Translations under genes and position numbers: made by a program | Notes under the pieces: generated by a model | The model's input: only the letters and a program-made list of their open reading frames with translations | Database searches by the model: none | Told to the model about the DNA's origin: nothing | Shown here: one piece after another, positions 1-64,000 of the stretch | Numbering within the stretch: position 1 is the stretch's first letter | How the letters are laid out: each line of letters opens with the position of its first letter | From: a virus | Virus record (IMG/VR): IMGVR_UViG_3300008121_000011 | Strand: one strand, 5' to 3' | Length of the DNA: 64,000 bases

Positions 1-137
1 GCATACGGCGTTTGTGGAATCGCAGATTGAGGGTCGCGATCGTAGATTGAGAGAAGTTAAGATCGCGTGGTTGCGTCGCTGTTATGCGGTAAGCATGGTC
101 GAGCGATTGGACAGAACTTGGTACAAACAAACTATGG

Positions 138-776
138 ATGATAAATACAATGGATAAATATTATCAACTCAGTAATGAAAGGCTAATGGTCATAATTGAG
201 GAGCTGCAAAGCGATCTTGACACCACCAAAAACGATCTGACTGTTGCTGATGCCGCGATTGAAGAATTAAAAGCTGTAACCCTTGATCCTTATATTGCTA
301 ACCAAAAATTAGAATCACAGCTCAAAGAACAAGATCGCACTATTTCCAATCTCAAAGACCAGATCGACGGAAGAGATGCGGCCCTTAGAGATAGTGCCAA
401 AATAATTCAAGGGCTAAATCAAGAAATCGAAAGACTGCAAGAAGCTTCAAAAAGCGTTCAGCCTATAGCCCATAGCAGTGCTGAAAGGATTGACCAACTA
501 CGTGAAGTTATCGATCAGAATAACAAAGCTTTTGCTCAAGAGAATAAACGGCTTTTAGCAGTACTTGAAGAGCGCTACAAGAAAATCGACATCCTACAAG
601 ATAATCTTGATCGAGCCGACAACGATCGCCTAGCTGAACTCACCGCAATTATGCGTATGCTGCAAGCTTGGGAATCAGTACCAATCCAACAAGGTTTAGG
701 CGCTATACACCTAATTAAGCGAGTGATTTACGATGCAATCTGTAAGCTCGATCCTAGCCAAGCTGTTGACCCTTAA
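138..776 (+). CDS. hypothetical coiled-coil protein
   Basis: 212-aa ORF, heptad-like Leu/Glu/Asp-rich sequence; no family recognised. Confidence 0.45.
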   Translation: MINTMDKYYQLSNERLMVIIEELQSDLDTTKNDLTVADAAIEELKAVTLDPYIANQKLESQLKEQDRTISNLKDQIDGRDAALRDSAKIIQGLNQEIERLQEASKSVQPIAHSSAERIDQLREVIDQNNKAFAQENKRLLAVLEERYKKIDILQDNLDRADNDRLAELTAIMRMLQAWESVPIQQGLGAIHLIKRVIYDAICKLDPSQAVDP

Positions 777-1515
777 TCACTTTCTCTAAATCCTTTATGT
801 CAACCCGCAACTGAGCAATCGTACCTGTGTACTGTTCGATGATGCGGGTTTCTGCTAGCTGAATAATTTTTTCGATTCGCTCGTACCCCCCATGCTTAAT
901 CTGATTGCTTTCCTCAATCCTGCGATTAATACTATTTAAGGCAATTCTCAATTCTGATGCATAAATTTCTAATATAGAAGCTGTCTCTGTGGGAATGCTA
1001 GCGATCGCTTGCTCCAACGCTTGAATTGCCTCGGTGTTGTGCCTAGTGGCATTAATCAAATCCTCATGCGCTTTATTTACCGACTCGTTAGCCTTAGCCA
1101 ATGACTGCAAAGACTGGGAATTAGTCGCCGACGTGTTTATAGCATTTTCAGCTAATCTCAGTAAATAATTAGTTGTGTCAGCAGAATGATTTACCCCTGC
1201 TTTTGCAATTTCTGCAAGAGTGGTCGCCTGATCTATGCGGCTCTCCTCTATCTGCTTCTCAATATTAATATCAGAAAGCTTTTCGGCAACCTCGGCGTTA
1301 GTCTCCGCTTGCTTCTGATTAATCTTTGCAGTAATAGTTCTCGAAACCACGTCACTATTGCCAGCCCTAAGCAAAAACGCCCCTAACCCCGCAATACCAG
1401 TAGTTAGTAATCCAGCAATATAAATAAACAAAGGATCTATTCCTTGTGACGGTAAGCCATTAGGCTGGGGCTGCGATTGTGGCTGCGATGTAGCCACTGC
1501 GATATAAGATTTCAT
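754..1515 (-). CDS. membrane-anchored helical protein, last gene of tail/fibre block
   Basis: 253-aa ORF; hydrophobic helix IDPLFIYIAGLLTTGIAGLGAFLL near N-terminus followed by long helical region. Confidence 0.45.
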   Translation of the reverse strand: MKSYIAVATSQPQSQPQPNGLPSQGIDPLFIYIAGLLTTGIAGLGAFLLRAGNSDVVSRTITAKINQKQAETNAEVAEKLSDINIEKQIEESRIDQATTLAEIAKAGVNHSADTTNYLLRLAENAINTSATNSQSLQSLAKANESVNKAHEDLINATRHNTEAIQALEQAIASIPTETASILEIYASELRIALNSINRRIEESNQIKHGGYERIEKIIQLAETRIIEQYTGTIAQLRVDIKDLEKVIKGQQLG

Positions 1516-1572
1516 TATAAAAGCCGCGGGAAAGTATTAGAATGATTATGACACTTTTTCAAGGAAAATCAA

Positions 1573-1728
1573 ATGAATACCACGCAATGGCTAACTGTTT
1601 TGGGTGTTGTCGCTGGAGCATCCGAGCTAGCGATCTCGAAAAATATTTATCCTGAATATGCGTCTGTCGCTTTTGGACTAAGCGTTATGGGGATGGGTAT
1701 TTTGGGTAAAGGAGTTGAGAAAAAATAG
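1573..1728 (+). CDS. small membrane protein (51 aa, below ORF-track cutoff)
   Basis: ATG 1573 to TAG 1726-1728; MNTTQWLTVLGVVAGASELAIS...GLSVMGMGILGKG has two hydrophobic segments. Confidence 0.3.
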   Translation: MNTTQWLTVLGVVAGASELAISKNIYPEYASVAFGLSVMGMGILGKGVEKK

Positions 1729-1832
1729 GCGCAAAAAAGTCTGTGCTCCTCAACTTGGGTTTGCGCGATCGCCATGCGCGATCGCGCTTTGCGTGAAAGA
1801 TCGAGATAGGCGATCGCGAACGTTGTTGATGC

Positions 1833-2750
1833 TCATAGTGTATACCAGTCAGAATTACCAGATTTACGATATCGCAAATACCATTTGAACTGACTGCCAA
1901 AATAATCAATATTGCTAAATACTTGCGTACCGCTTATTGACGGCGGGGTAAGAGTAGGCGTATCAATAGCAAAATTATAAGTATCTGAAATATCGAGCGT
2001 ATAACTAACACCGTTATCAATTGAAACATAGGTTTCAATATCAATATCTATGTCAAATTGCTTGGTATAAGGATTGCCAAATAATGGTAAATCGTCTACT
2101 CTTCTAACGAAAAAACTATTACTATTAGAAAGATTTATTGTGCCTGTATCTGAATTAGTGTTCTCAAACCCAAACAATCCTAAAATCGAAGAATCTATAT
2201 CAAAATCTAAATAGCCATATAAATACTCATATTCAGTAGGCGCGGGAAATATAGGAGGAGGTGGAAATAATTGTTTTGTATCCGAAAAACTAGCGGAGCT
2301 ATTAGGCTTGTCGATTAATCCATTTGAATCATGAACTATCTCAAACAAAAGATCTGAAACACTACCGCCATCACTAAAGCCGTAAAACGCAAAACTCACA
2401 CCTTGTAATCCAATAGAAATGACAAAAGGTGTTTGATCAATAATCGCTGGGATAGATAGTATTGGATTAGGTCGATTCCTAGCGTCAACTCTTTGCAGTC
2501 CGCCTTGCTTATTTTTTCGCAAATATACTCGCCCACCAATTGGTAAAGGCGCGTTGCAAATCAGTTTAAATCCGCTATTTATTTCGCCATTTATTGCTAC
2601 TCGATCCGTGCCATCAATAGGATCAATTCCCTGATAAGTTGCAAATAGATTTAGTAGCCCGTCACGCTTTTCTTTTGCGTATTGATTACGCAATCGGTCG
2701 ATTTGTGATTGACTAGCATTGCCAGCTACTGCATCAAAAAAATCTGTCAT
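1833..2750 (-). CDS. tail fibre / receptor-binding-like protein
   Basis: 305-aa ORF in tail-tip block; N-terminus FFDAVAGNASQSQIDRL is paralogous to the N-terminus of 2747..3022. Confidence 0.45.
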   Translation of the reverse strand: MTDFFDAVAGNASQSQIDRLRNQYAKEKRDGLLNLFATYQGIDPIDGTDRVAINGEINSGFKLICNAPLPIGGRVYLRKNKQGGLQRVDARNRPNPILSIPAIIDQTPFVISIGLQGVSFAFYGFSDGGSVSDLLFEIVHDSNGLIDKPNSSASFSDTKQLFPPPPIFPAPTEYEYLYGYLDFDIDSSILGLFGFENTNSDTGTINLSNSNSFFVRRVDDLPLFGNPYTKQFDIDIDIETYVSIDNGVSYTLDISDTYNFAIDTPTLTPPSISGTQVFSNIDYFGSQFKWYLRYRKSGNSDWYTL

Positions 2751-3022
2751 TGTGGCGCTCTAAAGTCTGCAAAAGTTGTGTAACTATTTTTAGTAGTAGA
2801 CAAAGAAACTTGCGACGGCGGCGCTCCAAAATTACCAAGATTGGCGGCTTGTATGCCGCCGTCAGCAGTCGTTGCGATAAATTCACCTGTACTAGAATTA
2901 AACCCTGTTACCGAGCCAATCTGTATTGGTTGTGGTAAAGACGCTTTTTCGGATACAGATTTTAATCGATTGATTTGCGCTTGGGAGGCGCTTGCGATGA
3001 CAGAAGTAAAAAAATTAGACAT
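2747..3022 (-). CDS. small tail-associated protein sharing N-terminal module with 1833..2750
   Basis: 91-aa ORF; FFTSVIASASQAQINRL; 4-nt overlap with downstream gene, 8-nt overlap with upstream gene. Confidence 0.4.
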   Translation of the reverse strand: MSNFFTSVIASASQAQINRLKSVSEKASLPQPIQIGSVTGFNSSTGEFIATTADGGIQAANLGNFGAPPSQVSLSTTKNSYTTFADFRAPQ

Positions 3023-3842
3023 TTCCTAAACTCACTTTAAAATTACCAGATGGAATAATTAGTTCTTGACCAACAGCAATATTTTGAGTTGATACTGAAC
3101 TAAAAACAATTAGATTAGTGGAATCAAACAAAGCGACAGAATTAAAGCCAGTAGCAGCGGCGATCGCATTGCCATAATTTATATTATTTATAACCTGAAT
3201 TTGGCGAGTATTACCTACAGTGCTAATTGCAGACCATCCACTGCTAGGGATTGAGAATCTCCCGCCTGTAGCAACTGTAGCTGTAATTTCAGTAATAGTG
3301 CCATTGGTGGCAATCGCTGTTGCAAGCGCTAATTGATTGGATGTTGGCGCTGTACCTGCGCTTGATCCTTTTAACCAATTTAGTTGCAAGTCTCTGGCGT
3401 AAATACTCCAGAATAGAATATCCAAATCAATGACTATATTGCCAGACGCTCTCGAAACACTATCGCCACTACCAAAACTTAGAAGCTCTGTTACTCCTAA
3501 TGCGTTACGGAATGGGAACCCGCCTAAAAAATTACCACTGGTAGAAGCGTCCCAAAAACCAAAGAAAGGCAGATTGGAGCCAGCCGCGATCGATGTCCCA
3601 AAATTCAAAGATGCTGTGCTAACAATCCTTCGATTATTCCCTACAGTAGCAGGAGTGCTAAAGTTACTGGAAGTGTACGAAGCTCGACTGCTAAAGTAAG
3701 TACCTGTTACCTCATTTGCGCCTGTAAGAGCGGGATCGGCGCTGTGAATACTTGCGTATAAAGTAGTAGGGGCTGCGCCAGCGCTAGTACCCTTAAAATG
3801 ATGATTAAGGAATTTATCAATAAAATAGCTAGAAAGTCCCAT
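3015..3842 (-). CDS. tail fibre-like structural protein
   Basis: 275-aa Gly/Ser/Thr/Ala/Asn-rich ORF with two similar halves; tail-tip context. Confidence 0.45.
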   Translation of the reverse strand: MGLSSYFIDKFLNHHFKGTSAGAAPTTLYASIHSADPALTGANEVTGTYFSSRASYTSSNFSTPATVGNNRRIVSTASLNFGTSIAAGSNLPFFGFWDASTSGNFLGGFPFRNALGVTELLSFGSGDSVSRASGNIVIDLDILFWSIYARDLQLNWLKGSSAGTAPTSNQLALATAIATNGTITEITATVATGGRFSIPSSGWSAISTVGNTRQIQVINNINYGNAIAAATGFNSVALFDSTNLIVFSSVSTQNIAVGQELIIPSGNFKVSLGNV

Positions 3843-3852
3843 ATTTTTTTGC

Positions 3853-5739
3853 CTATAAAGTAGCTAATCCGATCATTGTATTTGGCTTAATTGGATTGTA
3901 ATTAATATACAAATCTGCTAAGCCGATCATTGAAGAAGTGGCGATCGGGTTGAAATTTATACGTAAATCTGCAAGCCCGATCATATTAAAATTGCCTAAC
4001 GTAATCGCAACGGGGCGCGATATTACCGTAGGGGTGCTAGCGGGGGCTGTACCCACTTCAATCCCGTTAAAAACTAGCCATGCTTCCGTCCCGTTTAAAC
4101 CCCATTTAATGCAATCTAATTTTAAGTAATAAATTAAATCTGCGTCTGTCACCGCTACATCCGCAAAAGGCTTAAAAGCACTACTTAAAGCTGTGTCAGT
4201 AATCGCGCCGCCAAATTGCTGACCATAAGCACGCCCTGATAATATGCGATTAAATCGAGAGCCATAATCAACTAATTGAGACTGATCAACTGTGTAGGGT
4301 ACATCTATTGTTCTTTGCCTTGGTCGGTACGGATCGGCGGCTAATTGCTGTGCAAATATTTCTGCTTTTAGCTGTACTTCTTCTGTAGTGTTTGTGCTTG
4401 CATCACCAAAATTTGTAGGTGGACCAGATGTATCTTTATCGTCGCTAAAGTTTGCCGCTGTAAATAGCACAGTAGGATTTTGATCGCCTAATGCCGTCCC
4501 TTTAAAAAGTACTCCTGCTGGTTCATGTCGAGTATAAGTTTTAATCCATTTTTGCGATCCTGTGTTTACCCATTTATAATCTTCTCTTTTAGCCGTAATT
4601 AGTACTGAAGGATTTTGATCGCCAAAAGTAGTTCCTTTTATAATTACCCCTGCTGGTTGAAAAGATGTTACAGTTTGAGCCGTAACAATTCCATTGACAA
4701 GAGTATAAGTATTTATGGATTTGTCAGATATAAATAGCACAGTAGGATTTTGATCGCCTAATGCCGTCCCTTTAAAAAGTACTCCTGCTGGTTCGCGTGT
4801 TTCTATGGTTTTTTCAAAAAATGTTGAACTTATCTCTGATGTGGTTATCACCCTTTTAGCCGTAAATAACGCGGTAGGATTTTGAGTCCCCAAGGTCGTC
4901 CCTTTAAAAAGTACCCCTGCTGGCTGTGTGTCAATTACATCGCTAGGTGCGGTGTCTACAGGTATTATTTCTTTTACCGTACCTGTAACTATTAATTTTT
5001 CAATTGGTTGTTCTGCGATATCACCGATCGCGTCCCATGATTTTTCGTCAGAGCCAATTATATAAGAAGCGATAGCACTGCCAGAATAGATAGTGCTGAT
5101 AGGCTCTGCGATTACCGTACCAGCGCTATTGCATCGCAAATAATAGCCGCCACTATCAGCGATCGCCCCTGCAAATCCAATAAAATTACCAGTTTGCTTT
5201 GGCAGCGGATAGGCGATCGGATAGGGGATGGAGTCAATCGAATTAGCAACGTCGATATAGTTAAGGATATTTGTGATTACGGTATTTCTTGCTAATGGTG
5301 TACCCGCCGTAATACCAGATATATCTTGATTTGGTTCGGGCGGAAAATTCTCTAAAGCTAATCGACAGCCAATTTCCAAAGATAATTCTAATATGCCATC
5401 CATATTCCTTTTTGGTTTTTGAGGCATTTTTAGCAAATGCAAAGCTTGCCCACTACAAGGCAGATAAGTAAGCGTTCCTGATGTATTTGCAGTTCGGATC
5501 GTGACTAGTTGACCCCGTTTCCATTGACTAGGGTTAAGTCTAGGATTAGGTGAACTTGGCACGGTTGAATCGTAGCGAGAAATTTTAAGATTAATGGAGC
5601 CTGTGACTGGCATTAATCCAGTCCCAACCTCATATTCTGGATAGCCCAAAATTATTCCAGAATCAAAGCTAATCCAGTTAGTCCAATTTTGCGATCCTAT
5701 AATTAATTCGCATCTGCGAGATGAGAGATTAAGCGTCAT
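3853..5739 (-). CDS. large tail-tip/baseplate-like protein with internal repeats
   Basis: 628 aa. Four copies of (E/Q)PAGV(L/I)(F/I)KGT.(L/F)G.QNP.(V/A)L(F/I). C-terminal triple MIGLA(D/T)L, the first two followed by xINxNPI. Confidence 0.55.
   Translation of the reverse strand: MTLNLSSRRCELIIGSQNWTNWISFDSGIILGYPEYEVGTGLMPVTGSINLKISRYDSTVPSSPNPRLNPSQWKRGQLVTIRTANTSGTLTYLPCSGQALHLLKMPQKPKRNMDGILELSLEIGCRLALENFPPEPNQDISGITAGTPLARNTVITNILNYIDVANSIDSIPYPIAYPLPKQTGNFIGFAGAIADSGGYYLRCNSAGTVIAEPISTIYSGSAIASYIIGSDEKSWDAIGDIAEQPIEKLIVTGTVKEIIPVDTAPSDVIDTQPAGVLFKGTTLGTQNPTALFTAKRVITTSEISSTFFEKTIETREPAGVLFKGTALGDQNPTVLFISDKSINTYTLVNGIVTAQTVTSFQPAGVIIKGTTFGDQNPSVLITAKREDYKWVNTGSQKWIKTYTRHEPAGVLFKGTALGDQNPTVLFTAANFSDDKDTSGPPTNFGDASTNTTEEVQLKAEIFAQQLAADPYRPRQRTIDVPYTVDQSQLVDYGSRFNRILSGRAYGQQFGGAITDTALSSAFKPFADVAVTDADLIYYLKLDCIKWGLNGTEAWLVFNGIEVGTAPASTPTVISRPVAITLGNFNMIGLADLRINFNPIATSSMIGLADLYINYNPIKPNTMIGLATL
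4461..4794. repeat. 64-bp perfect direct repeat (4461-4524 and 4731-4794) inside 3853..5739
   Basis: Both copies read taaatagcacagtaggattttgatcgcctaatgccgtccctttaaaaagtactcctgctggttc. Confidence 0.9.
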
Positions 5740-5815
5740 ACAGCTAACCCTCCATCAAATAAAGTTAGCCGCCCTTTTGGTGCTGCTTTTGGTTTTTTAG
5801 TTTTTACAGGTGCGA

Positions 5816-6550
5816 TCATATCTTCACCCCTGTCTCTTGCAACTCAAACACTGCCATTACATTACCAACCCCCGTGTCAGGGCTAAACGTTGGCTCAATA
5901 GGCATTTTTACCTGTAACTTAGGGTAATAATTTACCCCGCCGTTTCGCTGGAAGGGAATGCCAACAGATGATCGCGTTTTACTTGACGATGTTTTCCCCT
6001 CTTCAAAATACAGTGTGATTTCGTCAGTCAACACTAAGTATGGCGAACCTGTTAGAGTCTGAGCTTCACGCCGTATATTATTAGCTGTAGACCACATTGC
6101 GCTTAACTTTAGTGAATCAGCGATACTAACTTTTGCCTGAATATTATATTGCTGCGGATCTTCAAAACTAATGCCCGTATCGATGAAATTTCCGTTTACG
6201 CTAAAAGTCCCATTTCCTGATAACCGAGAACTTTGGCGGGGCGGGGGAGAATCAGAGCTAAAATTCCTAAACACAACACTCAAATAAACGCGGATCGAGT
6301 GCGTACCACTGCCACCGCTAAGACTTATAGCTGATCCCCCCTGCGTAGCTGATACGGTAATCGTTGCGCCTACACTGACCACATAATAGCTAGTATTAAG
6401 TGCTACTCCCGTTGGCAATGTGCCTGTGGTGGTAAAGCGCACGATATCGTCAACCGCAAATACTTGCGTCAATGGTGTTATGGCGCTACCACTAAAAGTA
6501 AAAGTATAGCTACGCCCAAAATATACGAGTGTTAAGTCGCCAACAGCCAT
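5816..6550 (-). CDS. tail structural protein (distal-tail position)
   Basis: 244-aa beta-rich ORF, the first structural gene after the island that follows the tape measure. Confidence 0.4.
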   Translation of the reverse strand: MAVGDLTLVYFGRSYTFTFSGSAITPLTQVFAVDDIVRFTTTGTLPTGVALNTSYYVVSVGATITVSATQGGSAISLSGGSGTHSIRVYLSVVFRNFSSDSPPPRQSSRLSGNGTFSVNGNFIDTGISFEDPQQYNIQAKVSIADSLKLSAMWSTANNIRREAQTLTGSPYLVLTDEITLYFEEGKTSSSKTRSSVGIPFQRNGGVNYYPKLQVKMPIEPTFSPDTGVGNVMAVFELQETGVKI

Positions 6551-6740
6551 GAGAGAGTCAGGGAATTTTGATTAATTATCGCACATCAATCTATGCTACA
6601 TTTTGATCGCGTTAAATTTCGATTGACCTAGATTCTAAGGAGAACCGAAAAGCCGATTAGTTTGATTTGTGGATTTGTAATGATTTTTTGAGAATTTGAG
6701 GCGATCGCGAGGTCGTCTTTTTTGTTGGATTTCTGATATT

Positions 6741-6758
6741 AAAAAGTGATAAAATATT
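6741..6758 (+). promoter_or_regulatory. shared extended -10-like motif aaaaagtgataaaatatt upstream of antirepressor gene
   Basis: Identical 18-mer also at 27303-27320 upstream of the second antirepressor-like gene; contains TGATAAAAT. Confidence 0.4.
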
Positions 6759-6817
6759 GGTGGCTTCGCGATGTTGACAGCATCCAAGCCCGTATAACCT
6801 ACACAACAGGACTACAC

Positions 6818-7672
6818 ATGTCTAATCTTATCAAGAATTGGAATGATCGCGCTATCCGTATTCGCAGCGATCGCTATGTTTCGTTAACCGATATGGCTCA
6901 AGCAAGCGGTAAGCAGTTTTCAGGTTGGAACCGTCTTGAGTCTACTAAAAATTATTTAAGGACGCTTTCGAGCGTTATGCAGATCAGCGCAACGGACTTA
7001 CTGCAAGTAATCCAAGGCGGTGATTCGCAAAACCAAGGCACATGGGGACACCCTAAAGTAGCGATCCGATTCGCTCAATGGTGCAGTGATGAGTTTGCGG
7101 TACAAGTAGACATTTGGACTGATGAACTCATGACGACTGGTAAAGTCGAGTTAGTTCCATCGCAACCCGCACTACCTCAAAACTATATTGAAGCTCTAGA
7201 AGCACATCTACAATCCGAGAAAGATAAAAAGATACTTGCAGAAGCTAACCAGAAATTGATCGCCGCCAATCAATCCCTAGAAATTGAAGTCCAGACTTTA
7301 GAGCCAAAAGCTGATCGCTATGATTTGATTTTGGCTACCGATGGATGGATGACGGGTGAAGAAATCTGCAAGCAATTGGCAATTCCCAAATTCTCTAATC
7401 GCAAGCTCTATGATATTTTGCGTCAAGAGAAAGTTCTATTTAAACGCCCTGATGGGACTAACTGCCCATACGCTGAATGGGTAAATGAGGGGCTTGCTAA
7501 GCTTCGTGATGGTCAATGCTTTGATGGTCGTATGAGATTTAGCCCTGCTTTCTCTTGGAAAGGATTGGATCGCATTCTTGACCTATTGCGTAAAAATCAA
7601 GTTATTCCCAAGGATAAGCAGTATCGATTTAACTTTGATTCTGACAAAATCGTAGCGATGAAGAGGGCTTAA
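6818..7672 (+). CDS. KilA-N domain / phage antirepressor (KilAC-type C-terminus)
   Basis: DRYVSLTDMAQ...WGHPKVAIRFAQWCSDEFAVQV is KilA-N-like. Central coiled coil, then a C-terminal antirepressor-like region. ATG 6818 preferred over the GTG at 6746. Confidence 0.7.
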   Translation: MSNLIKNWNDRAIRIRSDRYVSLTDMAQASGKQFSGWNRLESTKNYLRTLSSVMQISATDLLQVIQGGDSQNQGTWGHPKVAIRFAQWCSDEFAVQVDIWTDELMTTGKVELVPSQPALPQNYIEALEAHLQSEKDKKILAEANQKLIAANQSLEIEVQTLEPKADRYDLILATDGWMTGEEICKQLAIPKFSNRKLYDILRQEKVLFKRPDGTNCPYAEWVNEGLAKLRDGQCFDGRMRFSPAFSWKGLDRILDLLRKNQVIPKDKQYRFNFDSDKIVAMKRA

Positions 7673-7674
7673 TC

Positions 7675-8310
7675 ATGTTTGATAAAATTTATACAACTGA
7701 TGAACTTGTCAAAATCCTTAGAGAAGAGCAAATGGCTTGCGTCAATGGTGAGCGAACTTTCCCTATGCCTGACAATGCCGATGAAATCGCAAAGCAAACA
7801 CCACTAGGCTCTATTTTGGGAGCGCAAGGGCTGTTTGAGGTTGGTTGTTATCATGAGTTTCGGGATCAAGTTCAGGAATATCAACTCACAAATAATATTT
7901 CTGGGCTTGAAGTTGATGTTTGTACTATTGGTGACAAGCTCTATAGGTTCCCCCGTCCTATCCATCAGCTAGAGTTAACCAAAGATGATTACCAAGTCTT
8001 GAAGTTAGCCAAAGATGCTGTAGTAGAGGCTTTCCTTAACAGTGTTGATAAGTTCACCTATTTGAGCTTTAGCCATGAAGACAAATCTCATGCTCAATTT
8101 GATATCGAAACTACAAGCCAATATATTAGACACTTTTCTGAGTTTTGCGACTGGGCAGAAATTACAGGCGCTAAAGAATTTGGAATAACTCTTGTTCTTG
8201 GCTATGGCGATTATCACGAATCTGCATATATTGCTGAGCATTCAGAAGCTGCAAAATATTCTGATTCTATGTATTTCTGTGCTGCTAAAGCTTGCAATAT
8301 TAATGGGTAA
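7675..8310 (+). CDS. hypothetical protein in accessory island
   Basis: 211-aa ORF starting 2 nt after the antirepressor stop; no motif recognised. Confidence 0.45.
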   Translation: MFDKIYTTDELVKILREEQMACVNGERTFPMPDNADEIAKQTPLGSILGAQGLFEVGCYHEFRDQVQEYQLTNNISGLEVDVCTIGDKLYRFPRPIHQLELTKDDYQVLKLAKDAVVEAFLNSVDKFTYLSFSHEDKSHAQFDIETTSQYIRHFSEFCDWAEITGAKEFGITLVLGYGDYHESAYIAEHSEAAKYSDSMYFCAAKACNING

Positions 8311-8366
8311 ACCAATGTCTATCAAAATCAAATTCTCTTTGTTGCCTGAGTTGAGGAAAGCATATG

Positions 8367-8668
8367 CTTCCAATCAGCCGATCACTTAACCAGAAGTTTC
8401 ACCACTATCGCCTCTCTTCCAATCAGCCGATCGCTTAACCAAAAGTTTCACCATTCTGAGTTTCCAAAAATTGCAAATAACCTTGCCTTCCAATCAATTG
8501 ATCGTCTAACCACTAGTTTCACCATGAACTAGAGCGCCGCTTTACTGCCTGTATCGGTACTTCCAATCAGCCGATCGCTTAACCAAAAGTTTCACTGGAC
8601 AAAATGACAATTTTATATGTCAGCTACCTTCCTTCCAATCAGCCGATCGCTTAACCAGAAGTTTCACC
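8367..8668 (-). CRISPR. mini-CRISPR-like array: five 37-nt repeats with spacers of 12, 34, 36 and 35 nt
   Basis: Plus-strand repeats CTTCCAATCAGCCGATCGCTTAACCA(A/G)AAGTTTCACC at 8367, 8416, 8487 (degenerate), 8560 and 8632. Spacers are unique. The repeat at 8632-8668 overlaps the nuclease stop codon. Confidence 0.65.
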
Positions 8669-10396
8669 TAACAGATCCCAAAAACCAAGCTGAGAGCCAA
8701 TATTAGGATCGATTTGCGCGGATCGCTTACGAGATTGCAATTTAGAGTCGGCTTTAGATAGTGATTTTAAATCTTGCCATAGCTCAAAGTCTTGTGGTGA
8801 TTGGTTTTCAGAGTTTGCGCGAGTGGTTAGGTTGCGATCTAGCTGTAAATCATTGTCTGGTAAGGGCTTAAGCTTATCAGCTTCCAATCTTTTATCAGTA
8901 CTATTTACAGCCCCGCTTTCGCGGTTGATTGCGGGAGTTGTTTCTCCTCCCGATCCTTTCTTACTCTTGCGAGTCTTACTCGGTTGGCGCTTCTTCCCAT
9001 GCGTTGCATGATCCACGCCCTTAAATTCCCCCGATGAAGCGGGGTATGGTATCAGTACCAAGCCTTTAAAAGCAACATTACGGATAACGGTTGAGGCGTT
9101 GTTATCTGCGTTGTCACCATGACCACAATTCAAGCATTTAAAAACAGCTTGAGATGGTCGAAACTTTTCGGAATAGTAGCCACACTGAGAGCAACCTTGA
9201 GAAGTGTGCGGTGCGGGTACTTTCACAAATATTCTTTCTGATGCTTTAGATTTAGTCTCTAGCATCGTCTTTGTTTTACCGATCGCCACATCATGAAGCG
9301 ATTTATTTAAACCAGCTTTAGCAGCCGATCCGTTGGGTAGAAAAGCGCCATTTTCACCAGCTTTCGCCTTTGGTGCGCGTACCATATTTTTAACTTTGGT
9401 ATCTTCAATGGCGATGCTTTGATATTCACTTACATATTTTGAAGTGAGCTTATGGATAAAGCGATCCCTTTGCCTAGCGATTTTAAGATGCGCTTTAGCT
9501 AGTTTAGAGCGTTTAGCTTTTAGCCTGTTAGAGCCATCTTTTGAGCGAGAGATAGAGCGCTGAATACGAGCTAATTTCTTAGCTTGCATCTTTGCGTAAC
9601 GCTTAGATTTGTGTAGTCTCCCATCACTATCTGCAATAGGAGCGACTACACCAAAATCTAAACCTACTTCTTGCTTTTTTGCTGGTTTAACGGGCTTTAC
9701 ATCTACCGTGCTAGTGAATTGCACATAATAACCATCAGCTTTTTGGACGATGCGTACAATCGTATGATTGCCAGCATAGCGACGGTAGAATCCCTTGCAT
9801 TTGATTTGTCCTAGTCTTGGATAATCAATTAATGCATTGTCATTACCCAAGGGCAAAATATTAACGTATATCCGACCGTTGCCATTAGAAAAGCTTTCTA
9901 ATTTATCAGCTTTCTTTTTGTAACGTGGTCTGCCTTTTTTTCCCTTGCGGTACTGAGTCCATGCATCAATTAGGTTATCCACAACAGATCGCCGTGATTC
10001 GCCATCAATAGAGTGTAGAAAATCAGGACACCGCATATTAGCGATAAAGCGATAATTTTTAACGTGCTTAAATGGCTCTTCAATATCCCGATGTTTGCGG
10101 ATGTCGCATTTATCAGGATAGTAAGCACAGCAAAGCCCGTATTGATTATCAGGATTTACATACTCAATCCCGTCGATTTTGCATGATTTTCGCCATTGCC
10201 ATACTTCAGGACTATACTCTGCCCATTCTTGTTTTGCCCTCCAATAACGTTGCTGATCTTCCTCAAGCAGACTTAAACCAACATTCCATACCCATTTAAG
10301 TTGAGTAAGCCACAAATCAATTTGTGTGCTTTGCTCAATCGTGGGAGACAACTTAAATTCAGTTATCTTTTTAGTAGTGGCTTCATTGCTAGTCAT
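8651..10396 (-). CDS. TnpB/Cas12-like RuvC nuclease (type V-like effector candidate)
   Basis: 581 aa. TnpB-type N-terminus (FKLSPTIEQ...WVWN). RuvC-I GLDFGV, RuvC-II IAIEDT, Zn ribbon CSQCG...CLNCG, RuvC-III GDNADNNAS. About 130-aa low-complexity C-terminal tail. Confidence 0.85.
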   Translation of the reverse strand: MTSNEATTKKITEFKLSPTIEQSTQIDLWLTQLKWVWNVGLSLLEEDQQRYWRAKQEWAEYSPEVWQWRKSCKIDGIEYVNPDNQYGLCCAYYPDKCDIRKHRDIEEPFKHVKNYRFIANMRCPDFLHSIDGESRRSVVDNLIDAWTQYRKGKKGRPRYKKKADKLESFSNGNGRIYVNILPLGNDNALIDYPRLGQIKCKGFYRRYAGNHTIVRIVQKADGYYVQFTSTVDVKPVKPAKKQEVGLDFGVVAPIADSDGRLHKSKRYAKMQAKKLARIQRSISRSKDGSNRLKAKRSKLAKAHLKIARQRDRFIHKLTSKYVSEYQSIAIEDTKVKNMVRAPKAKAGENGAFLPNGSAAKAGLNKSLHDVAIGKTKTMLETKSKASERIFVKVPAPHTSQGCSQCGYYSEKFRPSQAVFKCLNCGHGDNADNNASTVIRNVAFKGLVLIPYPASSGEFKGVDHATHGKKRQPSKTRKSKKGSGGETTPAINRESGAVNSTDKRLEADKLKPLPDNDLQLDRNLTTRANSENQSPQDFELWQDLKSLSKADSKLQSRKRSAQIDPNIGSQLGFWDLLGETSG

Positions 10397-10460
10397 ATAC
10401 TGATAGTATCATAGTATTGATACTATTGACAAGCTTTTAATACAAGCTTTTAATTGTGAT
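10397..10460. promoter_or_regulatory. divergent promoter/operator region between nuclease and HTH genes
   Basis: Inverted ATAGTATCA (10403-10411) / TGATACTAT (10418-10426), each reading TGATACTAT (extended -10-like) toward its gene. TTGACA at 10427. Direct repeat aagcttttaat at 10431 and 10444. Confidence 0.45.
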
Positions 10461-10670
10461 ATGGCTTTAAGAAATATAGTTAAAGAATTTCTGGAAGAAA
10501 GAAAAATAACCGCTTATCAGTTCGTCAAAGAAACGGGGATAAGCGGTACAACTGGCTATGAGTTAGCGCGTAACCCTTGGCATATACCATCTACAGGCTC
10601 AATCGCTAAAATCTGCGATACCTACAAAATTCAACCATCTGAAATTGTTGTTTGGGTAGGGAATGAATAA
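10461..10670 (+). CDS. XRE-family helix-turn-helix regulator
   Basis: 69 aa; ITAYQFVKETGISGTTGYELARN is a classic HTH; divergent from the nuclease gene. Confidence 0.7.
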   Translation: MALRNIVKEFLEERKITAYQFVKETGISGTTGYELARNPWHIPSTGSIAKICDTYKIQPSEIVVWVGNE

Positions 10671-10740
10671 CAGCCGCATAAGCTAAAATCATGAAGCAAG
10701 GTTAAACCCTATTATTAGCGTTGAGTCAGCCCCTTGCAAC

Positions 10741-10773
10741 AAAAAAGCCGATCGCTTGTTGGTCGGCTTTTTT
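10741..10773. terminator. bidirectional rho-independent terminator
   Basis: A6, then gccgatc / ggtcggc stem (7 bp with one G-U), then T6. Confidence 0.6.
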
Positions 10774-11045
10774 GTTGCGTAATCTCCTATACAAAATCCT
10801 GCGAGATACTTGCAATAATTAACCAACCTATCAAAACAAGACTATGCAAGTTTGCGATATTTGCGGCGCTGAAGAGACTAATGGTAATATCTCCTTATCA
10901 GCCGACCGCAATCGGCATATATCTGTATCTAACAAGGACTTGCATTATACAAGGTGTTGCCAGATCGCTATCAGCCGAGGGCGCAAAGGTTGTTTGAATA
11001 GATTAGGAAAAGTTATAGATCTTTCTACTCTGTTTAGTGTTTAGA

Positions 11046-14000
11046 TTACAAACTCAACGCCGCCGCCCGTTGCATCTCTCTCTGAATCTGTAAAGCAATC
11101 TCTGTAGCATTACCACTACCAGTCGTCACGTTTACGTTATAGGTTTTATTGCCTCCTGAATTATTAAGCACGTTCTTGGTTTGATTTGCAGGTAGGACAT
11201 TAGAGCCTCTAGGCAATGTCACAAGCTCAGCACCTCGTTCTCCTACCAATGCCATACCGCCGCGGAAGTTTGTAACACCACTAGCAAAAGCAGGAACTTT
11301 GCCTACCCCTACAGCGCCGCTAAGTGGTGAAGCCCCTTTGGCGACTGATAGAGCGCTGATAATTTGCTGTGCAGACTTACCAAGGATTTGTTGTATCTCA
11401 ATCGCAGACGCTTTATCTAGCGCCCTTTGTTGCTCTTTAAATACTCTCTCACGTTCGATTTTCTGATCCTCAAACGCCCGATCAAGCGCTAGCTCTTTCT
11501 CTTTTTGAGCTAACTTAATCGTCTCTAGCTCAGCATCAGCAGCTTTCCTGAGTTCTAAATCTTCATTAGTTTGCTGTAGTTTTAAAGCACGTTCTTCATC
11601 GGCTTGCTGCTTTTTAATTGCTGCAAGTTCACCTCTCTCGAAAGCTAATTTACTAGCCTGTAATTCAGCTTCGATTTTTTGTTTTTCAGGTTTGAGTACA
11701 GTGTTCTCAAAAGCCAACTTAGCAGCGTTTTGCTCAGCATCAAAAGCCAACTTAGCAGCGTTTAATTCAGCTTCAAAAGCCTTGTCACTAGCTCTCTTGA
11801 CCTCAGTGCGCTTTACATCTTCAGCTTTATCGATTTCAAGCTGCTTGGCTTTGTTGGCTTTCTCCAATTCGTCTAAGGCAAGCTGTACTTTTTTCTGCTC
11901 TTCACCCGTAGCGATCGCGGATACTTGAGCTATTTGCTTGGCTTGAGCAACTAACTGTTCTTGGCTTTGTACTCCGCCCTGTCCTTGGGTCGCTGCTTGT
12001 GCTCTAATGCGTTCTTCTTCTTCGATTTGCGCCGCAATCCTAGCCCGATCTTCGGGCTTGGTAGTGGCGATCGCACCCTCATTACTGATTAATTGCTTAG
12101 CTTTTGACAAAGCCTCAGACGCTTGTTTGTCACGTTGAGCGCGTTGCGCTGCAAACAACTCATCATCTTTGCGTTGCTTTTCTGCCCTCTGTTCCTTAAG
12201 TGCATTTTGCTTATCGTCAAAATCCTGCTTGAGTTTGTTTAGTTTCTCCTCGTTTGCACGTTTCTTGGCATCAAGAGCATCCTCAAGTTGTAGTTTTTTG
12301 GCATTCTGAGTGTCGTCAAATGCGCGTTGCTTATCTTGTAAAGCTAGGGTTTGCTTTTCCTTTAGTGCCTCTGTTTCTAGCGCTTGCTTGCGATCTAGCT
12401 CACCTTTTGCGAGTGCATTTTTTTCTTCAATTGCTTTGATTGCATTGGCATTCTCACGATCTCGTTTGGCTTTGGTGTCTTCAAAGGATCGCTTGATATT
12501 TTTTTCTGCGTCTTGGTTTTGGGCTTCCCTGATTCTTTCAGCTTGCTTGCGTTGTTCATCGATCGCTGATGCTTCCTCTGCTGCTGTACTATTTACCGCA
12601 GCAATTCGATCTTCTAAAAGTTTTTTGCGTTTGGAGAATATTGCAATCTCATTGTTTAGAAGTTTTTGTAAAGCAGGGTTATCAGAAGCGCCTTGAGCTT
12701 GCGCTTTCAAGGAATTAATAGCTAAATCAATATTTTCAACCTGCTCCTTAGTTTCTTTATTAAATTTCGCTACTCCTTCGGCACCTAATCTATTTTTAGC
12801 CCCTGTAGCGTCAATGGCTACACCGTATTTACTCAATACGTTGAGTGATTCGTCGAGGGCTTTGGTATATTCCTTTTGATTTTCAGCAAATACAATTACT
12901 TCTTTTTGTCGCCCCCTTTGCGCCCCAAAAATATCAAAGGTTGCGCCTTGCCTTCCTAGCCCGTCATCAGTGGTTTGTTCAGGCGGCGCTAACTTACCTC
13001 GTTGCGCTTGTAATTCTGCTAATTTTTGCTTGTAATCCTGCAAGCTTTTTGTCGATTCCGAAACATTAAAAGCTGATGATAATTGCTTACCTACTGCAAT
13101 TAGTGGAATCGCAGCAATAGCAATTAACCCCAATGGCGTTGTCAGTGCATACGCCGCTACACTAGCAGCCGTGAGCGCACCTGTTAGCACTCCCGTACCT
13201 ACAGCAAGTGCCCCTTGAGCGATCGCCGCTAATCCCGCTTTAGTGGTTAGCAGTGTAAAGGCATTACTAGCTAGGGTAGTCGCAAAGGTGAGGGCATTAG
13301 CACCAAAAGCTGCAATACCAGCCGCCCCACCAAATAACTTTAACCCCCCAACAAAAGCTGGAGCTGCCGCGCCGATCGCTGTAAGAGCCGCACCTAATGT
13401 AGCAATACCGCCAGTTAGTCCAATAATCGCGCCTAAACCTACTTGAATTGGTGCAGGTAATTGGTTGAATACGTCAACAGCCGCGCCTACAACCGCTATT
13501 AATGGCGCAAATGCTGTTTGTGTACCACGTCCTAAATTTACTAAAGCTTCATTGATTTTGTTGATTGCTGTTGTTATTGTCCCTTCAGCAGATTTAGCAA
13601 CAACATCAAAACCAGTTTGCGCTTTGCCCGAAGCATTGCCAACAGCTACTAGATTCTCATTAAAGTTCTTAAGGTCGTCGTTAAGTAAAGGGACAACAGC
13701 AGTTAAACCATCAATATCTGTAAAGATTTTAGATAGCTGACTACTGGTGGTTAGGCCAGCCGCTTTTAATCGATTGAGTACACCTGTTAATCCTTCAGTT
13801 TTAAGCGTTGTAGCAGCGTTAGTGATCCCAATAGCCTCCAACACTTTTTGTGCGGATTGCGTGGGCTTGACCAAGTTGACAATCGCCTGTCTAATACCAC
13901 TAACCGCAGTCTCGGTTTTAACGCCTTTAATCGTAACGCTTGCTATGGCAGCGTTTAACTCGTTTAGTGTTACGCCCGCACTTGCAGCAATTGGCGCAAC

Positions 14001-14597
14001 TTTACCAAGCTGACCAGCAAATAATCCGATTGTAGTTTTACCTTTATCTTGGACTACTGCTAATTGGTCTACTACCTTAGCAGCATCGCTAGCAGCTAAA
14101 CCATAGGCATTCAAAATTGAGGTAGTTGCATCAGCTACCGTAGCTGTGTCAGTAAAACCAGCCTTAGCACCTAATACCGATACTCTGGCAATCTCTGATG
14201 CATCAGCAGCATTAATAAATCCACTAGATAGAATTTCGTATTGTGCTGTTAATATTTCGGTGCTGGTTACTTGATTGTTTAAATCCTTTGATAGCTTGAT
14301 AGCTGTATTAGCAAAAGCGTTAGATTGAGTAGATAATGTCGCTACTTTAGTTTTGGCAGTATCAAAAGCCAAAAAAGCTTGATTAGCAGCACTAGAAACT
14401 TGATTGAAAGTAGTACCAATCCGTTCTAATGTCTGCGATGTGTTTTGTAATTGCTCAGCTAAATCTCTAGCTTTCTCAGTAGTTGCACCAATAAATTGAT
14501 TAAAAGTTACAGGGCTAGCATCTTCAAATCCTTTTCCGATTTTTTCTAGATTGAGTTTATTGATTTCGCTGTAGTTTTTTGAGCGAAGCTTCAGCAA
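11046..14597 (-). CDS. tail tape measure protein
   Basis: 1183 aa. Tape-measure core-like region (LGAKAGFTDTATVADATTSILNAYGL). Gly/Ala hydrophobic segment, long Lys/Glu/Ala coiled coil, C-terminal GGMALVGERGAELV motif. Annotated start is TTG; see 14557..14736. Confidence 0.85.
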   Translation of the reverse strand: MLKLRSKNYSEINKLNLEKIGKGFEDASPVTFNQFIGATTEKARDLAEQLQNTSQTLERIGTTFNQVSSAANQAFLAFDTAKTKVATLSTQSNAFANTAIKLSKDLNNQVTSTEILTAQYEILSSGFINAADASEIARVSVLGAKAGFTDTATVADATTSILNAYGLAASDAAKVVDQLAVVQDKGKTTIGLFAGQLGKVAPIAASAGVTLNELNAAIASVTIKGVKTETAVSGIRQAIVNLVKPTQSAQKVLEAIGITNAATTLKTEGLTGVLNRLKAAGLTTSSQLSKIFTDIDGLTAVVPLLNDDLKNFNENLVAVGNASGKAQTGFDVVAKSAEGTITTAINKINEALVNLGRGTQTAFAPLIAVVGAAVDVFNQLPAPIQVGLGAIIGLTGGIATLGAALTAIGAAAPAFVGGLKLFGGAAGIAAFGANALTFATTLASNAFTLLTTKAGLAAIAQGALAVGTGVLTGALTAASVAAYALTTPLGLIAIAAIPLIAVGKQLSSAFNVSESTKSLQDYKQKLAELQAQRGKLAPPEQTTDDGLGRQGATFDIFGAQRGRQKEVIVFAENQKEYTKALDESLNVLSKYGVAIDATGAKNRLGAEGVAKFNKETKEQVENIDLAINSLKAQAQGASDNPALQKLLNNEIAIFSKRKKLLEDRIAAVNSTAAEEASAIDEQRKQAERIREAQNQDAEKNIKRSFEDTKAKRDRENANAIKAIEEKNALAKGELDRKQALETEALKEKQTLALQDKQRAFDDTQNAKKLQLEDALDAKKRANEEKLNKLKQDFDDKQNALKEQRAEKQRKDDELFAAQRAQRDKQASEALSKAKQLISNEGAIATTKPEDRARIAAQIEEEERIRAQAATQGQGGVQSQEQLVAQAKQIAQVSAIATGEEQKKVQLALDELEKANKAKQLEIDKAEDVKRTEVKRASDKAFEAELNAAKLAFDAEQNAAKLAFENTVLKPEKQKIEAELQASKLAFERGELAAIKKQQADEERALKLQQTNEDLELRKAADAELETIKLAQKEKELALDRAFEDQKIERERVFKEQQRALDKASAIEIQQILGKSAQQIISALSVAKGASPLSGAVGVGKVPAFASGVTNFRGGMALVGERGAELVTLPRGSNVLPANQTKNVLNNSGGNKTYNVNVTTGSGNATEIALQIQREMQRAAALSL

Positions 14598-14736
14598 TTT
14601 TTGCTGATTCCGCGCCGCCCAAATTTAAGACAGGTGCTTTGATATTACCGATCGCAGATTGCAAAGTTTTGATGTCACTGATCGCCTTGTCGATGCCATC
14701 AAAACTTACTCTAATTGCGTAATTCTCATCAGCCAT
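14557..14736 (-). CDS. 59-aa ORF, probable true N-terminus of tape measure separated by a 1-nt frame change
   Basis: ATG 14736 lies 2 nt after the stop of the chaperone T frame. The ORF runs into the tape-measure frame across an A6 run (14575-14580 on plus as T6). Removing one A fuses the frames. Confidence 0.4.
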   Translation of the reverse strand: MADENYAIRVSFDGIDKAISDIKTLQSAIGNIKAPVLNLGGAESAKIAEASLKKLQRNQ

Positions 14737-14738
14737 AT

Positions 14739-15065
14739 CTAGTCACCCGCTAATAATTCAATCGTCTCGTAATCGCAAATTTCTACAACCCAATTCGGGA
14801 TCTTGCCTTTCTTAAACAGCAAAGCAAACTTCTTGGCAAAGGTTACAGACATCCGTTTTTTGGCTTGCATTCTACGCAATGCTTGCAGTGAAGGGGTAAG
14901 CGATCTAAAGGCTTTCTCACGGTCTTTAAAATCACCAGTAGCTAGGGTATTCCGCGCCGCAATCACCTCTAGTTCAGCCGATCGCTGTAACTCTTGCTCG
15001 TTAATATAAGCAAGATATTGCCTAATTACGCTGATTCGAGTAGACCCGAAATCTCCACTAAATTT
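14739..15065 (-). CDS. tail assembly chaperone T extension (-1 frame, expressed as G-T fusion)
   Basis: The -1 frame relative to 15026..15487 is open from beyond the slippery site down to the stop at 14739. Confidence 0.5.
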   Translation of the reverse strand, partial: KFSGDFGSTRISVIRQYLAYINEQELQRSAELEVIAARNTLATGDFKDREKAFRSLTPSLQALRRMQAKKRMSVTFAKKFALLFKKGKIPNWVVEICDYETIELLAGD

Positions 15066-15487
15066 GTCTCGGAATCTTGATCCTGTGAGTTTGAGGTAGA
15101 TTTGATTCCACTCTTCCTCGATGTCTTTAACGGTACGGTTGGACTTCCGTCCTTTCCCTCAGTCACGAGTTCATCAAGTTCATAGTTTTCAGTAATTCCC
15201 TCGCGTTCAGATACAAAAGTTAGCCACAAAGCCTCGATCAAAAGTATTGACTTTTTGAGTTGTGCTGTAATTTCTTCACGGCTTACAGATAATCGCACTG
15301 CCAACCATGCCGATACCTGTACGATTTTCCACTCAGTATTGGCACTGGTCGAGCTTAAATCAATAGCGATCGCTTTATCGACTGCAATCGCTTCATCTAC
15401 GGTTAATTCCCCTAGTAAAGGAATTTCAACACCAAAAACGGTTTTAGATTTAAAGGGAGGCTTTTGCTCAATCTCAAAAATTAGCAT
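15026..15487 (-). CDS. tail assembly chaperone (G-like)
   Basis: 153-aa acidic ORF between the major-tail-like gene and the tape measure; slippery site near its 3' end. Confidence 0.6.
   Translation of the reverse strand: MLIFEIEQKPPFKSKTVFGVEIPLLGELTVDEAIAVDKAIAIDLSSTSANTEWKIVQVSAWLAVRLSVSREEITAQLKKSILLIEALWLTFVSEREGITENYELDELVTEGKDGSPTVPLKTSRKSGIKSTSNSQDQDSETNLVEISGLLESA
15059..15065 (-). other. -1 programmed frameshift heptamer A AAT TTA
   Basis: In the zero frame of 15026..15487 the codons read ACA AAT TTA, which fits X XXY YYZ. It lies 31 nt before the G stop. Confidence 0.5.
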
Positions 15488-15693
15488 ATTTGCAAAGTGA
15501 TATTTTGATGTGTATTAATATCGGTCTTTGGGATTAATACAGTGGCAACCAAAACGCGATCGCCGCTGTATAAATCCACTTTTGTTTCTTGCGTAAACTC
15601 TTCCCTTAGATAAAGCATTTCGGCAATAAGCTGCGATCCGTTTATGGTGCAGCCTATTGCGTATGCTTTAGGAGAGATTAGAAAGTCATGCAT
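15481..15693 (-). CDS. hypothetical small protein
   Basis: 70-aa ORF, overlaps neighbours by 1 and 7 nt. Confidence 0.4.
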   Translation of the reverse strand: MHDFLISPKAYAIGCTINGSQLIAEMLYLREEFTQETKVDLYSGDRVLVATVLIPKTDINTHQNITLQIC

Positions 15694-16472
15694 TAGGTGA
15701 CAACAGCGGGATCTGTGAATACACTACCGTTGGCCTTGAAAGGTAAGCTTTGCTTGCTAATCGCTCCAGCCTGTACGTCAATAGTCTGGTCTGTGCAATA
15801 GCAGATAGCACGGCGAACCAATCCCGAAGTATAACCAGCCGCAGGGGGCGGAGTAGTGACAACTACCCACATATAATTCCCTGGGGTTGAAATCACGGTA
15901 GTGCCATCGATCGCAGTTGCGCCGATCGTCAAGTTGGCTACGGTAGTTAGCCCAGCATCGATAGAACTAAACGCACCATCACAGCTAAATTCACCCGCGC
16001 CACTAACGATTTGACCTTGATCGAATAAAGTGCTATCAAAGGTTCGCAACTGTTCATCAGCGAGGGTTACTGTACCTGTAGCTGTTGAACGCGCTCCAAG
16101 GGGAATAAAATTAGAGCTGGTGCTGTTGATCGGTATTGCAAGATGATTTGCGTCTAATGCAATTGAGCCAGTGGCAGTGTACGGCCCCGACCCAGTGCTT
16201 AACGCCGTGCTGACAGCAGTTGTAACCGTTGCGCTAACTACGTTTCCAGTTACTGGATCGGTAAATGGCAGACAAGTTCCAGCAGGGATCTTAATGGTTT
16301 GCCCAGCCGTTGCAACGCTATAAGATACTGCAACAGTGACAGCGTTTTTAGTAGCAGCCGTGGTAACGGTAATCGCAATGCGCTTAGGGTAATTAGTATC
16401 ACCTTTACCTAAAGGCACGATCTCAACTTTAGCGCCATTACCCGTTTCAAATGTCGTGAGATTCTCACCCAT
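15693..16472 (-). CDS. major tail protein-like
   Basis: 259-aa Thr/Ala/Gly/Val-rich beta-type ORF immediately upstream of the chaperone genes. Confidence 0.5.
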   Translation of the reverse strand: MGENLTTFETGNGAKVEIVPLGKGDTNYPKRIAITVTTAATKNAVTVAVSYSVATAGQTIKIPAGTCLPFTDPVTGNVVSATVTTAVSTALSTGSGPYTATGSIALDANHLAIPINSTSSNFIPLGARSTATGTVTLADEQLRTFDSTLFDQGQIVSGAGEFSCDGAFSSIDAGLTTVANLTIGATAIDGTTVISTPGNYMWVVVTTPPPAAGYTSGLVRRAICYCTDQTIDVQAGAISKQSLPFKANGSVFTDPAVVT

Positions 16473-16571
16473 GATTTTAATCCTAGATACTTTACCCTCT
16501 AGGATTGCATCAATAAATAGCTATAATATTGAGTACGGACTGTTTACGGACTAACTACGGACTGAGATTTT

Positions 16572-16778
16572 ATGGCTGAAAGTTTAAGCAAGTTTTATCA
16601 ATTAAAAGACGATGCGCAACAAGCTTTTTTGTTTTGCGATCAAGTTATGGCGGCGCTTGGCAATCCTGATAATGCGATCGCCAAGATCAAAGAATTATCA
16701 GAGCAATCACAACTACTAAGCGAGATTGGCGACATTCTAAGAATGGCTAATGCACAATGCTTTGACCATCGCAGATGA
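16572..16778 (+). CDS. hypothetical protein with AIAKIKEL motif
   Basis: 68 aa; motif NAIAKIKELSEQ is shared with 16863..17714. Confidence 0.4.
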   Translation: MAESLSKFYQLKDDAQQAFLFCDQVMAALGNPDNAIAKIKELSEQSQLLSEIGDILRMANAQCFDHRR

Positions 16779-16862
16779 TTCCGAGGATTATGCGACATTC
16801 ACGCAGCTCTTTTTAAAAAGCGTAGTGAGTATGAGATTTATGGCAGTCGCATTATTAATGAT

Positions 16863-17714
16863 TTGCTAAACTCAGTAGACCTACAAGCCCAAAAGCAAGC
16901 CTATGATCAGGAAGAAATCAAGAGGATAGACAAGGCAGAAAGAGAATCTTTTGATTCGTTGCGAGAATTGTATTTTGCGATCGCTGAAATGTTAGGTGTA
17001 AATAACGACAAGGAGATGATCGCCAAAATCAAAGAGTTAGCCGAAATTAAAGCGGAAATAGCTTTAGGGAATATTGGCGTACTTTCTAATTTATCTTACG
17101 AGTTTCGCAGTCAGATCAAACAAGCGCTATATAAAGGAGTCAGGAAAGACAAATATCCGTCTATTGATGAGTTCCCTGACGATGACGCTATCAGCTTTGC
17201 AGGGCATTTAATAGATCGTCACAAACACTGGGAGCGCGATCATGAGTTTACTCAATTTGCGCTTGAGGTTAAACAGCTTTTAATTGATTCAGTTGGTAAA
17301 GATATTAGCAATGAAGAGGCGATCGCTGAGATTAAGCGCTTGCAAGCCAATCAAAACAGATTTGATTCTGCAACTTACGATCCTTTTCAAGATAAATACA
17401 AACTTGAAAATATAGAACATGCCATTAGCTTTCGCGCTACAGCAGCGTCATATTTGGGCTGTTCCTATGACAGGAATGAAGCGATCGCCAAGATTGAACA
17501 ACTTACAGGAGACAAGGATCGCGAAATTGAGCGTCTAAATCGCTGTATATCTGGTATTGCCTCGTTTTTGGACTTGCCTAGTGATGCCAAGCAACCTGAT
17601 ATCTGCTTTGCAATCATGGAGCTAAGGCAGAAATACAAAAAGATTAGTCGAGAGCCTTCATCATATGAGCAGATCGTCATAGTTGATTGGATCGCCCGTC
17701 TCGTTGGTAAGTAA
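16863..17714 (+). CDS. hypothetical protein with three (E/M)(A/I)IA(K/E)I(K/E)(E/R/Q)L repeats
   Basis: 283 aa; EMIAKIKELAE, EAIAEIKRLQA, EAIAKIEQLTG. Start is TTG and uncertain. Confidence 0.45.
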   Translation: MLNSVDLQAQKQAYDQEEIKRIDKAERESFDSLRELYFAIAEMLGVNNDKEMIAKIKELAEIKAEIALGNIGVLSNLSYEFRSQIKQALYKGVRKDKYPSIDEFPDDDAISFAGHLIDRHKHWERDHEFTQFALEVKQLLIDSVGKDISNEEAIAEIKRLQANQNRFDSATYDPFQDKYKLENIEHAISFRATAASYLGCSYDRNEAIAKIEQLTGDKDREIERLNRCISGIASFLDLPSDAKQPDICFAIMELRQKYKKISREPSSYEQIVIVDWIARLVGK

Positions 17715-17716
17715 GC

Positions 17717-17935
17717 ATGGAAGAAGGTAAATCAATAGAAATAAAAATCGTCATCACATCTGCTTTTCTTGCAGAGCTTAATAAACTTATGCCAGATTGC
17801 GAGAAGGGCAAGGGATATCGCACTGAGATAATCTATTTTTTTATCAGAGAAGGTTATCTTGCAACTAAAAATAAATCACAGCAAGAGCCGCGCCCGAATC
17901 ATGGCAGTAATCGCGATTATTTAAGGAGAAACTAA
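17717..17935 (+). CDS. hypothetical protein
   Basis: 72-aa ORF, 2 nt after the upstream stop. Confidence 0.4.
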   Translation: MEEGKSIEIKIVITSAFLAELNKLMPDCEKGKGYRTEIIYFFIREGYLATKNKSQQEPRPNHGSNRDYLRRN

Positions 17936-18169
17936 ATGGCTGAATCTACGGAAAGCATGGTAAACGTGAAAATCATTAGCGATGGTTTTGGCGGCATTGG
18001 CACAAAAGTTTTGTTAGAGGATGGCACGTCAATCAAAGGTATAACAGCCGTAAGGATTAATCTTGAAGCAGGGAAAATCGTAAAAGCTGAACTTGATATA
18101 TGCGTACATTCCCTCGAAATACAAGCACAGCTAGATTCTATTAATGTTCGCAAGATTAATATTGATTAA
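17936..18169 (+). CDS. hypothetical protein
   Basis: 77-aa ORF abutting the upstream gene. Confidence 0.4.
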   Translation: MAESTESMVNVKIISDGFGGIGTKVLLEDGTSIKGITAVRINLEAGKIVKAELDICVHSLEIQAQLDSINVRKINID

Positions 18170-18265
18170 ACAAAAAAACGATCGCCATCTAATTAACTCA
18201 GGACAGCGATCGCATTCAAGACATAGTAAAGGAGTAAACACGCGGTCAAGCGATTTACACTGTGA

Positions 18266-18547
18266 TTATCGCATATTTCGTAAGCGTTCAATCAAAAGCA
18301 GATTACGAGCATTCTCAAGATTAACCCGCTGCCTATTGTCTCTCACCTCACGCGATTCCGCTGGTCTCTCAACAGGCTTTTGCTTTTGCACTGTGATAAT
18401 TTGTTGCACGCCTTTACCAGCTAAGTGATCGAGGTTGTAGACCACGCCGCGCCATTCAATAAAGTTGGCGGGGTAGTTGAGAGGTTCAATAGCGATCGCG
18501 GGGGATGGGATGGCGAAAAGTAGGAGGGGTAGTAGATATTTTTTCAT
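18266..18547 (-). CDS. secreted small protein
   Basis: 93 aa; signal-peptide-like MKKYLLPLLLFAIPSPAIA. Confidence 0.5.
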   Translation of the reverse strand: MKKYLLPLLLFAIPSPAIAIEPLNYPANFIEWRGVVYNLDHLAGKGVQQIITVQKQKPVERPAESREVRDNRQRVNLENARNLLLIERLRNMR

Positions 18548-18549
18548 GG

Positions 18550-18774
18550 TTAGTCCTGTGAATAATAAGCGGATTGGATAGCAAAATAGCCATCGCTTTG
18601 AAGTTTGCCTGATAGTTGATGCTCTACAGGGATTTTGGCTAGGAATTTAACAGCTAAGTCATCAATATAAAAGTTGCCGTTATCATCGCCGTCCAAACTA
18701 ATAACAGTTTTTGATCCGTGTTCTGGTTCGTGTCTTTTAAGCTCAGTAATAAGCTCAGACAATGTATATTTCAT
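18550..18774 (-). CDS. hypothetical protein
   Basis: 74-aa ORF with an ATGA overlap to the upstream small ORF. Confidence 0.45.
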   Translation of the reverse strand: MKYTLSELITELKRHEPEHGSKTVISLDGDDNGNFYIDDLAVKFLAKIPVEHQLSGKLQSDGYFAIQSAYYSQD

Positions 18775-18926
18775 GCATTCACCCCTTTAAAACTTTTGAG
18801 TAAATCAGCTAATTTTGAGCATTGCATAGCATCCTCAAACGAGATATCCATATCAAGTAAATCCAAACTATTTGAGCAGATATACTCACATTGCGAAAAG
18901 TAGGATGGGAGTAGGTATTTTTTCAT
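18771..18926 (-). CDS. 51-aa ORF (below track cutoff)
   Basis: ATGA start/stop overlaps at both ends; begins MKKYLLP like 18266..18547. Confidence 0.3.
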   Translation of the reverse strand: MKKYLLPSYFSQCEYICSNSLDLLDMDISFEDAMQCSKLADLLKSFKGVNA

Positions 18927-19126
18927 GATTTTTCCTTGCCAAGAAGAGCGGCAGCACGGGAAATTATATCAGCGCTTTTTCCGTAGGATATTACATAATT
19001 ACGGAGTTCCTCAGCCCAATAATCAACTCTTTTATTGTGAGCTTCAATGTTTGTAAGATCGTTTATCTTTAATTCTTGCAAACCGTCAATAATTTTTTCA
19101 ACCGTGTAAAGAATACTTTTACTCAT
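18923..19126 (-). CDS. hypothetical protein
   Basis: 67-aa ORF, 4-nt overlaps on both sides. Confidence 0.45.
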   Translation of the reverse strand: MSKSILYTVEKIIDGLQELKINDLTNIEAHNKRVDYWAEELRNYVISYGKSADIISRAAALLGKEKS

Positions 19127-19533
19127 GCATTTACTCCTTTAAAAGCTCCAATAACAAATTGAAAATTGCTAGGCACAAACGGATGTGCCATCGGTACAGG
19201 ACGAAATAAGCCAACACGCTTACCGCCTAAATCTAACTCACAGCGCACATTATTAAATAACGCAAAATTAGCAGGTAAACATTTGGGATCTTGAATCCAT
19301 ATCTTGATCGGTGTTTCCTCCACACTAGCGCCGATCGTCTCAAGTAATTGCGGATTGCTTTCACGTACAGCCCAGCCTTGCACCGCTCTCGTATCGCTAT
19401 CAATCACAGGATTACCTAGCGCGTTAACCGTGCCTGTATTTACGCTATTGCGTACCCAAAACGTGCAGTTAAGCTTGTAACTGCCATCGGGGTTTTTGGG
19501 CGCAAATGGGGGTATGAGGTTAGGGAGTGGCAT
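19123..19533 (-). CDS. head-tail/tail completion-region protein
   Basis: 136-aa ORF downstream of the morphogenesis-like gene; no motif recognised. Confidence 0.4.
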   Translation of the reverse strand: MPLPNLIPPFAPKNPDGSYKLNCTFWVRNSVNTGTVNALGNPVIDSDTRAVQGWAVRESNPQLLETIGASVEETPIKIWIQDPKCLPANFALFNNVRCELDLGGKRVGLFRPVPMAHPFVPSNFQFVIGAFKGVNA

Positions 19534-19714
19534 GATGTCTCTCTTTCTTAAATCTTGGAGGCTCGTAGCTTTCGCATAAATTCCGATACCGTTCAGCAGG
19601 TGTTGTTAAGTGCGCTAATTCTGGGAAAGTTGAGGGATGATGACTAATAAATTTAGACTGAGTATATCGCAAATGGTTATAAAACTCTAGCTGATCAGGG
19701 GTCATTTGTCCCAT
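19520..19714 (-). CDS. hypothetical protein
   Basis: 64-aa ORF, coupled to its neighbours. Confidence 0.35.
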   Translation of the reverse strand: MGQMTPDQLEFYNHLRYTQSKFISHHPSTFPELAHLTTPAERYRNLCESYEPPRFKKERHHATP

Positions 19715-19715
19715 G

Positions 19716-20132
19716 TTACTTACCCTTCAAATGCTTGCTTAATTCAATTTTAGCGCGTTCTTTCGTCTCTGGCGACACCCCTAAAAACCGCCGCGCCTCA
19801 TTGGCATATGCAAAGTACCGTTTAGCCTCACCAGTGACGCTAATCCGATAACTTCTGCCATCGCTTGATATTACTGTTATTCCTTTACGCATCGCATCAG
19901 TGCGCCGCAAAATCGTAAGGAACGCGCCAATTAAGCGCTTGTGTGCAATGTACTTAGCGCTGAGTGTTTTCCACGCCGCACCCGTATCAGGATCGCCACC
20001 CTCACGAATAATATTATCTTGCAGTGCAATCACATGATCCGCGCTGACAGTCTTTATCACAGGCTCTATGTTTTGCAGCTTGGATAAGAGCTTAGCGGCG
20101 ATCGGCGTGTTGGGCAGGGTGAATTTAAGCAT
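19716..20132 (-). CDS. phage virion morphogenesis protein-like (Mu gpG-type)
   Basis: 138 aa; REGGDPDTGAAWKTLS...ILRRTDAMRKGI...YFAYANEARRFLGVS resembles the tail-completion/morphogenesis family pattern. Confidence 0.45.
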   Translation of the reverse strand: MLKFTLPNTPIAAKLLSKLQNIEPVIKTVSADHVIALQDNIIREGGDPDTGAAWKTLSAKYIAHKRLIGAFLTILRRTDAMRKGITVISSDGRSYRISVTGEAKRYFAYANEARRFLGVSPETKERAKIELSKHLKGK

Positions 20133-20183
20133 GATGGCAACAAAAAAGCGCTTACGGGTATTGTAAGCGCTTTTTAGCTTTGC

Positions 20184-20474
20184 CTATTTAGCTTTACGAG
20201 CCGTTGTCATTTCGCCACCTGCGATAAGTGGCTGTGCATTCTGCACCTCATCAAAATAGCTGATGCAGTCGCCGTCTTCAAAGTCTACGGTCACAGTCAC
20301 AATCTCTGTGAAGTAGAACTCAAAGCCATCTGCTTGGCTGCCTGAGTACTCAAAATTTTTGACATTGGGAGATAGGCTTTTAGCCAGTGCGATCGCCGCT
20401 TTCTTGTCAGCTAGATCGGGGTGTGTTTCGCTGTCCCATGCGTGGTTAAAGTAGCAGTTAATTTGTGTGAGCAT
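20184..20474 (-). CDS. hypothetical protein
   Basis: 96-aa acidic ORF. Confidence 0.4.
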   Translation of the reverse strand: MLTQINCYFNHAWDSETHPDLADKKAAIALAKSLSPNVKNFEYSGSQADGFEFYFTEIVTVTVDFEDGDCISYFDEVQNAQPLIAGGEMTTARKAK

Positions 20475-20537
20475 TGTTGTTACCTTGTTGGTTAGTTGAG
20501 AGAGGGGCGGTTAAGCCCCTGATGTGCGCGAGTGTGG

Positions 20538-20789
20538 TTAGGCTTTGTCGTATCTATTAACAAACTGAATTGCTTGCGATATATTGTTATGCCATCTTTC
20601 AACAAAATAATCTCTCTGCACGTCTGAATGCTGATCAGCGTCTTTGGTATAAAAAGAATTAGCCGATCCATCTCTGCTTATTGCACAACCTACAATTTGA
20701 TTCCCTTTCTTGGCTTGGAGAGTGTGAGCGCTTGTTGTAACTTCAAACCCGTTAGTTGTTAGTTTTTTGATCGCGTTAGCTAATTTCAT
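20538..20789 (-). CDS. hypothetical protein
   Basis: 83-aa ORF directly downstream of the repeated promoter/5'UTR cassette. Confidence 0.45.
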   Translation of the reverse strand: MKLANAIKKLTTNGFEVTTSAHTLQAKKGNQIVGCAISRDGSANSFYTKDADQHSDVQRDYFVERWHNNISQAIQFVNRYDKA

Positions 20790-20854
20790 GGTCGTTTACT
20801 CCTTTGTTTTGTCTATACGAGTAATAGTATCAGCACTAGACAAAAGGTGTCAAG
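20790..20854 (-). promoter_or_regulatory. repeated promoter + 5'UTR cassette (copy 1)
   Basis: Minus strand reads TTGACAcctttTgtctagtgcTGATACTATtactcgtatagacaaaacAAAGGAGtaaacgac-ATG. Near-identical copy at 21736-21799. Confidence 0.55.
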
Positions 20855-20881
20855 ATATTTGTAATATTTGTTTACAATTAG

Positions 20882-21154
20882 CTACTTATCCTTAGTTTTT
20901 GGCTTGTACTTATGCACTTCCTTATACTTCTCAGGATGTGCCAACTTGTATCGCAAATCATACTCAGTCTGACTCATAGGCTCATCGCCTATTGTTTGAC
21001 CGCCACGTTTGCGATCGCTGTCAGTCATGGTGACTATTTTCCCTTCAGGAGTGAGACAGCCACGCCTACAGCGATATTGTTTCGCACCTGATGATTTAGC
21101 GCCGTTGTAGGTCATCGGTTTGTGACAGTACGGGCAGTCAGGACGGTTACTCAT
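20882..21154 (-). CDS. zinc-ribbon protein
   Basis: 90 aa; CPYC...CRRGC cysteine pairs, basic C-terminus. Confidence 0.45.
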   Translation of the reverse strand: MSNRPDCPYCHKPMTYNGAKSSGAKQYRCRRGCLTPEGKIVTMTDSDRKRGGQTIGDEPMSQTEYDLRYKLAHPEKYKEVHKYKPKTKDK

Positions 21155-21374
21155 AGCTTAGCAACCCCTTTAACTCGCTTACTGTTTCCAATGCGTACCA
21201 AATACCGTCTGACAGCCATGAGTATTCGTAACCCTCATCAGCCATGCGTACAGATAAAATGTCGTCTTCCCATGAGTTAAAAATGTACTCTTCGCCGATC
21301 TTGCCATCGATATTGTCAGGATGTAATTCGGCATAGCGTTGTAGGAACGCTTGGATCATGAATAATTTTTGCAT
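21147..21374 (-). CDS. hypothetical protein
   Basis: 75-aa ORF, 8-nt overlap with the downstream gene. Confidence 0.4.
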   Translation of the reverse strand: MQKLFMIQAFLQRYAELHPDNIDGKIGEEYIFNSWEDDILSVRMADEGYEYSWLSDGIWYALETVSELKGLLSYE

Positions 21375-21435
21375 TGTCGTTACCTTTGTGAATGTTGATT
21401 GAGAGAGGGGCGGTTAAGCCCCTGATGTGTAGTAA

Positions 21436-21735
21436 TTAAAAAGCGTTGTAAGCATCGTTATACGCTTTGTCCAATTCCGTAAAAATGGCTTTTGCTGCCA
21501 AAAACTCAGCTTTAGAAATCGCGTCTTTTTGGTAGTAGTCGTTTTGAGCTTTAGTCCAGATAGGGTAGTAATCATCCCAAGCCTTCTTGGCATTGTCATA
21601 AGCGATTTGCTCTTCAGACTTACCACAAACACTAGTCCACAAAGCCTCTAATTGTTCTGCGGTTTCGATCAAGATAGTATTAAATTCAGTAGTTTCTTCG
21701 TCTTCGCCGAATAGATCGAATTGGATAACAGTCAT
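21436..21735 (-). CDS. hypothetical acidic protein
   Basis: 99-aa ORF directly downstream of promoter cassette copy 2. Confidence 0.45.
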   Translation of the reverse strand: MTVIQFDLFGEDEETTEFNTILIETAEQLEALWTSVCGKSEEQIAYDNAKKAWDDYYPIWTKAQNDYYQKDAISKAEFLAAKAIFTELDKAYNDAYNAF

Positions 21736-21799
21736 GTCGTTTACTCCTTTGTTTTGTCTATACGAGTAATAGTATCAGTACTAGACGAAAGGTGTCAAT
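21736..21799 (-). promoter_or_regulatory. repeated promoter + 5'UTR cassette (copy 2)
   Basis: About 62 nt nearly identical to 20790-20854, including TTGACA, TGATACTAT and AAAGGAGTAAAC. Confidence 0.55.
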
Positions 21800-21836
21800 A
21801 GGGCAAGCAAACTATTTTTTAGATCGTAATATTCCG

Positions 21837-22349
21837 TTACAAATACCCTGCGTAATCAAACTCAAAAATAAGTGAATCCAATAGAGAAGATTGGTCGTCC
21901 TTGGGAGTGGGGGAAGGTAACTGCTTGTATAGATTCAGTAACTTGCAAACCTTTGCAGCAGCATAACTAAGTCCTTCATCTAGCCCCTCTTGAGTAATAG
22001 CACTTAATCCTGCGACCGATCTAAGCGCATTAATTTGAGCGAGGCTAAAGTTGTCTAGACTCGCATGATCTTTAAGCAATACCCAAGATTTGGCCCTAAA
22101 ATCTACTTCCGAATTAAGCATAGGAGCAAACGAATCTAAGGTGCGATTGCGATAAATTATGATCTCAATGCCCTGATACATGACTGGACTGCCATTAATG
22201 ATCGCGGGAAAGGACATTCCCGACTCTTCAAGAGCGGGATCGGGTAGCATCAAGATAGAGGGTTGCACAATGTCGCCAAAATACCTGATGCCAATTAGAT
22301 CGGGAATAGCAGCGAGTATGGCTGCTCTGATTTCAAGCGGTGTTTTCAC
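21837..22349 (-). CDS. hypothetical protein
   Basis: 170-aa ORF. Confidence 0.45.
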   Translation of the reverse strand: MKTPLEIRAAILAAIPDLIGIRYFGDIVQPSILMLPDPALEESGMSFPAIINGSPVMYQGIEIIIYRNRTLDSFAPMLNSEVDFRAKSWVLLKDHASLDNFSLAQINALRSVAGLSAITQEGLDEGLSYAAAKVCKLLNLYKQLPSPTPKDDQSSLLDSLIFEFDYAGYL

Positions 22350-22659
22350 GATGGCAACCGATAAAGCTTTGTGCTAATATTGTAAACGCGATCGCCACTG
22401 CACAGAGATGAGCATACTGGCGATCGCTTGAAATATTCAAAGCTATTAATATTGATTGATAGCAATTCCGAATCGTCTAGTTTTGTGTAGCGCCGCCCGA
22501 ATCGGGTTGGCGGAGATCGCAAAGCCAGAATAACAAAGAGAATGTTTTAACGATAGCTTGGAAAACTATTAGCAATTGCGATCGGACTATCAATGAACGT
22601 CGGTTTCATACCGTGTGGTTATTGAATAAATTCCCCTAGTTGATAGGCGATCGCTTTAA

Positions 22660-22758
22660 CCGAGAGTAGCGGGAAGGTACTCGCGCCTAATAGCCATAAT
22701 TAGGTTTGTCAGATGGTGGCGATCGCTGATTTACTAGGTTCGATTCCTAGCTCTTGGA
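22660..22758 (+). ncRNA. tRNA-like element 1 (non-canonical, 99 nt)
   Basis: Acceptor CCGAGAG/CTCTTGG. D-arm gcgg-gaaggtac-tcgc. Perfect T-arm ctagg-TTCGATT-cctag. Anticodon-like arm cctaa(tagccataa)ttagg has a 9-nt loop, and there is a 29-nt extra region. Confidence 0.35.
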
Positions 22759-22779
22759 TTTTATGATAAACTTTAATTT

Positions 22780-22855
22780 CTGAGAGTGAGTCAGGTCTAC
22801 CATCTGAAACGTGAAGCCCGTCAGGTGTTAAGTGGTTCGATTCCACGCTCTCGGC
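22780..22855 (+). ncRNA. tRNA-like element 2 (76 nt, no canonical anticodon arm)
   Basis: Acceptor CTGAGAG/CTCTCGG (one G-U). T-arm agtgg-TTCGATT-ccacg, followed by a T-run. The interior folds as one interrupted hairpin rather than D and anticodon arms. Confidence 0.3.
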
Positions 22856-22960
22856 TTTTATGTTAAATTAAATATGCGATCGCGCATAGAGCAGAAAGTG
22901 CGTAGTAAATTTTTATAATTTCCTTCTGGTCGCCAAATAATTAATGGATGTTGCATAGGG

Positions 22961-23569
22961 TTAATTAAACACAGTTTCAGCTACACAATGCGCGATCGCC
23001 TTCTGCGTTTTGGCTAACTCCTTTTTAAGCTTATCCACTTTCTTAGTTTCAATCTTTGACCACTTAAGCTCATCAACTATCTCATTAATCCTAGATGCTC
23101 GTAATTCGCCAAGTGTGGCGATGAGAGAGGCTTTGTCATGCAACATGGGATTATGTCCCCATTTAATCACCACGCTACTATATGGTGATGATTGCGGCAT
23201 CAAGCTAATCGTAATCACAATGGTATCCGCAAAAACAGGATCGGGCGCTTTACATTGAGAGTAAACAAAGTGGAATAAATCCTGATTGCCATCATCAAAT
23301 TTCTGTCCAAAGTACTGAGGTAAGCTATCAATTAAGCCATCTCGCACAGGCTTAAAAGCGATCGCCAAGCCGTCATCATCCATCGGTCTATTAGCAGCAG
23401 CAAAGCGATGAAAGTGTATGCGTAATTGTGATTTGGTATCCCAATCAAAAGCAGACTCAATCGCGCCGCCTTGCTTCAGTGATTGCTTTTCTTTGAGGTG
23501 TAGTATCCAGTTGCCACGCCCGTTACTTGTGTTTTTGGGCGGTTCGTCTATGATGTATTGCAGAATCAT
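22961..23569 (-). CDS. RusA-like Holliday-junction resolvase candidate
   Basis: 202 aa; PMDDDGLAIAFKPVRDGLID resembles the RusA acidic catalytic motif; weak call. Confidence 0.4.
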   Translation of the reverse strand: MILQYIIDEPPKNTSNGRGNWILHLKEKQSLKQGGAIESAFDWDTKSQLRIHFHRFAAANRPMDDDGLAIAFKPVRDGLIDSLPQYFGQKFDDGNQDLFHFVYSQCKAPDPVFADTIVITISLMPQSSPYSSVVIKWGHNPMLHDKASLIATLGELRASRINEIVDELKWSKIETKKVDKLKKELAKTQKAIAHCVAETVFN

Positions 23570-23576
23570 TTATTTA

Positions 23577-23831
23577 TCAGTACAAAGGAACAAAAACAAA
23601 CGCCGTAAAAATAAACCCATTGCAATTTATTTCAATAAGTTCAACACTAAAAACAGTCTCCACAACATCAAACCCTAAACCAAGCCTTATAGTATGGCGA
23701 TCATATGGTTTTTGGATGTGGGGGAATTGATTGGTTATCTCTTCAAAAGTGTTATAAATTTTCTGAAGATATGGATTTTCTTCGTATACTTGCTGGTGAT
23801 ACGGATTTGCGTTTTTAGTTGCTTTAAACAT
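23577..23831 (-). CDS. hypothetical protein
   Basis: 84-aa ORF. Confidence 0.35.
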   Translation of the reverse strand: MFKATKNANPYHQQVYEENPYLQKIYNTFEEITNQFPHIQKPYDRHTIRLGLGFDVVETVFSVELIEINCNGFIFTAFVFVPLY

Positions 23832-24155
23832 TTAACCCTCAAAATTAACGATCGCTGACTCAATCAAATAATCAATTCCTAACTGATGTAGCGGATCGCT
23901 CGGATCGCAATAAAAGTGCCATGTAATCACGGCTTTATCAGCAGGGTATCTCAACCAAACACGCGCTAAGTTTTTGCCATGCCTAGCAATAAATCCGTCA
24001 TTGCTTTCAGTAAATTTACGGCACTTGTAACCCAATTCAATCAGCTTATTTCGGATTGCTTGCAGAATCGGCTGTGCTTCTTCCTTCTCGATCTCGTGTG
24101 TTGGGTTCATTATTAAATACTGATATTGATTTTCACTTTTGAGAAATTGTCGCAA
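23832..24155 (-). CDS. hypothetical protein
   Basis: 107-aa ORF abutting the downstream gene. Confidence 0.4.
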   Translation of the reverse strand: MRQFLKSENQYQYLIMNPTHEIEKEEAQPILQAIRNKLIELGYKCRKFTESNDGFIARHGKNLARVWLRYPADKAVITWHFYCDPSDPLHQLGIDYLIESAIVNFEG

Positions 24156-24319
24156 GTTGATTTAAAGTCTGCAAAAGCTTTTTGAGCTTGACTTAAATCA
24201 ATCATTGTGTCATTTATCCTTTGGATAGCAGCCTGTAATTCCTTATACTTCTCAGGATGTGTCAACAAAGTTGGTATGGCTCTACGGAATACGCGGCGAT
24301 CGCGTGATGATTTCTTCAT
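24113..24319 (-). CDS. hypothetical protein
   Basis: 68-aa ORF. Confidence 0.35.
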   Translation of the reverse strand: MKKSSRDRRVFRRAIPTLLTHPEKYKELQAAIQRINDTMIDLSQAQKAFADFKSTCDNFSKVKINISI

Positions 24320-24408
24320 GATATAAACTCTGGATAAAGAGGATCAATATTGACAAAGCGATCTGATGAGTGAGGGATGAAAAGTAGCGGCTTCTTATGC
24401 CACCCCCT

Positions 24409-25332
24409 CTAGGAAGGGGACTGGGCTACTTGGCGGGTATATTTGCTTACTCGTTTCCTTAAATGCATACGGCGCATTGATTTAGACTCAAGATCGTAGA
24501 TATTAGTTTTAGCCTGATAGAGAGTGCGATCGCCATCAAACTTCATGTAATGCTTCTCACCTAAATTATGGGTTAACCAAAATTCAGGGGTGTTAATAGC
24601 ATCATTGCAAGGTTCACACACCTGATAACGCTTAATACCTTTGAGATGCTTACGCACGGTTTGAGGGGTACGACTGACTAAATCAGCTACTAAATCTTGA
24701 GAAACACCGTATGGCACAAATAAGCGATGAACGAGTAGAAATCTGCCTTTAATTTTTAAACCCTTGACACCCGAAAGCATAATTGTAGATGCGTGCTTAA
24801 AAATATTCTGGGATTTCTTGACGTGCTTTGCTAATTTCTTGCCTTTATATTTTTTATTATTCTCCTTGGTTTCTCGTTTTGCAGCATAAAATGACGCTTC
24901 CTGCTTTTGCGCTGTAGTTGCAATTACTACCTGCGATCGCACTTGGTTAGGCATATCTACAGAGTCCATCTCAAAGATCGCGCCCAAATTGCTGATATTT
25001 AGCTTTGAGCAGACTTTCTTGAGTGAAGTATAGATAAGCCTAGCGCGATCGCCTTTAATCTCCAGTAGCCAAAAAAGCCCCAGATTATACGCTAATCTAA
25101 GGGCTTTTTTAATTGTGGCAATACTGCGATTAAATGTACGGGCAAGCATTGGTAAATCCAAGCCAACCTTACCAGCGCCTTTCCCTGCTTCACCTGATTG
25201 GTATTTGGGAGTATGAGTTTGCTTATCATGGGAACGCACAAAAAGATATAGCATTTTCACCAAATGAGGAATTTTCCAACATTGAGCAAAACTGCTATAA
25301 ATTTCGACGATTCTGTGATAAACTTGTGTCAT
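24409..25332 (-). CDS. basic, probably DNA-binding protein
   Basis: 307-aa Lys/Arg-rich ORF with HTH-like segments (RSIATIKKALRLAYNLG; VSRTPQTVRKHLKG). Confidence 0.4.
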   Translation of the reverse strand: MTQVYHRIVEIYSSFAQCWKIPHLVKMLYLFVRSHDKQTHTPKYQSGEAGKGAGKVGLDLPMLARTFNRSIATIKKALRLAYNLGLFWLLEIKGDRARLIYTSLKKVCSKLNISNLGAIFEMDSVDMPNQVRSQVVIATTAQKQEASFYAAKRETKENNKKYKGKKLAKHVKKSQNIFKHASTIMLSGVKGLKIKGRFLLVHRLFVPYGVSQDLVADLVSRTPQTVRKHLKGIKRYQVCEPCNDAINTPEFWLTHNLGEKHYMKFDGDRTLYQAKTNIYDLESKSMRRMHLRKRVSKYTRQVAQSPS

Positions 25333-25432
25333 TCGACTGCGTCTACAGTTGGATCTCCACGCACCCTTTCGAGTAACGTTAATTTTGAAGGTCAGAGATC
25401 AAAATTAACCAGTGGTGAAGCTATATTAACAT

Positions 25433-25464
25433 AAAAAAGCCCGATCAAATGATCGGGCTTTTTT
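25433..25464. terminator. bidirectional hairpin terminator
   Basis: A6, then gcccgatc-aaat-gatcgggc, then T6. Confidence 0.55.
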
Positions 25465-25562
25465 ATTAAGCAGCTACCAGCCCAGCTTTTTTGAAGACCC
25501 TAATTTTGTGCGCCGATACCCTACTTTGTAAACAAATATTAAGAGTTTAAATATTTTTGGTT

Positions 25563-25621
25563 TTGCTATTGACAAAACCTATAGACTCGATCAATAATAG
25601 GTTATCGAGTTAAACAAAGCC
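25563..25621 (+). promoter_or_regulatory. repeated promoter cassette (copy A)
   Basis: ttgctaTTGACAaaacctatagactcgatcAATAATaggttatcgagttaaacaaag. Near-identical inverted copy at 53493-53550. Confidence 0.55.
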
Positions 25622-26017
25622 ATGAACGCCATGAACGCCAACCAAATCGCACAAATCGCAACCGCTTTAAACGTCTCTCCCAACCAAATCAAGAGAGCTG
25701 AGGAATGGGACAATGTCCTTTTTGTCGTAATCCACGGGAAGGGCGCTCGTTTTGTATCTAAGAAGAAGGTAATTAAAATGGATGTTTTGGCTCAAGTTGA
25801 ATCAAATAATTTCGCGAGTTCCTACTCCGAGGTTTATGAGTGGCTCCTTTCTAATGCCAATCCTATCGGATGGACTTCTTCTTTTGTCGTAGCAATTGAT
25901 GGCAGAAAATTTACTGTTAAAAACCTTGATGGGCGATGGTTTTCAACTGAATCAAAACCTAAAACGTCTTCTGACTTTAAGGGAATGATGAAAACAGGCG
26001 AAGAATCGGTTTTGTAA
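25622..26017 (+). CDS. hypothetical protein
   Basis: 131-aa ORF, first gene after promoter copy A. Confidence 0.45.
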   Translation: MNAMNANQIAQIATALNVSPNQIKRAEEWDNVLFVVIHGKGARFVSKKKVIKMDVLAQVESNNFASSYSEVYEWLLSNANPIGWTSSFVVAIDGRKFTVKNLDGRWFSTESKPKTSSDFKGMMKTGEESVL

Positions 26018-26022
26018 AAACA

Positions 26023-26691
26023 ATGAATTACTGCTACCTTTGCGCCGCCCCTAACGCTGATAAACCGTTAGTTCTCAAAGATTCATTCACTGCACATAGT
26101 AGCGCTAGATGCCCTGAGTCTAAGTATTTATGCGATCGCTGTGCATGGGTGATTCCGTTAAGGGCTTTTTATTGGAATGAAGCCAAGGGGAAATACAGCA
26201 CATTATTTGCTAGGGGCTGGTCATGGCTCCTTTCTGCTGATGATGCGTATGGTTCTTATCCTAAATTTGGTAATCAACATACTGAGGGGGGGAACACGCT
26301 AGAAATAGTTGATCGCCTCCCCACACGCGCTCAAATCAGGACTTGGTTGCTTGATCCGCCAAAGCCGCCCTTTACTATTTGCATTGCGGAATCAGGGCAA
26401 AAACATATTTTGCCTTGGGCGCTAGAGGCAACTAATCGCGATTATTTCCCAGTGCAATTTGAGCTCGATACGTTGCATATATATCGATCTGCCTTTACGC
26501 ATTTACTCGCACGGTACGAGGAGCTTATGGCTATGGGATTTAGCAAAACTGAAATTAATTCTGGCAACTATCGCTCTGACAAATTAGCTAAGTGCATCAG
26601 TGAGTACGCAGCATGTGAGGCTGCGATCGCTGCTAAGCGTGGTAATCGCTTGCTAGATTTGGTTAGCTATGTTGCAAAAGTATCAGAGTAA
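26023..26691 (+). CDS. zinc-finger protein of unknown function
   Basis: 222 aa; N-terminal CYLC...CDRC pairs; PPFTICIAESGQKHILPWA core. Confidence 0.45.
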   Translation: MNYCYLCAAPNADKPLVLKDSFTAHSSARCPESKYLCDRCAWVIPLRAFYWNEAKGKYSTLFARGWSWLLSADDAYGSYPKFGNQHTEGGNTLEIVDRLPTRAQIRTWLLDPPKPPFTICIAESGQKHILPWALEATNRDYFPVQFELDTLHIYRSAFTHLLARYEELMAMGFSKTEINSGNYRSDKLAKCISEYAACEAAIAAKRGNRLLDLVSYVAKVSE

Positions 26692-26922
26692 GATATGGCA
26701 GACAGTAAATATGAAAAACTGTATATTTTGCAAGAAAGAATTTGAAGAAGCTAAAACAAAACGGCTTTGCTGTACTAGATCGTGTGCAGCAAAGTTTTCC
26801 ACAGAACTGTATATCCCAAGCGATCGCTAGGGGTGGCAAAAGCGCTGGTATGAAATGGGAGTGGGTGGAGTAAAGGCGTTTCACATTTGCTAAACTATTA
26901 GCAAAATCATACTTACAAAATT

Positions 26923-27213
26923 ATGGCAGCTAAAAAAGATCCGCGCCTTGCTAAAGCTGGTGTTGATGGTTACAACAAACCAAAGCGCACTCCCAAGCAT
27001 CCTACTAAATCTCATGTAGTTGTTGCCAAGGAAGGTGACAAAGTTAAGTTGATTAGATTTGGCGAACAAGGTGCGGATACAGCGGGGAAACCCAAAGAAG
27101 GTGAATCTGAAGCGATGAAAGCAAAGCGCAAAGCATTTAAAGCGCGTCATGCTGAAAACATAGCCAAAGGTAAGATGAGTGCAGCGTATTGGGCAAATTT
27201 AACGAAATGGTGA
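26923..27213 (+). CDS. small basic protein
   Basis: 96-aa Lys-rich ORF followed by a strong terminator. Confidence 0.45.
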   Translation: MAAKKDPRLAKAGVDGYNKPKRTPKHPTKSHVVVAKEGDKVKLIRFGEQGADTAGKPKEGESEAMKAKRKAFKARHAENIAKGKMSAAYWANLTKW

Positions 27214-27215
27214 TC

Positions 27216-27255
27216 AAAAAAGGAGTTATTACGGATTGTAATAACTCCTTTTTTT
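27216..27255. terminator. bidirectional rho-independent terminator
   Basis: A5, 11-bp stem aggagttatta/taataactcct with a 7-nt loop, then T6. Confidence 0.7.
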
Positions 27256-27302
27256 GATTCTGTTAATACGCTGAAAGCTATATGTATTAACAGGTTGAGG
27301 CG

Positions 27303-27320
27303 AAAAAGTGATAAAATATT
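27303..27320 (+). promoter_or_regulatory. shared extended -10-like motif aaaaagtgataaaatatt (copy 2)
   Basis: Identical to 6741-6758; about 60 nt upstream of 27382. Confidence 0.4.
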
Positions 27321-27381
27321 AGAAGCGAATCGCAAGGTTTGAAGGTGCGATCGCTTATCCACATTACCTACAGCTACTAAC

Positions 27382-28251
27382 ATGAATGATTTAATTCTAC
27401 TTGAATCTGTATCCGCACGCAATGAGAAACTATCTAATCTTAGTCAGGACGCATCGCTAGACCATCTGAATAGAGCTAAGTCTCTAGTCATGGCAATGTG
27501 GCAGGGTACAGGCGTGGCAACTACTGAACAGATGGCAGGTTACTACGAAGTTTCTATTGACACCGTAAAAATGATGCTTACTCGCCATCGCGACGAGTTT
27601 GAATCTGATGGAGTCAAAGAGATTAAGGGTAAAGACTTGAAAGTCTTATATAGTCAAGGTAGTAACGGGTTGTTACTACCAGAAAAGGCTACTCGTTTGA
27701 ATATTTGGACACCTCGCGCCGCTCTTAGATTGGGAATGCTTTTGCGAGATTCTGAGATTGCTAAGCAAGTCAGAACACTTTTGCTTGATGTTGCGATGCT
27801 AGTCCCTCAACAAAACGATCGCCTGCGTGAGTTGGAATTGATTAACGAAAATATGCGGCTTGAGATTCAACGCATGGATCGCATGAGTTCGATGACTGCA
27901 TTGCATGGTGTCCCTACGACTTTATGCTTGATGGGTCGTGATAATGCGATCGTTGAAGTTGAAAAGCCAACTATTGAGGTTATTGACGATCGCCACAATC
28001 AGCAGACTAAATACAGTGGTCAAACTTGCACCCAACTCAAAGACTACATGAAGAAGCGATTTGGCATCACTTTTAGATCGGGCGCTGATGTCCAACGGGT
28101 ACTAGAAGAGATTGAGACTAAATTTGGTGTCAGCTTACTTGCAGAATTACCCCGCACGGTGACGACTACTTACATTCCTGATGAACACACATCTAAAGCT
28201 ATTGAGTATCTTCGTGATGTCAAGAATTGGCAGATGTTGATCGGACAGTAA
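27382..28251 (+). CDS. Bro-N/ANT-type antirepressor-like protein
   Basis: 289 aa; TTEQMAGYYEVSIDTVKMMLTRHRDEF...WTPRAALRLGMLLRDSEIAKQVR resembles phage antirepressor N-domains. Confidence 0.5.
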   Translation: MNDLILLESVSARNEKLSNLSQDASLDHLNRAKSLVMAMWQGTGVATTEQMAGYYEVSIDTVKMMLTRHRDEFESDGVKEIKGKDLKVLYSQGSNGLLLPEKATRLNIWTPRAALRLGMLLRDSEIAKQVRTLLLDVAMLVPQQNDRLRELELINENMRLEIQRMDRMSSMTALHGVPTTLCLMGRDNAIVEVEKPTIEVIDDRHNQQTKYSGQTCTQLKDYMKKRFGITFRSGADVQRVLEEIETKFGVSLLAELPRTVTTTYIPDEHTSKAIEYLRDVKNWQMLIGQ

Positions 28252-28332
28252 GCTAAAAACATTCGCGCCCTGCGATATCGCCATCAAGGGGCGCGATAAT
28301 GCTACAATCGCAGTAAATTCGTATGTTGATTT

Positions 28333-28980
28333 ATGGCGAAAAGTAAAGCCAAGCTCTCAGACTTTCGTACTCAAGAAAGAAATCTCAATAAACACCGCCC
28401 CCGTGGTATGGGGATGCTAGACAACGTCATTGCAAAGGATGGATGGCAGGGCGCAATAACTACGGCTGCTAACGGTGAAACCTTTGCAGGAAGCGCACGC
28501 TTAGAAGTTGCACAAGAGCGCTTTGGCGATGAATCGGAGCCTATCGTATTTGATATTGATGGTACACGCCCTGTAATTCTTAGGCGGGTTGATATTCCTA
28601 CTGCTGACGATCCTAGGGCTATCAGGCTTGGCATTGCAGATAATCGCATCAGTGAAGTTAACTATGATCTAGATATTGATTTACTGCAAGAAACAGCACA
28701 AACAATCGACATTAGCGATCTATATTTTGACGATGAACTCGCAAAATTAGCAGCGCAAAAGCAGGAAATCATCGACCATCAAGAGCCTGACTTTCTCAAG
28801 TTCTCAGATAACGACAGCTTACCCGCTTACGCAAGCGATCGCAGTGGTGGCAATAAGCAACCCATACCGATAGTCGTTGGCAGTGGCACAATGAAACGGT
28901 GGAATGAGTATAAGGAAAGTGTTGGCATAAAAAATGATACGGCGGCGTTTGAATTGCTGCTAGAATCTCAAGAGATCTAA
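28333..28980 (+). CDS. ParB-like nuclease-domain protein
   Basis: 215 aa; N-terminal region NLNKHRPRGMGMLDNVIAKDGWQGAI...GSARLEVAQ fits the ParB N-terminal domain pattern. Confidence 0.5.
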   Translation: MAKSKAKLSDFRTQERNLNKHRPRGMGMLDNVIAKDGWQGAITTAANGETFAGSARLEVAQERFGDESEPIVFDIDGTRPVILRRVDIPTADDPRAIRLGIADNRISEVNYDLDIDLLQETAQTIDISDLYFDDELAKLAAQKQEIIDHQEPDFLKFSDNDSLPAYASDRSGGNKQPIPIVVGSGTMKRWNEYKESVGIKNDTAAFELLLESQEI

Positions 28981-28990
28981 GGTGATTATT

Positions 28991-29410
28991 ATGGTGCGAT
29001 CGCTAGACAACAGTAATGGTATTCAGTATTACGGCGGGAATGATTCTGCAAAAATGGGTGGACGTATTAAGAAGGGACAGGTTGTGGGGGGATCTAATTC
29101 ATCTAAATCAAAGTCGAATAGTTTTGTTTCAGGATTAAAAAGACAGGTTTCTGACACTGCTAAATATATTGGAAGTCGCACTAATAAGCTTGAATTAATT
29201 AGAATGGCAGTTCAAAATACTAAGAATAATTTGATTGACAAAGCGATAACTGATATTAAGCGCGGAAATCAAAGATTGACTACAAAGACTAAGATTGATT
29301 CTAATATCCGTAGACAAAAACGCGCCATGTCATCAGGTGATATTTCTCGGAATGCTGGCATTCAATCCGCAAAACGTGAATCACAAGGTCAGCTTAATCT
29401 TTTAAAATAA
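28991..29410 (+). CDS. small basic Ser/Gly/Lys-rich protein, paralog A
   Basis: N-terminus SLDNSNGIQYYGGNDSAKMGGRIKKG is shared with 30636..31046. Confidence 0.5.
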   Translation: MVRSLDNSNGIQYYGGNDSAKMGGRIKKGQVVGGSNSSKSKSNSFVSGLKRQVSDTAKYIGSRTNKLELIRMAVQNTKNNLIDKAITDIKRGNQRLTTKTKIDSNIRRQKRAMSSGDISRNAGIQSAKRESQGQLNLLK

Positions 29411-29413
29411 AAC

Positions 29414-30658
29414 ATGGACGGATTAAAGCCTCTCTACGGTGGTTTACTCAAGATACCCGCGCCATTAGAACTAAGCGGTAATTGGTGCGCTCACGCTTGC
29501 GCCTATTGTTTTGCTAATCTTAATGCTCCTACTCGTACACTTGACGTTAACGGTGTTTCAAGATTATTAGCTGATTATCAAAACAGGAATACCATCGAGG
29601 GTTATTTGCTGCGTGATGGTTATCCTGTAATTGTCAGTAACCACATAGATCCGTTTAGTGCCTCAAACTATCGCCAAATGATTCCTTTTATGGAAACCAT
29701 GACTGAGCTAGGTATACCTTATTCAGTGCAAACCAAAGGCGGGAAAGGATGGGAAAAAGTATTAGAGTTTATGCCGATTGGCGTTTGGTATGTCTCGGTC
29801 TCTTTCTCTGATGATGAAACACGCAAAGCTATAGAGCCTAGTGCGCCGCCTTTAGAGCATCGCTATGAGTTGTTAAAAGCATTAATCTCAAAAGGTCATA
29901 CGGTGATTGTTGGATGCAATCCGTGTGAGCCAGACTGGTTGCTAGACCCTATCCCATTTTTTGATCGCCTAAAAGAGATCGGCGTGTTTGGTACTTGGAT
30001 GGAAAATTTGCATATTAACACCAAGCAGAAACAGGTAATGCCAGAACGCGATCGCAAAAGATTAGGTGAAGACTTGATTGCTGATTGCCTCAAGAAAAAA
30101 CATAGCGATCCTTATAGGAAAGAATTTGTTGAGATGTGTCGCGAGTATTCGCGATCTATAGGGTTAGAGAATTACAGCATTGCCAACGGTAGGTATTCAA
30201 ACTTTTTTGATGCTTATAAAATGTATCCAAAATTATTCCCAGTTGTGCAGCAATTTATTAATCGGTGCGCTACGTTAAATCGTGAGTTTTTTACACAACG
30301 AGAATGGGTGGAGTTCTTTACTCCTTTACTGCCAACTTTTGTTACATCGCAAAATTATCACTATATTGATAGCAATGTCAGGATGTGTCCTGAAAAGGCG
30401 TTAGGGTTTAAAGTCCCCAAAAATCCAACATTTGAGACGATTTTAAAATGTTCTTTGAAGTCTCATAATGTACCTTTTCATCCTGTCAACAAAGCTGCTT
30501 TTAGCTATGCTGTAGATAGCAATGGTAATCATTTATTGGATGATGTAGATAAATTGCCTATATTATGTTATAGCGCAGATGGATGGACTCATACTATGAT
30601 TGAGTATGATGACAATGAAATTAATGGAGTCGATTATGTTGGAATCATTAGACAATAG
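29414..30658 (+). CDS. radical SAM enzyme (SplB/DNA-photolyase-like cluster motif)
   Basis: 414 aa; CAHACAYC = CX3CX2C near the N-terminus, followed by a TIM-barrel-like alternating pattern. Confidence 0.6.
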   Translation: MDGLKPLYGGLLKIPAPLELSGNWCAHACAYCFANLNAPTRTLDVNGVSRLLADYQNRNTIEGYLLRDGYPVIVSNHIDPFSASNYRQMIPFMETMTELGIPYSVQTKGGKGWEKVLEFMPIGVWYVSVSFSDDETRKAIEPSAPPLEHRYELLKALISKGHTVIVGCNPCEPDWLLDPIPFFDRLKEIGVFGTWMENLHINTKQKQVMPERDRKRLGEDLIADCLKKKHSDPYRKEFVEMCREYSRSIGLENYSIANGRYSNFFDAYKMYPKLFPVVQQFINRCATLNREFFTQREWVEFFTPLLPTFVTSQNYHYIDSNVRMCPEKALGFKVPKNPTFETILKCSLKSHNVPFHPVNKAAFSYAVDSNGNHLLDDVDKLPILCYSADGWTHTMIEYDDNEINGVDYVGIIRQ

Positions 30659-31046
30659 CAATGGTATCCAGTATTACGGTGGCAACGATCCCGCTAAGAT
30701 GAGTGGTAGATTCAAAAAGGGCGGCAGCGGTGGAGGGTCTAGCGGTAGTGCTAAACGTAGCGCTGTAGGACAGCGTAGTAGTGTTGAGTCTAAGTTTGGT
30801 GCATTAGCAGGTAATATTGCTAAAAATCAAGCTATTCTTAAAAATCCCAGTTCAACGCCAGAACAACGGGCGATCGCGACACGCAAAATTATGGCTAACA
30901 CAAGGACTGCGACGGGTTCTATACAAAGAAATGTTGGAAGTGAGCAAATAACCTCTCGTTTTGGATTGCAATCTAGGGCGCAACAAGCGAGATCGGCGGC
31001 GCAAGCACCTTCTGTTTATGGTAATTCTCTTGGAATAATAAAATAA
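30636..31046 (+). CDS. small basic Ser/Gly-rich protein, paralog B
   Basis: N-terminus SLDNSNGIQYYGGNDPAKMSGRFKKG. ATG 30636 is in frame with the track ORF at 30600. Overlaps the rSAM 3' end. Confidence 0.5.
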   Translation: MLESLDNSNGIQYYGGNDPAKMSGRFKKGGSGGGSSGSAKRSAVGQRSSVESKFGALAGNIAKNQAILKNPSSTPEQRAIATRKIMANTRTATGSIQRNVGSEQITSRFGLQSRAQQARSAAQAPSVYGNSLGIIK

Positions 31047-31112
31047 AATAAGTAAGTTATATAGGGGCCTCCCTATATAACTTACTAGGAATAAAGTAGA
31101 CTACTTAACATT

Positions 31113-31733
31113 ATGGCAGCACCAACAAAACATGATTGGGCAAAAATTAGCAAGGAATACATAGAAGCGCCTAGTGATGATTTGCGCCCGTCTTTGGTTG
31201 CTTTAGCATTAAAATATGGTGTAAGCATTAAATACATTGAACAGAAATGTTCAAAAGAAAAATGGGTAGAGCAATCTAAGATATTTCTAAGGCGCGTATC
31301 TCAAGAGTCAAAGCAAGAGAAAGTATCAAGCTTAGCAGGGGAACAAACTAAGTTTGACGCTGATATCTTGACGGTTGCGAGGGCATTGCAAGGGCAGATA
31401 ATTGGTCATTTGAATGAAGCTAAGCAATCAAAAACGCTTCTACCCCCAAAGGATATAAGCCTGTTATCTGGCTCTCTATCGACAATCCAACGCATCGGAC
31501 GTACAGCATTAGACCTTGATACATGGACACCTGAAAAGATTTTAAACGAGGCTAGAAGACTTGGTTTCCTACTCACCGATCCTAGAACACTTGCCAGCGC
31601 TTCAGATGAAGATAGAGCGCGATTGGGAGAGGGTAGAGACGCTTTTAGTCCAGAAGCAAACCCGTTCTCAGACATCCTCGCAACAGCAGAAGAAGCTCCA
31701 ACTACATCCCCTCCAGCAAACAATAGCCAATAG
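31113..31733 (+). CDS. terminase small subunit candidate
   Basis: 206-aa ORF directly upstream of the large terminase; N-terminal HTH-like LVALALKYGVSIKYIEQK. Confidence 0.5.
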   Translation: MAAPTKHDWAKISKEYIEAPSDDLRPSLVALALKYGVSIKYIEQKCSKEKWVEQSKIFLRRVSQESKQEKVSSLAGEQTKFDADILTVARALQGQIIGHLNEAKQSKTLLPPKDISLLSGSLSTIQRIGRTALDLDTWTPEKILNEARRLGFLLTDPRTLASASDEDRARLGEGRDAFSPEANPFSDILATAEEAPTTSPPANNSQ

Positions 31734-33015
31734 CCAAGCTAAATACACGATCGCAGTATCAGGGCGGCGCTTTGGTAAAACTATATTGCAGATATACAAA
31801 GCTCTTGAGCGTGTTGCAGTTGGAGCGCCATACAATCCAGTTGCGCCGCCTGTAGTAGTGCTAGCTGCTCCTACTTTGGTTATGGCTAGGCGGCTGCTCT
31901 GGAAGCAGTTGCTAAACACCTTACGCAATCACAAAGCAGTTGAGAGCGTTAGTAAATCTGAGTTTACGATCACCTTTAAGAATCCCGATCCGTATCGTTT
32001 CTATATGCCCGATTTAATGATCATGGGTTTGAATGATGGCGACGGCGATCGCGCCCGTGGTTTGCGCCTATGGCATTTTGGCGGTGATGAGTGGCAAGAT
32101 TGGAAGGCGAGTATTTTCCCTGAAATTATTCAACCTGCGCTATCTGATACGCAAGGCAGTACAGCGCTATTCACTTATACTCCCAAGGGCAAAGTTAATC
32201 ATACCTATGAGGCTTATCAAAACGCACTTGTTGCCGATCCTAGGGTATGGCAAGCGTTTAAATATAAGAGTATCGAGAATCCGTACCTTAAAGAAGCCGA
32301 TATTGAGCTACTTAGACAAAGCTTAACGCCCCGCCTATTTCGTCAAGAAATGGAAGCATCATTTGAAACTTTTGAGGGACAATTCTTTGAGACATTATCT
32401 GAATCGCACCTTATCAGCGATCGCGACTTACCTAAAGATTTCATTTATCGCATATTGTCAGTTGATTGGGGCGCGGTAAATCCTAGAGCCTTGGTAGTTT
32501 GCGCCTTTATCGGAGATGGCTTTTATCATTGGTTTGTGGTAGATGAGTGGCGCGTGCCTAGGACAATGCAGGGGCAAGCAATATTAGAAGATGACTTTTT
32601 ATACGAGTGCCATAAATTAGCTATGAAGTGGCGCGTTAACCGCTCCTTTGCCGATCCCTCTAGACCTGAAGCAATCAAGTCATTGCGAGTATGGAAACCT
32701 AAAGAGGGGCAAGTATTTAAGGAAACATTTAAAAACTATTGTTCAGAAGTCAGGGGCGCAACAAACGATTTTATCAAGGGCATTGACTTAATGAGTAGCG
32801 ACTTCTACCACGAACGGATCAAAATTGTCAATACATTGCCCCAGTTTTTTGAGGAGTGCCAATCGTATCACCGCAAGAAGGATAAGTATGGCAATATCAC
32901 AGAAGAAGAAGCAGATAATCAAGTGACTCATGGTATCGACTGTTTGCGCTATGCGATCGCTTCTATGCCTCCCGTTAATCGTCAATCAAGCTTTGGCAGT
33001 AGTAGAGCTATGTAA
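31561..33015 (+). CDS. terL: terminase large subunit
   Basis: Walker A-like SGRRFGKT, Walker B GGDEWQDW, and nuclease-domain acidic motifs (SVDWG, ADPSRPE, HGIDCLRYA). The true start is uncertain because the ORF overlaps the upstream gene. Confidence 0.85.
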   Translation: MVSYSPILEHLPALQMKIERDWERVETLLVQKQTRSQTSSQQQKKLQLHPLQQTIANSQAKYTIAVSGRRFGKTILQIYKALERVAVGAPYNPVAPPVVVLAAPTLVMARRLLWKQLLNTLRNHKAVESVSKSEFTITFKNPDPYRFYMPDLMIMGLNDGDGDRARGLRLWHFGGDEWQDWKASIFPEIIQPALSDTQGSTALFTYTPKGKVNHTYEAYQNALVADPRVWQAFKYKSIENPYLKEADIELLRQSLTPRLFRQEMEASFETFEGQFFETLSESHLISDRDLPKDFIYRILSVDWGAVNPRALVVCAFIGDGFYHWFVVDEWRVPRTMQGQAILEDDFLYECHKLAMKWRVNRSFADPSRPEAIKSLRVWKPKEGQVFKETFKNYCSEVRGATNDFIKGIDLMSSDFYHERIKIVNTLPQFFEECQSYHRKKDKYGNITEEEADNQVTHGIDCLRYAIASMPPVNRQSSFGSSRAM

Positions 33016-33017
33016 TT

Positions 33018-33242
33018 ATGTTTTATGGAATTAAAGTTGAATTTATCAATGACATTGGCAGCGGATTGGAGATGCAAATATTAAGATGCTTATTTCGAGA
33101 TAAACCTAGCCAAAAAGTAGTAGATAAATATGTAAAAGATTGGGTCAAAAATGTTGAAGTTGCTTGTAATTCTGGAAAGTCTTTATTTAAAGTAAGTGAA
33201 GTTAGAAGAGTTAAAGTTATTGACTTTGTTTTGATTGAGTAA
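33018..33242 (+). CDS. hypothetical protein
   Basis: 74-aa ORF, 2 nt after the terL stop. Confidence 0.35.
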   Translation: MFYGIKVEFINDIGSGLEMQILRCLFRDKPSQKVVDKYVKDWVKNVEVACNSGKSLFKVSEVRRVKVIDFVLIE

Positions 33243-33300
33243 ATATCAACAAAAAAGCGCCATATCACTACAGCGCTTTTTTGTTGGTTAAGTCAGCTAA

Positions 33301-34032
33301 TTAGCTAAGTCCTAACCCCTTCTTCACCAGGTCCATCGGATCGGCTGTGCGGTTAAAATCACTGGTTTGACGCTTGCCACTGCCATTTGGGATATTATCG
33401 CCACTAGCGCGATTAAGTGGCTTTGCTGCTGACGGCTTCTTGGCTGCAATCTCGTTAGCCCAGTCCTCAATTGTGAATGGTACGGTCTTTTTGTCCACAA
33501 CCTTAAAGCGCTGAGTGCGATCCTTGACTGACTCAACGACAATCACCTCAAGATCGCCGTCTTCGTTTTCCACTGCTTCCAACTGCTTAGCGTATGCAGG
33601 GTTATTGGTGAAGTCATCAAGAAATTCAGATTTAAAAACCTGAGCAAAAGCGGCTTTAATTTCTTTTTTGATGAATTGCTCTTTAAACTTAGCGTCTTTT
33701 TCTTCTAGCCTTTGCAGCGCCTCCTCTTCACGTTTCTTGGCTGCTGCTTCTTTGGCTGCTGTTTCCGTTAACAGACGCTCCTTTAATGACTCAAAATCAC
33801 CCGTCCGCTTGGCTCGTTCTTCTTCGTCTAAACGTTCCCTTTCCTTAAGTTGGGCCTCAAGCTGCTTAGCTCTTTTCTCTGCTGCATCAGCTTGCAATCT
33901 CAGTTTTTTGAGTGTGATTTTGACTGTTTCGTTTTCTTCTGATTCTGGCTGTTTTAGCTCATCCGCTGCGCCACTGCTAGCGCCTTCGGTAGACTCAGCG
34001 CCGCTTTCTTCGTTCTGGTAGAAATAGTTCAT
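33301..34032 (-). CDS. scaffolding-like coiled-coil protein
   Basis: 243 aa, highly charged Glu/Lys/Ala helices; downstream of the portal on the same strand. Confidence 0.45.
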   Translation of the reverse strand: MNYFYQNEESGAESTEGASSGAADELKQPESEENETVKITLKKLRLQADAAEKRAKQLEAQLKERERLDEEERAKRTGDFESLKERLLTETAAKEAAAKKREEEALQRLEEKDAKFKEQFIKKEIKAAFAQVFKSEFLDDFTNNPAYAKQLEAVENEDGDLEVIVVESVKDRTQRFKVVDKKTVPFTIEDWANEIAAKKPSAAKPLNRASGDNIPNGSGKRQTSDFNRTADPMDLVKKGLGLS

Positions 34033-34034
34033 AT

Positions 34035-34706
34035 TTAAGCTCTAGTATGTTTTCCTGATAGACTCGCGTAATTCTGTAGTTGCAAATTGTCGATAAGCCA
34101 TTGCCGATCGCCATTGTATAAAGCCATTGTAGCTCTAAGATCGGAGCCACTTTGTTTTGTAATACTGTAGAACGATGGAACAGATTGACTGGTTACTCCA
34201 AGAGTGCCATCGGTCATTTGAGTATCGATAGTAGTTTTGTATGTGTCTAACCCGTCAAGCTTTGATTGTACCTCAGTTATGGCACTCGCTCCGTAGGTGT
34301 CTTCGTAGGTTGTGAGAGTGCTTTCAATTAGAGTGTAATAGTCGCGTGTGAGATTGAGGTATTTCACGATGCGATCGCGATCGTTGTTTGTCCATGTGAT
34401 TCTGGGCGGAATAATTCCTCTATAGTTTTCCCTTATAGGGTATCTGAAACCTATTATTTCAGGTTGTTGTGATTCAAAAAGCAAGTTAAGAAAAGCCCCG
34501 TCTCTTTTATGTGAAGATTTTTTTAACTCCTGATTGTCGAATTTAATAACGACGACGCGATCGCGAGATTGAGACATTATTACTTCTATAAAGTTCTCTG
34601 AAGCATCTTCAATAAATCCATACTCCCAAATACCTTGTAGAGTGTAGTAATCGCGTGTGAGATTGAGGTATTTCACGCTGCGATCATTGTTTGTCCATGT
34701 ACTCAT
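34035..34706 (-). CDS. hypothetical protein with internal duplication
   Basis: 223 aa; WTNNDR.VKYLNLTRDYYTL occurs twice. DNA copies at 34331-34368 and 34640-34677. Confidence 0.45.
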   Translation of the reverse strand: MSTWTNNDRSVKYLNLTRDYYTLQGIWEYGFIEDASENFIEVIMSQSRDRVVVIKFDNQELKKSSHKRDGAFLNLLFESQQPEIIGFRYPIRENYRGIIPPRITWTNNDRDRIVKYLNLTRDYYTLIESTLTTYEDTYGASAITEVQSKLDGLDTYKTTIDTQMTDGTLGVTSQSVPSFYSITKQSGSDLRATMALYNGDRQWLIDNLQLQNYASLSGKHTRA

Positions 34707-36355
34707 GATTCAGACTCCGTTTCATCTTCTTCATCATCCTCGCTATCGTCCTCTTCTTCCTCGTCATCATTCTCAGTCTCTACGACTTGACTCTGATTAG
34801 TATTAGCAGTAGCCATCTCTACAGGCGGCGCGATCGCCACAATTTTTTGATCCTTTGGCAAGAAATTAATTCTATGCAAAATCTCAGTAGCTGCTTCTTC
34901 AGTTAAGCCTTTATTAATTACCTGGAAAATAGTGCGAATCAAGTTCACGTCAGCAGGGGCAAGAATAAAGCTCAAATCTACGTCAATTGTACCGTGATCC
35001 TCGGTTACGTCTTTACCTTCCCACATTGCCCAATGGCAAAAGACTTGTTGAGAACATGACTCTTTATTGACCTCATACTCTTGCAGGCCAGCTTCATTTT
35101 GCCCAGCTTTGATGCTCACCTCAGTAGCAGATTGTTGGACAAATGACTCACCCAAGAAATTGAAAACAGTCTGTTTGATTAGTGATTCCAATCGGTCTAG
35201 CGCTTGAATCATAGGCGCGACACTATTAGCATCAGCTTGCAAGTAGTAAACCTTAGCGGCTCCGATTTGGGTTAACACTGTCTCAATGACAGCAGCGCCG
35301 CCTGTAGACAAAGGGTTGAGTTTCTCTGGAATAAAATCAATATGCTCACGAACTGCCGTTGGCTGCATCTTGCGAACTGTTGCAAGCCAATCGCTAAATA
35401 CTTGGTAATAGGTATGATTCTTTTGCTGTAAATCAAGTAACGGGGGTATTGTGTCCCATGGGTTAGCGCTGGTTACTGAGTAAAGCACAAAGGGGATTTG
35501 ACTCAATGGCTTGCCATTGGTATCTAGCAATGGTCTAGGCTCTTCTTCTACTCGATATTCCTTTTCGCCTTTGTCGTTAGTTTCAATGCAAGTTACTGAT
35601 CGCATCACAGCATAATAAATACGATCTTTTTCTTGCACTTTGATTAGCTCGTATTCCCAGCAATAATTTTTCATTGATTGCTTGTAACGGGTTTCGCTAA
35701 TTACCTCACTCCGATCAATCGTGACGTGCTTAAGCAGTACAGAGCCGTCATTGGTGTATTCGTAATCCTTGATATCAATATCTAATCTAGGAATTAGCAC
35801 TGAATAGGGGCGCAAATCTAATTGTTGTTCAACTGCACGATTAGGGATTTCGCCAAAATTAGGATAAAGGGTAAGCACTCCTACAAAGCCATCTCTAACA
35901 GCCATGCGATCGGCTTCGAGAAAGAATGCTCTAATTGATGTGCCGCGCTTATCAAAGTTTTTGGAGGCATTGACAACCGACTCAGGTACATTGCCACTAA
36001 GCACCCATTTGCTCAGCAGACTAGATACAATTTTGACGGCTGGCTTGAAAAAATTGACGAATAGCGATCGCCTTAATCTGAAATACCACTCTTTAGGTGT
36101 TTCGCTTGGCATGAGTGGTAAATATTCCTCAGCCAAATTATCAATAATCTGATCGAGGTTTTCGCCATAAATCCAAGCGCTTTGACCCTCGTAGAAATCT
36201 ATGCAACGCCTGACATTAGCTTGCTGTCTTTGATAAGCAATGCTCTTTAATGTTGGGTTGTTATCGTCGCCAAGTATGTTACCGCCTCGATAGCCTTTAG
36301 CGATCGCCCCTGGCAATTGATTTGGCTGTAACGTGATTAAAGTTTCTGTTGTCAT
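34703..36355 (-). CDS. portal protein candidate
   Basis: 550 aa; size, position next to the scaffold/capsid genes and the poly-acidic C-terminal tail fit a portal. Confidence 0.55.
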   Translation of the reverse strand: MTTETLITLQPNQLPGAIAKGYRGGNILGDDNNPTLKSIAYQRQQANVRRCIDFYEGQSAWIYGENLDQIIDNLAEEYLPLMPSETPKEWYFRLRRSLFVNFFKPAVKIVSSLLSKWVLSGNVPESVVNASKNFDKRGTSIRAFFLEADRMAVRDGFVGVLTLYPNFGEIPNRAVEQQLDLRPYSVLIPRLDIDIKDYEYTNDGSVLLKHVTIDRSEVISETRYKQSMKNYCWEYELIKVQEKDRIYYAVMRSVTCIETNDKGEKEYRVEEEPRPLLDTNGKPLSQIPFVLYSVTSANPWDTIPPLLDLQQKNHTYYQVFSDWLATVRKMQPTAVREHIDFIPEKLNPLSTGGAAVIETVLTQIGAAKVYYLQADANSVAPMIQALDRLESLIKQTVFNFLGESFVQQSATEVSIKAGQNEAGLQEYEVNKESCSQQVFCHWAMWEGKDVTEDHGTIDVDLSFILAPADVNLIRTIFQVINKGLTEEAATEILHRINFLPKDQKIVAIAPPVEMATANTNQSQVVETENDDEEEEDDSEDDEEDETESES

Positions 36356-36520
36356 TTTTGCAACATTAATTATTAATATGATATTATCAGCTTAATCTGA
36401 GTTAATGGGGCGTGATGCCCTAATTAATAAAAGATTGCGGAAAAGATTAGAAGTGATTTCTACCTTTGAGCGTGATGCCCCCGCTACACAGCAAAGCACT
36501 CAAAGTTAGGAATCATAAAT

Positions 36521-37474
36521 ATGGCAGCTTTAACACTATTAGAAATGGCAAAGCAAGCCCGTGAGACGGGAGACGTTCTCAAGGCTGGCATTGTCGAGCA
36601 GTATGCAGGTAATTCTCCGATCCTTGACGTTATTGCGTTTGAAGAAAGAGCGGGCGGTGTCGTTGAGTGGCTGCAAGAGAAGCGACTCCCCTTAATGGCT
36701 AACCGTGCAATCAACGAAGGTTTTACAGCCGATATTGGTGAAGTTGAACGACGGATCGAGAAAGTCGTGATTGCTGGTGGCGAAATCAAGATCGATACGG
36801 CTGGATTGAAGTTGTATGGCGAAAACGTCTTGACCACTCAAATTTCGATGGCGCTTAAGTCTTTACAACTTAAATGGCATGGCGATTTCTTTAATGGCGA
36901 TCACGCCACTAACCCTAAAGAATTTTCTGGGTTGAAGACTCGTGCTGGTGGTACTCAACTAGTTCAAGCTGGTAGCACTTCGGGCGGTGATGCATTATCA
37001 CTTAGCGCTTTACGCCGCGCTCGTTCTAGGGTTCGCGCTGTCAACCCTCGCGCCCAATTGCGTATCTACTCCAATCTTGAATTGTATTTGCGCTACCAAG
37101 ATGCAATCAGCAATCCCACAATTTCGGGTTACGTTGTCCAAACCAAGAATGACATCGGCATTGAAGCCCCTACATTTATGGGTGTCCCTTGGTTTCCTAT
37201 TGAAGAAGACGCAGAGGGCGATCAAATTCTTGGTTTTGCCGAAGTTGCAAGCGGCGGCGGATCGGCTGTAACCTCTTCGATCTACATCGTTGCATTTTCT
37301 CCTGAAGACCTTACAGGTATTCAAACAGGCGGTATTGATGTACGTGACATGGGTGAAATGCAAACCGAAACCAAGCGATTGATTCGCATGGATTGGTTGA
37401 ACAATTTCGCAACCTATAACCCTCGTTCCTTTGTTCGCCTTGCTGGTGTAAAGGACGCTGCTTTTGTCGCTTAA
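36521..37474 (+). CDS. major capsid protein candidate
   Basis: 317-aa ORF with a strong context (aggaatcataaatATG), divergent from the portal; composition typical of HK97-fold capsids. Confidence 0.6.
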   Translation: MAALTLLEMAKQARETGDVLKAGIVEQYAGNSPILDVIAFEERAGGVVEWLQEKRLPLMANRAINEGFTADIGEVERRIEKVVIAGGEIKIDTAGLKLYGENVLTTQISMALKSLQLKWHGDFFNGDHATNPKEFSGLKTRAGGTQLVQAGSTSGGDALSLSALRRARSRVRAVNPRAQLRIYSNLELYLRYQDAISNPTISGYVVQTKNDIGIEAPTFMGVPWFPIEEDAEGDQILGFAEVASGGGSAVTSSIYIVAFSPEDLTGIQTGGIDVRDMGEMQTETKRLIRMDWLNNFATYNPRSFVRLAGVKDAAFVA

Positions 37475-37543
37475 AAATATCAATTATGGGATATCCCATA
37501 ATTGATATTTTGCAATGCTTTCAACCCAATCAAAGAGAAAATC

Positions 37544-37999
37544 ATGGTCTACTCAAGCGCTTTTAAATCTACTCTCCCTAGAGCTAATAACTCTACCAAC
37601 ACATCGCAAATCGATGCGTTGACAACCCTACGCGATTACACAGCGGCGGCTGCTACTGCAACTACTAATGGCACTCCCATTGAATATCCTTTTAATGCCG
37701 AAGAATCGGTAAAGGTGATCATTAATCAGGCTGCTTACTCTAGCTATGCGGCTGGTACTGTTCATTGGACTCTATCTCTTGAGGTTTGCGACACTGTTGC
37801 TGGTACTTATAGGCAAGTCGCCTCTATTGCCCCCACCGTAGCGGCTGGCGCGGCTCTCAATGGTCAAGAGGTATTCTTGAGTGGTGAACAAATCAATAAA
37901 ACTTTTGCTAATGCAAGGTTTTTAAGAATTGTCGCAACTAAACTCAGCACAGCAGGAAACCTCACTTTTGGCGCTTACCTCGTTCCATCTGGCCGCTAA
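37544..37999 (+). CDS. head-associated structural protein
   Basis: 151 aa from ATG 37544 (in frame with the track ORF), immediately after the capsid gene. Confidence 0.45.
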   Translation: MVYSSAFKSTLPRANNSTNTSQIDALTTLRDYTAAAATATTNGTPIEYPFNAEESVKVIINQAAYSSYAAGTVHWTLSLEVCDTVAGTYRQVASIAPTVAAGAALNGQEVFLSGEQINKTFANARFLRIVATKLSTAGNLTFGAYLVPSGR

Positions 38000-38002
38000 T
38001 TT

Positions 38003-38191
38003 ATGAAGATCAATCTTTATCACCCCAAAACAGGGGAATTAAGACGAATCCATCACCATGATGTTGAAGGCTGGATTGCAGACGGATGGCTGACATCGCC
38101 CCCCGATCTAAATCCGATTGTTGAGGAAGAACCAGAAGCGATCGCACCAAAGCCAAAAGCTAAAAAATCTACACCTGTAGATACTGAATAA
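38003..38191 (+). CDS. hypothetical protein
   Basis: 62-aa ORF followed by a terminator. Confidence 0.35.
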   Translation: MKINLYHPKTGELRRIHHHDVEGWIADGWLTSPPDLNPIVEEEPEAIAPKPKAKKSTPVDTE

Positions 38192-38200
38192 CTAAACGGA

Positions 38201-38228
38201 ATAGGCGATCGCAAGGTCGCCTATTTTA
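38201..38228 (+). terminator. rho-independent terminator
   Basis: taggcga / tcgccta stem followed by TTTT. Confidence 0.5.
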
Positions 38229-38234
38229 ATAAAA

Positions 38235-38603
38235 ATGAGTTGCGCTCTTGAAGTACCAATTGAAAATTTTGCGGACAATCCGATAGTTATTGGTTTCCCT
38301 TGGAAAGCATCGTTATCTTTTGGCGTGGGTACTCAGGCGACTTTTGTTGGTCTTGATTTATTGCTGTACGATATCTTTTTTGCGATCGCGCCAAACGCAA
38401 AATCGTCTATTAGTATTGCCCCTACTGTTACAAAGTACTCTAACGGATTAGCGGAATTTGAATTTAGTGCAATTCAGACAGGTGTCATGTCCCCCGCAGG
38501 TCGATGGACTGGACATTGTTTTTTGCAGTTAATAGCTGGAGGATCGCCAGAATATTTTATAGAGATCGCCCCTTACGTCGTTAATCCTGTACCAATGCCA
38601 TGA
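38235..38603 (+). CDS. structural-module protein
   Basis: 122-aa ORF, 4-nt overlap with the next gene. Confidence 0.4.
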   Translation: MSCALEVPIENFADNPIVIGFPWKASLSFGVGTQATFVGLDLLLYDIFFAIAPNAKSSISIAPTVTKYSNGLAEFEFSAIQTGVMSPAGRWTGHCFLQLIAGGSPEYFIEIAPYVVNPVPMP

Positions 38604-39001
38604 CGCAAATAGTTAAAGTCCTTAACTCGCCAACACGAATTATTAAATCTGCACCAATCCAGATTAATAACACTGGCGTATCAGCTAAGCAAAAATCCAT
38701 AAATTTTAGTTATGGCGATGTGACTACACAAACGATCTATGCATTGACAGCAGGGCAGCGGATTACTCAGGTTGAAATTGTTTTTGATGTTGCCTTTAAT
38801 GTCGTTTCTACTATTTCTGTAGGAGATAGTGGCAACACTCAGAGATTAATGACTACAGGACAAAATAATCCGCTTTCTACGGATGTTTACGCAACGACCC
38901 CGTTTTATAAATATGCGTCAAATACCAATATTTTGCTAACTCTTAATACTGGTATGGGCGCTACTCAAGGATCGGGCGTTGTTATTGTTTATTACGAATA
39001 G
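38600..39001 (+). CDS. structural-module protein
   Basis: 133-aa ORF. Confidence 0.4.
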   Translation: MTQIVKVLNSPTRIIKSAPIQINNTGVSAKQKSINFSYGDVTTQTIYALTAGQRITQVEIVFDVAFNVVSTISVGDSGNTQRLMTTGQNNPLSTDVYATTPFYKYASNTNILLTLNTGMGATQGSGVVIVYYE

Positions 39002-39010
39002 GAGAAAGAA

Positions 39011-39688
39011 ATGGGGTTGTTTAAAGATCTAAAAGGTACGACAGAAAGCATTTTTCGCGTCGGCGTAAATGCTTGGAAAAATATTACGGGTGGGATTGCT
39101 GCTCGTAATGCTGCTGATAATGCCGACGTAAAGGTTCAAGCGAGCCAATTTGAAAGCACTGGCAACACTGGTCTGATTATCAACGCTGACGCTGCTAATA
39201 CAGGCGCTGATTGGTCTATCACGATCAATCGTCCTGCAACTGGTATGGCGGCTGGCTACACACTGACACTGCCTACTACAGACGGATCTCCGTCTGAGTA
39301 TTTGCAGACAGATGGCAGCGGCAATTTAACATGGGCTGGGGTAGGAGGATCTGCCGACAAAATGGCGGTTGATACTACTTCGTTAGCTTTTGGTACGTCT
39401 TCACCATTAACACTGTTTACGACCCCAGCTAATGCTGTAATCCATAAAATCCAAGTCGTTATTGATACGCCTTTTAATGGCACTGCTAACGTAACTGTGG
39501 GGATTGCTGGCACTACCTCTAAATATATGGGTTCGTCCCAAAATGTCTTGCAAGGCACTGCTAAAGATGTTTACGAAACGAATCCTGGAGAGGCGGCGGC
39601 TAGTGAAGCTTTGATCGCTACTTACGCAGCAGGTGGCGCTAGTGCTGGAGCTGCTAGAATCTTGGTGTATTACTCTGTACCGTCATAA
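39011..39688 (+). CDS. fibre-like protein
   Basis: 225 aa; GADWSITINRPATGMAAGYTLTLPTTDGSPSEYLQTDGSGNLTWAG motif is shared with 39693..39962. Confidence 0.5.
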   Translation: MGLFKDLKGTTESIFRVGVNAWKNITGGIAARNAADNADVKVQASQFESTGNTGLIINADAANTGADWSITINRPATGMAAGYTLTLPTTDGSPSEYLQTDGSGNLTWAGVGGSADKMAVDTTSLAFGTSSPLTLFTTPANAVIHKIQVVIDTPFNGTANVTVGIAGTTSKYMGSSQNVLQGTAKDVYETNPGEAAASEALIATYAAGGASAGAARILVYYSVPS

Positions 39689-39692
39689 TTAA

Positions 39693-39962
39693 ATGAGCTT
39701 AATACCTGATCTAAAGGGAATCACTAATACTAGCTTCATGCTTAATGCTGGAGCTAGTCAAAGCGGATCTGACTGGCGAACTATTTTGCAATTACCAGCA
39801 ACGGGTCAGGGCGCAAATTTAACTTTTACTTTGCCGCCAAATTACGGAACTTCGGGACAGATTTTACAAACCGATGGCACGGGTGTAATGACTTGGGTTA
39901 CTAATACGGGCGGATCTGGAATTAGTGAAGAGTTGGCGATCGCCTATGCAGTGGTGCTATGA
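39693..39962 (+). CDS. fibre-like protein (short paralog)
   Basis: 89 aa; GSDWRTILQLPATGQGANLTFTLPPNYGTSGQILQTDGTGVMTWV. Confidence 0.45.
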   Translation: MSLIPDLKGITNTSFMLNAGASQSGSDWRTILQLPATGQGANLTFTLPPNYGTSGQILQTDGTGVMTWVTNTGGSGISEELAIAYAVVL

Positions 39963-40534
39963 AAATATTAATTACGAACTACACTTTTAACGCCGCCTCA
40001 AGAACAGTTACGTTTTTGGGCTATTCGCGTATTTTGCTTGATTCAATTCTGATAATCACAAACGTCGCATCCAACACGATTATTTATAATTTTGCGGGAT
40101 CTGGTAAGGGCGGGACTGTATCGGGCAACGTACTTACGCTTGATTTTGACACTAGCGCAATGTCAAATAGCGACCCCTTGCAGATTTACTACGAAGATGC
40201 GGCGATCGTTCCCGCGACGGTGCAAGAGCAGCAAAACACTGAAGATTTACTTTATTTGCTATCCGTTCAAGGCAATGCATTAGGCAAATTGGCTGAAATG
40301 GTTGATGGTGCAAATATTCGGGCGGCGCTACAGGCAAGCGCCGCTGTGATTGGCGCTGTAACCCAAAGCGGATCATGGTCTATCGCCACGGTAACAACGG
40401 TGACAACGGTGACAACCTGTTCAACCCTTACAAACCAAACACAGAACGGTGGACAACCTACTAACGATATTGTTCCAAACGCTTCAAATACGCTTGCCTG
40501 TTTGCTAAATATCAATAACGTTACTTACACATAA
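39959..40534 (+). CDS. structural-module protein
   Basis: 191 aa; contains a 9-bp x3 tandem repeat (VTTVTTVTT) at 40391-40417. Confidence 0.45.
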   Translation: MKILITNYTFNAASRTVTFLGYSRILLDSILIITNVASNTIIYNFAGSGKGGTVSGNVLTLDFDTSAMSNSDPLQIYYEDAAIVPATVQEQQNTEDLLYLLSVQGNALGKLAEMVDGANIRAALQASAAVIGAVTQSGSWSIATVTTVTTVTTCSTLTNQTQNGGQPTNDIVPNASNTLACLLNINNVTYT

Positions 40535-40538
40535 ACCT

Positions 40539-42260
40539 ATGCGAGTACTACAAAAAAATCTACCTTTATTGCATACGCCAACGTTTCAGCAGATGTCCAA
40601 TGCTCCTGCTGCGACGGTTGCAAACGCATTTGTTGCCAACGATCCTACAGGTCGAGCGCCATTTGCGCTGTACGTTGTATCTGCTACGGTGCAATATTTG
40701 TATAACGATAATGGATGGGTTCAAATTCCTTCGGGCGCTTTAGCCACGTTTGGGGCTGGGGCTTGCGCGGTATATCACCCATGGAGTAATACCTATACAG
40801 CAAACGGTGGAAGCACAACAACAGCGACAGTAGCGGCGGCTACGCATAATATTACGGGCTTAGCGCTTGGCGAGACAATTGAGTTTGTTGTTAGTGGCAC
40901 TAACAGCGGATTGCGTCGCACAATCACAGGCGTAATTAATAACGCGGGTACAGGCACAATTACGATCCAATGGTCGGGCGCTGTTGCAACAGCGGTATTA
41001 AACACTCACACGTTTAGGATTAGCACAGGCAGATTTTTTGTCTATGGTGGCGGTGCAACCACGGCGGGATCGTTCAAATCCTTTGATGTTGGTACTATGT
41101 CTTGGTCTGGGAACTTGGTGGTAACAGGCGTTCCAACTTTTACTAATGACGGGCGTATGGCTTTGATGTATCAGCTCCCTAAAAGCTTTCAATCAGGGCT
41201 TGCAACGGCTGTTACCAATACCACGAATGCCACTCTTTCTGATACTACAAAAAGCTGGAAGGTAAATCAATGGACTGGCTATTGGGTAAGAATTACCGCA
41301 GGGGCGGGTTCGCCTAATGGCAGTACAGGGGCGATCAATCCGTTACTTCAAATCACTAGTAATACAGCAAATCAGCTTGTTCTCACTGGTGTTTTCACGA
41401 CTCCTCCTGATACAACCTCTTCATATTCAATAGAAGGCGTACTTGCTTCTGGAGTTGCGACTTCTGGAAGTACAACAACGTTGGTTAACTCAGCTAAATC
41501 GGGCGGATCGGCGTGGACTGCTAACCAGTGGACTAACTCGCGAGTAAGAATCGCAGGGGGGACGGGGTTAGGGCAAACATCAATTATTGCTAGCAATACA
41601 GGTGACACTCTAACTATCGGTACTGTCGGCACTGCGATCGCGTCGGGTTCTATTTATGAGATTGAAGGTGATGAAAACTTTATCTATTTGGCTGGTAATG
41701 CTGCTGTTGCCATGTACAAATACTCAATTTCGGCGGGTACTTGGGCAACGATAGCGCCAACAACCGCAAGAACGACAGCGCCAGGGGCTTCTCTAAGCTT
41801 GAATGCCGCTTACCATACAGGCTGTCCAAATTGGAGTAGTGAACCAGCGATTTTAAACGGTCGCTACCTTTATTCTTTTAGAGGCGCTGCTTCTGGGGTT
41901 GTAGATCGCCTTGATATAGCTGGAGGTACGGCTGGGGCTGCGGCGTGGGCTGTAGTTACTGTAGTGAATCAAGAGACATTCACTACAGGCGCAAGCTTTG
42001 ATATCTGGAAGGGTAAAATATACATCAGGAAAGAGTCGGCATCAGGTGTGGCGCAAAGGTTTTTTTACTATGATGTCGTTAAAAACGCACTGCTACCTTT
42101 TACCACACTAAATTACCCAGATGGCGCGGCGTTAGCTGGGAATAAAATCTGGGTAAAAACTTTTGACCAGAACCAAACCGAGGCAGATACCGATGCCGTA
42201 AATTGGCTTTACACGCTACAATCGACAGGTACGGCTTTACACAGAATCATGCTCTTTTAG
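40539..42260 (+). CDS. large structural / fibre-like protein
   Basis: 573-aa Thr/Gly/Ala/Ser-rich beta-type ORF. Confidence 0.5.
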   Translation: MRVLQKNLPLLHTPTFQQMSNAPAATVANAFVANDPTGRAPFALYVVSATVQYLYNDNGWVQIPSGALATFGAGACAVYHPWSNTYTANGGSTTTATVAAATHNITGLALGETIEFVVSGTNSGLRRTITGVINNAGTGTITIQWSGAVATAVLNTHTFRISTGRFFVYGGGATTAGSFKSFDVGTMSWSGNLVVTGVPTFTNDGRMALMYQLPKSFQSGLATAVTNTTNATLSDTTKSWKVNQWTGYWVRITAGAGSPNGSTGAINPLLQITSNTANQLVLTGVFTTPPDTTSSYSIEGVLASGVATSGSTTTLVNSAKSGGSAWTANQWTNSRVRIAGGTGLGQTSIIASNTGDTLTIGTVGTAIASGSIYEIEGDENFIYLAGNAAVAMYKYSISAGTWATIAPTTARTTAPGASLSLNAAYHTGCPNWSSEPAILNGRYLYSFRGAASGVVDRLDIAGGTAGAAAWAVVTVVNQETFTTGASFDIWKGKIYIRKESASGVAQRFFYYDVVKNALLPFTTLNYPDGAALAGNKIWVKTFDQNQTEADTDAVNWLYTLQSTGTALHRIMLF

Positions 42261-42269
42261 GAGAAAACA

Positions 42270-42737
42270 ATGGCTAGCAAAACAACGAAAATCCAAGGTG
42301 TTGATTCAAGTACCTTTAATCTCACGATCGATCAATTTGATGAAGCGCTGCAAACAAATGTTCAGCGCTTGAGCCAAAACATTCCACAAGTTGATTACTC
42401 AGTACACTTTACTGACGGAACAACCGTTAGAGCGCGGTACGACAACAATCTATCGCGATGGGACATTTCACTAGTAAGAAGTCTGACACTCACTAGTGAA
42501 AATTGTATTTTCTTGACGGATCCCGAAGATCCCAATAGCGATTCATATTTTGAATACGATTGGGAATACCCAGCGTTGATTACTTCTCCGTTTTACAGTG
42601 AACTCATCGTTGAATGGATCCGCGACAATGTTGTGGTAAATGGGATCGTCAATCAAATCAGCATCAACTACATCCAAGAAGGCGCTTATAGAGCCTTTAC
42701 AAATCTTAGTGACCAACTCTACTGGATTCACCCTTAA
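42270..42737 (+). CDS. structural-module protein
   Basis: 155-aa ORF. Confidence 0.45.
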   Translation: MASKTTKIQGVDSSTFNLTIDQFDEALQTNVQRLSQNIPQVDYSVHFTDGTTVRARYDNNLSRWDISLVRSLTLTSENCIFLTDPEDPNSDSYFEYDWEYPALITSPFYSELIVEWIRDNVVVNGIVNQISINYIQEGAYRAFTNLSDQLYWIHP

Positions 42738-42817
42738 CCCTTACCAAAAGCCCGTCATGTCTGGCGGTGCTGGTGCAGGATCAAGAATACCGAAATAAGC
42801 TTGCCTATTTTATAAAA

Positions 42818-43759
42818 ATGACAGTACAAACTGATTTACAGACAAATCTAGACACTTATATCCAATCAAACTTCCAAGGCAGTTTGGAAGAAGTGTCAGC
42901 CGATCAATTGCCTTTGCAAAACCTACTAAAATTGCAAAGTTATTTAGCGAATAGCGGTGGCGGCGGTTCTGGTGGCGTTGCTGATACGACTGCAACAGGC
43001 ACAATTACCACTCAAAATCTAGTTCCCGCTGGCGTTGCAACGACTGGCTCCGCTGTATCCATAGACCTTAATAGCAAAGGTACAGTTACAATTCAAGTGA
43101 CTGGAACTTATACAGGCGCTTTGTCAGCACAAATTACGACTGACGGGACTAATTGGGTTACTCCAACAAATACCGTATTTAAAAATATGACCACAGGCGC
43201 GAATAGTGCTACTATTCCGAGCGCATCCGTGGGAATTTGGCAGATTGAAGTTATCGGTCACGCAAAATTTAGATTAAGCGCTCTTGCAGCCGTCACAGGT
43301 ACAGCTACTATTGCTCTTAGAGCAGCGGCAAATACTTCACAGGTAAGCGTTGCGGGTGTATCTACAGCCGCAAATCAAACAACTGGGAACGCTTCTCTAA
43401 CAAGTCTTGTTGCAGCAACGATCCCTGCGTTTACCAATAGCGCTATTAATCTGGGATCTGCCAACGCTGCTACGCTCAAGGCTAGCGCGGGGGCGGTTTA
43501 CAAAATTTATTGCTACAACAAAAATGCTGCAACGAGATTTTTTCAAATCCACAATAAGGCAACTACGCCTGTAAATACTGAAGTCCCTGTTGAGTCATTC
43601 CCGATTGCTGCTAATTCAGCGCTGATAATTGATATCGCCTTTTTCGGTGCATCTGGTCGGGCTTGCAGTATTGGCGTATCATGGGCTTTCTCAACCACTG
43701 AGGCGACATTGACACTGGGTACTGCTACTGACCAAACTAGCTCTGTGGGGTTTTTGTAA
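42818..43759 (+). CDS. structural / fibre-like protein
   Basis: 313 aa from ATG 42818 (in frame with the track ORF); Gly-run followed by a Thr/Ala-rich beta region. Confidence 0.45.
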   Translation: MTVQTDLQTNLDTYIQSNFQGSLEEVSADQLPLQNLLKLQSYLANSGGGGSGGVADTTATGTITTQNLVPAGVATTGSAVSIDLNSKGTVTIQVTGTYTGALSAQITTDGTNWVTPTNTVFKNMTTGANSATIPSASVGIWQIEVIGHAKFRLSALAAVTGTATIALRAAANTSQVSVAGVSTAANQTTGNASLTSLVAATIPAFTNSAINLGSANAATLKASAGAVYKIYCYNKNAATRFFQIHNKATTPVNTEVPVESFPIAANSALIIDIAFFGASGRACSIGVSWAFSTTEATLTLGTATDQTSSVGFL

Positions 43760-44208
43760 TGAGTGGAATTATTTTTGGTGGGAGCGGCGTAATTGCTGAT
43801 GGCTCGGTAACAACAGCCAAGATTGCTGATGCAAATATTACTGCGCCAAAATTAAACGGTGCTCAATCTGGCTCGGCTCCTGTTTTTGGTGTTCGCGCAT
43901 GGGTGAACTTTAATGGCACTGGCACACTAGCTATTAGGGCTAGCGGTAACGTAAGCTCTGTAACTGACAACAATACTGGCGACTACACAATTAACTTTAC
44001 GACAGCTTTGCCTAATGCCAATTATGCGGTTTCTGTTACTAGTACTAATCTCAACCCAAATAATCAAGACTTAAATGCTGTGGTGATGGGAACTGTGGCT
44101 GCTGGTGCAACTCTCAAGACTGCCACCCAACTGCGGATAAATGTAGGCACTATTAGTGTGGCGGCTTTGATCGATGCTGCTGAAGTAAATGTTATGGTTG
44201 TTGGGTAA
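43759..44208 (+). CDS. tail-fibre-like protein
   Basis: 149 aa; N-terminus GSVTTAKIADANITAPKL is typical of fibre proteins. Confidence 0.5.
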   Translation: MSGIIFGGSGVIADGSVTTAKIADANITAPKLNGAQSGSAPVFGVRAWVNFNGTGTLAIRASGNVSSVTDNNTGDYTINFTTALPNANYAVSVTSTNLNPNNQDLNAVVMGTVAAGATLKTATQLRINVGTISVAALIDAAEVNVMVVG

Positions 44209-44237
44209 ATGTTATGGTTGTTGGGTAAAAATGCAAT

Positions 44238-44693
44238 ATGCAAGTAATAGCTTTTACAAACGATGAAGGCGGTGTATCTATCCTTACTCCTATCCTAGAT
44301 AGCGGGCTAACAATAGAACAAATTACAGAAAAAGATATTCCGCTACTCAATGGAGAGCCTATACCTTATCTGATTCTTGATGATTCGGAGTTACCCGATC
44401 GCATTGATCGCGATCGCTGGACAATTCAAGGCAACTCAGTAATTATTGATGAATCGATCCCTTTACCTGAAACCATCAGAGAGATTGATGCAAGGCGTTT
44501 AAGGCTTGCGTTGCATCAATTAAATCTTTTGGATACTGTCGAGACAGTGATTGCCGCATTAGGTCGTGATGCCCAAATCGAATGGGAGTATGCAACCATA
44601 ATTAAAGCGAACTACCCTTTGGTGATTTCCTTATCAAGTGAGCTGGGCTTAAATGTTAGCGAGATTTTTGATATTGCGATCGCAATTAAATAA
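44238..44693 (+). CDS. hypothetical protein (fibre-assembly position)
   Basis: 151-aa ORF, last gene of the plus-strand structural block. Confidence 0.4.
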   Translation: MQVIAFTNDEGGVSILTPILDSGLTIEQITEKDIPLLNGEPIPYLILDDSELPDRIDRDRWTIQGNSVIIDESIPLPETIREIDARRLRLALHQLNLLDTVETVIAALGRDAQIEWEYATIIKANYPLVISLSSELGLNVSEIFDIAIAIK

Positions 44694-45561
44694 AGCTTAG
44701 TTGTACTTGTTTGCTTGGCATTTTAGCGATCGCCTGTAAGTCTGAGCGGATATTCTTCGAGCGATCGCATATCCATAATTTTTCGGTACGCTTTGTATCG
44801 TGCTTAGTCCGCGATCGCCCATTTGATGCGGACATAGTTGCTTCTATCTCTACGCACTTTTGCGCCGATTTAGGTGCGATATTTTGATGGTAGTTGCTTA
44901 GCACATAGCTACTTTCGCAAGCGTCAAGAGCATCGCATAGGGCTTGATAATCGTCTAGGGTGTATCCGTCGTAATGCCCTTGATTTGTCTCAGGATATGG
45001 AGGATCTGCATAGATAAGACCATGTGGACAGTCCCAACGCTTAATAAAGTCAAGAGCATCCTCACAGCCAATATACACATCTCGCAGTCGCTCAAAACAT
45101 TCTGGCAAGCGATCGGCGCGATTTACCCATGTTGCTGCTGAGTTTTGATTGATTACTTGCGTTGCCCACCCTGCCCCAATTCCATTAGCAAAACTCATAT
45201 TGCATTGAATATAAGTAGCCCAAGCAACTTTTAGATCGCTGTACTCAGATGGATTGTTATAGATTTTTCGCGCCTCACGATACTCTTCTTGGCTGTAAGG
45301 AGTGAGTTCTATCCATCGTGCTAATTCGTTAGGTTGCTCTCTTGCCACGCGCCAGAACGTGATTAATTGCTTATTCAGGTCATTAATTGCTTCGCGGTAA
45401 TAGTGACTATTACCGCGATCTATTTTGCCTTTGGCATAGAGTACCGCGCCGCCTCCAAAGAACGGTTCTACATAAACGGTGTGTGGTATCGCCATGATGT
45501 GAGGGACTATTTGAGTGGCAATACGGTTTTTCCCGCCGTAATAAGAACAGGGTGTTTTCAT
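44686..45561 (-). CDS. dam: DNA adenine methyltransferase (Dam / D12 class)
   Basis: YYGGKNRIA, EPFFGGGAV (SAM-binding) and ADPPYP (DPPY catalytic) motifs. ATG 45561 forms an ATGA overlap with the upstream gene. Confidence 0.85.
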   Translation of the reverse strand: MKTPCSYYGGKNRIATQIVPHIMAIPHTVYVEPFFGGGAVLYAKGKIDRGNSHYYREAINDLNKQLITFWRVAREQPNELARWIELTPYSQEEYREARKIYNNPSEYSDLKVAWATYIQCNMSFANGIGAGWATQVINQNSAATWVNRADRLPECFERLRDVYIGCEDALDFIKRWDCPHGLIYADPPYPETNQGHYDGYTLDDYQALCDALDACESSYVLSNYHQNIAPKSAQKCVEIEATMSASNGRSRTKHDTKRTEKLWICDRSKNIRSDLQAIAKMPSKQVQLSFI

Positions 45562-46112
45562 ATAGTTACAGATACATTGCCAAGATGCCCACAGCAAGCC
45601 TTAAACTTTTTAGCTGTGAACTTGCCAAAATAAAATAAAGTCTGACTTGTGTCATTGCCAGATTTTTTCTTTTTGCCATCGTTCTTAGGGTTTGTGAACT
45701 CAAGCCGATGGTTAAAAGTCAAATAGCAAACAGAATAATTTTGAGCATCTAAATACCAATTACTAGAAGTATTACTATTCGTAAGCAGGAAAGTATTACC
45801 AATGTGAGCATAGGTTAAAACCATCTCTACAGCCCTCTCAATGTTGCCTTTGGAGTAAGGAGGGTTAACCCATTTATTTGGGTACTGACTCCAATCCTTA
45901 CTAAATGCGTCATCAGCTTTAGTCCAAAAGGTTTGAGCTTGGATGATTTGATTGGCTCTTAGGCAAGAGAACGGATCGAGGTGAAAACCTTTAACTAAGT
46001 CTCGAAATGGGGTTACTGCATATAGTGGAGAATAGTTCTCATCGTTTTCCTTATCTTCATCAGTATTAAGCACCAATGAAATATCAAATAAATTAGGCTG
46101 TAGAGCGATCAT
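45558..46112 (-). CDS. phage-type N6-adenine DNA methyltransferase
   Basis: 184 aa; WVNPPYS catalytic motif, LLTNSNTSSNWY, and a C-terminal pattern typical of the small phage Dam family. Confidence 0.75.
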   Translation of the reverse strand: MIALQPNLFDISLVLNTDEDKENDENYSPLYAVTPFRDLVKGFHLDPFSCLRANQIIQAQTFWTKADDAFSKDWSQYPNKWVNPPYSKGNIERAVEMVLTYAHIGNTFLLTNSNTSSNWYLDAQNYSVCYLTFNHRLEFTNPKNDGKKKKSGNDTSQTLFYFGKFTAKKFKACCGHLGNVSVTI

Positions 46113-46303
46113 AATTTCCTCTCTCCCATAAATTCACCTTTAGCCATCCGCACAAAAGCCGCCTGATCGCTCAAATATTTGATATGCAAGTCTTTCAGCA
46201 TCTCGATCAACACACTGCGATCGCGTATATCTGCAATCTGTTCGCAGAATTGATGATGCGTGAGTTGCTTCTCTAGGGGTAAGTTACTCATGTCCTGTGT
46301 CAT
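46109..46303 (-). CDS. hypothetical protein
   Basis: 64-aa ORF, 4-nt overlaps. Confidence 0.4.
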   Translation of the reverse strand: MTQDMSNLPLEKQLTHHQFCEQIADIRDRSVLIEMLKDLHIKYLSDQAAFVRMAKGEFMGERKL

Positions 46304-46509
46304 GATTGTTTGTCAAATCCAAAATAAAAATATTTCCACGAAATTGAAAAACAATATTTACCGTTGTAAAACTCAAATCTTGAATAAATAGGAACCTTCC
46401 AAATAGCTAAAGTCAGATTCCCCAACTCAATGCGTAAGAGGTTTACGCCCTTGAGTTCATCGTCTTTAGAATCTCCGATTTGAATCATAATCCCTTCAAC
46501 TCTTTCCAC
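46300..46509 (-). CDS. hypothetical protein
   Basis: 69-aa ORF. Confidence 0.35.
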   Translation of the reverse strand: MERVEGIMIQIGDSKDDELKGVNLLRIELGNLTLAIWKVPIYSRFEFYNGKYCFSISWKYFYFGFDKQS

Positions 46510-46706
46510 TCAGTAACCAACATTCTGAATGCCGCCAAGTCCTGATTAATTTGGCGATCAACTACAACCTTACCAATTCCGTGATCTGCCATGCGATCGC
46601 GTACCGACTCTACAAGCTTATTGATGGCTTGCTCTGTACCTGCGATCGCGTCTTGTCTGATTTGTGCGTTCATAATAATATTTCCGACCGTCATAATTTC
46701 ACACAC
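46485..46706 (-). CDS. hypothetical protein
   Basis: 73-aa ORF. Confidence 0.35.
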   Translation of the reverse strand: MCEIMTVGNIIMNAQIRQDAIAGTEQAINKLVESVRDRMADHGIGKVVVDRQINQDLAAFRMLVTEWKELKGL

Positions 46707-46966
46707 CTAACTAGTGGTTTGCCATACGCTGTTAGAGTTACAGCGCCATGCTCTTCTAATAAATTCTGGAAGTCAAATAAGCTTTTACGCATCGCGTCAA
46801 CTCCAATCTGTTTATCTTGAGTATCAGATTTAGCTTTAACAATCGTGAATATAGGCAACTGGTTAGAGGTTACGATATATTCTTTTTTACCAGCTGCCAC
46901 GGGGCGACATATGCGAGTAGGGGCTTTACGAAACTCTGAGATTGTGATGTATTCTGCTACAATCAT
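46691..46966 (-). CDS. Phd/YefM-like antitoxin-fold protein (weak)
   Basis: 91 aa; ITISEFRKAP...KEYIVTSNQLPIFTIV resembles the Phd/YefM N-terminal pattern. Confidence 0.35.
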   Translation of the reverse strand: MIVAEYITISEFRKAPTRICRPVAAGKKEYIVTSNQLPIFTIVKAKSDTQDKQIGVDAMRKSLFDFQNLLEEHGAVTLTAYGKPLVRCVKL

Positions 46967-47085
46967 TTACTTTACCCAATGCTTAGCGATAATCCTTCCA
47001 TTATCTCTTTCCAAATAATTTAATAATGCGATCGCGCCTACCCTTGATCGCGTGAATGTGGCTTCCAGTAGGGGAAGGGGATAAT

Positions 47086-47187
47086 TTAGCTGTTAGCCCA
47101 AAAAACACCAAAAAGAGGAACAACAAAAACTAAAACCGCAAAAAACAACCACATAAAAATGTCGAGAAATGCCCCAATGTTTTTCAT
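47086..47187 (-). CDS. 33-aa hydrophobic peptide
   Basis: MKNIGAFLDIFMWLFFAVLVFVVPLFGVFWANS; one transmembrane helix; downstream of the repeat gene. Confidence 0.3.
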   Translation of the reverse strand: MKNIGAFLDIFMWLFFAVLVFVVPLFGVFWANS

Positions 47188-47223
47188 GGAGTGCCAATTT
47201 TTCAGACATAATCTTTTCTTTCC

Positions 47224-47530
47224 TTGATAGTTGTTAGCCATAGCCATAGCCATAGCCAGAGCCATCGCCAGAGCCAGAGCCATCGCCATAGCCATAGCCA
47301 GAGCCATCGCCAGAGCCAGAGCCGTAGCCAGAGCCATAGCCAGAGCCATAGCCATAGCCAGAGCCATAGCCAGAGCCATCGCCATAGCCATAGCCAGAGC
47401 CATAGCCATAGCCATCGCCATAGCCAGAGCCATCGCCAGAGCCATAGCCATCGCCATAGCCAGAGCCATCGCCATAGCCATGGCCAGAGCCATCGCCAGA
47501 GCCAGAGCCAGAGTCAGAGTCATAATCAGT
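47224..47530. repeat. about 300 bp of imperfect hexanucleotide repeats (GCCATA/GCCAGA/GCCATC)
   Basis: Read directly in the sequence; at least four reading frames, two per strand, are open across it in the ORF track. Confidence 0.95.
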
Positions 47531-47545
47531 ATTTAGATCTTCCAT
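47234..47545 (-). CDS. Gly/Tyr/Ser/Asp low-complexity protein
   Basis: 103 aa, MEDLNTDYDSDSGSGSGDGSGHGYGDGSGYG... This frame is preferred because its ATG overlaps the stop region of 47533..47820. Confidence 0.45.
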   Translation of the reverse strand: MEDLNTDYDSDSGSGSGDGSGHGYGDGSGYGDGYGSGDGSGYGDGYGYGSGYGYGDGSGYGSGYGYGSGYGSGYGSGSGDGSGYGYGDGSGSGDGSGYGYGYG

Positions 47546-47820
47546 ACAGCAACCTCCGCGATTGAATCTTTCGCGATTTCTGTCACTGACAGAATTTCAA
47601 TCACTTCAGTGACTATGATTCTGTCAACTTCCGCAGGAAATTTGCAATTACTAGGATCACTAGTTCCTGTTTGAGCTAGCTGAGAAAGGGATGCTGCCCC
47701 TGCCCATTTCCATAAACGCCGAGCGTTGCGTATTGTTGCTTGCTTACCTTCAAAAGCTTCAAGAAATCCCGCGAATACACCCGCGCTGTAAGTTCGCACA
47801 ATTACATATTGATCAATCAT
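47533..47820 (-). CDS. conserved-looking phage protein
   Basis: 95-aa ORF, YVIVRTYSAGVFAGFLE...ARRLWKWAGAASLSQLA. Confidence 0.45.
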   Translation of the reverse strand: MIDQYVIVRTYSAGVFAGFLEAFEGKQATIRNARRLWKWAGAASLSQLAQTGTSDPSNCKFPAEVDRIIVTEVIEILSVTEIAKDSIAEVAVWKI

Positions 47821-47951
47821 TTATCCGCACCTCTGTTTGTGTTAATCGTTAATCTCTTAACTTTTTACATAATAGTACAATCCTTACAAAACATACAATA
47901 CCCTAACCATAACTATCCATCACAATAAACCCGCAAAACATAGACTAAAAT

Positions 47952-49127
47952 CTATGGCTGGATATCGCGATACCGTAGCAGACTGCACTCGTTATCAGGG
48001 GCGGCTTTACGGAACTCTAATCCGTAAGCGCTGTAATCGAATCTGTGGGTTTTCCTAAAGGTATTCCTAGCAAATGGACATCCTCTAGATATTGCAAGCT
48101 GATAAGCCATCTCTAGCGTCATCCATTCGTTCTCAAATTCTGTTGCTTGCACCCGTGAGAAGAAAGAAATCTCATGATGATCGCGATTGTAGCGATGGAT
48201 TTCCCCTGCTACAGAGCGATTGTAGAGAAGTTTGGATAATTTTCTTAGCTCAATATTCTCGCCTAGCAGCTCGTTCAGCTTGTAAGCAATTGTTACAGCA
48301 TCCTGCCATTTATCGGTAAGCACTGAGTTAATCTGCTCAGTCGAGATAATCCGTTTAGCGACTCCCTTCTGTTTGTCTGATTCAACTTTCTTTCTGGTGC
48401 GTGTGCGTTTTGGATTACTCCAATCAAGTAGCAATTTAGAAACATCAGGGTGCATCCTATACCGTTTTTTGAGCGATGGTAGATACACTTTTAGGCTTGC
48501 ATATTCACCACTGCTAGTTTTGTAAGCAAGCAAAGCTTTAATCCGTTGACCATCGGGGCGATCGCGGATCGGTGGTTTTTGTCGTGGGCATAACGGGGCA
48601 CTGTAGGCAAAAAAGCTGTATAGATTCAGGATTGATTGCAAACCACTCAGACAGGGCTTTAGGCACGCAAAAACATATAGATACGTTGGTGATTTGCGAT
48701 CCGTTAATCTTTGACCTCGTACTCGTTTACGTGGCTTTTTGGGTTTTGGCTTTGTCGCAACATTCTTGGGCGGCTTTGTCTTTGGGCGATCGTTTTTCGG
48801 TTTTGGCGGTGGAGCTGCGATCGTCTCTAACTCTGGTTCAAGCCTAGCTTTTGGCGGTTGTAGTTTTGGCGCATCACCAATATGCAAAACTTTGCGATCT
48901 AATAGGGATTTCCAGAGGCTAGACCATTGATTTCTGAGCGCTAAATACTGAGCTACGAATAACGCATTAGTGGCAATAGCGCGATCATCTTTGAGCTTGC
49001 GCCTTTGCTCATGTTCTGCGATCGCACTTAGGATCGGCGCAACTTGCCGCCATATTGCGGGGCTGGTATCAGGGGATGGGATAGAGGGGATGCAGATGGG
49101 GAGGGATGGTTTCATAGTTTTACGCAA
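47952..49127 (-). CDS. hypothetical protein with Pro/Lys-rich linker, adjacent to iterons
   Basis: 391-aa ORF; central PPPKPKNDRPKTKPPKNVATKPKPKKPRK; may be replication-associated by position. Confidence 0.45.
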   Translation of the reverse strand: MRKTMKPSLPICIPSIPSPDTSPAIWRQVAPILSAIAEHEQRRKLKDDRAIATNALFVAQYLALRNQWSSLWKSLLDRKVLHIGDAPKLQPPKARLEPELETIAAPPPKPKNDRPKTKPPKNVATKPKPKKPRKRVRGQRLTDRKSPTYLYVFACLKPCLSGLQSILNLYSFFAYSAPLCPRQKPPIRDRPDGQRIKALLAYKTSSGEYASLKVYLPSLKKRYRMHPDVSKLLLDWSNPKRTRTRKKVESDKQKGVAKRIISTEQINSVLTDKWQDAVTIAYKLNELLGENIELRKLSKLLYNRSVAGEIHRYNRDHHEISFFSRVQATEFENEWMTLEMAYQLAISRGCPFARNTFRKTHRFDYSAYGLEFRKAAPDNECSLLRYRDIQP

Positions 49128-49222
49128 ATGTTAGAAATGTTAAGCTGTATAGAGTAATCTCTATGATAAGTGTGTGTAGTATATGTATTACACAATGTAG
49201 TATTAATATATTTCTATTTTTT

Positions 49223-49429
49223 TTGTAACGTTGTAACACTTACATATAGAACGTATATACAGTAAGTATTTAGATGTGTTACAAGAAGTGTTACAAGGTG
49301 TATATTCAGTAATATTTTAGTAACGCATTACATGTATTTTTGGAAGTGTTACAAGTGTGTTTGAGGTTGTAACGCTTGTCTAACCTATACAGAGTATGCG
49401 ATTAAGGTTAAGTGTTACAGTGTTACAAG
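49223..49429. repeat. iteron cluster, putative replication origin
   Basis: GTGTTACAAG at 49276, 49288, 49346 and 49420. GTGTTACAG at 49412. Inverted TTGTAACAC at 49231 and TTGTAACG at 49223 and 49367. AT-rich flanks. Confidence 0.6.
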
Positions 49430-49493
49430 GTATATAGGGAAAGTTGACATAAAAAAATACTAGTAAGTTTAATTTTCATACTTGCAACAAATA

Positions 49494-51581
49494 CTAGAAA
49501 AATTCATCATCATCACTCGTGCTGTTAAGGACAGGTGGAGGTGTAGTTGGACTTTTCCAAATATCCTGTCTAGTCGGATCTGATAAATTTGGATATCGCA
49601 TAGGTGTTCGAGGTTGTACAGCGATCGGTACTTGCTTGGGAGTCATGGGATAAAGCGCTTTACCTTTATCGGTTAACATCCAAACACCAAAACGAGATCC
49701 TTGTGGTTTTTGCGACTCTACAAGCCCTTTGTTTTTTGCGCGATGCATTGCAACTCTGAGTGTCGAAACTGTCGTAGAGCATCGAATAGCTAACTCATCA
49801 GCAGGCATTGAGCCATCCTTTAACACTCCTAAAGCTATAGAGGTTACGTCATCATGGATTTTTCCTGATTTTGTTTCCCCCAAATAGGAAAACACGCCCT
49901 TTTCTTTCCAGTCTTCAGTTTGATTAAATTCAAGATCTAAAAATAGCTTCTCGCTGTCCCTAGTTTTAGGCATTGTGAGCTTAAGCAAGTTGCAGTCTGG
50001 ATTATCAGGGGCGGCGCTTTCTAATCTCCAGACTGCCCAAACAGGTGCGGTAATTCGCAAACTACCGCTCTCTGTTCCTGTTTTGTTAAGGTGATGGATT
50101 AACAAGCTAGCAGCGTTATAGTTGCCTAGTAGATCACGCAATCTATAAATTGCGTGTGCAAATTCAGCGTCGTTTTCGGATATGCCACTATTTAGGGTGA
50201 TGGAAGTTAATGAATCAACTACAACGAAATCAGGTTTAAACGTGTCTAGTTCCTGCTCTAATTGACGCAACATCTCAAGCCTGAAATTAGAGATGATTCG
50301 CACATTGTCACTAAATTCTGGTAGTTGATCCGTCCCCATTTCCCTAAATCTTTTGCGAGTTGTGCGATCGCTTTGATCGCCTGAAATAAACATCACCTTG
50401 CATGATTTCATTGCAGATTCATTAAGAAAAATACTGCCCTCTCTAAGTAGTTTATGCATGAGAAACATTGCAAAAATAGACTTGCCTCGACCAGGAGAAC
50501 CAGATAATAAAATCATCTCTCCGACTGCCATCATGTTAGATACCAGCCAATTAATTTCTGCATCGCCTTCATTCATGAAATCTTTAGCCGATCTGCTAAC
50601 CATCGGGGCGGTATACATATCAGCCGATTTAATGGCTACGCACTTATCAAAAGATGGTTTGTCAATCTTGTGAGCTAGCCTAATATCTCTAGCTAAGGTC
50701 ATCTGCCTAATAGGATCTGTCTCAGCTAGCCAATACTTGATGCTTTGCTCTAGCTTTGTGTTTTCATCAATGTTGACATCAGGAGCGATCGCATCTCCAA
50801 TGACTTCAGTTATTTTTGTGACAGCATCTTGGATGGTCTTCTTGTCTGCACCGTCATTAATCCAGTCTGCGACATCCAAACCGCCGTTACTTGGTAAATG
50901 TTGCCAAAAGAAATTGTGGGGCGGGGCTAAAAGCTGTTTTAAAGGCGTTGATTTTGCCTCAAGAGCTAATCTAGCCTTAGTCATAAACTCAACGCCTGTA
51001 ATGTCTCGATCTGGGCATAGCACAACCCATTTGCAAGCTGAAAGTATATCAATGTGTTCTTGGCTAAAAGTTTTACCGCGAATCGTAGTGGCAACAAAGC
51101 CCAAATCATTTAGAGCTTTCGCACAGCTTTCTCCTTCAACTAGAAATACATGACGTTCCTTGGCTGCGATTACAGCCTCTTGATTGAATAAGGGGAATGA
51201 AGTTTCTGGAATATCCCCCAAACCCGATCGCGTATTCCATTGACCTTCTCTAAATAAGTACGGATATACACCTTGTTTCTTTCCTTCAGCGTATTTCGTG
51301 ATGACTTTGAGAACTGGTATACTGTCTCTTGTGTAAATGTACTCAATCGTCTTGTCAGGTCGTGGAGCCTTCTCTTCTACCTTCAACTTCAAAAACGGGA
51401 AACCTTCTTTGTCTGTTGTGTCTGTCTCTTCTAAATAATCAGGCAACAGCAAAGAATCCCTTTTTAACCTAGTACAAAGCACTCTAGAAGTATCACCAGT
51501 TCCGATCGTATAGCACCAATCTCCTTTTAAACAAACAGGGCATGGATTTGACTTGGATACCCTTATTCTTTCAGCTAGCAT
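49494..51581 (-). CDS. bifunctional primase-helicase (Zn finger + TOPRIM + RecA/DnaB-like ATPase)
   Basis: 695 aa; CPVCLKGDWC, TOPRIM VFLVEGES and CPDRD, Walker A GSPGRGKS, Walker B FVVVDSL, C-terminal winged-helix-like region. Confidence 0.8.
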   Translation of the reverse strand: MLAERIRVSKSNPCPVCLKGDWCYTIGTGDTSRVLCTRLKRDSLLLPDYLEETDTTDKEGFPFLKLKVEEKAPRPDKTIEYIYTRDSIPVLKVITKYAEGKKQGVYPYLFREGQWNTRSGLGDIPETSFPLFNQEAVIAAKERHVFLVEGESCAKALNDLGFVATTIRGKTFSQEHIDILSACKWVVLCPDRDITGVEFMTKARLALEAKSTPLKQLLAPPHNFFWQHLPSNGGLDVADWINDGADKKTIQDAVTKITEVIGDAIAPDVNIDENTKLEQSIKYWLAETDPIRQMTLARDIRLAHKIDKPSFDKCVAIKSADMYTAPMVSRSAKDFMNEGDAEINWLVSNMMAVGEMILLSGSPGRGKSIFAMFLMHKLLREGSIFLNESAMKSCKVMFISGDQSDRTTRKRFREMGTDQLPEFSDNVRIISNFRLEMLRQLEQELDTFKPDFVVVDSLTSITLNSGISENDAEFAHAIYRLRDLLGNYNAASLLIHHLNKTGTESGSLRITAPVWAVWRLESAAPDNPDCNLLKLTMPKTRDSEKLFLDLEFNQTEDWKEKGVFSYLGETKSGKIHDDVTSIALGVLKDGSMPADELAIRCSTTVSTLRVAMHRAKNKGLVESQKPQGSRFGVWMLTDKGKALYPMTPKQVPIAVQPRTPMRYPNLSDPTRQDIWKSPTTPPPVLNSTSDDDEFF

Positions 51582-51707
51582 TCTTCTTTTTCTCCGCGAT
51601 TTTCTCAGATTCGATCAAAAGTTTATCCACAATCTTACTGCTAGTTTTTGTGTAAGGCAGTGAGGTAATAATGCTAGTAGTAATGTCTATTACTGATTTT
51701 TTAACGC

Positions 51708-51866
51708 TCATGCTTTTACCCCTGCATCGGCGATCGCTTTCTCAAGGGCTTCAACCAAAATCTCGGATATTGGCTTATCAAGAGTTTTTGATGCGATCGC
51801 CGCATCAGTTCGGAATTTTCGGGTAACTCGAACATTAATCAATACGTTGTCATCAGGTTGTTTCAT
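51708..51866 (-). CDS. 52-aa ribbon-helix-helix-like protein (below track cutoff)
   Basis: MKQPDDNVLINVRVTRKFRTDAAIASKTLDKPISEILVEALEKAI shows a beta-alpha-alpha pattern; ATGA overlap with the next small ORF. Confidence 0.4.
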   Translation of the reverse strand: MKQPDDNVLINVRVTRKFRTDAAIASKTLDKPISEILVEALEKAIADAGVKA

Positions 51867-51934
51867 AATCTTTTTTGTGTAGATGTCTATAATTGTAGAC
51901 TATTTTAAGTAAAGTAAATCACAAATTTATCAAT

Positions 51935-51982
51935 AAAAAGCCCTGAATGCATAGAGTTTTGTTTATGCATTCAGGGCTTTTT
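51935..51982. terminator. bidirectional terminator
   Basis: A5, 13-bp stem gccctgaatgcat/atgcattcagggc, then T5. Confidence 0.7.
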
Positions 51983-51983
51983 A

Positions 51984-52190
51984 TTATTTCACTTCATCAT
52001 TAATTTTTTGTTGCCAAATCTGATGTTTGAGTTTTTTATTCACGGTTTGAACGGGATGCGCGATCGCAAGTTGCCAAGGTTTCTTATGACGCGGATCGCC
52101 TTCCATAATGGCTAGTGACCACGCCCGATCTCCTCCGTGCTTAGCGATTGCGATACGTTTTAAATCGTTAAGAGATTGTGGTTTACTCAC
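51984..52190 (-). CDS. hypothetical protein
   Basis: 68-aa ORF, 4-nt overlap upstream. Confidence 0.4.
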   Translation of the reverse strand: MSKPQSLNDLKRIAIAKHGGDRAWSLAIMEGDPRHKKPWQLAIAHPVQTVNKKLKHQIWQQKINDEVK

Positions 52191-52396
52191 GCCGCCACCT
52201 CAGACTTAGCGATCGCCGCTTTATAAAACTTTTCGAGATTGCGTTGCATCGCGCCATGATGATCGGCTTTGCGATGACCTTCTAAAAAATCAATCAAATC
52301 AGCGCCAGAAATTTTAACCCTTGGTTTTGACTTTTTGCTCTTATCAAAAATACGAACCCATCCACTGCGATCGCCGCCAATAAAACTGTAATTCAT
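52187..52396 (-). CDS. hypothetical protein
   Basis: 69-aa ORF, 4-nt overlaps. Confidence 0.4.
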   Translation of the reverse strand: MNYSFIGGDRSGWVRIFDKSKKSKPRVKISGADLIDFLEGHRKADHHGAMQRNLEKFYKAAIAKSEVAA

Positions 52397-52656
52397 GCTA
52401 AACGCTCCTTAGCTTTTGCCATTTCACCGTTGCCTAATGCTTTACGCAAATCCTCTATTGATTGCAGTTTTTCTGCTGGCGGTTCAGTAGCGATCGCCAA
52501 ACCTTTAATATTTGCTCTAGCAATCAAATCATCGATCGCTGCTTCGATAGTGTCGTTAATTGTTTCTCCCAAAACCTCAGACGCAATTCGGGCGTTACGG
52601 TGTTTGTCAGGGGGGATATAAGCCTTAACTTGGCTGTGTGTAGCTGCTTTGCCCAT
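52393..52656 (-). CDS. hypothetical protein (RHH-like N-terminus possible)
   Basis: 87-aa ORF. Confidence 0.4.
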   Translation of the reverse strand: MGKAATHSQVKAYIPPDKHRNARIASEVLGETINDTIEAAIDDLIARANIKGLAIATEPPAEKLQSIEDLRKALGNGEMAKAKERLA

Positions 52657-52778
52657 CGCTTTTTTGTTTACCTAAACTTGATTACTTAATAAGTATGGTA
52701 CGATTGTACGCAAATAAACCATTAATTTACAAATCCCAACCCTGTAAAGCATAGATATTTCTCTATGTGTGGCGACAC

Positions 52779-52802
52779 AAAAAAGCTGCTATCTAAGCAG
52801 CT
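52779..52802 (-). terminator. rho-independent terminator
   Basis: Minus strand: stem agctgct/agcagct with a 5-nt loop, followed by T6. Confidence 0.6.
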
Positions 52803-52809
52803 CCCAAAA

Positions 52810-53130
52810 CTATGTTTTTGTTAATTTCCGTTCAACCTTTGCAACAACTTGCCTGATGTTCTCAGGATCGCGCCCTAGCTTTTCGGCTGTTGCGACAACT
52901 TTGCGATCGCACTCGATCCAAGTTGTGTAAATCTCCCATTGCAAGGGAGTAATCCCAAAATACTTAAGCACAATTGCTTGTACTGTATGCGATGCGTTGT
53001 CGCCAATAGCGGCGATCGCATCTCCTAAGATGGGGCTAAAACAGTAGGAATATGTTTTAGCCTTTATTTCGGGCGGTTTCTTAGGTCTACCGCCTCCGCG
53101 AGACCCGCCTCTAGGCATAAATAACACCAT
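52810..53130 (-). CDS. putative DNA-binding regulator
   Basis: 106 aa; Gly/Arg-rich N-terminus PRGGSRGGGRPKK and C-terminal HTH-like VVATAEKLGRDPENIRQVVAKVERKL. Confidence 0.4.
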   Translation of the reverse strand: MVLFMPRGGSRGGGRPKKPPEIKAKTYSYCFSPILGDAIAAIGDNASHTVQAIVLKYFGITPLQWEIYTTWIECDRKVVATAEKLGRDPENIRQVVAKVERKLTKT

Positions 53131-53482
53131 CTGGATCGTCGGCTTCTACTTCTTCACCGTCTTCATTGCGAAGAGTTTTTACTTTTTCGGGTCTGAGTGA
53201 AGCCAGTTTAAAATCTTCTTGTAATACCTTGATTAAAGATGCAACTTCAGACTGAATGCCATACTTGAAGCCAAAATAACCACCTTTAAATTCGCTGTCA
53301 ATTGCCTTGATCGAAAAGTAGCCATTGCCAAAGTAGACTCTAATTTCGTCATCTTTTTTATCCCATACACGAGCTCTTACAAAACCAGCAGCTCTGTTAT
53401 GCCATTCAGATCCTTTTGATTGATTCCAAAGAGTTTGTAATTTTTGTGCAAACTCTAAACCCGAAATTAGTTGTTGTGTCAT
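53111..53482 (-). CDS. hypothetical protein
   Basis: 123-aa ORF, first gene after promoter copy B. Confidence 0.45.
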   Translation of the reverse strand: MTQQLISGLEFAQKLQTLWNQSKGSEWHNRAAGFVRARVWDKKDDEIRVYFGNGYFSIKAIDSEFKGGYFGFKYGIQSEVASLIKVLQEDFKLASLRPEKVKTLRNEDGEEVEADDPDGVIYA

Positions 53483-53492
53483 TGCTTTGTTC

Positions 53493-53550
53493 CTTTGTTT
53501 AACTCAATAACCTATTATTGATCACCCTATAGGTTTTGTCAATAGCAAAA
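53493..53550 (-). promoter_or_regulatory. repeated promoter cassette (copy B)
   Basis: The reverse complement matches 25563-25621 over about 55 nt, including TTGACA and the 5'UTR. Confidence 0.55.
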
Positions 53551-53571
53551 CCAAACTATTTTTATAGACAC

Positions 53572-53599
53572 AAAAAAATCCGTCGCGGGCGCAACGGAT
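53572..53599 (-). terminator. rho-independent terminator ending the cas operon
   Basis: Minus strand: AUCCGUUGCGCCCGCGACGGAU followed by U7, 18 nt after the Cas6 stop. Confidence 0.7.
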
Positions 53600-53616
53600 G
53601 GGGGCGTGAGGTTAGT

Positions 53617-54204
53617 TTATTCAAAAAACCCGCATCCTAGATGTTTGCGACCTCCCAACCCTTTCTCTTGTAATACCAAAGACTCGTTAGGGCGCAAATC
53701 TGAAAACATTACAGGGTATACAGCACACGGCTGCTTTTTAATAATTAGCTGCTCTTTGCGCCCTATTGTTGGCAGTGTATTAATATCAAACTTTGCTAGT
53801 TGCTTGCCTAGCGACACCGCAAACCTAGTAAGATCGGGTTCACGATTGTTGTCGGTTTTAATTGATACCCAAGCCGCTAGATTCTCTTGAGATTTTAGCT
53901 CTGTGCCATTAACCAGCTTGAGTTTAATCAACTCTTTGCCTAAATGGATTTGACAATCAAAAAGCATCGTTAGCTCTGTAATTAAATCTTTGGAGCAACG
54001 TAGCTTTATATTGCTTTGAGTTAAACGTAATGTGCGATCGTCAAAAATATTTGTGTTACTGATTCTACCGATCGCCCACTCAGGGTTATCTTTGAACTTA
54101 GGAGATAAGCTGGTCAGCGCTGAATATAAGCAATAGTGATAATTCCGTGGGATTAACGCCCCTTCAATACTGAATAAAAATTCTATAAAATTGCAGTTAG
54201 GCAT
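53617..54204 (-). CDS. cas6: Cas6-family RAMP endoribonuclease (Cmx6-like)
   Basis: 195 aa; FSIEGALIPRNYHYCLYSALTS N-terminal pattern and C-terminal LQEKGLGGRKHLGCGFF glycine-rich loop. Confidence 0.65.
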   Translation of the reverse strand: MPNCNFIEFLFSIEGALIPRNYHYCLYSALTSLSPKFKDNPEWAIGRISNTNIFDDRTLRLTQSNIKLRCSKDLITELTMLFDCQIHLGKELIKLKLVNGTELKSQENLAAWVSIKTDNNREPDLTRFAVSLGKQLAKFDINTLPTIGRKEQLIIKKQPCAVYPVMFSDLRPNESLVLQEKGLGGRKHLGCGFFE

Positions 54205-54556
54205 TGATAATCACCAATCTTTTTTCACTATCTACAGGTTGATGCTTGTTTGCAATAGATAAAAGAAAAAGCCCGTCATTTCCAGCCCTTACCCTATGAG
54301 GTTGCGAACCTTCAACAAAATAGCAAGTTCCTTTGATGATTGGTTGTGTTTCATCGCCGCAATCAATCCATCCAGACCCCTCTACTCCAAACAAAATATG
54401 ATCACCCTCATGGGTATGAAGAGAAGTTTTTTCATTAGGTGCAAAATTCAACATATCAGCAGCAAAGTTATCTTTTTTTACCAGTGGCAATCCGACAGCT
54501 TGACTGCCATGCATCTGATACCAGTAATCAGCATCTAAATAATTTTTAATTTGCAT
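54197..54556 (-). CDS. cupin-domain protein
   Basis: 119 aa; both cupin motifs present (SLHTHEGDHILFGVEG; FVEGSQPHRVRAGN). Confidence 0.7.
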   Translation of the reverse strand: MQIKNYLDADYWYQMHGSQAVGLPLVKKDNFAADMLNFAPNEKTSLHTHEGDHILFGVEGSGWIDCGDETQPIIKGTCYFVEGSQPHRVRAGNDGLFLLSIANKHQPVDSEKRLVIINA

Positions 54557-55214
54557 ACAACAATCCTTTTAGGTATTCAAAATATTCTGGGGCGATCGCT
54601 CGAAACTCTTCTAATCTTGCAGCTTGATATTGATTGTTAGTATTTTTGCTGACATGATCTGTAGTTCGTTTTGCGCCTAAATCATAGGCTTTTAGGTATG
54701 GTAATTCATGGGAAAGCGTATAAGCCCAAATATCGTTTTCACTCCAATTAAAAACAGGGCAAGCTCTGTAATCTCCTTTTTTGTATTGATAGATAGCGCC
54801 ATTTTTTAGCAAGGTTGCTTTACGTTTTGCGCTTTCTTCTATCCGCAATCCAACAAAAGCGACTGGATAATCAATCCATAATTTTTGTGACTTAACTTTG
54901 TTAGGGACATGATCACCTTGCATTAAAATAGTTTGAATGTTTAGCCCAAATTTGTCCTGATATTTTGATTCTGTTTCAGCATAGTTACTAATCATTTCTC
55001 TTTCATAATGTCCAAAAGAAATAGCCAAAATATTAGGACAAATCGACTGCACTAAATGAAGCATTACGACTGAATCTTTACCCCATGACACCGCAACATA
55101 AGAAGGAGCGATCGCTAAAGCCTCTCGAATAATCTCTTTAGCTTTCTCAACTTTGCGCTTAAACGTTGGCAGTGTCGCGTGAGCCAAGAATGCATCGCGT
55201 TCTATTCTCTCCAT
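54546..55214 (-). CDS. PAPS-reductase/CysH-like PP-loop protein
   Basis: 222 aa; PP-loop VSWGKDSVVMLHL; family-typical length. Confidence 0.7.
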   Translation of the reverse strand: MERIERDAFLAHATLPTFKRKVEKAKEIIREALAIAPSYVAVSWGKDSVVMLHLVQSICPNILAISFGHYEREMISNYAETESKYQDKFGLNIQTILMQGDHVPNKVKSQKLWIDYPVAFVGLRIEESAKRKATLLKNGAIYQYKKGDYRACPVFNWSENDIWAYTLSHELPYLKAYDLGAKRTTDHVSKNTNNQYQAARLEEFRAIAPEYFEYLKGLLYAN

Positions 55215-55888
55215 ACATTATCCGTAGGCATATAGCATATAGTTCTATTGGATTGCAGAAAATACGGTGTTCGCCACCCCCAGTTCATCATATTGATAGA
55301 TTGAGGCTGTGGAATCATATTAATTGGCATTGGTCGGGCTAACCTATCACCTCTCCACAAATGCCAATCATGTTCAAAGGGTAGTACTTCCCATTTGTGT
55401 ACCTGTCCGCAACCTTGCGATCGCTTCTTACCAAGATGCGTAACATTTAGAATTAGTTCGCTAATCTTGTCAGCATTGCCAATCGCAAACCAGTGTATAG
55501 TCTGCATTTCGCGATCATATCGTGGTAAATCATAGGCTTTAAAATGCCCTTGCGAACTATCAACCTTAGCTTTCTTTTTACCCCAATCAAGGTGTAGTTC
55601 TTGCTTGTCCCATCGCTTACGGTAACGCTGAGTTTGTTGATGATTTTCGATGTAGTGTGGTGAACTCACGGCCCAATACCACTCGCCTTTGAGCGTCTTC
55701 CGAGCGATCGGCATTTCATCAAAAATCAAGGGCAGATTCTTTTCGGCATCCGCAGCCGTTGGATTGGGCGTGATTAACCCTAATTGGTCTAACAATTGAT
55801 ACTCAATCAGAGCATCAAAGCTCGGACTCCAATCATCATAGGCAACTAGCGGCGTTGCCATGTGTGCAATTATTTGGAGATTATCCAT
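55202..55888 (-). CDS. cas5: Cas5-like RAMP (type IV Csf3-like)
   Basis: 228 aa; ATPLVAYDDWSPSFDALIEYQLL, RYRKRW, IHWFAIGNADKISELILNVTHLGKKRSQGCGQV glycine-rich loop. Confidence 0.6.
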   Translation of the reverse strand: MDNLQIIAHMATPLVAYDDWSPSFDALIEYQLLDQLGLITPNPTAADAEKNLPLIFDEMPIARKTLKGEWYWAVSSPHYIENHQQTQRYRKRWDKQELHLDWGKKKAKVDSSQGHFKAYDLPRYDREMQTIHWFAIGNADKISELILNVTHLGKKRSQGCGQVHKWEVLPFEHDWHLWRGDRLARPMPINMIPQPQSINMMNWGWRTPYFLQSNRTICYMPTDNVWRE

Positions 55889-57086
55889 TGAGTAAACTCC
55901 TAATATCGCTCTTAGAATCAGCTAGAAACCCTTTGTAATCTTCAAGATATTCTTTGTACCTTGCATGAGATTCAGAGGCGCGATCGCTTAGTTTTTGAGC
56001 GTGAGGTGTAATCGTCATAAACTCACCGCGATCGCCGTCAGCGGTCTCAAACCAAAACTGCATAGAGCATAGTCCGCAACCCGTTCCTGATTGACCGCCC
56101 AAGTATGGCGATTCTGCAAACTTGAGTAAAGCATCTGCAATAAATCCTTCCTCAATTCTGGTTACGTTGGCACTCCAAAAACTGTAGAGAGTCGCACCTG
56201 TTTGTAAAAGCCAATTACCCATGATCATTTGTTGGCTTTTCTCTTTTTCAGGCTTTGCTTTTTCGCCTTTCCCTTTCTTGGTTTCAGGCTCCGAAACAAT
56301 GCCAAATAAATCGCCTTGAGTCAGCATCTTTGGAGATTCTGGAGTAGCGCCAATTAGATGTTTTGCAAAGTTAGGATCATGCAATGAATCGCGCCTTGTC
56401 TTTTGGCTATAGGTAAGCCAATCGGAATAATATCGAAGCTTCTCACCTAAAAATGGCATCCATTCAGCAAGCAATGCCTTTAGATTGTATTGAGAAACCT
56501 TGGTATCAATTCCTAGCCATTGATTCACTCGTTGACTATGCTGTAAGTCTTTACCATCAATAATCTGCTCTAGCGCTGAAATTACGTCAATAGGTAGCGC
56601 AGGAGGAAACTGTCGATAAATATATTCAGCACTTTCTACACAAGCCAAATAAGCATCACCAACAGCGATCCGACCGTGCACCATTTGAGCATCGCCAACA
56701 CCAAACAATCCTTTAGGTTTGGCAGTTCCTAGTACTGAGAGGCATGGCAAAAGCTGACGGATTTTTTTGTCCAAATCCAAATCATTACCCGTGCCACCAT
56801 CGATCGCACCGCCGCAAAATAGAGCGTGATGCATCGTTGGCGATACTTGCACACCAATCTGAGAGAGGAAAGAATCAATACCACAGCGTCTCAAAATACG
56901 ATTGCGTAGCGAGTTACCAGAAAGACAAAACACCTCAGAGGGATTTCCCTCTAAATCTGTCACTTTCAACGTTCGTAAATTGGTTTGATTGCCTACAGAC
57001 TCACTGATGTGGCTTAGCGGCTGCAACAGTGTAATTTGCAGGTGTAGCTTGATATTATGGCGATCGTGTGGGTTGTAATTAAGCAT
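55881..57086 (-). CDS. cas7: Cas7-like RAMP backbone subunit (type IV Csf2-like)
   Basis: 401 aa; LSGNSLRNRILRR, HALFCGGAIDGG, GRIAVGDAYL, C-terminal YLGGQSGTGCG loop. Has a Lys/Glu-rich insertion. Confidence 0.6.
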   Translation of the reverse strand: MLNYNPHDRHNIKLHLQITLLQPLSHISESVGNQTNLRTLKVTDLEGNPSEVFCLSGNSLRNRILRRCGIDSFLSQIGVQVSPTMHHALFCGGAIDGGTGNDLDLDKKIRQLLPCLSVLGTAKPKGLFGVGDAQMVHGRIAVGDAYLACVESAEYIYRQFPPALPIDVISALEQIIDGKDLQHSQRVNQWLGIDTKVSQYNLKALLAEWMPFLGEKLRYYSDWLTYSQKTRRDSLHDPNFAKHLIGATPESPKMLTQGDLFGIVSEPETKKGKGEKAKPEKEKSQQMIMGNWLLQTGATLYSFWSANVTRIEEGFIADALLKFAESPYLGGQSGTGCGLCSMQFWFETADGDRGEFMTITPHAQKLSDRASESHARYKEYLEDYKGFLADSKSDIRSLLNG

Positions 57087-57603
57087 TGATAGTAGCCTCT
57101 ACATCTAGAGTATTTTCTGTTTCTTCTGGAATATTCAAAGCGCGATCGCTTTCAAAGCGAACACGACAAAAAGTAGTAATAATGTGCGGTTTTGATTTGC
57201 ACAAACTGAGGATATGTCGATCGCTTATCCCTTCAGGCTTGAGGGAGTTGAGAATATCTTGCCATCCGAGCCATCGCAAATGTTGATCGCTATCAATTTG
57301 TTGAATGTCTCCCATGCTTCCATCTTCATTCACGGAAGCCCGTAAAATTACCTGTTTTGGCGCAATGATGCGAGTCCATTCTTTAGGATTGAGATGTGCA
57401 ACGATTAGCTTTTTTGCCAGATTCTCAATGTAATCATCAATACTTCTTGAGGGAATAGCAGCATTTTGGATACTACTCTGAAAGTATTCCCAAGTCTTCA
57501 AACCCATTGCAGGGCTTTTGCCTTTATCTCTACAGCGAAAAACCCAGTAACTAAGCGCACTGGCTAAAGCTGTAACCCTGTCTTCCGTTCCTATTCCATA
57601 CAT
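57079..57603 (-). CDS. unknown protein in the Cas11/Csf1 position
   Basis: 174-aa ORF overlapping the cas7 start by 8 nt; no Zn finger and no recognisable motif. Confidence 0.45.
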   Translation of the reverse strand: MYGIGTEDRVTALASALSYWVFRCRDKGKSPAMGLKTWEYFQSSIQNAAIPSRSIDDYIENLAKKLIVAHLNPKEWTRIIAPKQVILRASVNEDGSMGDIQQIDSDQHLRWLGWQDILNSLKPEGISDRHILSLCKSKPHIITTFCRVRFESDRALNIPEETENTLDVEATINA

Positions 57604-57631
57604 AAATATTTCTCGTACATCTACGGTGTTT

Positions 57632-57976
57632 TTATTCTAGATCACAAACAGCATTCCAAGCCGCCAACTTAGCTTTACCGACAGACACACCACGCGTCCT
57701 AGCGTGGTCAAAAGCTTTATTACGCAGTCTACTTAATTCCCGCTGTTTTAGCTCCTTTGGTGTCGCCTTACGTAGCTTAGGGATAGCGCGATAATTACCC
57801 TCAACGCATTCAATATGCAAGCGCCTGTTACCGTATGCGATCGCGCCTTGGTTAAGAAGTAAGCGCAATGCGCTCGTATTGATTTGCGTGCATATTTCAA
57901 TGTAGCGCAAGGAGTAAGAGCCGCGATGGGCATCAAAGAAGCCGATGAGCTTGGCTCGTTCAATTTCTAGAGGCAT
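57632..57976 (-). CDS. hypothetical basic protein
   Basis: 114-aa ORF; 1-nt overlap (shared base 57976) with the upstream kinase-like gene. Confidence 0.4.
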   Translation of the reverse strand: MPLEIERAKLIGFFDAHRGSYSLRYIEICTQINTSALRLLLNQGAIAYGNRRLHIECVEGNYRAIPKLRKATPKELKQRELSRLRNKAFDHARTRGVSVGKAKLAAWNAVCDLE

Positions 57977-58548
57977 TATGGTTCCTCTAAATAATCTTCA
58001 ACAAATTTCACCCGATCACCCAAATCCAAACAGTCCCTATGCAACTCCTTATAAGGCAAATTTAGATGATTGAGCATCCCTAAAAGCTGAGTATGCAACT
58101 TGAATATTAACGGTTGATTAATCGCCGCTTTGTACTCACGCTCGACAAAAGGGATGGCAGGGGGAATTAATACAATTTTGTCAAAATACCGAGCCGTAAC
58201 ATTAAAGCAAGTTTGTAAGTAAACCATGACTCTTGACTGCATACGCTCGTTTAGTTCACCATTGCCAATGTCTGCTAATAGGTAAGCAACCATATCGAGA
58301 GGTGTGCGATCGCTAATAAAGCTAGGCTCGTCAACGTTAAACCAGATATTCCCAGTTTTATCTAAAATCTCCTCTTGTAAACGCAATCTAATAAAAATAT
58401 CCAATTTGTCGGACGGGTGGAAACCATGTTGCAAAAACACACTACTCGCATCAATAGGGATATATGGAATCCCTAGCTTTTGCGATAAGGCGATTGCTAG
58501 TGTGGTTTTGCCCGTGCCATGCGCACCGCATAATCCGATGTTAGCCAT
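57976..58548 (-). CDS. P-loop NTPase/kinase-like protein
   Basis: Walker A GAHGTGKTT. ATG 58548 is preferred (8-nt overlap with the upstream gene). Size and pattern resemble small nucleoside/nucleotide kinases. Confidence 0.65.
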   Translation of the reverse strand: MANIGLCGAHGTGKTTLAIALSQKLGIPYIPIDASSVFLQHGFHPSDKLDIFIRLRLQEEILDKTGNIWFNVDEPSFISDRTPLDMVAYLLADIGNGELNERMQSRVMVYLQTCFNVTARYFDKIVLIPPAIPFVEREYKAAINQPLIFKLHTQLLGMLNHLNLPYKELHRDCLDLGDRVKFVEDYLEEP

Positions 58549-58765
58549 TGTCTTCACCTCCAATATCAATTACTTCCTTGTCCAAGCACTGCATTATCAG
58601 TGCTAACTCGCCTTTTAGATCTTCCAGTGTTGCGCCAACAGGTGTTACTTCTTTGTGACTCCAACTGGTTAATTCGCCCTTACTATTTGGGTAAAACTCG
58701 CGGATAGCAAGCACCTCATCGCCATTTTCAAGGGTTTGCTTTGAGATTCGATACGTCCAACTCAT
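58541..58765 (-). CDS. hypothetical protein
   Basis: 74-aa ORF. Confidence 0.4.
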   Translation of the reverse strand: MSWTYRISKQTLENGDEVLAIREFYPNSKGELTSWSHKEVTPVGATLEDLKGELALIMQCLDKEVIDIGGEDNG

Positions 58766-58809
58766 TATTTAACCTCAGTTAACCTGTGAATAGTCCAATG
58801 TGTGGATCC

Positions 58810-59043
58810 TCATTTCAAATCCCCAACAATCATCTCAAAAATGCTATGGGTGCAACAGCCCATAAATTTAAAATTATCTGCGGCGATCGGGTCAGTTGGA
58901 TTACCGTCGGCATCAGTCCAAAACATTTGCGGTTTATATGGTTCGCCGTTTAGCGTGAACTCAATGCTTTCAATGTTCTGGCTATCCCAAAGAGCTTTTT
59001 GCGCTAGCCATGCTTGGATGTCTTCAATCTTGACGATCATCAT
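58810..59043 (-). CDS. hypothetical protein
   Basis: 77-aa ORF, 4-nt overlap upstream. Confidence 0.4.
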   Translation of the reverse strand: MMIVKIEDIQAWLAQKALWDSQNIESIEFTLNGEPYKPQMFWTDADGNPTDPIAADNFKFMGCCTHSIFEMIVGDLK

Positions 59044-59282
59044 TCTTTACGCTCCTTATTCCTTAAATTAATTTCCTTGTCAGTAGCCAAAACCAGCACA
59101 CTAGACCAAATACAGGTAAAGATCGCGATAAACAAAAGCCCCTTACCTAATGACTCCCATATGAACCAAAAGAAACCAGCGATCGGAATTAGTAAAACAA
59201 AGGCAATGGTTAAACACATGCCAGCGCCTAATTGATTTTCTTCTAGCTCTTTGTCAGTCTTATCTGCAAATAATCTAGCCAT
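59040..59282 (-). CDS. small membrane protein
   Basis: 80 aa; two hydrophobic helices (CLTIAFVLLIPIAGFFWFIW; LLFIAIFTCIWSSVLVLA). Confidence 0.45.
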   Translation of the reverse strand: MARLFADKTDKELEENQLGAGMCLTIAFVLLIPIAGFFWFIWESLGKGLLFIAIFTCIWSSVLVLATDKEINLRNKERKE

Positions 59283-59812
59283 TACCCTTTACTCTCCTGT
59301 GTGTCTAAATCACCGTTATACCGCCCTGTCTCTGAGTAATCATGCCTAGGATAAGCCGTCTCAGCAAATACGATTTGACCAATTCGCATAAGTGGATAAA
59401 TAGGTTGCCAAGTCCAAAGACGGTGATTTAGCAACTCTAAGGTCAGCTTTGAATTATTAAAACCACCATCAATCCATACTGCCAAAACGTGACCCCACCC
59501 TGATCGCCCTCTACTTGACTTAAGTCTAAACTCTGCTGAGTAATTACTCGGCATATTGAAAGTCTCGTAGGTACAAGCCAGAATAAAACTTAGTGGCGAT
59601 ACCCAAAACGGGTTTGATTCTGAGTACTTGGTTAAGTCGTGAGTAGTAAACTCTTGACCTGTTAGACCTCGTTTAAGCCAGTTGTTCTCAGTTTTCAGCG
59701 TGTAGCCTATCCGCACATCGAGTGATTGTGGGTTAAGCATTGCTTTGTCAAATGGCACGATAACGCCTTTTTCTTCGCAAAGCTTTTCGATTTCGTGGTC
59801 AACTAGCGTCAT
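59282..59812 (-). CDS. dcd: dCTP deaminase / dUTPase-superfamily enzyme
   Basis: 176 aa; NPQSLDVRIG, FRLKSSRGRSGW, WIDGGFNNSKLTLELLN, RIGQIVF match the Dcd pattern. Confidence 0.75.
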   Translation of the reverse strand: MTLVDHEIEKLCEEKGVIVPFDKAMLNPQSLDVRIGYTLKTENNWLKRGLTGQEFTTHDLTKYSESNPFWVSPLSFILACTYETFNMPSNYSAEFRLKSSRGRSGWGHVLAVWIDGGFNNSKLTLELLNHRLWTWQPIYPLMRIGQIVFAETAYPRHDYSETGRYNGDLDTQESKG

Positions 59813-60145
59813 TTTTAAATAACCTCAAAATCCTAGAACTAGCACCCATCTTCTGAGCTTTTGCGCGAGACGCTTCTACCCTATACCGATCTTCCATTTG
59901 CTGTGATGAAATGGCGATCGGGATACGCTGTTTTTCTGGCTGTTTTTCTGTGTCACTCATGGTTAAAACATCTCATTAAAACTAAGTGAATCCCAAAAAT
60001 ATTGTCTAGACTCTCCAACGGTTTCTAGATATGGATCTTTAGTCACTACCATCCACCACAAAGCAAACATGTAGTAAGGATAAGTTACGCAACACTTAAA
60101 ATCTGACCACTTTAAATAAAATCTAATCTGCCAATTTCTCATACT

Positions 60146-60346
60146 CTAAAGCCTCTTTACCTTAATCAAATCACCAATCTTGCAGTAAAGCACCGCACAC
60201 AAAGCATCGATTAAATCGCGCTCTAAATACTCAAACCGATCTTGCTCAAGCCTTGATATCTTCTGAGTCGAAGTATTGCAAAGCTCTGCTAGTTGTTTTT
60301 GAGTTAACAATCGCGCCTTGCGTAAGCATTTTAAGTTTAGCTGCAT
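60146..60346 (-). CDS. XRE-family HTH regulator
   Basis: LKCLRKARLLTQKQLAELCNTSTQKISRLEQDR; ATG 60346 is preferred over the longer track ORF. Confidence 0.6.
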   Translation of the reverse strand: MQLNLKCLRKARLLTQKQLAELCNTSTQKISRLEQDRFEYLERDLIDALCAVLYCKIGDLIKVKRL

Positions 60347-60591
60347 AGCTTTAGCTCCTGATATTTGCGCTCTAATTCTGGCAGTCCACACTCAAGATCA
60401 CCATTGATGCTTAATTCAAACCATTTACCAGTAAATTTAAAATACTCATACGAATATTGCTCTAACTGTTTATTCCAGCGAATATTAAGATTAGATTCAG
60501 TGCGTACATACACTTTATCTTCATACGCCAAAAAAGAGGTGGTAACTGTATTTTCTCTAATTATCTCCATTACATAAACACCCTTGAGCAA
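60337..60591 (-). CDS. hypothetical protein
   Basis: 84-aa ORF upstream of the HTH gene. Confidence 0.4.
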   Translation of the reverse strand: MLKGVYVMEIIRENTVTTSFLAYEDKVYVRTESNLNIRWNKQLEQYSYEYFKFTGKWFELSINGDLECGLPELERKYQELKLCS

Positions 60592-60758
60592 CTACTCACT
60601 ATCATACTACTTACTCGTCATTTATTGATTAGCTTTTACTTATATAAAATGGCTAAAAGTACTGATAATACTAATCATTAAAATATTGGCTATCCTTCAA
60701 AAGGGTAGTATCTTTAGTACATAAACAATCAAGAAACAGGAAAACAAAGGAGTAAACC

Positions 60759-61169
60759 ATGAGTCGTAAAGTTCGTAGAGTCCCCACTGATTGGGATCAT
60801 TGGAGTTATTCAGATCAGCCATTATTCGACAATTTCAAAGCTGAACTAGCGCGATGGGATGAGCATAACGCTAACTGGGAGAAAGGGCTTTATTTTGATT
60901 ACATCAATAAAACTTGGGCTCCAATCCCTAGTCAATACAAGGTTTATGAGTATAGCCAATGGGATAATCCACGCCCCGATCCTGCTGATTACATGCCAGA
61001 TTGGGATGAATCAGAGCGTACACATTATCAAGCTTACGAGAATGTGACTGAAGGTACTCCTATCTCACCAGTATTTGCAACTGAGGAAGAGATGATCGAT
61101 TGGCTTGTACAAAATGAGTCAGGCGATCGCGGATATTGGGTTAACGCGATTAGGAATGGAATTTATTAA
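60759..61169 (+). CDS. hypothetical protein
   Basis: 136-aa Trp/Asp-rich ORF preceded by AAAGGAGTAAACC. Confidence 0.5.
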   Translation: MSRKVRRVPTDWDHWSYSDQPLFDNFKAELARWDEHNANWEKGLYFDYINKTWAPIPSQYKVYEYSQWDNPRPDPADYMPDWDESERTHYQAYENVTEGTPISPVFATEEEMIDWLVQNESGDRGYWVNAIRNGIY

Positions 61170-61188
61170 TTTTTTGAGGGAAACAATC

Positions 61189-61467
61189 ATGATCAGAACA
61201 ACAGCAGGGCAAATCAGCGCTTCATCCTATGGAGTAATCGACACTAAAGAGATTGCTTTATTCTTTGGTGCATCACAAACAGCGTCAATCATTGACTTGA
61301 TTGATTATCCTATCGATTTAGATACACATAAACTAGCTGAGTTTGCATTGTCATTGCCTGATAACCAAGCGGCAACAATCACAGGATTGTTGGATGCAAT
61401 TATTGGGATTGTCGCTATTGAATCGCAACCAATTGTAGGAATGACTGAGGTTTATTGTGATGACTAA
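61189..61467 (+). CDS. hypothetical protein
   Basis: 92 aa from ATG 61189 (in frame with track ORF 61105..61467). Confidence 0.4.
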   Translation: MIRTTAGQISASSYGVIDTKEIALFFGASQTASIIDLIDYPIDLDTHKLAEFALSLPDNQAATITGLLDAIIGIVAIESQPIVGMTEVYCDD

Positions 61468-61650
61468 ACCCGTAAACCACTACGCATCAACCACGCCGAT
61501 GCCTGATTGGCTTGAGGCTGAGATTGTGGAATATCTTGCAGATATAGTTATTAACTTGGGATGGGCTTTGAAGACTGAAATTTGTAATTTTAGACATCAC
61601 CGTGCATGACTAGCTAAGCTAAAATCGATAAAACCTACCTCCAAAATCAC

Positions 61651-61938
61651 ATGCTAAATACTTTGGATTTTGCCAGAAAAAAGCAGATAATCAGAAGTTT
61701 TCGAGAGGGGATTTATCAGAATTTTAACTATAAGTGCGTATACTGCGGATCGCTAGCACAATCTCTAGATCACGCAAAGCCCAAGGCAAAAGGTGGCGAA
61801 ACAGTGGCAAGCAACTTATTACCTGCTTGCTTGCCTTGTAATCGCGATAAAGGTAGCCAAGAGCTATTTGCGTGGTATAGAGCGCGGTACTACTGGACTC
61901 AAGAGCGTGAAGCGGCGATCGCGAATTGGATTAATTAA
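61651..61938 (+). CDS. HNH endonuclease
   Basis: 95 aa; CVYCG...LDHAKPKAKGG...NLLPACLPCNRDKG. Confidence 0.8.
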   Translation: MLNTLDFARKKQIIRSFREGIYQNFNYKCVYCGSLAQSLDHAKPKAKGGETVASNLLPACLPCNRDKGSQELFAWYRARYYWTQEREAAIANWIN

Positions 61939-61949
61939 TAACCCACGGC

Positions 61950-61988
61950 AAAAAGAGAGAGCGATCGCAATGATCGCTCTCTCTTTTT
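61950..61988. terminator. bidirectional terminator
   Basis: A5, 13-bp stem agagagagcgatc/gatcgctctctct, then T5. Confidence 0.7.
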
Positions 61989-62278
61989 GCCTATTTATAA
62001 GGCTTAGGCTTTGGCTTACCTTTGGGCTTGGGCTTCATTTTCATGGCAGTGGTTTTGTGGCTTTACACTTTTATTATCGCAGATTGTCCTCAAGATTTAA
62101 TTTAATAGATCATCACTCAATTCTAGTATTAGTAACAACGATCGCCGCTAGCTCACGGTTGATCTTGCTGCGTAGTTCAATCAGTTGAGCGCGTAACGCT
62201 TTTTCGTCTAAGCCCCTGTTTTGGGCGGAGTATTTCATCTCGTCGGTTAGGGCATACAGCCTTGTGAAGTCTGTCGTT

Positions 62279-62893
62279 TTACACATAGGAGTAAATGAGT
62301 TTTTGAATATCCTGGTATTTAAGCATATGTTGCCAGTTGCCAAGTTGAATCCATTCGATAGATGTATTTTTGAATAGCTGTGGAGACTCATCGCATTGCT
62401 TGCATGGAATCGTAGGGTTGACGGTGCATTTAAGATATTGCGAATCCGCAAAGTAAGGACACTGCTTATAAACTTCAATACTCTCACTTAGGAAGTAATC
62501 CTCCAAAGCCTTGTAAAGCAAAGGATGTAAACAACCTTGAAACGACCCGCCATATATCCGCAAAGCTATCCCTAGATTATTTGTGGCAAGGGCATAACCG
62601 ATTAGGTTGAAGCAAACATTAAAGCCAGTTCCCATCTCTTTTATTGTGAACCCGTTGTCACTAATCCGTAGACCTTTAGGGTAAAAGAATAGTTGCCTTT
62701 CAGGGAATAACTCTAGAGCGATTCCTTCAAGGTCAAAGCCTAGATTGTTCATTTGCTGGATTAGTTTTTTGGTGTTTTGGTTGCTCTCTAGAACTAGTTC
62801 ATGAGCTGCTTCTAATTTGTCGTTAGTGCAGTGAAAGCGATCGCTTAGCCAGTAGATTTCGATCATTTTGCTAACCTCTGGAAATAGTGGCAA
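62279..62893 (-). CDS. hypothetical protein
   Basis: 204-aa ORF. Confidence 0.45.
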   Translation of the reverse strand: MPLFPEVSKMIEIYWLSDRFHCTNDKLEAAHELVLESNQNTKKLIQQMNNLGFDLEGIALELFPERQLFFYPKGLRISDNGFTIKEMGTGFNVCFNLIGYALATNNLGIALRIYGGSFQGCLHPLLYKALEDYFLSESIEVYKQCPYFADSQYLKCTVNPTIPCKQCDESPQLFKNTSIEWIQLGNWQHMLKYQDIQKLIYSYV

Positions 62894-63078
62894 GTGTATC
62901 TGTTACCAGTCTTAATCACAACGTTACCGCCCTTTTTGCGACATAGCCTAGAAGCCTCTTGATTGCTTCTAGCTGTGATTTTACCAAGGTCAGAGAAGCC
63001 ATTGCCAACGGTGCGGTTAACTTGTGCGATCGCAGGGGTGGAAATAGAAAGCAATGCGAGGATTAGTAGACATTTCAT
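62863..63078 (-). CDS. secreted small protein
   Basis: 71 aa; signal-peptide-like MKCLLILALLSISTPAIAQ. Confidence 0.45.
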   Translation of the reverse strand: MKCLLILALLSISTPAIAQVNRTVGNGFSDLGKITARSNQEASRLCRKKGGNVVIKTGNRYTCHYFQRLAK

Positions 63079-63530
63079 GGTTTAATATTTGGTAGAAATG
63101 CAGTTTTTCGGGTTTCAGCGATCGCTTGTCATGGGGCGATCGCTGATTTTTAATGAAGTAGCAAAATAGCTTGATTGATTAAATCATCTCGCGATTCGTA
63201 GCCTAGCTCTTTCCAATTGTTAAGCAGTGATAGATTCTCAGGAATGGCTTTGAATCGGAAAAAGGTTTTTGCTTTACCAGTGTTTGGTCTAGCGCCGCCT
63301 CGTCCGATGCCTTTGGATTTAGTCATAGTCGCTTAGCTTTTCCCATAAATGAGCAATTAAACGATTGCGAGAATCGAAAGAAGAAAAACTCATACAAAAT
63401 AGCCACCAGCTAAAATTTTGTTTCACTTGCCAAAAGCCAAAAAGAATTGAATAGTAAATTTCTAATAAGTTGTCCATGATGCTTTATCCTTTTACGAATC
63501 GGGTAGCGAACCCGTGAAACGCTAGTTAAT

Positions 63531-63830
63531 TTAACGAATGACGTTTACTTCTTTTTCAAAAAGTTGAATAAACAATTCTTTAGGAATATCAGATTCAAAA
63601 GCTTCAACTTCTTTGTCATCATCTTCAAGTGGTTTTACTTGAAACGCTTCGTCAAGCCATTCAGTATTTGCATAATCAAGATCTTGATCATCAAATTCAT
63701 TTTGCCAAGCTTCAATTGCCTCTTTAGCATCTTGATGAATACGATCAGTTAATCCGCTTAGGAAGCGTTCATCACTATTTTCTTCCGACTTAAAATAAAC
63801 GCCTTGGTTCTTGATATAAAAATGTGCCAT
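63531..63830 (-). CDS. acidic hypothetical protein
   Basis: 99-aa Asp/Glu-rich ORF. Confidence 0.4.
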   Translation of the reverse strand: MAHFYIKNQGVYFKSEENSDERFLSGLTDRIHQDAKEAIEAWQNEFDDQDLDYANTEWLDEAFQVKPLEDDDKEVEAFESDIPKELFIQLFEKEVNVIR

Positions 63831-64000
63831 GATGCGTTATCTCCTTTGTGTTACTTGTGTTTGCGGCTTTCTCTCTCAGCCATGAATACATTAAAACATC
63901 ATCCCTTTGAATTGTCAACTAATTCATAGGGATAGGGTTTAATCTTAATATTTGGTTACAATTGGGGAATATTGAATGATCGATTGCAAAATCTTTTGAT

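Follow-up and report, generated by a model that had tools for sequence, protein, structure and literature searches.

A phage-borne CRISPR-Cas cassette, probably of type V-U2, whose effector gene ends inside its own repeat array

Type V-U CRISPR-Cas systems were described in 2017 as compact intermediates between TnpB and Cas12 (PMC6293099; PMC12216341). Among V-U1 to V-U5, only V-U2 lacks both a named Cas12 counterpart and an experimental characterisation in the literature searched (PMC12216341). A V-U2 locus with 10 spacers has already been published from cyanophage vB_AphaS-CL131, and its authors suggested a regulatory role for it (PMC6293099). In the sister subtype Cas12n (type V-U4, C2c9), the effector has a disordered C-terminal tail and the tracrRNA overlaps its ORF (PMC12216341). 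TnpB elements such as ISDra2 and ISFba1 organize their guides comparably: scaffold and ORF overlap at the 3' end of the latter, with the guide directly after. The TranC systems (LaTranC; CauTranC9, encoded in a Caudoviricetes genome) are reported to combine TnpB-like effectors with arrays, to be phage-borne in some cases, and to represent an omega-RNA split into tracrRNA and crRNA. Cas12k (type V-K, V-U5) is likewise cyanobacterial, with short arrays and no adaptation genes.

The locus considered here lies within a 64-kb stretch of viral DNA, the whole of which is called the window (Table 1). We put the probability at roughly 70% that it is a three-part type V-U2 (C2c8-family) CRISPR-Cas cassette of an uncultivated tailed cyanophage, whose host would be of the Pseudanabaena type. 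A phage-borne V-U2 locus being known from CL131, the locus is not new in kind. An earlier sequence-only reading had presented it as a compact intermediate between TnpB and Cas12, which is right as to kind but not as to novelty, since this is the 2017 definition of type V-U. The accompanying statement that the arrays of Cas12 effectors are separate does not draw a clean line, given the overlap of the Cas12n tracrRNA with its ORF (PMC12216341). What had been read directly from the letters has stood: there are five 37-nt repeats, and the first contains the stop codon, with an 18-nt overlap; spacers of 35, 36 and 34 nt plus a 12-nt remnant follow from the coordinates; and the 581-aa ORF has a TnpB/type V layout with intact RuvC acidic residues that are invariant across 40 relatives. 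Missing from that reading were the predicted structured RNA within the tail of the ORF, the HTH gene that is conserved upstream, and the type IV and cas6 genes.

Table 1. Coordinates of observed and predicted features of the cassette in the window
Feature	Position	Strand	Basis or remark
HTH_26 (Cro/C1/XRE-type) gene	10461..10670	(+)	69 aa; Pfam HTH_26 1.5e-11; divergent from effector
Sigma-70-like promoter candidate	10403..10432	(-)	TTGTCA, 18-nt spacer, TACTAT, upstream TG; consensus scan
Effector gene	8651..10396	(-)	581 aa, ATG start; type V-U2 (C2c8-like)
Predicted structured RNA, omega-RNA/tracrRNA-like scaffold	8669..9063	(-)	RNAalifold, 12 related loci; contiguous with repeat 1
Predicted helix H0	9059-9048	(-)	RNAalifold
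Predicted helix H1	9044-9029	(-)	RNAalifold
Predicted helix H1b	9019-8986	(-)	RNAalifold; three stacked helices
Predicted GCAA-loop hairpin	8974-8963	(-)	RNAalifold
Predicted helix H2	8955-8927	(-)	RNAalifold
Predicted GAAA-loop hairpin H3	8924-8913	(-)	RNAalifold
Tentative long-range helix	8793-8780 pairing with 8699-8687	(-)	RNAalifold
CCAATCA element	8797..8803	(-)	complement of repeat 3' part (TGATTGG); candidate short anti-repeat
Conserved pre-array motif CAGCTTGGTTTTTGGGAT	8675..8692	(-)	encodes QLGFWD, aa 569-574
CRISPR array	8367..8668	(-)	5 repeats of 37 nt
Repeat R1	8668-8632	(-)	near-perfect
Spacer S1	8631-8597	(-)	35 nt
Repeat R2	8596-8560	(-)	near-perfect
Spacer S2	8559-8524	(-)	36 nt
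Repeat R3	8523-8487	(-)	degenerate, 76-79% identity
Spacer S3	8486-8453	(-)	34 nt
Repeat R4	8452-8416	(-)	near-perfect
Spacer remnant	8415-8404	(-)	12 nt
Repeat R5	8403-8367	(-)	near-perfect

Profile searches place the effector nearest to V-U2. The PADLOC model Cas12u2 aligns over profile positions 2-442 of 445 (348.6 bits, 1.9e-104), followed by Cas12u4 as the second-best subtype (182 bits, 3.7e-54) and by Cas12u3 (56 bits). NCBIfam ranks V_cas_c2c8 top (294.1 bits, 2.2e-87), a score that falls short of the NCBI curated cutoff of 350; guided_TnpB reaches 189.5 bits and passes its cutoff of 100, and IS200_TnpB reaches 159. The V-U2 profile score far exceeds those of the IS200 and IS607 TnpB models. 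The nearest named proteins, at 35-38% identity, are annotated as type V CRISPR-associated protein C2c8 in Pantanalinema and Nostoc, and among phages the best match is CL131 with its published V-U2 effector. On these sequence comparisons, the effector is a member of a divergent sub-lineage of type V-U2/C2c8, with about 11 clusters at 67-90% identity. Assignment to Cas12n does not hold, as the Cas12u4 score of 182 bits is below the 349 bits of Cas12u2; the match to PDB 9J09 (Cas12n) is confined to the RuvC half (residues 264-438, 7e-19).

The layout also follows that of type V-U2, with a single TnpB-sized effector, RuvC and zinc ribbon, and an adjoining array. Shared with CL131 are an effector of this size with intact RuvC, the cyanobacterial or cyanophage setting, the absence of other adjacent cas genes, and an array of 36-37 nt repeats that directly follows the 3' end of the gene on its own strand. 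The window effector differs in being only 35-43% identical to CL131 and the named C2c8 proteins and in its sub-cutoff NCBIfam score, and its lineage is set apart by a repeat of its own, which folds on itself into a hairpin, and by a conserved, divergently oriented HTH_26 gene. The DNA at 8300-10700 has no match in INPHARED, so the locus comes from no sequenced isolate. A metagenome scan with protein alignment returned 6 loci, mostly partial.

The protein consists of a TnpB-like core (aa 1-454) and, from about residue 455, a tail (aa 455-581). The core bears the RuvC triad D247 (GLDFGV), E331 (IAIEDT) and D431 (NADNNAS) and the zinc ribbon C402/C405/C421/C424, none of which varies across the 40 relatives. 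Pfam matches are OrfB_IS605 and Cas12f1-like_TNB. AlphaFold2 gives a pLDDT of 80-95 in the core and below 35 in the tail. The previously proposed profile and structure searches thus return V-U2/C2c8 as the best profile and TnpBs as the nearest solved folds (Foldseek: ISFba1 and ISDra2, TM 0.74-0.78), and the fold resembles TnpB and Cas12f. LaTranC is a detectable structural relative, whereas its sequence similarity is weak (2e-5). Core dN/dS is 0.10-0.13, and 0.10 even against the closest relative, which indicates strong purifying selection. Together, sequence and predicted structure describe a TnpB-derived type V RuvC nuclease that is apparently nuclease-competent. An insertion of about 40 aa in the REC region (aa 58-99) bears cysteines. 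This insertion and the tail of about 130 aa set the effector apart from TnpB, as do the absence of TnpA and of multiple copies. Cas12k is RuvC-dead, resides inside Tn7-like transposons and uses a separate tracrRNA gene, none of which applies here; its repeats end in ...TTGAAAG and those of the window in ...TTGGAAG.

The tail is where protein and RNA coding appear to be superimposed. Across 12 related loci, comparative folding shows about 400 nt at the 3' end of the ORF to be constrained as folded RNA and not as protein. Eight hairpin helices are predicted, two of the hairpins being GNRA-capped. Pairing is retained in 96.9% of cells, against 32-45% in slid controls, and compensatory changes affect 17 of 48 pairs, against 7.0+-1.5 in shuffles (0 of 500 as high) and 1-3 in slid controls, the structure having been derived from the same alignment in which these pairs were counted. 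Synonymous divergence (dS) in the tail is 2-5 times below that in the core. A covariance model (R1) gives weak, position-consistent matches in the tails of other V-U2 lineages; an Rfam search of 8000-10800 yielded nothing relevant. The reading frame stays open despite many multiple-of-three indels across the 12 loci. Conservation of the tail as protein was ruled out over most of its length by a dN/dS of 0.3-0.9, by the indels and by disorder. In CL131 the tail is untranslated owing to a nonsense codon and a frameshift, and the tail DNA is kept; read in frame, it gives an equal layout.

Judged from sequence, this arrangement is that reported for the TnpB omega-RNA and the Cas12n tracrRNA. As in Cas12n, a predicted disordered C-terminal tail lies over coding DNA with a structured RNA signal, here inferred from the alignment. 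Cas12n differs in belonging to another protein family, found in Actinomycetota, and in having an array separate from the ORF, whereas the window ORF reads into repeat 1. The continuity of ORF tail, anti-repeat and array is missing from the published description of CL131 (PMC6293099).

Just ahead of the array, the motif CAGCTTGGTTTTTGGGAT ends 6 nt before repeat 1, and its bases also fall in a predicted RNA helix. Q569, L570, W573 and D574 show no variation in 16 sequences. The motif, QLxFW in this tail, recurs in most long-tailed V-U2-like proteins, with the variants QLSLF, QLTLF, QLTLW and QLTIW in relatives, and its leucine codon is CTT in six of six lineages. QLGFWD, preceded by a linker of about 115 predicted-disordered residues, resembles in sequence a beta-clamp-binding peptide (consensus QL[SD]LF / QLxLxL). 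QLSLF and the term clamp-binding motif co-occur in the full text of several papers, one of them (PMC4549789) on a transposase-clamp interaction. This terminal motif is the one part of the tail for which conservation as protein is kept open.

The effector stop codon, TAA at 8653-8651, lies within repeat 1, and the final 18 nt of the ORF (GGT GAA ACT TCT GGT TAA, GETSG-stop) coincide with the 18 nt that open this repeat. A search with the repeat pattern gives 4 matches at no more than 3 mismatches, against 0 expected (100 shuffles), and the array is the sole CRISPR-like array within the window. The repeat folds into a hairpin of -10.3 kcal/mol (z = -2.5). Two IMG/VR contigs carry this array too, differing by a single SNP in S2, so that it is identical in three samples, that SNP aside. 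In IMG/VR, the repeat family is seen in arrays adjoining this effector only. Arrays of relatives comprise 1 to 32 repeats, with unrelated spacers of the 34-38 nt typical of CRISPR, and are wholly different even in relatives at 92% identity. Two loci, L010 and L013, have their distal spacers in common and differ only at the ORF-proximal end. These comparisons of sequences show that the array is a genuine CRISPR array and varies between lineages. All V-U2 lineages examined, from single-repeat to 32-repeat forms, have a repeat of their own that always abuts the effector ORF. In groups A and C, as in L020, the ORF stops within repeat 1; L021 has its stop codon within its only repeat-like element, and group D and CL131 have theirs 6 nt ahead of repeat 1. 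On this survey, an array that begins at the 3' end of the effector gene, or within it, is shared across V-U2 and is not an oddity of this locus. Relative to TnpB, the guide-proximal segment is here multiplied into a CRISPR array whose spacers are exchangeable; single-repeat V-U2 relatives (L021, L029, L031, L032) reproduce the TnpB omega-RNA layout exactly. With its degenerate R3, its 12-nt remnant and its unchanged content, the window array looks static and partly eroded, and close relatives hold only a single repeat; this copy may therefore be idle.

Pairing between scaffold and repeat is clearest in a sister lineage. There (L010, L014, CL131) an anti-repeat of almost full length occupies the corresponding site and covaries between the three loci; in group D its predicted energy is -33.3 kcal/mol against -20.6+-2.2 in shuffles. 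In the lineage of the window, a tail-restricted scan gave -24.0 kcal/mol against -23.1+-1.7 in shuffles, and complements were only 6-7 nt long and not above shuffles. RNAduplex on both strands of 8250-10480 returned nothing above shuffles save repeat-repeat self-pairing. The longest-complement test was not significant in this lineage, giving p values of about 0.007-0.5 per locus, with a mean of 6.1 nt within the own lineage and 5.3 nt across lineages. The CCAATCA element, kept in most group-A loci at a position matching the sister lineage's anti-repeat, is a weak candidate for a short anti-repeat on sequence grounds. A repeat-like segment, GATTGGAAG...GCTGATAAGCTTAAGCC (about 8885-8845), was rejected as an anti-repeat because a deletion has removed it from 7 of 12 relatives, among them L002, which has a healthy 7-repeat array.

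The cassette (HTH gene, effector and array) lies between a tape-measure gene and the next tail gene. The cyanophage tail setting proposed earlier agrees with the tape-measure protein at 11046-14597 (phrog_1533, 7.5e-41), an encoded anti-repressor and primase/helicase, and near-identity to an IMG/VR contig (IMGVR_UViG_3300042295_001683). An HTH_26 gene is also divergently upstream of the effector in L029, L030, L032, L038 and L039, and where phage contexts are otherwise unrelated, their DNA homology runs exactly from the HTH gene to repeat 1. The HTH gene is a conserved companion of the effector in this lineage and likely a regulator. As a family-wide V-U2 feature the HTH partner was ruled out, since groups C and D lack it. 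The promoter candidate falls in the 64-nt gap between the two divergent genes, in a sigma-70 and terminator scan whose number of sites was not above shuffle expectation. Profile searches of the 58 window ORFs that reach 120 aa found no Cas1, Cas2 or Cas4, no Y1 transposase or serine recombinase, and no Tn7 families. The earlier statement that tnpA, cas1, cas2 and cas4 are absent nearby is thereby upheld, while its picture of the cas-gene context was incomplete: a type IV module with cas6 lies at 53.6-57.6 kb and csf1 at 26.0-26.7 kb of the window, with matches to Csf2 (3.7e-43), Csf3 (2.2e-47), Csf1 (6.6e-27), Cas11 and Cas6 (53617-54204, 5e-35).

No targets emerged from the sets searched. When about 120 spacers were compared by BLAST with the window and with related loci (680 kb), only self or array matches came back, and 41 group-A spacers had no protospacer among INPHARED phages. 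In IMG/VR, 24-mer seeds of S1 and S2 matched nothing outside the phage's own contigs, the S2 seed having no match at all because the IMG/VR copy carries a SNP there. With zero protospacers in these sets, no PAM or target class was derived, and the inter-phage or anti-plasmid competition suggested by the earlier reading is a putative role.

Several other explanations of the locus deserve weighing. It could be an ordinary IS200/IS605 or IS607 TnpB element, its repeats being copies of the right end or omega-RNA and its spacers fixed flanks. The effector does pass the guided_TnpB cutoff and finds TnpBs as its nearest solved folds, the four single-repeat relatives have one scaffold and one adjacent 'guide', and the HTH-effector-repeat cassette occurs in unrelated phage contexts. 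Yet the window holds a single copy and no Y1 or serine transposase among its ORFs of at least 120 aa, the V-U2 profile prevails over the TnpB models, and the relatives' arrays reach 32 units with CRISPR-like spacers. The right-end check proposed at the outset went against the transposon, with spacers that are unique and exchanged between close relatives and a repeat confined in IMG/VR to effector-linked arrays. Comparative sequence evidence thus largely refutes this explanation, which we regard as highly improbable. An array serving the type IV complex, through Cas6 processing and crRNA use by Csf1, Cas11, Csf2 and Csf3, or shared by both systems, is very unlikely too. Those proteins are encoded without a second array in the window, the repeat folds into a hairpin, and its 3' end, ATTGGAAG, resembles the class-1 8-nt tag, ATTGAAAG. 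Against this, 17 to 45 kb separate the type IV genes from the array, and each V-U2 lineage's own repeat abuts the effector whatever else the phage carries. Moreover, among 23 related IMG/VR type IV contigs the repeat family occurs only in known V-U2 carriers, and, these aside, none has an array within 8 kb of csf2.

Decay and altered function concern the same cassette from another side. The array and guide system of this phage may be a non-functional relic beside an intact effector: the degenerate R3 bears the signature of L002's terminal repeat, the 12-nt remnant resembles L002 flank DNA, and the array is unchanged between samples and without found targets. The low core dN/dS even against the closest relative, the near-perfect R1, R2, R4 and R5, and a frame kept open through the indels make such decay improbable. 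Somewhat less unlikely, though still not favored, is a binding-only or regulatory system whose guides repress transcription or replication, like Cas12m/Cas12c or TldR, or one devoted to homing or retention. A gene-regulatory role was proposed for phage V-U2 by the CL131 authors (PMC6293099), several phages have short, static or single-guide arrays, and the HTH partner is conserved. A clamp-binding-like motif would suit action at replication forks, virus and plasmid protospacers numbered zero in the searches run, and retention or homing of the cassette is the ancestral TnpB role. The RuvC triad, however, is invariant in 40 sequences, unlike in Cas12k, Cas12m and TldR, and the relatives' long, fast-turning arrays suit immunity-like targeting better than fixed regulation.

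Under the preferred reading as a V-U2 cassette, a single transcript from upstream of the ORF would comprise the mRNA, the guide-RNA scaffold in the ORF tail and the pre-crRNA, with the scaffold as the counterpart of the TnpB omega-RNA or Cas12n tracrRNA. Scaffold, repeat 1 and spacer 1 would form one contiguous omega-RNA-like guide; downstream repeat-spacer units would use the scaffold in trans or rely on the repeat's own hairpin. The ribonucleoprotein would bind, and probably cut, spacer-matching DNA beside a PAM/TAM. The phage would likely turn it on rival phages or on other mobile elements, or rely on it to retain and home the cassette. Spacers would be gained at the ORF-proximal end, presumably via host Cas1-Cas2, in which case the ORF end doubles as a leader.

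A broader, tentative proposal, which we consider possible but doubtful, is that V-U2 represents a living TnpB-to-CRISPR transition series in phages together with a clamp-tethered effector; in the literature searched, neither point turned up as already described for V-U2. The 3' end of one gene may be protein tail, guide-RNA scaffold and CRISPR leader at once. Close phage relatives may range from single-guide, omega-RNA-like forms to 32-repeat forms, and sister lineages may pair a full anti-repeat in trans in one case and internalize the hairpin in the repeat in the other. The conserved C-terminal QLx[LIF][WF] peptide, by its resemblance, may anchor the effector on the sliding clamp of the host and so direct it to replicating DNA.

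The phage copy and a dozen close relatives constitute a compact example in which regulator, effector, scaffold and guides fit into about 2.3 kb, and the comparative data predict the scaffold RNA position and the helices that matter. The L010/CL131 lineage offers a clear predicted tracrRNA:crRNA duplex suited to single-guide RNA design. The cyanophage lineage itself carries two CRISPR-type systems, V-U2 and type IV, and one array. If active, the nuclease core of about 450 aa would join the set of miniature editors, and the family would provide a natural series for the evolution of an omega-RNA into a CRISPR array and for spacer gain without Cas1-Cas2 of its own.

Type V-U1 to V-U5 effectors are, by definition, TnpB-like proteins adjoining CRISPR arrays, and four of them have since been renamed: V-U1 as Cas12m, V-U3 as Cas12f, V-U4 as Cas12n, and V-U5 as Cas12k (2024 review; PMC12216341). 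For V-U2, or C2c8, the same review gives no PAM, size, or activity. In the cyanophage vB_AphaS-CL131 (MG209611.1; hereafter CL131), a 'TnpB' adjoining a 10-spacer array has been assigned to V-U2; its authors reported one weak spacer match and suggested a regulatory role (PMC6293099). The CL131 effector is the best phage-collection match to that of the window (35% identity, 3e-63). The sequence-only reading had proposed that a cyanophage carries a compact form lying between TnpB and Cas12. This concept of the family was correct, but its novelty was overstated, because V-U2 was already defined and the CL131 locus already published. The locus is a new, divergent member of a known and experimentally uncharacterised type V-U2 family, and cyanophages as V-U2 carriers have been reported before. 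Beyond the literature we could find lie the family-wide continuity of open reading frame (ORF) and array, a covarying RNA in the effector tail, a series running from single-guide loci to 32 repeats, and a clamp-like motif.

The window contains one array only, five repeats directly 3' of the effector ORF and on the same strand, with spacers of 35, 36, 34, and 12 nt (see table). The TAA stop codon (8653-8651) falls within the first repeat, whose first 18 nt are the final six codons (GETSG-stop). All these details had been described accurately from sequence alone, in every respect that could be checked. The repeat pattern did not occur in 100 shuffles, and the repeat itself folds into a hairpin of -10.3 kcal/mol (z = -2.5). 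Parts of the array look eroded. The third repeat bears the ACTAGTGG signature, as does the terminal repeat of the related locus L002, and the 12-nt spacer is similar to the post-array flank of L002. Across three samples the array is unchanged except for one SNP.

Coordinates of features in the window and in related V-U2 loci (L numbers; L022 is CL131)
Feature	Locus	Position	Strand	Remark
Effector ORF	window	10396-8651	minus	581 aa, ATG start
C-terminal motif Q-[LFI]-x-[LIF]-[WF]-D	window	8675-8692	minus	aa 569-574, QLGFWD
Repeat R1	window	8668-8632	minus	37 nt
Repeat R2	window	8596-8560	minus	37 nt
Repeat R3	window	8523-8487	minus	37 nt, degenerate, 76-79% identity
Repeat R4	window	8452-8416	minus	37 nt
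Repeat R5	window	8403-8367	minus	37 nt
HTH_26 gene	window	10461-10670	plus	69 aa, divergent from effector
Tape-measure protein	window	11046-14597		phrog_1533, 7.5e-41
Tail protein	window	5816-6550
KilA-N/Ant anti-repressor	window	6746-7672	plus	recurring KilA-N/Bro-N gene
KilA-N/Bro-N gene	L031	3467-4321
KilA-N/Bro-N gene	L033	851-1528
KilA-N/Bro-N gene	CL131			gp062
Cas11	window	57079-57603	minus	5e-13
Csf2/Cas7	window	55881-57086	minus	3.7e-43
Csf3/Cas5	window	55202-55888	minus	2.2e-47
BrxP-like protein	window	54546-55214	minus	BrxP 9.3e-13
Cas6	window	53617-54204	minus	5e-35
Csf1/Cas8	window	26023-26691	plus	6.6e-27
Single repeat overlapping stop	L029/L030	6657-6693
Single repeat overlapping stop	L031	about 6577-6612
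Single repeat overlapping stop	L032	6702-6738
Single repeat overlapping stop	L021	about 7650-7690

Profile comparisons place the effector within V-U2. Pfam recognises OrfB_IS605 and Cas12f1-like TNB domains, and the top-ranked NCBIfam model is type V C2c8 (2.2e-87), at 294 bits against a curated cutoff of 350. The match to PADLOC Cas12u2 runs the whole length of the profile (1.9e-104, positions 2-442 of 445), with Cas12u4 far behind (3.7e-54). In a collection of 5.8 billion proteins, relatives at 67-90% identity form about 11 clusters, all metagenomic. Beyond these, identity falls to at most 43%, where Pantanalinema and Nostoc proteins carry the NCBI name 'type V CRISPR-associated protein C2c8'. 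AlphaFold2, given 40 sequences, models the core with confidence (aa 5-454, pLDDT mostly 80-95), an insertion at aa 58-99 with low confidence, and the tail (aa 455-581) at pLDDT below 35. The folds nearest to this model are the TnpBs of ISFba1 (8IAZ) and ISDra2 (8H1J, 8EXA), with target-normalised TM scores of 0.74-0.78, followed by Cas12p, LaTranC, and Cas12f; no solved structure of a close relative was found. No variation among relatives affects D247, E331, D431, or the four zinc-ribbon cysteines, and core dN/dS is 0.10-0.13 against seven relatives. From the profile scores, fold matches, invariant residues, and core dN/dS, the effector therefore belongs to a divergent V-U2 sub-lineage, is maintained by selection, and is apparently competent for catalysis. 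The insertion at aa 58-99 (about 10225-10100), part of the REC region, has conserved cysteines: in the 16-sequence alignment A1, C90 does not vary and C97 hardly does. It may be a small metal-binding element particular to this effector family.

Continuity between ORF and array extends across the four V-U2 lineages compared: group A (the window and close relatives, including L002, L019, and L029-L039), group C (L005-L009, L015, and L016), group D (L010-L014 and CL131), and cyanobacterial MAGs (L020 from Nostoc, L021 from Pantanalinema). In each, the array starts where the effector ORF ends. The stop codon lies within the first repeat in group A, group C, and L020, within a single repeat-like element in L021, and 6 nt ahead of the first repeat in group D. 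From these sequence comparisons, the overlap is judged to be a trait of the V-U2 family. In CL131, the published coding sequence (a 'transposase' of 466-468 aa) ends early through a CGA-to-TGA nonsense codon and an 8-nt deletion. The tail DNA is kept though untranslated (L022 4817-5099, minus strand), with its anti-repeat, CAGCTTACTCTCTGG, and the 6-nt gap to the first repeat, and reads ...HTQLTLW-stop when followed through. The published description draws no connection between this DNA and the array (PMC6293099).

Array size varies widely. A single repeat-like unit followed by flanking DNA is found in L021, L029/L030, L031, and L032; in L032 the following gene begins 31 nt after the repeat. 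These loci share the layout of the TnpB omega-RNA and are close kin of array-bearing phages. At the other end, L006, L008, L016, and L019 carry 20 to 32 repeats. L019 (7717-9997 in Pseudanabaena sp. FACHB-1998 contig39) has 32 repeats with spacers of 34-38 nt, and its DNA similarity to the window is limited to the effector and the first repeat; the 71.4-kb size of the contig suggests a co-assembled phage or episome. At L020 5495-5530 (Nostoc sp. MAG NZ_JBALFY010000093.1), three degenerate repeats are followed by caaCAGCTTACGCTTTGGctttGGGAT, a second copy of the pre-array motif, which could represent a guide that matches itself or the leftover of a duplication.

The sequence-only reading had named its own main failure mode, namely that the right end of an ordinary insertion sequence might pose as an array. 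Spacers, however, differ between relatives: the window and L002 share none despite effectors 92% identical, while L010 and L013 have three distal spacers in common and diverge at the ORF-proximal end alone. An ORF end that serves as leader would be expected to give such polarity. In IMG/VR the repeat family occurs in four contigs only, all of them effector-bearing. Together with the family-wide ORF-array arrangement and the range of array sizes, these observations refute the right end of an ordinary insertion sequence as the explanation.

The tail-coding DNA appears to encode a second product. An alignment of the final ~480 nt of the ORF plus the first repeat from 12 group-A loci folds as a run of hairpins, two of them capped by GNRA loops. 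With 48 base pairs in nine helices fixed and then counted, standard pairs fill 96.9% of cells, against 32-45% in controls whose 3' partners were shifted by 1-3 columns. Both-sided changes affect 17 pairs, compared with 7.0±1.5 in shuffles (0 of 500 reach 17) and 1-3 in the shifted controls, prediction and counting both being made on one and the same alignment. Compensatory changes include CCCCG...CGGGG to CTCTG...CAGAG in helix H1, CGGGAG...CTCCCG to CGGTAG...CTACCG or CGAGAG...CTCTCG in H2, and CCGC...GCGG to CCGT...ACGG in H3, which has a GAAA loop; several such changes in the tail are non-synonymous. Tail dS is 2-5 times below that of the core (aa 446-500 against core: 0.25 and 0.89 versus L019, 0.28 and 1.25 versus L037), and dN/dS, about 0.1 in the core, climbs to 0.3-0.9 in the tail. 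Depressed dS together with raised dN/dS is the mark left by a functional RNA where it overlaps a reading frame under weak constraint. In L032 (about 6360-6425, A4 columns 131-196), a 66-nt in-frame insertion duplicates the H2 and H3 module, and the duplicated H2 stem is the compensatory variant CGAGGG...CCCTCG.

A covariance model of helices H0-H3 gives weak matches elsewhere (E 0.001 to 0.09), nearly all of which lie on the effector strand within tails of group C, group D, CL131, and L026. In group D, an anti-repeat of nearly full length lies within the tail, 133-165 nt ahead of the first repeat. That of L010 reaches -33.3 kcal/mol, compared with -20.6±2.2 in shuffles, and anti-repeat and repeat co-vary between L010, L014, and CL131 (for example, CCAATCA/TGATTGG in L010 versus CCAACTA/TAGTTGG in CL131). 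Tails of the window lineage show short complements only (TAACCA/TGGTTA, CCAATCA/TGATTGG), which are not significant. An RNA held in the tail-coding DNA is also the arrangement reported for the Cas12n tracrRNA (PMC12216341), and it matches the TnpB omega-RNA.

The tail ends in a short motif that recurs in most long-tailed V-U2-like proteins (including those of L005-L021 and the proteins P0018 and P0019) as QLSLF, QLTLF, QLTLW, or QLTIW, and is absent from TnpBs of ~400 aa. At the sequence level it resembles the bacterial beta-sliding-clamp binding motif. QLSLF reportedly appears alongside a clamp-binding-motif term in several papers, one of them on transposase-clamp interaction (PMC4549789); none of the top-ranked literature matches links the sliding clamp to Cas12 or TnpB. 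The motif may be kept for a role of the protein, as suggested by relatives that exchange W and F, by synonymous changes in the codons of motif positions 3 and 4, and by the many indels in multiples of three that leave the frame open. It may instead be kept for a role at the nucleotide level: all six lineages encode the motif Leu with CTT, the motif bases lie within a predicted long-range helix at constant spacing to the first repeat, and CL131 keeps the motif DNA untranslated.

PADLOC and Pfam scans of the window ORFs also reveal a further CRISPR-type module. It is of type IV, IV-B-like, and has no array of its own; csf1/cas8 sits about 29 kb from the rest. The BrxP-like gene of this module is probably a PAPS-reductase/CysH-like gene, with a Pfam PAPS_reduct match (1.8e-17) seen in the pooled all-ORF scan only. 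The V-U2 array may be shared with the type IV complex through Cas6. In IMG/VR, csf2 at 90-97% identity occurs in 23 contigs, all of which lack an array within 8 kb of it, and the V-U2 repeat family is found in none of them save the already known V-U2 carriers; this distribution leads us to attribute the array to the V-U2 effector. None of about 120 spacers gave a protospacer in the window or in 680 kb of related loci, nor did 41 group-A spacers in INPHARED or exact 24-mer seeds of two window spacers in IMG/VR. Adaptation genes were not detected among window ORFs of at least 120 aa, and a host Cas1-Cas2 would acquire spacers for the V-U2 array.

The phage context is supported by a near-identical 73.4-kb contig (IMGVR_UViG_3300042295_001683) with an identical effector protein and a few SNPs in the array region. 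The closest relatives of the tape-measure protein are those of cyanophages, and a primase/helicase gene is also among the neighbours. Pseudanabaena is our guess for the host, because the L019 effector copy (78% identity) lies on a 71-kb contig of the FACHB-1998 assembly. The HTH_26 gene upstream of the effector is present in five other loci of the window lineage. In L029 and L031 (near terminase), DNA homology in otherwise unrelated phage contexts spans exactly the HTH gene to the first repeat; from this confinement, HTH gene, effector, and array are taken to travel as one cassette. In L002 and L032 the insertion site is unchanged, with the tape-measure gene on one side and the following tail gene on the other. 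DNA after the last repeat of L010 (5702-5735) lies upstream of the effector in L014 (981-1014) and about 400 nt past the array in CL131 (3618-3651), which suggests that the cassette was rearranged or moved relative to its flanks.

Several further features accompany these loci. An anti-repressor-type KilA-N/Bro-N gene lies near V-U2 cassettes in several unrelated phage contexts. The window carries a tandem TAGCCA hexamer (47235-47513, about 46 copies, 42-nt super-period) within a 145-aa minus-strand ORF (47086-47523), and a type II/orphan DNA methyltransferase (44686-45597, PADLOC MTase_II 1.1e-29). Pooled Pfam matches of its ORFs include a D12 class N6-adenine methyltransferase, Dam, dCTP deaminase, radical SAM, and a KaiC-like ATPase. 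A TΨC-like direct repeat lies at 22737-22867, yet ARAGORN found no tRNA genes in the window.

Because of these comparative results taken together, the locus is a good experimental entry point to the V-U2 family.

Follow-up and report, generated by a model that had tools for sequence, protein, structure and literature searches.

Subtype IV-B CRISPR-Cas modules have already been reported in viruses (PMC10848311). Loci of this subtype that carry a Cas6 are known as rare exceptions, with 12 instances described, and type IV Cas6 proteins have been recruited from co-resident type I systems, with repeats in common (PMC7038947). The idea that IV-B complexes scavenge crRNAs has also been discussed (PMC8175902). 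The locus described here lies in the window, the whole stretch of 64,000 nucleotides that was analysed, and is a complete, actively maintained IV-B effector module in a tailed cyanophage. Such a phage module is a good natural system for learning the function of type IV-B.

The operon consists of six overlapping ORFs, all on the minus strand, in the order cas11-csf2(cas7)-csf3(cas5)-cysH-like-cupin-cas6. The ORFs and the peptide motifs quoted for them in an earlier sequence-only reading are all present, and the successive overlaps of 8, 8, 13, 11 and 8 nt are of a size (8-13 nt) that fits translational coupling. The terminator placed after the operon by that reading is also found: an intrinsic-terminator-like hairpin (53599-53578, minus strand), with a 9-bp stem containing five GC pairs followed by TTTTTTGTGT, begins 18 nt past the cas6 stop and closes the operon. 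At the other end, 28 nt upstream of cas11, a conserved ORF of 114 aa (57632-57976, minus strand) is 92-97% conserved at the same position in close relatives. Profile searches gave no family match for it, it is not at the corresponding position in distant IV-B loci, and its membership of the type IV module is uncertain. The neighbours of the operon are replication and nucleotide-metabolism genes, including those for a dCTP deaminase and a primase-helicase.

Each of the effector subunits can be assigned to a type IV family. The first gene, previously left without an assignment, encodes the type IV small subunit Cas11 (57079-57603, minus strand, 174 aa; PADLOC typeIV_Cas11, 5.2e-13 and 4.5e-11), and its product matches the protein encoded at the cas11 position in distant IV-B loci (phmmer, 4.5e-45 to 2.6e-61). 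The Cas7 backbone subunit Csf2 (55881-57086, minus strand, 401 aa), for which 202 homologs were found, matches PADLOC Csf2_0_IV at 3.7e-43, while its match to TIGR03115 (4.2e-6) is partial and under the profile cutoff. The type IV Cas5, Csf3 (55202-55888, minus strand, 228 aa), matches PADLOC Csf3_0_IV at 2.2e-47 and TIGR03116 over its full length at 1.3e-17, under the profile cutoff. The Cas8-like Zn-finger large subunit Csf1 (222 aa; PADLOC Csf1_0_IV, 6.6e-27; TIGR03114, 1e-10) is not linked to the operon; its gene sits 27 kb away on the opposite strand (26023-26691, plus strand), so that the reported lack of Csf1 holds at the operon and fails for the genome. Csf1 has a conserved CxxC...C...CxxC Zn-finger and matches the Csf1 of distant IV-B loci (phmmer, 2e-59 to 3.5e-65). 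The gene is kept in both full-length relatives at 97-98% identity and was not detected in the relatives' contigs with a decayed operon. csf1 is under purifying selection and co-conserved with the operon.

All five IV-B families and Cas6 match type-specific profiles, and such searches place the RAMP-like proteins in Cas families and back the earlier naming of the Csf2-like, Csf3-like, CysH-like, cupin and Cmx6-type Cas6 proteins. As had been read, none of the ORFs of 180 aa or longer in the window supplies the module with a helicase, an HD nuclease or an adaptation gene. Since Cas11, Csf1, Csf2, Csf3 and the CysH-like protein are all present, the core is that of plain subtype IV-B, and the locus is very probably subtype IV-B with a Cas6. 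The placement of a type IV module in a tailed cyanophage is thus supported, but the suggested mixture of IV-A and IV-B features is not: a IV-A/IV-B hybrid or a new type is rejected on the core families, and Cas6-bearing IV-B is already known (PMC7038947). The points that remain unusual are the stable, recurrent Cas6 and the cupin or Coq4-like partner of the CysH-like enzyme.

Across about 60 related contigs of viral origin, homologous operons form a large IV-B clade in phages, and the same genes are still found together where protein identity is as low as 25-45%. When Cas7 and Cas6 were used as tblastn queries against 50,697 deposited phage genomes, no match was found. Each of the seven genes is intact and evolves under purifying selection, with dN/dS of about 0.04-0.4 overall: 0.06-0.13 for cas11, 0.04-0.12 for csf2, 0.04-0.19 for csf3, 0.08-0.15 for the cysH-like gene, 0.11-0.41 for cas6 and, at informative divergence, 0.11-0.17 for csf1. 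Judged by these ratios, the function of the seven genes is retained. The locus could otherwise be what is left of a captured CRISPR-Cas locus that has lost its function and is decaying, as suggested by the truncated cas7 and cas5 and missing cas6 of two related phages (L022 and L023), and by the degenerate repeat and 11-nt spacer remnant in the window's CRISPR array. This reading is extremely improbable; the strong purifying selection on intact genes, the conserved catalytic and structural motifs and the wide conservation of the gene set effectively refute it.

Cas6 (53617-54204, minus strand, 195 aa) is a predicted pre-crRNA endoribonuclease of the Cmx6/PF09559 family (PF09559, 6e-33) and passes the TIGR02807 cutoff (102 bits against 98.85). 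Its AF2 model superposes on 8fcu_B, the crRNA-bound Cas6 subunit of a type I-B CAST Cascade (TM 0.81, E 9e-15), and distant homologs are located in type I Cas3/DevT/Cas5d loci. Sequence and model together indicate that it belongs to a genuine crRNA nuclease family. The protein keeps its glycine-rich loop and its complete two-domain fold, while the putative catalytic His25 varies across the family. At least six sublineages of the phages have a Cas6 in their IV-B operons, at varying positions. No canonical CRISPR array is found near any cas6-bearing IV-B locus within flanks of up to 10 kb on each side; arrays near homologous operons do occur in another clade, where IV-B operons lie directly upstream of a Cas12-like gene with arrays of 6-34 repeats.

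The operon was described as array-less, which is true only locally, because a CRISPR array of five repeats of 36-38 nt is present at 8367-8669 (minus strand; repeat GGTGAAACTT[CT]TGGTTAAGCGATCGGCTGATTGGAAG), 45 kb from the operon in the same genome. It holds three full spacers besides the remnant, and its first repeat overlaps the 3' end of the gene for a type V-U2-class Cas12-like/TnpB-like nuclease (8651-10396, minus strand, 581 aa; PADLOC Cas12u2, 1.9e-104; NCBIfam V_cas_c2c8, 2.2e-87, with 294 bits under the 350 cutoff). The RuvC residues D247/E331/D431 and four Zn-ribbon cysteines of this protein are invariant. The gene and array form a system separate from IV-B and a candidate source of crRNA in trans. 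The repeat end AUUGGAAG resembles the 8-nt Cas6 5' handle, whose consensus is AUUGAAAG/C. With Cas6 and a handle-like repeat in one window, Cas6 might process the V-U2 array for the Cas12-like nuclease and merely be encoded in the IV-B operon, whose complex would then carry no crRNA. This is quite improbable, in that larger V-U2 arrays exist in phages without cas6, and cas6 overlaps the preceding IV-B gene by 8 nt and lies inside IV-B operons in several lineages. Moreover, of the two full-length relatives with a cas6-type operon, the 80-kb contig gave no match for the Cas12-like gene or the repeat, the other cas6-bearing contigs being covered only in part.

The likeliest mechanism, proposed here tentatively, is an RNA-guided complex that Cas6 loads with crRNAs from elsewhere, that does not cut, and whose output is the CysH-like/cupin pair. 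Cas6 would cleave CRISPR transcripts of outside origin, the candidate source being the phage's own five-repeat array in the window and host class 1 arrays in relatives that lack such an array. Cas6 would then keep the crRNA or pass it on, and Csf3, a Csf2 filament, Cas11 and Csf1 would build a Cascade-like complex that, by analogy with type IV-A, binds complementary nucleic acid without cleavage. The output might be simple blocking; alternatively, the CysH-like PP-loop (ATP alpha-phosphate) enzyme and the cupin could act together, either on the target that the complex has bound or on a small substrate containing sulfur. The module would probably be used in conflict with other phages, mobile elements or the host. 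The Cas6 family, its recurrence in IV-B operons, the array in the same genome, the arrays beside IV-B operons in another clade and the earlier published ideas (PMC7038947, PMC8175902) support this mechanism. Against it, the operon is physically tied to no crRNA source, and the array tracks the Cas12-like gene rather than the operon: the window repeat is found only on four contigs, all with that gene, and a 92% relative of the gene has seven repeats and six different spacers where the IV-B operon and cas6 have decayed. The repeat also folds weakly (z = -1.5), and searches for a host array carrying it and for spacer targets found neither. Host crRNA loading would in addition mostly yield anti-phage guides, possibly directed against the window phage too.

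The same absence of an own array from most cas6-bearing IV-B phage loci, in the sequence examined, suits an anti-CRISPR decoy, since Cas6 must then act in trans on RNA that the host would most obviously supply. The Cas6 and Csf proteins of the phage would sequester host pre-crRNAs or crRNAs and starve host class 1 effectors during infection; the CysH-like/cupin pair may chemically inactivate the captured RNAs, and target recognition would be unnecessary. A Cas6 resembling that of type I-B and a position among replication and nucleotide-metabolism genes, which may mean early expression, agree with this idea, which has been published for IV-B (PMC7038947, PMC8175902). It was judged unlikely in PMC7038947 because it would need many genes, here seven, whereas each known Acr is one small protein. 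Unlikely is also our estimate: the decoy leaves unexplained the phage clade's own arrays and Cas12-like effector and the fact that the CysH subfamily is so strictly paired with a metalloenzyme, and a search for a host repeat to compare found none.

The CysH-like protein (54546-55214, minus strand, 222 aa; PF01507, 1.8e-17), the signature accessory of IV-B, is a PP-loop enzyme of the PAPS-reductase/CysD family. Its S-x-GKDS and G.R..E..R motifs are invariant among 49 homologs, and there is no conserved C-terminal Cys. The small metal-binding cupin (54197-54556, minus strand, 119 aa; PF07883, 8.9e-9) has invariant H47, H49, H53 and H87 and stands beside a PP-loop enzyme in every case. An adjacent cupin or Coq4-like enzyme accompanies 16/18 distinct window-type CysH sequences and 0/27 of the other type; the cupin thus appears from gene neighbourhood to be the partner of the CysH-like enzyme. 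This pairing, and the occurrence of the cupin/PP-loop pair outside cas loci, support an enzyme output. They also suit a guide-independent module, in which a Csf filament assembles on non-CRISPR RNA and the true activity is a pathway of the adenylating CysH-like enzyme and a cupin or Coq4-like oxygenase/decarboxylase, one that makes or alters a small molecule, sulfur-containing or linked to a nucleotide, or else modifies nucleic acid, with Cas6 no more than a subunit for RNA binding or capping. To date a single IV-B complex has been studied, that of Mycobacterium; it bound heterogeneous non-CRISPR RNA (PMC7937560), which speaks for this alternative and against the guided complex. The best solved relatives of the CysH-like protein, sulfate-adenylylating CysD and PAPS reductase, the variable His25 of Cas6 and the AF2 model of the cupin (pLDDT 94.6), whose best PDB match is SbzM (9ug7, 32% identity, rmsd 1.1 Å), a cysteine dioxygenase/decarboxylase (PMC6331615), fit as well. 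We nevertheless consider it rather unlikely. The glycine-rich loop and fold of Cas6, under selection in many lineages, are difficult to account for unless Cas6 has an RNA substrate of repeat type, arrays are common in these phage genomes, and the 27 CysH sequences without a partner exclude the enzyme pair as the core function.

Compared with the IV-B system of the Mycobacterium sp. JS623 plasmid (7JHY), the phage module has the same four effector families and CysH-like accessory, likewise lacks a helicase, nuclease and adaptation module, and has no array next to its operon; its CysH-like protein, like CasCysH, has a PP-loop but no catalytic C-terminal Cys (PMC8175902). It differs in its host element, a tailed cyanophage rather than an actinobacterial plasmid, in the Cas6 within the operon, in the cupin beside cysH (a Coq4-like enzyme in relatives), in the csf1 located 27 kb off on the other strand, and in the CRISPR array and type V effector in the same genome. 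Subtype IV-A (csf1-3, Cas6/Csf5, DinG, array) also encodes a Cas6 alongside Csf proteins and shares presumed nuclease-free, crRNA-guided binding, whereas the phage module has no DinG or other helicase among window ORFs of at least 180 aa, has Cas11 and a CysH-like protein, has a Cas6 of the Cmx6/type I family rather than Csf5, and has no adjacent array. The 'atypical type IV-B' of Fuxivirus, from Bathyarchaeia viruses, is virus-encoded with a CysH-like gene beside Csf3 and a (mini-)array in the same genome; that virus is archaeal and its mini-array lies within the IV-B locus, whereas here the array is at the Cas12-like gene, 45 kb off, and the accessible portion of that paper mentions neither Cas6 nor cupin, both present here (PMC10848311). 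An Actinomyces conjugative plasmid likewise joins an array-less IV-B with a type V effector and small array on one mobile element (PMC12669027, Extended Data Fig. 7). There the effector is an inactivated V-B3 Cas12b3 with a mini-array, its RuvC inactive, and Cas6 is unmentioned in the available part of the source; here a phage encodes a V-U2-class protein with an intact D/E/D triad, and Cas6 is present. The closest known match to the system at 8367-10396 is the V-U2 of cyanophage vB_AphaS-CL131, a TnpB-like effector followed by a short array without other cas genes nearby (PMC6293099); type IV genes are unmentioned in that paper, whereas in the present cyanophage a IV-B module accompanies it.

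The six overlapping minus-strand genes at 53617-57603 have exactly the coordinates assigned to them in the sequence-only reading, and all of the peptide motifs quoted there are present in the ORF listing. Consecutive genes overlap by 8, 8, 13, 11 and 8 nt. A terminator-like hairpin (minus strand, 53599-53578), with a 9-bp stem followed by TTTTTTGTGT, is located 18 nt past the last stop, and a near-consensus promoter for the next gene comes after it. The first gene (57603-57079), previously left as unknown, encodes a type IV Cas11, which matches PADLOC typeIV_Cas11 (5.2e-13) and is homologous to the gene preceding cas7 in all relatives; solved structures searched by sequence gave no match to it. 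The assignment of three RAMP proteins (Cas7, Cas5 and Cas6) is upheld by profile searches. Csf2, or Cas7 (57086-55881), matches PADLOC Csf2_0_IV (3.7e-43) over residues 11-390, but is a divergent member, since it reaches only 26 bits with the NCBIfam equivalog TIGR03115, short of the cutoff. Csf3, or Cas5 (55888-55202), matches PADLOC Csf3_0_IV (2.2e-47) and, over its full length although below cutoff, TIGR03116 (1.3e-17). The CysH-like protein (55214-54546) and the cupin (54556-54197) match PF01507 (1.8e-17) and PF07883 (8.9e-9), respectively, while Cas6 (54204-53617) matches PF09559 (6e-33) and TIGR02807 with 102 bits against a curated cutoff of 98.85. Judged by these profiles, the operon is cas11-csf2-csf3-cysH-cupin-cas6.

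The locus had been thought to lack Csf1. When Csf1-like proteins of distant relatives were used as queries against all window ORFs, a single ORF was matched, with E values of 2e-59 to 3.5e-65. This ORF (26023-26691, plus strand) encodes a 222-aa protein that also matches PADLOC Csf1_0_IV (6.6e-27) and TIGR03114 (1e-10) and conserves the zinc finger CxxC...C...CxxC. It is unlinked from the window operon, yet it is co-conserved with it. Relatives without csf1 in the operon retain the gene at another site: in the full-length contigs of 73 kb and 80 kb it is 97-98% identical and is separated from the operon by tens of kb. Two contigs in which cas7 and cas5 are truncated (L022 and L023) gave no match to csf1. 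Two neighbours of 114 aa and 123 aa, considered as cryptic Csf1 proteins, were rejected because they have no profile matches and the real csf1 is located elsewhere; the local ‘orf114’ HMM was contaminated with Cas7 sequences, and its matches at the cas7 position were disregarded. The absence of helicase, HD nuclease and adaptation genes holds among the 38 window ORFs of at least 180 aa, all of which, with a minority of the shorter (Cas2-sized) ORFs, were scanned with Pfam, PHROGs or PADLOC. No Cas1, Cas3, Cas4, Cas10, DinG or RecD was detected among these 38 ORFs, and the sole helicase-type protein among them is the replicative primase-helicase.

The seven genes together occupy about 4.7 kb, a set small enough for direct reconstitution. 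All seven are under purifying selection, with ω values of 0.04-0.19 for cas11, cas7, cas5 and cysH, 0.17-0.32 for the cupin, 0.11-0.41 for cas6 and 0.11-0.17 for csf1, the last at informative divergence. With ω at these values, a reading of the window operon as a decaying remnant is scarcely credible, even though decay has occurred elsewhere: in L022 and L023, which come from different samples, the type IV operon (about 9878-11632) is reduced to Cas7 residues 284-401 and Cas5 residues 1-132, with no match to cas6 or cysH. Between the window and its 73-kb relative, L010, dS is 0.52 in cas7 but only 0.03-0.11 from cas5 through cas6 (0.03 in cas6 itself), which indicates a recombination mosaic inside the operon. 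The Cas12-like protein encoded by these two genomes is 100% identical.

The window carries the genes of a tailed phage, including those for a tape measure protein, large terminase, portal, major head protein and primase-helicase, as well as two DNA methyltransferases (44686-45597 and 45558-46112). The cyanobacterial HIP1 palindrome GCGATCGC occurs in 89 copies, against 0.83 expected from shuffles. Relatives have been placed in Pseudanabaena or Cyanobacteriota bins, and some relatives encode NblA. Rfam and tRNA scans of the window gave no matches. Several other repeats are present. A tandem repeat based on the hexanucleotide TAGCCA (47183-47577; about 46 copies, higher-order period 42) would encode a Gly-Tyr-Gly-Ser-type repeat on the minus strand, and similar repeats are found in the related loci L006, L017 and L021. 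At 4457-4925, a 67-nt repeat occurs four times within a 628-aa ORF (3853-5739, minus strand); its spacing of 132-135 nt implies a 45-residue protein repeat, and the ORF, which adjoins a Gp80 fibre-domain gene, is probably a tail-fibre-like protein. Iteron-like short direct repeats with GTGTTACAAG and GTTACAGT motifs lie at 49261-49427, just downstream of the primase-helicase gene, and this region may be a replication origin.

Cas7 is present at 90-97% identity on 23 IMG/VR contigs, and a profile search widened the set to 62 viral loci with identities down to 25%; the protein database holds 202 homologs. No relative was found when the operon region was compared at near identity with deposited phages, when Cas7 and Cas6 were run by tblastn against 50,697 deposited phage genomes, or when Cas7 was searched in 185,579 prokaryotic species represented by one genome each. 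The commonest gene order among the relatives, as annotated with local HMMs, is the canonical IV-B order cas11-cas7-cas5-cysH-csf1. One locus, L091, is a compact full version of the window's system, with the order cas11-cas7-csf3-cas6-cysH-cupin-csf1. Members of the window's own clade share an invariant left half, cas11-cas7-cas5, and differ on the right, where an exchangeable cassette may be cysH (98% identity)-cupin-cas6, cysH (about 55%)-Coq4-like-cas6, or cysH (about 26%)-csf1 without cas6. Individual loci have features of their own. A second, divergent Csf3 paralog is encoded on the opposite strand, adjoining thymidylate synthase, in L034, L035 and L051 (14088-14744, minus strand), and cas5-cysH-csf1 is duplicated in tandem in L052 (3387-8662).

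Cas6 is, by sequence and model, a member of the crRNA-processing family Cmx6/PF09559 and a predicted pre-crRNA endonuclease. Its distant homologs adjoin Cas3, DevT and Cas5d in type I loci, and among solved structures it is nearest to the Cas6 subunit of a type I-B CAST Cascade (8fcu_B; sequence match 3e-10), in whose structure Cas6 stays within the crRNA complex. The Cas6 model (pLDDT 85) has the two-domain RAMP fold and superimposes on this subunit with a TM score of 0.81 (E 9e-15). In the glycine-rich loop G182, G184 and G190 are invariant; His25, the putative catalytic residue, varies among the phage Cas6 proteins. Cas6 turns up in six or more IV-B sublineages, at varying operon positions: after cysH and its following gene, in the cas7/cas5 gap, in the cas5/cysH gap, or upstream. 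IMG/VR contigs of IV-B phages with cas6 include 3300042884_001293, 3300010885_053065, 3300025390_000524 and 3300043571_000443. Co-divergence of Cas6 with the IV-B core was rejected, since between lineages Cas6 is 24-34% identical and Cas7 46-53%. This lower conservation would be compatible with either fast evolution or repeated capture. According to published work (PMC7038947), type IV Cas6 proteins are polyphyletic: they were taken over from co-resident type I systems and fit the repeats of those systems.

No canonical CRISPR array was found within flanks of up to 10 kb on either side of any cas6-bearing IV-B locus examined. In one cas6-bearing lineage, 3-11 units of about 37 nt are clustered in tandem between genes, 3-4.4 kb upstream of cas11 (L048:5795-6184; L049:2075-2464; L046:4594-4871; L045:4749-4999; L047:2440-2568). 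Each unit is built from the hairpin CCCCAC-N4-GTGGGGG followed by TGxxTC and some 15 variable nt, and the number and content of the units differ between near-identical phages. The motif does not occur in the other 132 loci, and the cluster is not a canonical CRISPR array.

The description of the locus as array-less does not extend to the window as a whole, which contains five repeats of 36-38 nt at 8367-8669 (minus strand), including one degenerate repeat, with one spacer reduced to an 11-nt remnant. The first repeat extends over the final codons of a gene for a 581-aa Cas12-like protein (8651-10396, minus strand). This protein is of the V-U2/C2c8 class: it matches PADLOC Cas12u2 (1.9e-104) and the NCBIfam c2c8 ‘exception’ model (2.2e-87; 294 bits, below the 350 cutoff). 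Its RuvC triad, D247, E331 and D431, is invariant and its zinc ribbon is intact, so that the arrangement is that of a type V-U2 (C2c8) system, a TnpB-like Cas12 with an intact RuvC domain adjoining a CRISPR array. The repeat family is restricted to four viral contigs, the same four that have the close Cas12-like gene. The 92% relative of the Cas12-like gene is followed by 7 repeats with 6 unrelated spacers, which indicates a live CRISPR array. In L022 and L023 the Cas12-like gene is retained and the array is larger, at 7 repeats; since the IV-B operon of the phage with the 92% relative has decayed while the array persists, the array belongs with the Cas12-like gene. The possibility that 8367-8669 is the IV-B system's own array was rejected on these grounds: its repeat is confined to contigs with the Cas12-like gene and overlaps the 3′ end of that gene, and the array survives in a larger form in phages with a decayed IV-B operon. 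The repeat core had no match in the one-genome-per-species collection (185,579 prokaryotic species), and in JGI metagenomes it gave 11 single chance matches and no arrays.

In a wider survey, 27 Cas12-like loci were found, and in nearly every case an array of 6-34 repeats comes next. A clade at 43-45% Cas7 identity, comprising three sublineages, has an IV-B operon without cas6, then the Cas12-like gene, then the array. Loci with this order and arrays of 10-34 repeats are L064 (14161-20912), L062, L063, L054 and L126-L135. Two convergent Cas12-like genes are present in L064, with separate arrays of different repeat classes, CTTGC...GTTGAAAC and GGTGAAAC...ATTGCAAG, and in L036 a Cas12-like remnant is located between cas6 and csf1. 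The synteny was rejected as proof of shared crRNAs, because the three sublineages are related (81-84% Cas7 identity) and shared descent can account for it; V-U2 arrays are found too on large contigs with no IV-B match. A V-U2 system with an array is known in cyanophage CL131 (PMC6293099), and a plasmid with IV-B and a type V-B3 mini-array appears in the 2025 classification (PMC12669027). On the present evidence it is common for freshwater cyanophages of about 70-90 kb to hold two CRISPR-derived systems side by side. The repeats of these arrays end in ATTGGAAG, GTTGAAAC or ATTGAAAC, relatives having CTTGC...ATTGAAAC repeats, and these ends resemble the 8-nt handle left by a class 1 Cas6. Such ends would suit a Cas6 that serves the type V system; that reading is nevertheless very improbable, with cas6 absent from the clade in which the IV-B operon and the Cas12-like gene are joined.

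The phage IV-B CysH-like proteins form two groups, one of the window type (at least 40% identity) and one divergent. Among sequences that are not phylogenetically independent, a cupin or Coq4-like gene adjoins 16 of 18 distinct window-type cysH genes and none of the 27 divergent ones, so that the groups separate completely, and the two partners were never found in the same locus. The Coq4-like protein (199-255 aa, with an invariant HDxxH...E) replaces the cupin beside window-type CysH, its gene following cysH in L002, L006, L009, L017, L032, L036, L039, L041, L060, L063 and L071; it matches Pfam Coq4 (2.5e-5), with the L036 protein exceeding the gathering score. Eukaryotic COQ4 reportedly performs an oxidative decarboxylation. 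On phage contigs without cas genes the cupin also directly follows a PP-loop protein with an SGGIDS motif. These cas-independent modules (L090:213-2342 and L092:6242-8369) encode a 215-aa protein, the 375-aa PP-loop protein, which has no Pfam match, and a cupin 61% identical to that of the window. [quoted passage not shown] In the CysH-like protein, for which CysD and PAPS reductase are the best matches among solved structures, the PP-loop S-x-GKDS is invariant and there is no conserved C-terminal Cys. This agrees with the literature, where IV-B CasCysH is described as probably acting on the ATP α-phosphate rather than as a reductase (PMC8175902). The pairing, the alternative partner and the structural matches together indicate that the cupin is a specific functional partner of the CysH-like enzyme; they point to sulfur or adenylate chemistry, as a lead rather than a result.

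The phage has a complete IV-B set under selection, accompanied by a Cas6 embedded in the operon and by a pair of enzymes; arrays are common in the same genomes, and none is tied to the operon. The reading preferred here, tentatively, is a Cas6-loaded, non-cutting Csf complex guided in trans. The presence of Cas6 would imply repeat-derived crRNA, supplied by the phage's type V array where present and otherwise by host class 1 arrays. Cas6-dependent crRNAs would be about 60-75 nt long and bear an 8-nt AUUGGAAG 5′ handle; a single cut in each repeat unit by Cas6 alone would give about 72 nt. The Csf complex would bind its targets without cutting them, and the output would be blocking or the action of the CysH-like protein and cupin. 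Against this, the window array tracks the Cas12-like gene, Cas6 has no assignable cognate repeat, and searches for spacer targets and a host array found none: spacers have no target in the collected loci, deposited phages or viral contigs, and none is detectable for the 75 unique spacers of related phages' arrays. Moreover, the single IV-B complex investigated to date bound non-CRISPR RNA (PMC7937560). This favours a guide-independent RNP with the enzyme pathway as the real activity, which is rather doubtful in view of the built-in Cas6. A crRNA sponge is an unlikely alternative as well. It is improbable that phage IV-B is a device for RNA-guided enzyme delivery, in which a nuclease-free Csf complex would bring the CysH-like and cupin or Coq4-like module to a target. 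Its Cas6-processed crRNAs would be borrowed from the phage type V array or from host arrays, and a CysH-like ATP-α-phosphate enzyme would act with a thiol-dioxygenase-like cupin, interchangeable with the Coq4-like metalloenzyme, either to mark the bound nucleic acid chemically or to make a sulfur-containing adenylate-type signal or toxin. If true, this would be the first defined biochemical output for subtype IV-B.

To our knowledge, IV-B is the one common CRISPR-Cas subtype for which neither a function nor an RNA source has been established, nor a role for its conserved CysH-like partner. The built-in Cas6, which implies a repeat-type RNA substrate, the same-genome arrays, which are candidate crRNA sources, and the coupling of the CysH-like enzyme to a cupin or Coq4-like protein, which suggests testable chemistry because the cupin is nearest to a cysteine-oxidising dioxygenase, are all handles missing from the studied plasmid systems. 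The phage clade is a good experimental entry to the question of what IV-B does. Literature searches on this combination found no report of a large cyanophage IV-B clade with a stably embedded type I-like Cas6, of a split csf1, of two CysH subfamilies, one of them paired strictly with a cupin or Coq4-like protein, or of IV-B frequently co-resident with V-U2 arrays. Virus-borne IV-B itself is already known (PMC10848311).

By every defining component in its sequence, the core belongs to subtype IV-B and is not a new type. It has Csf2, Csf3, Csf1, Cas11 and an adjacent PP-loop CysH-like protein without the catalytic Cys, and, among window ORFs of at least 180 aa, no DinG or RecD helicase, HD nuclease or adaptation genes. 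It departs from typical IV-B in having cas6 in the operon and an array in the genome. Since 12 IV-B loci with Cas6 have been recorded and the absence of cas6 and an array is usual rather than absolute (PMC7038947), the system is filed as a IV-B variant. The proposed mixture of IV-A and IV-B features does not hold, for IV-A has DinG (Csf4) and an adjacent array and has no Cas11, whereas the window has Cas11, no DinG among ORFs of at least 180 aa, and no array within 43 kb of its operon.
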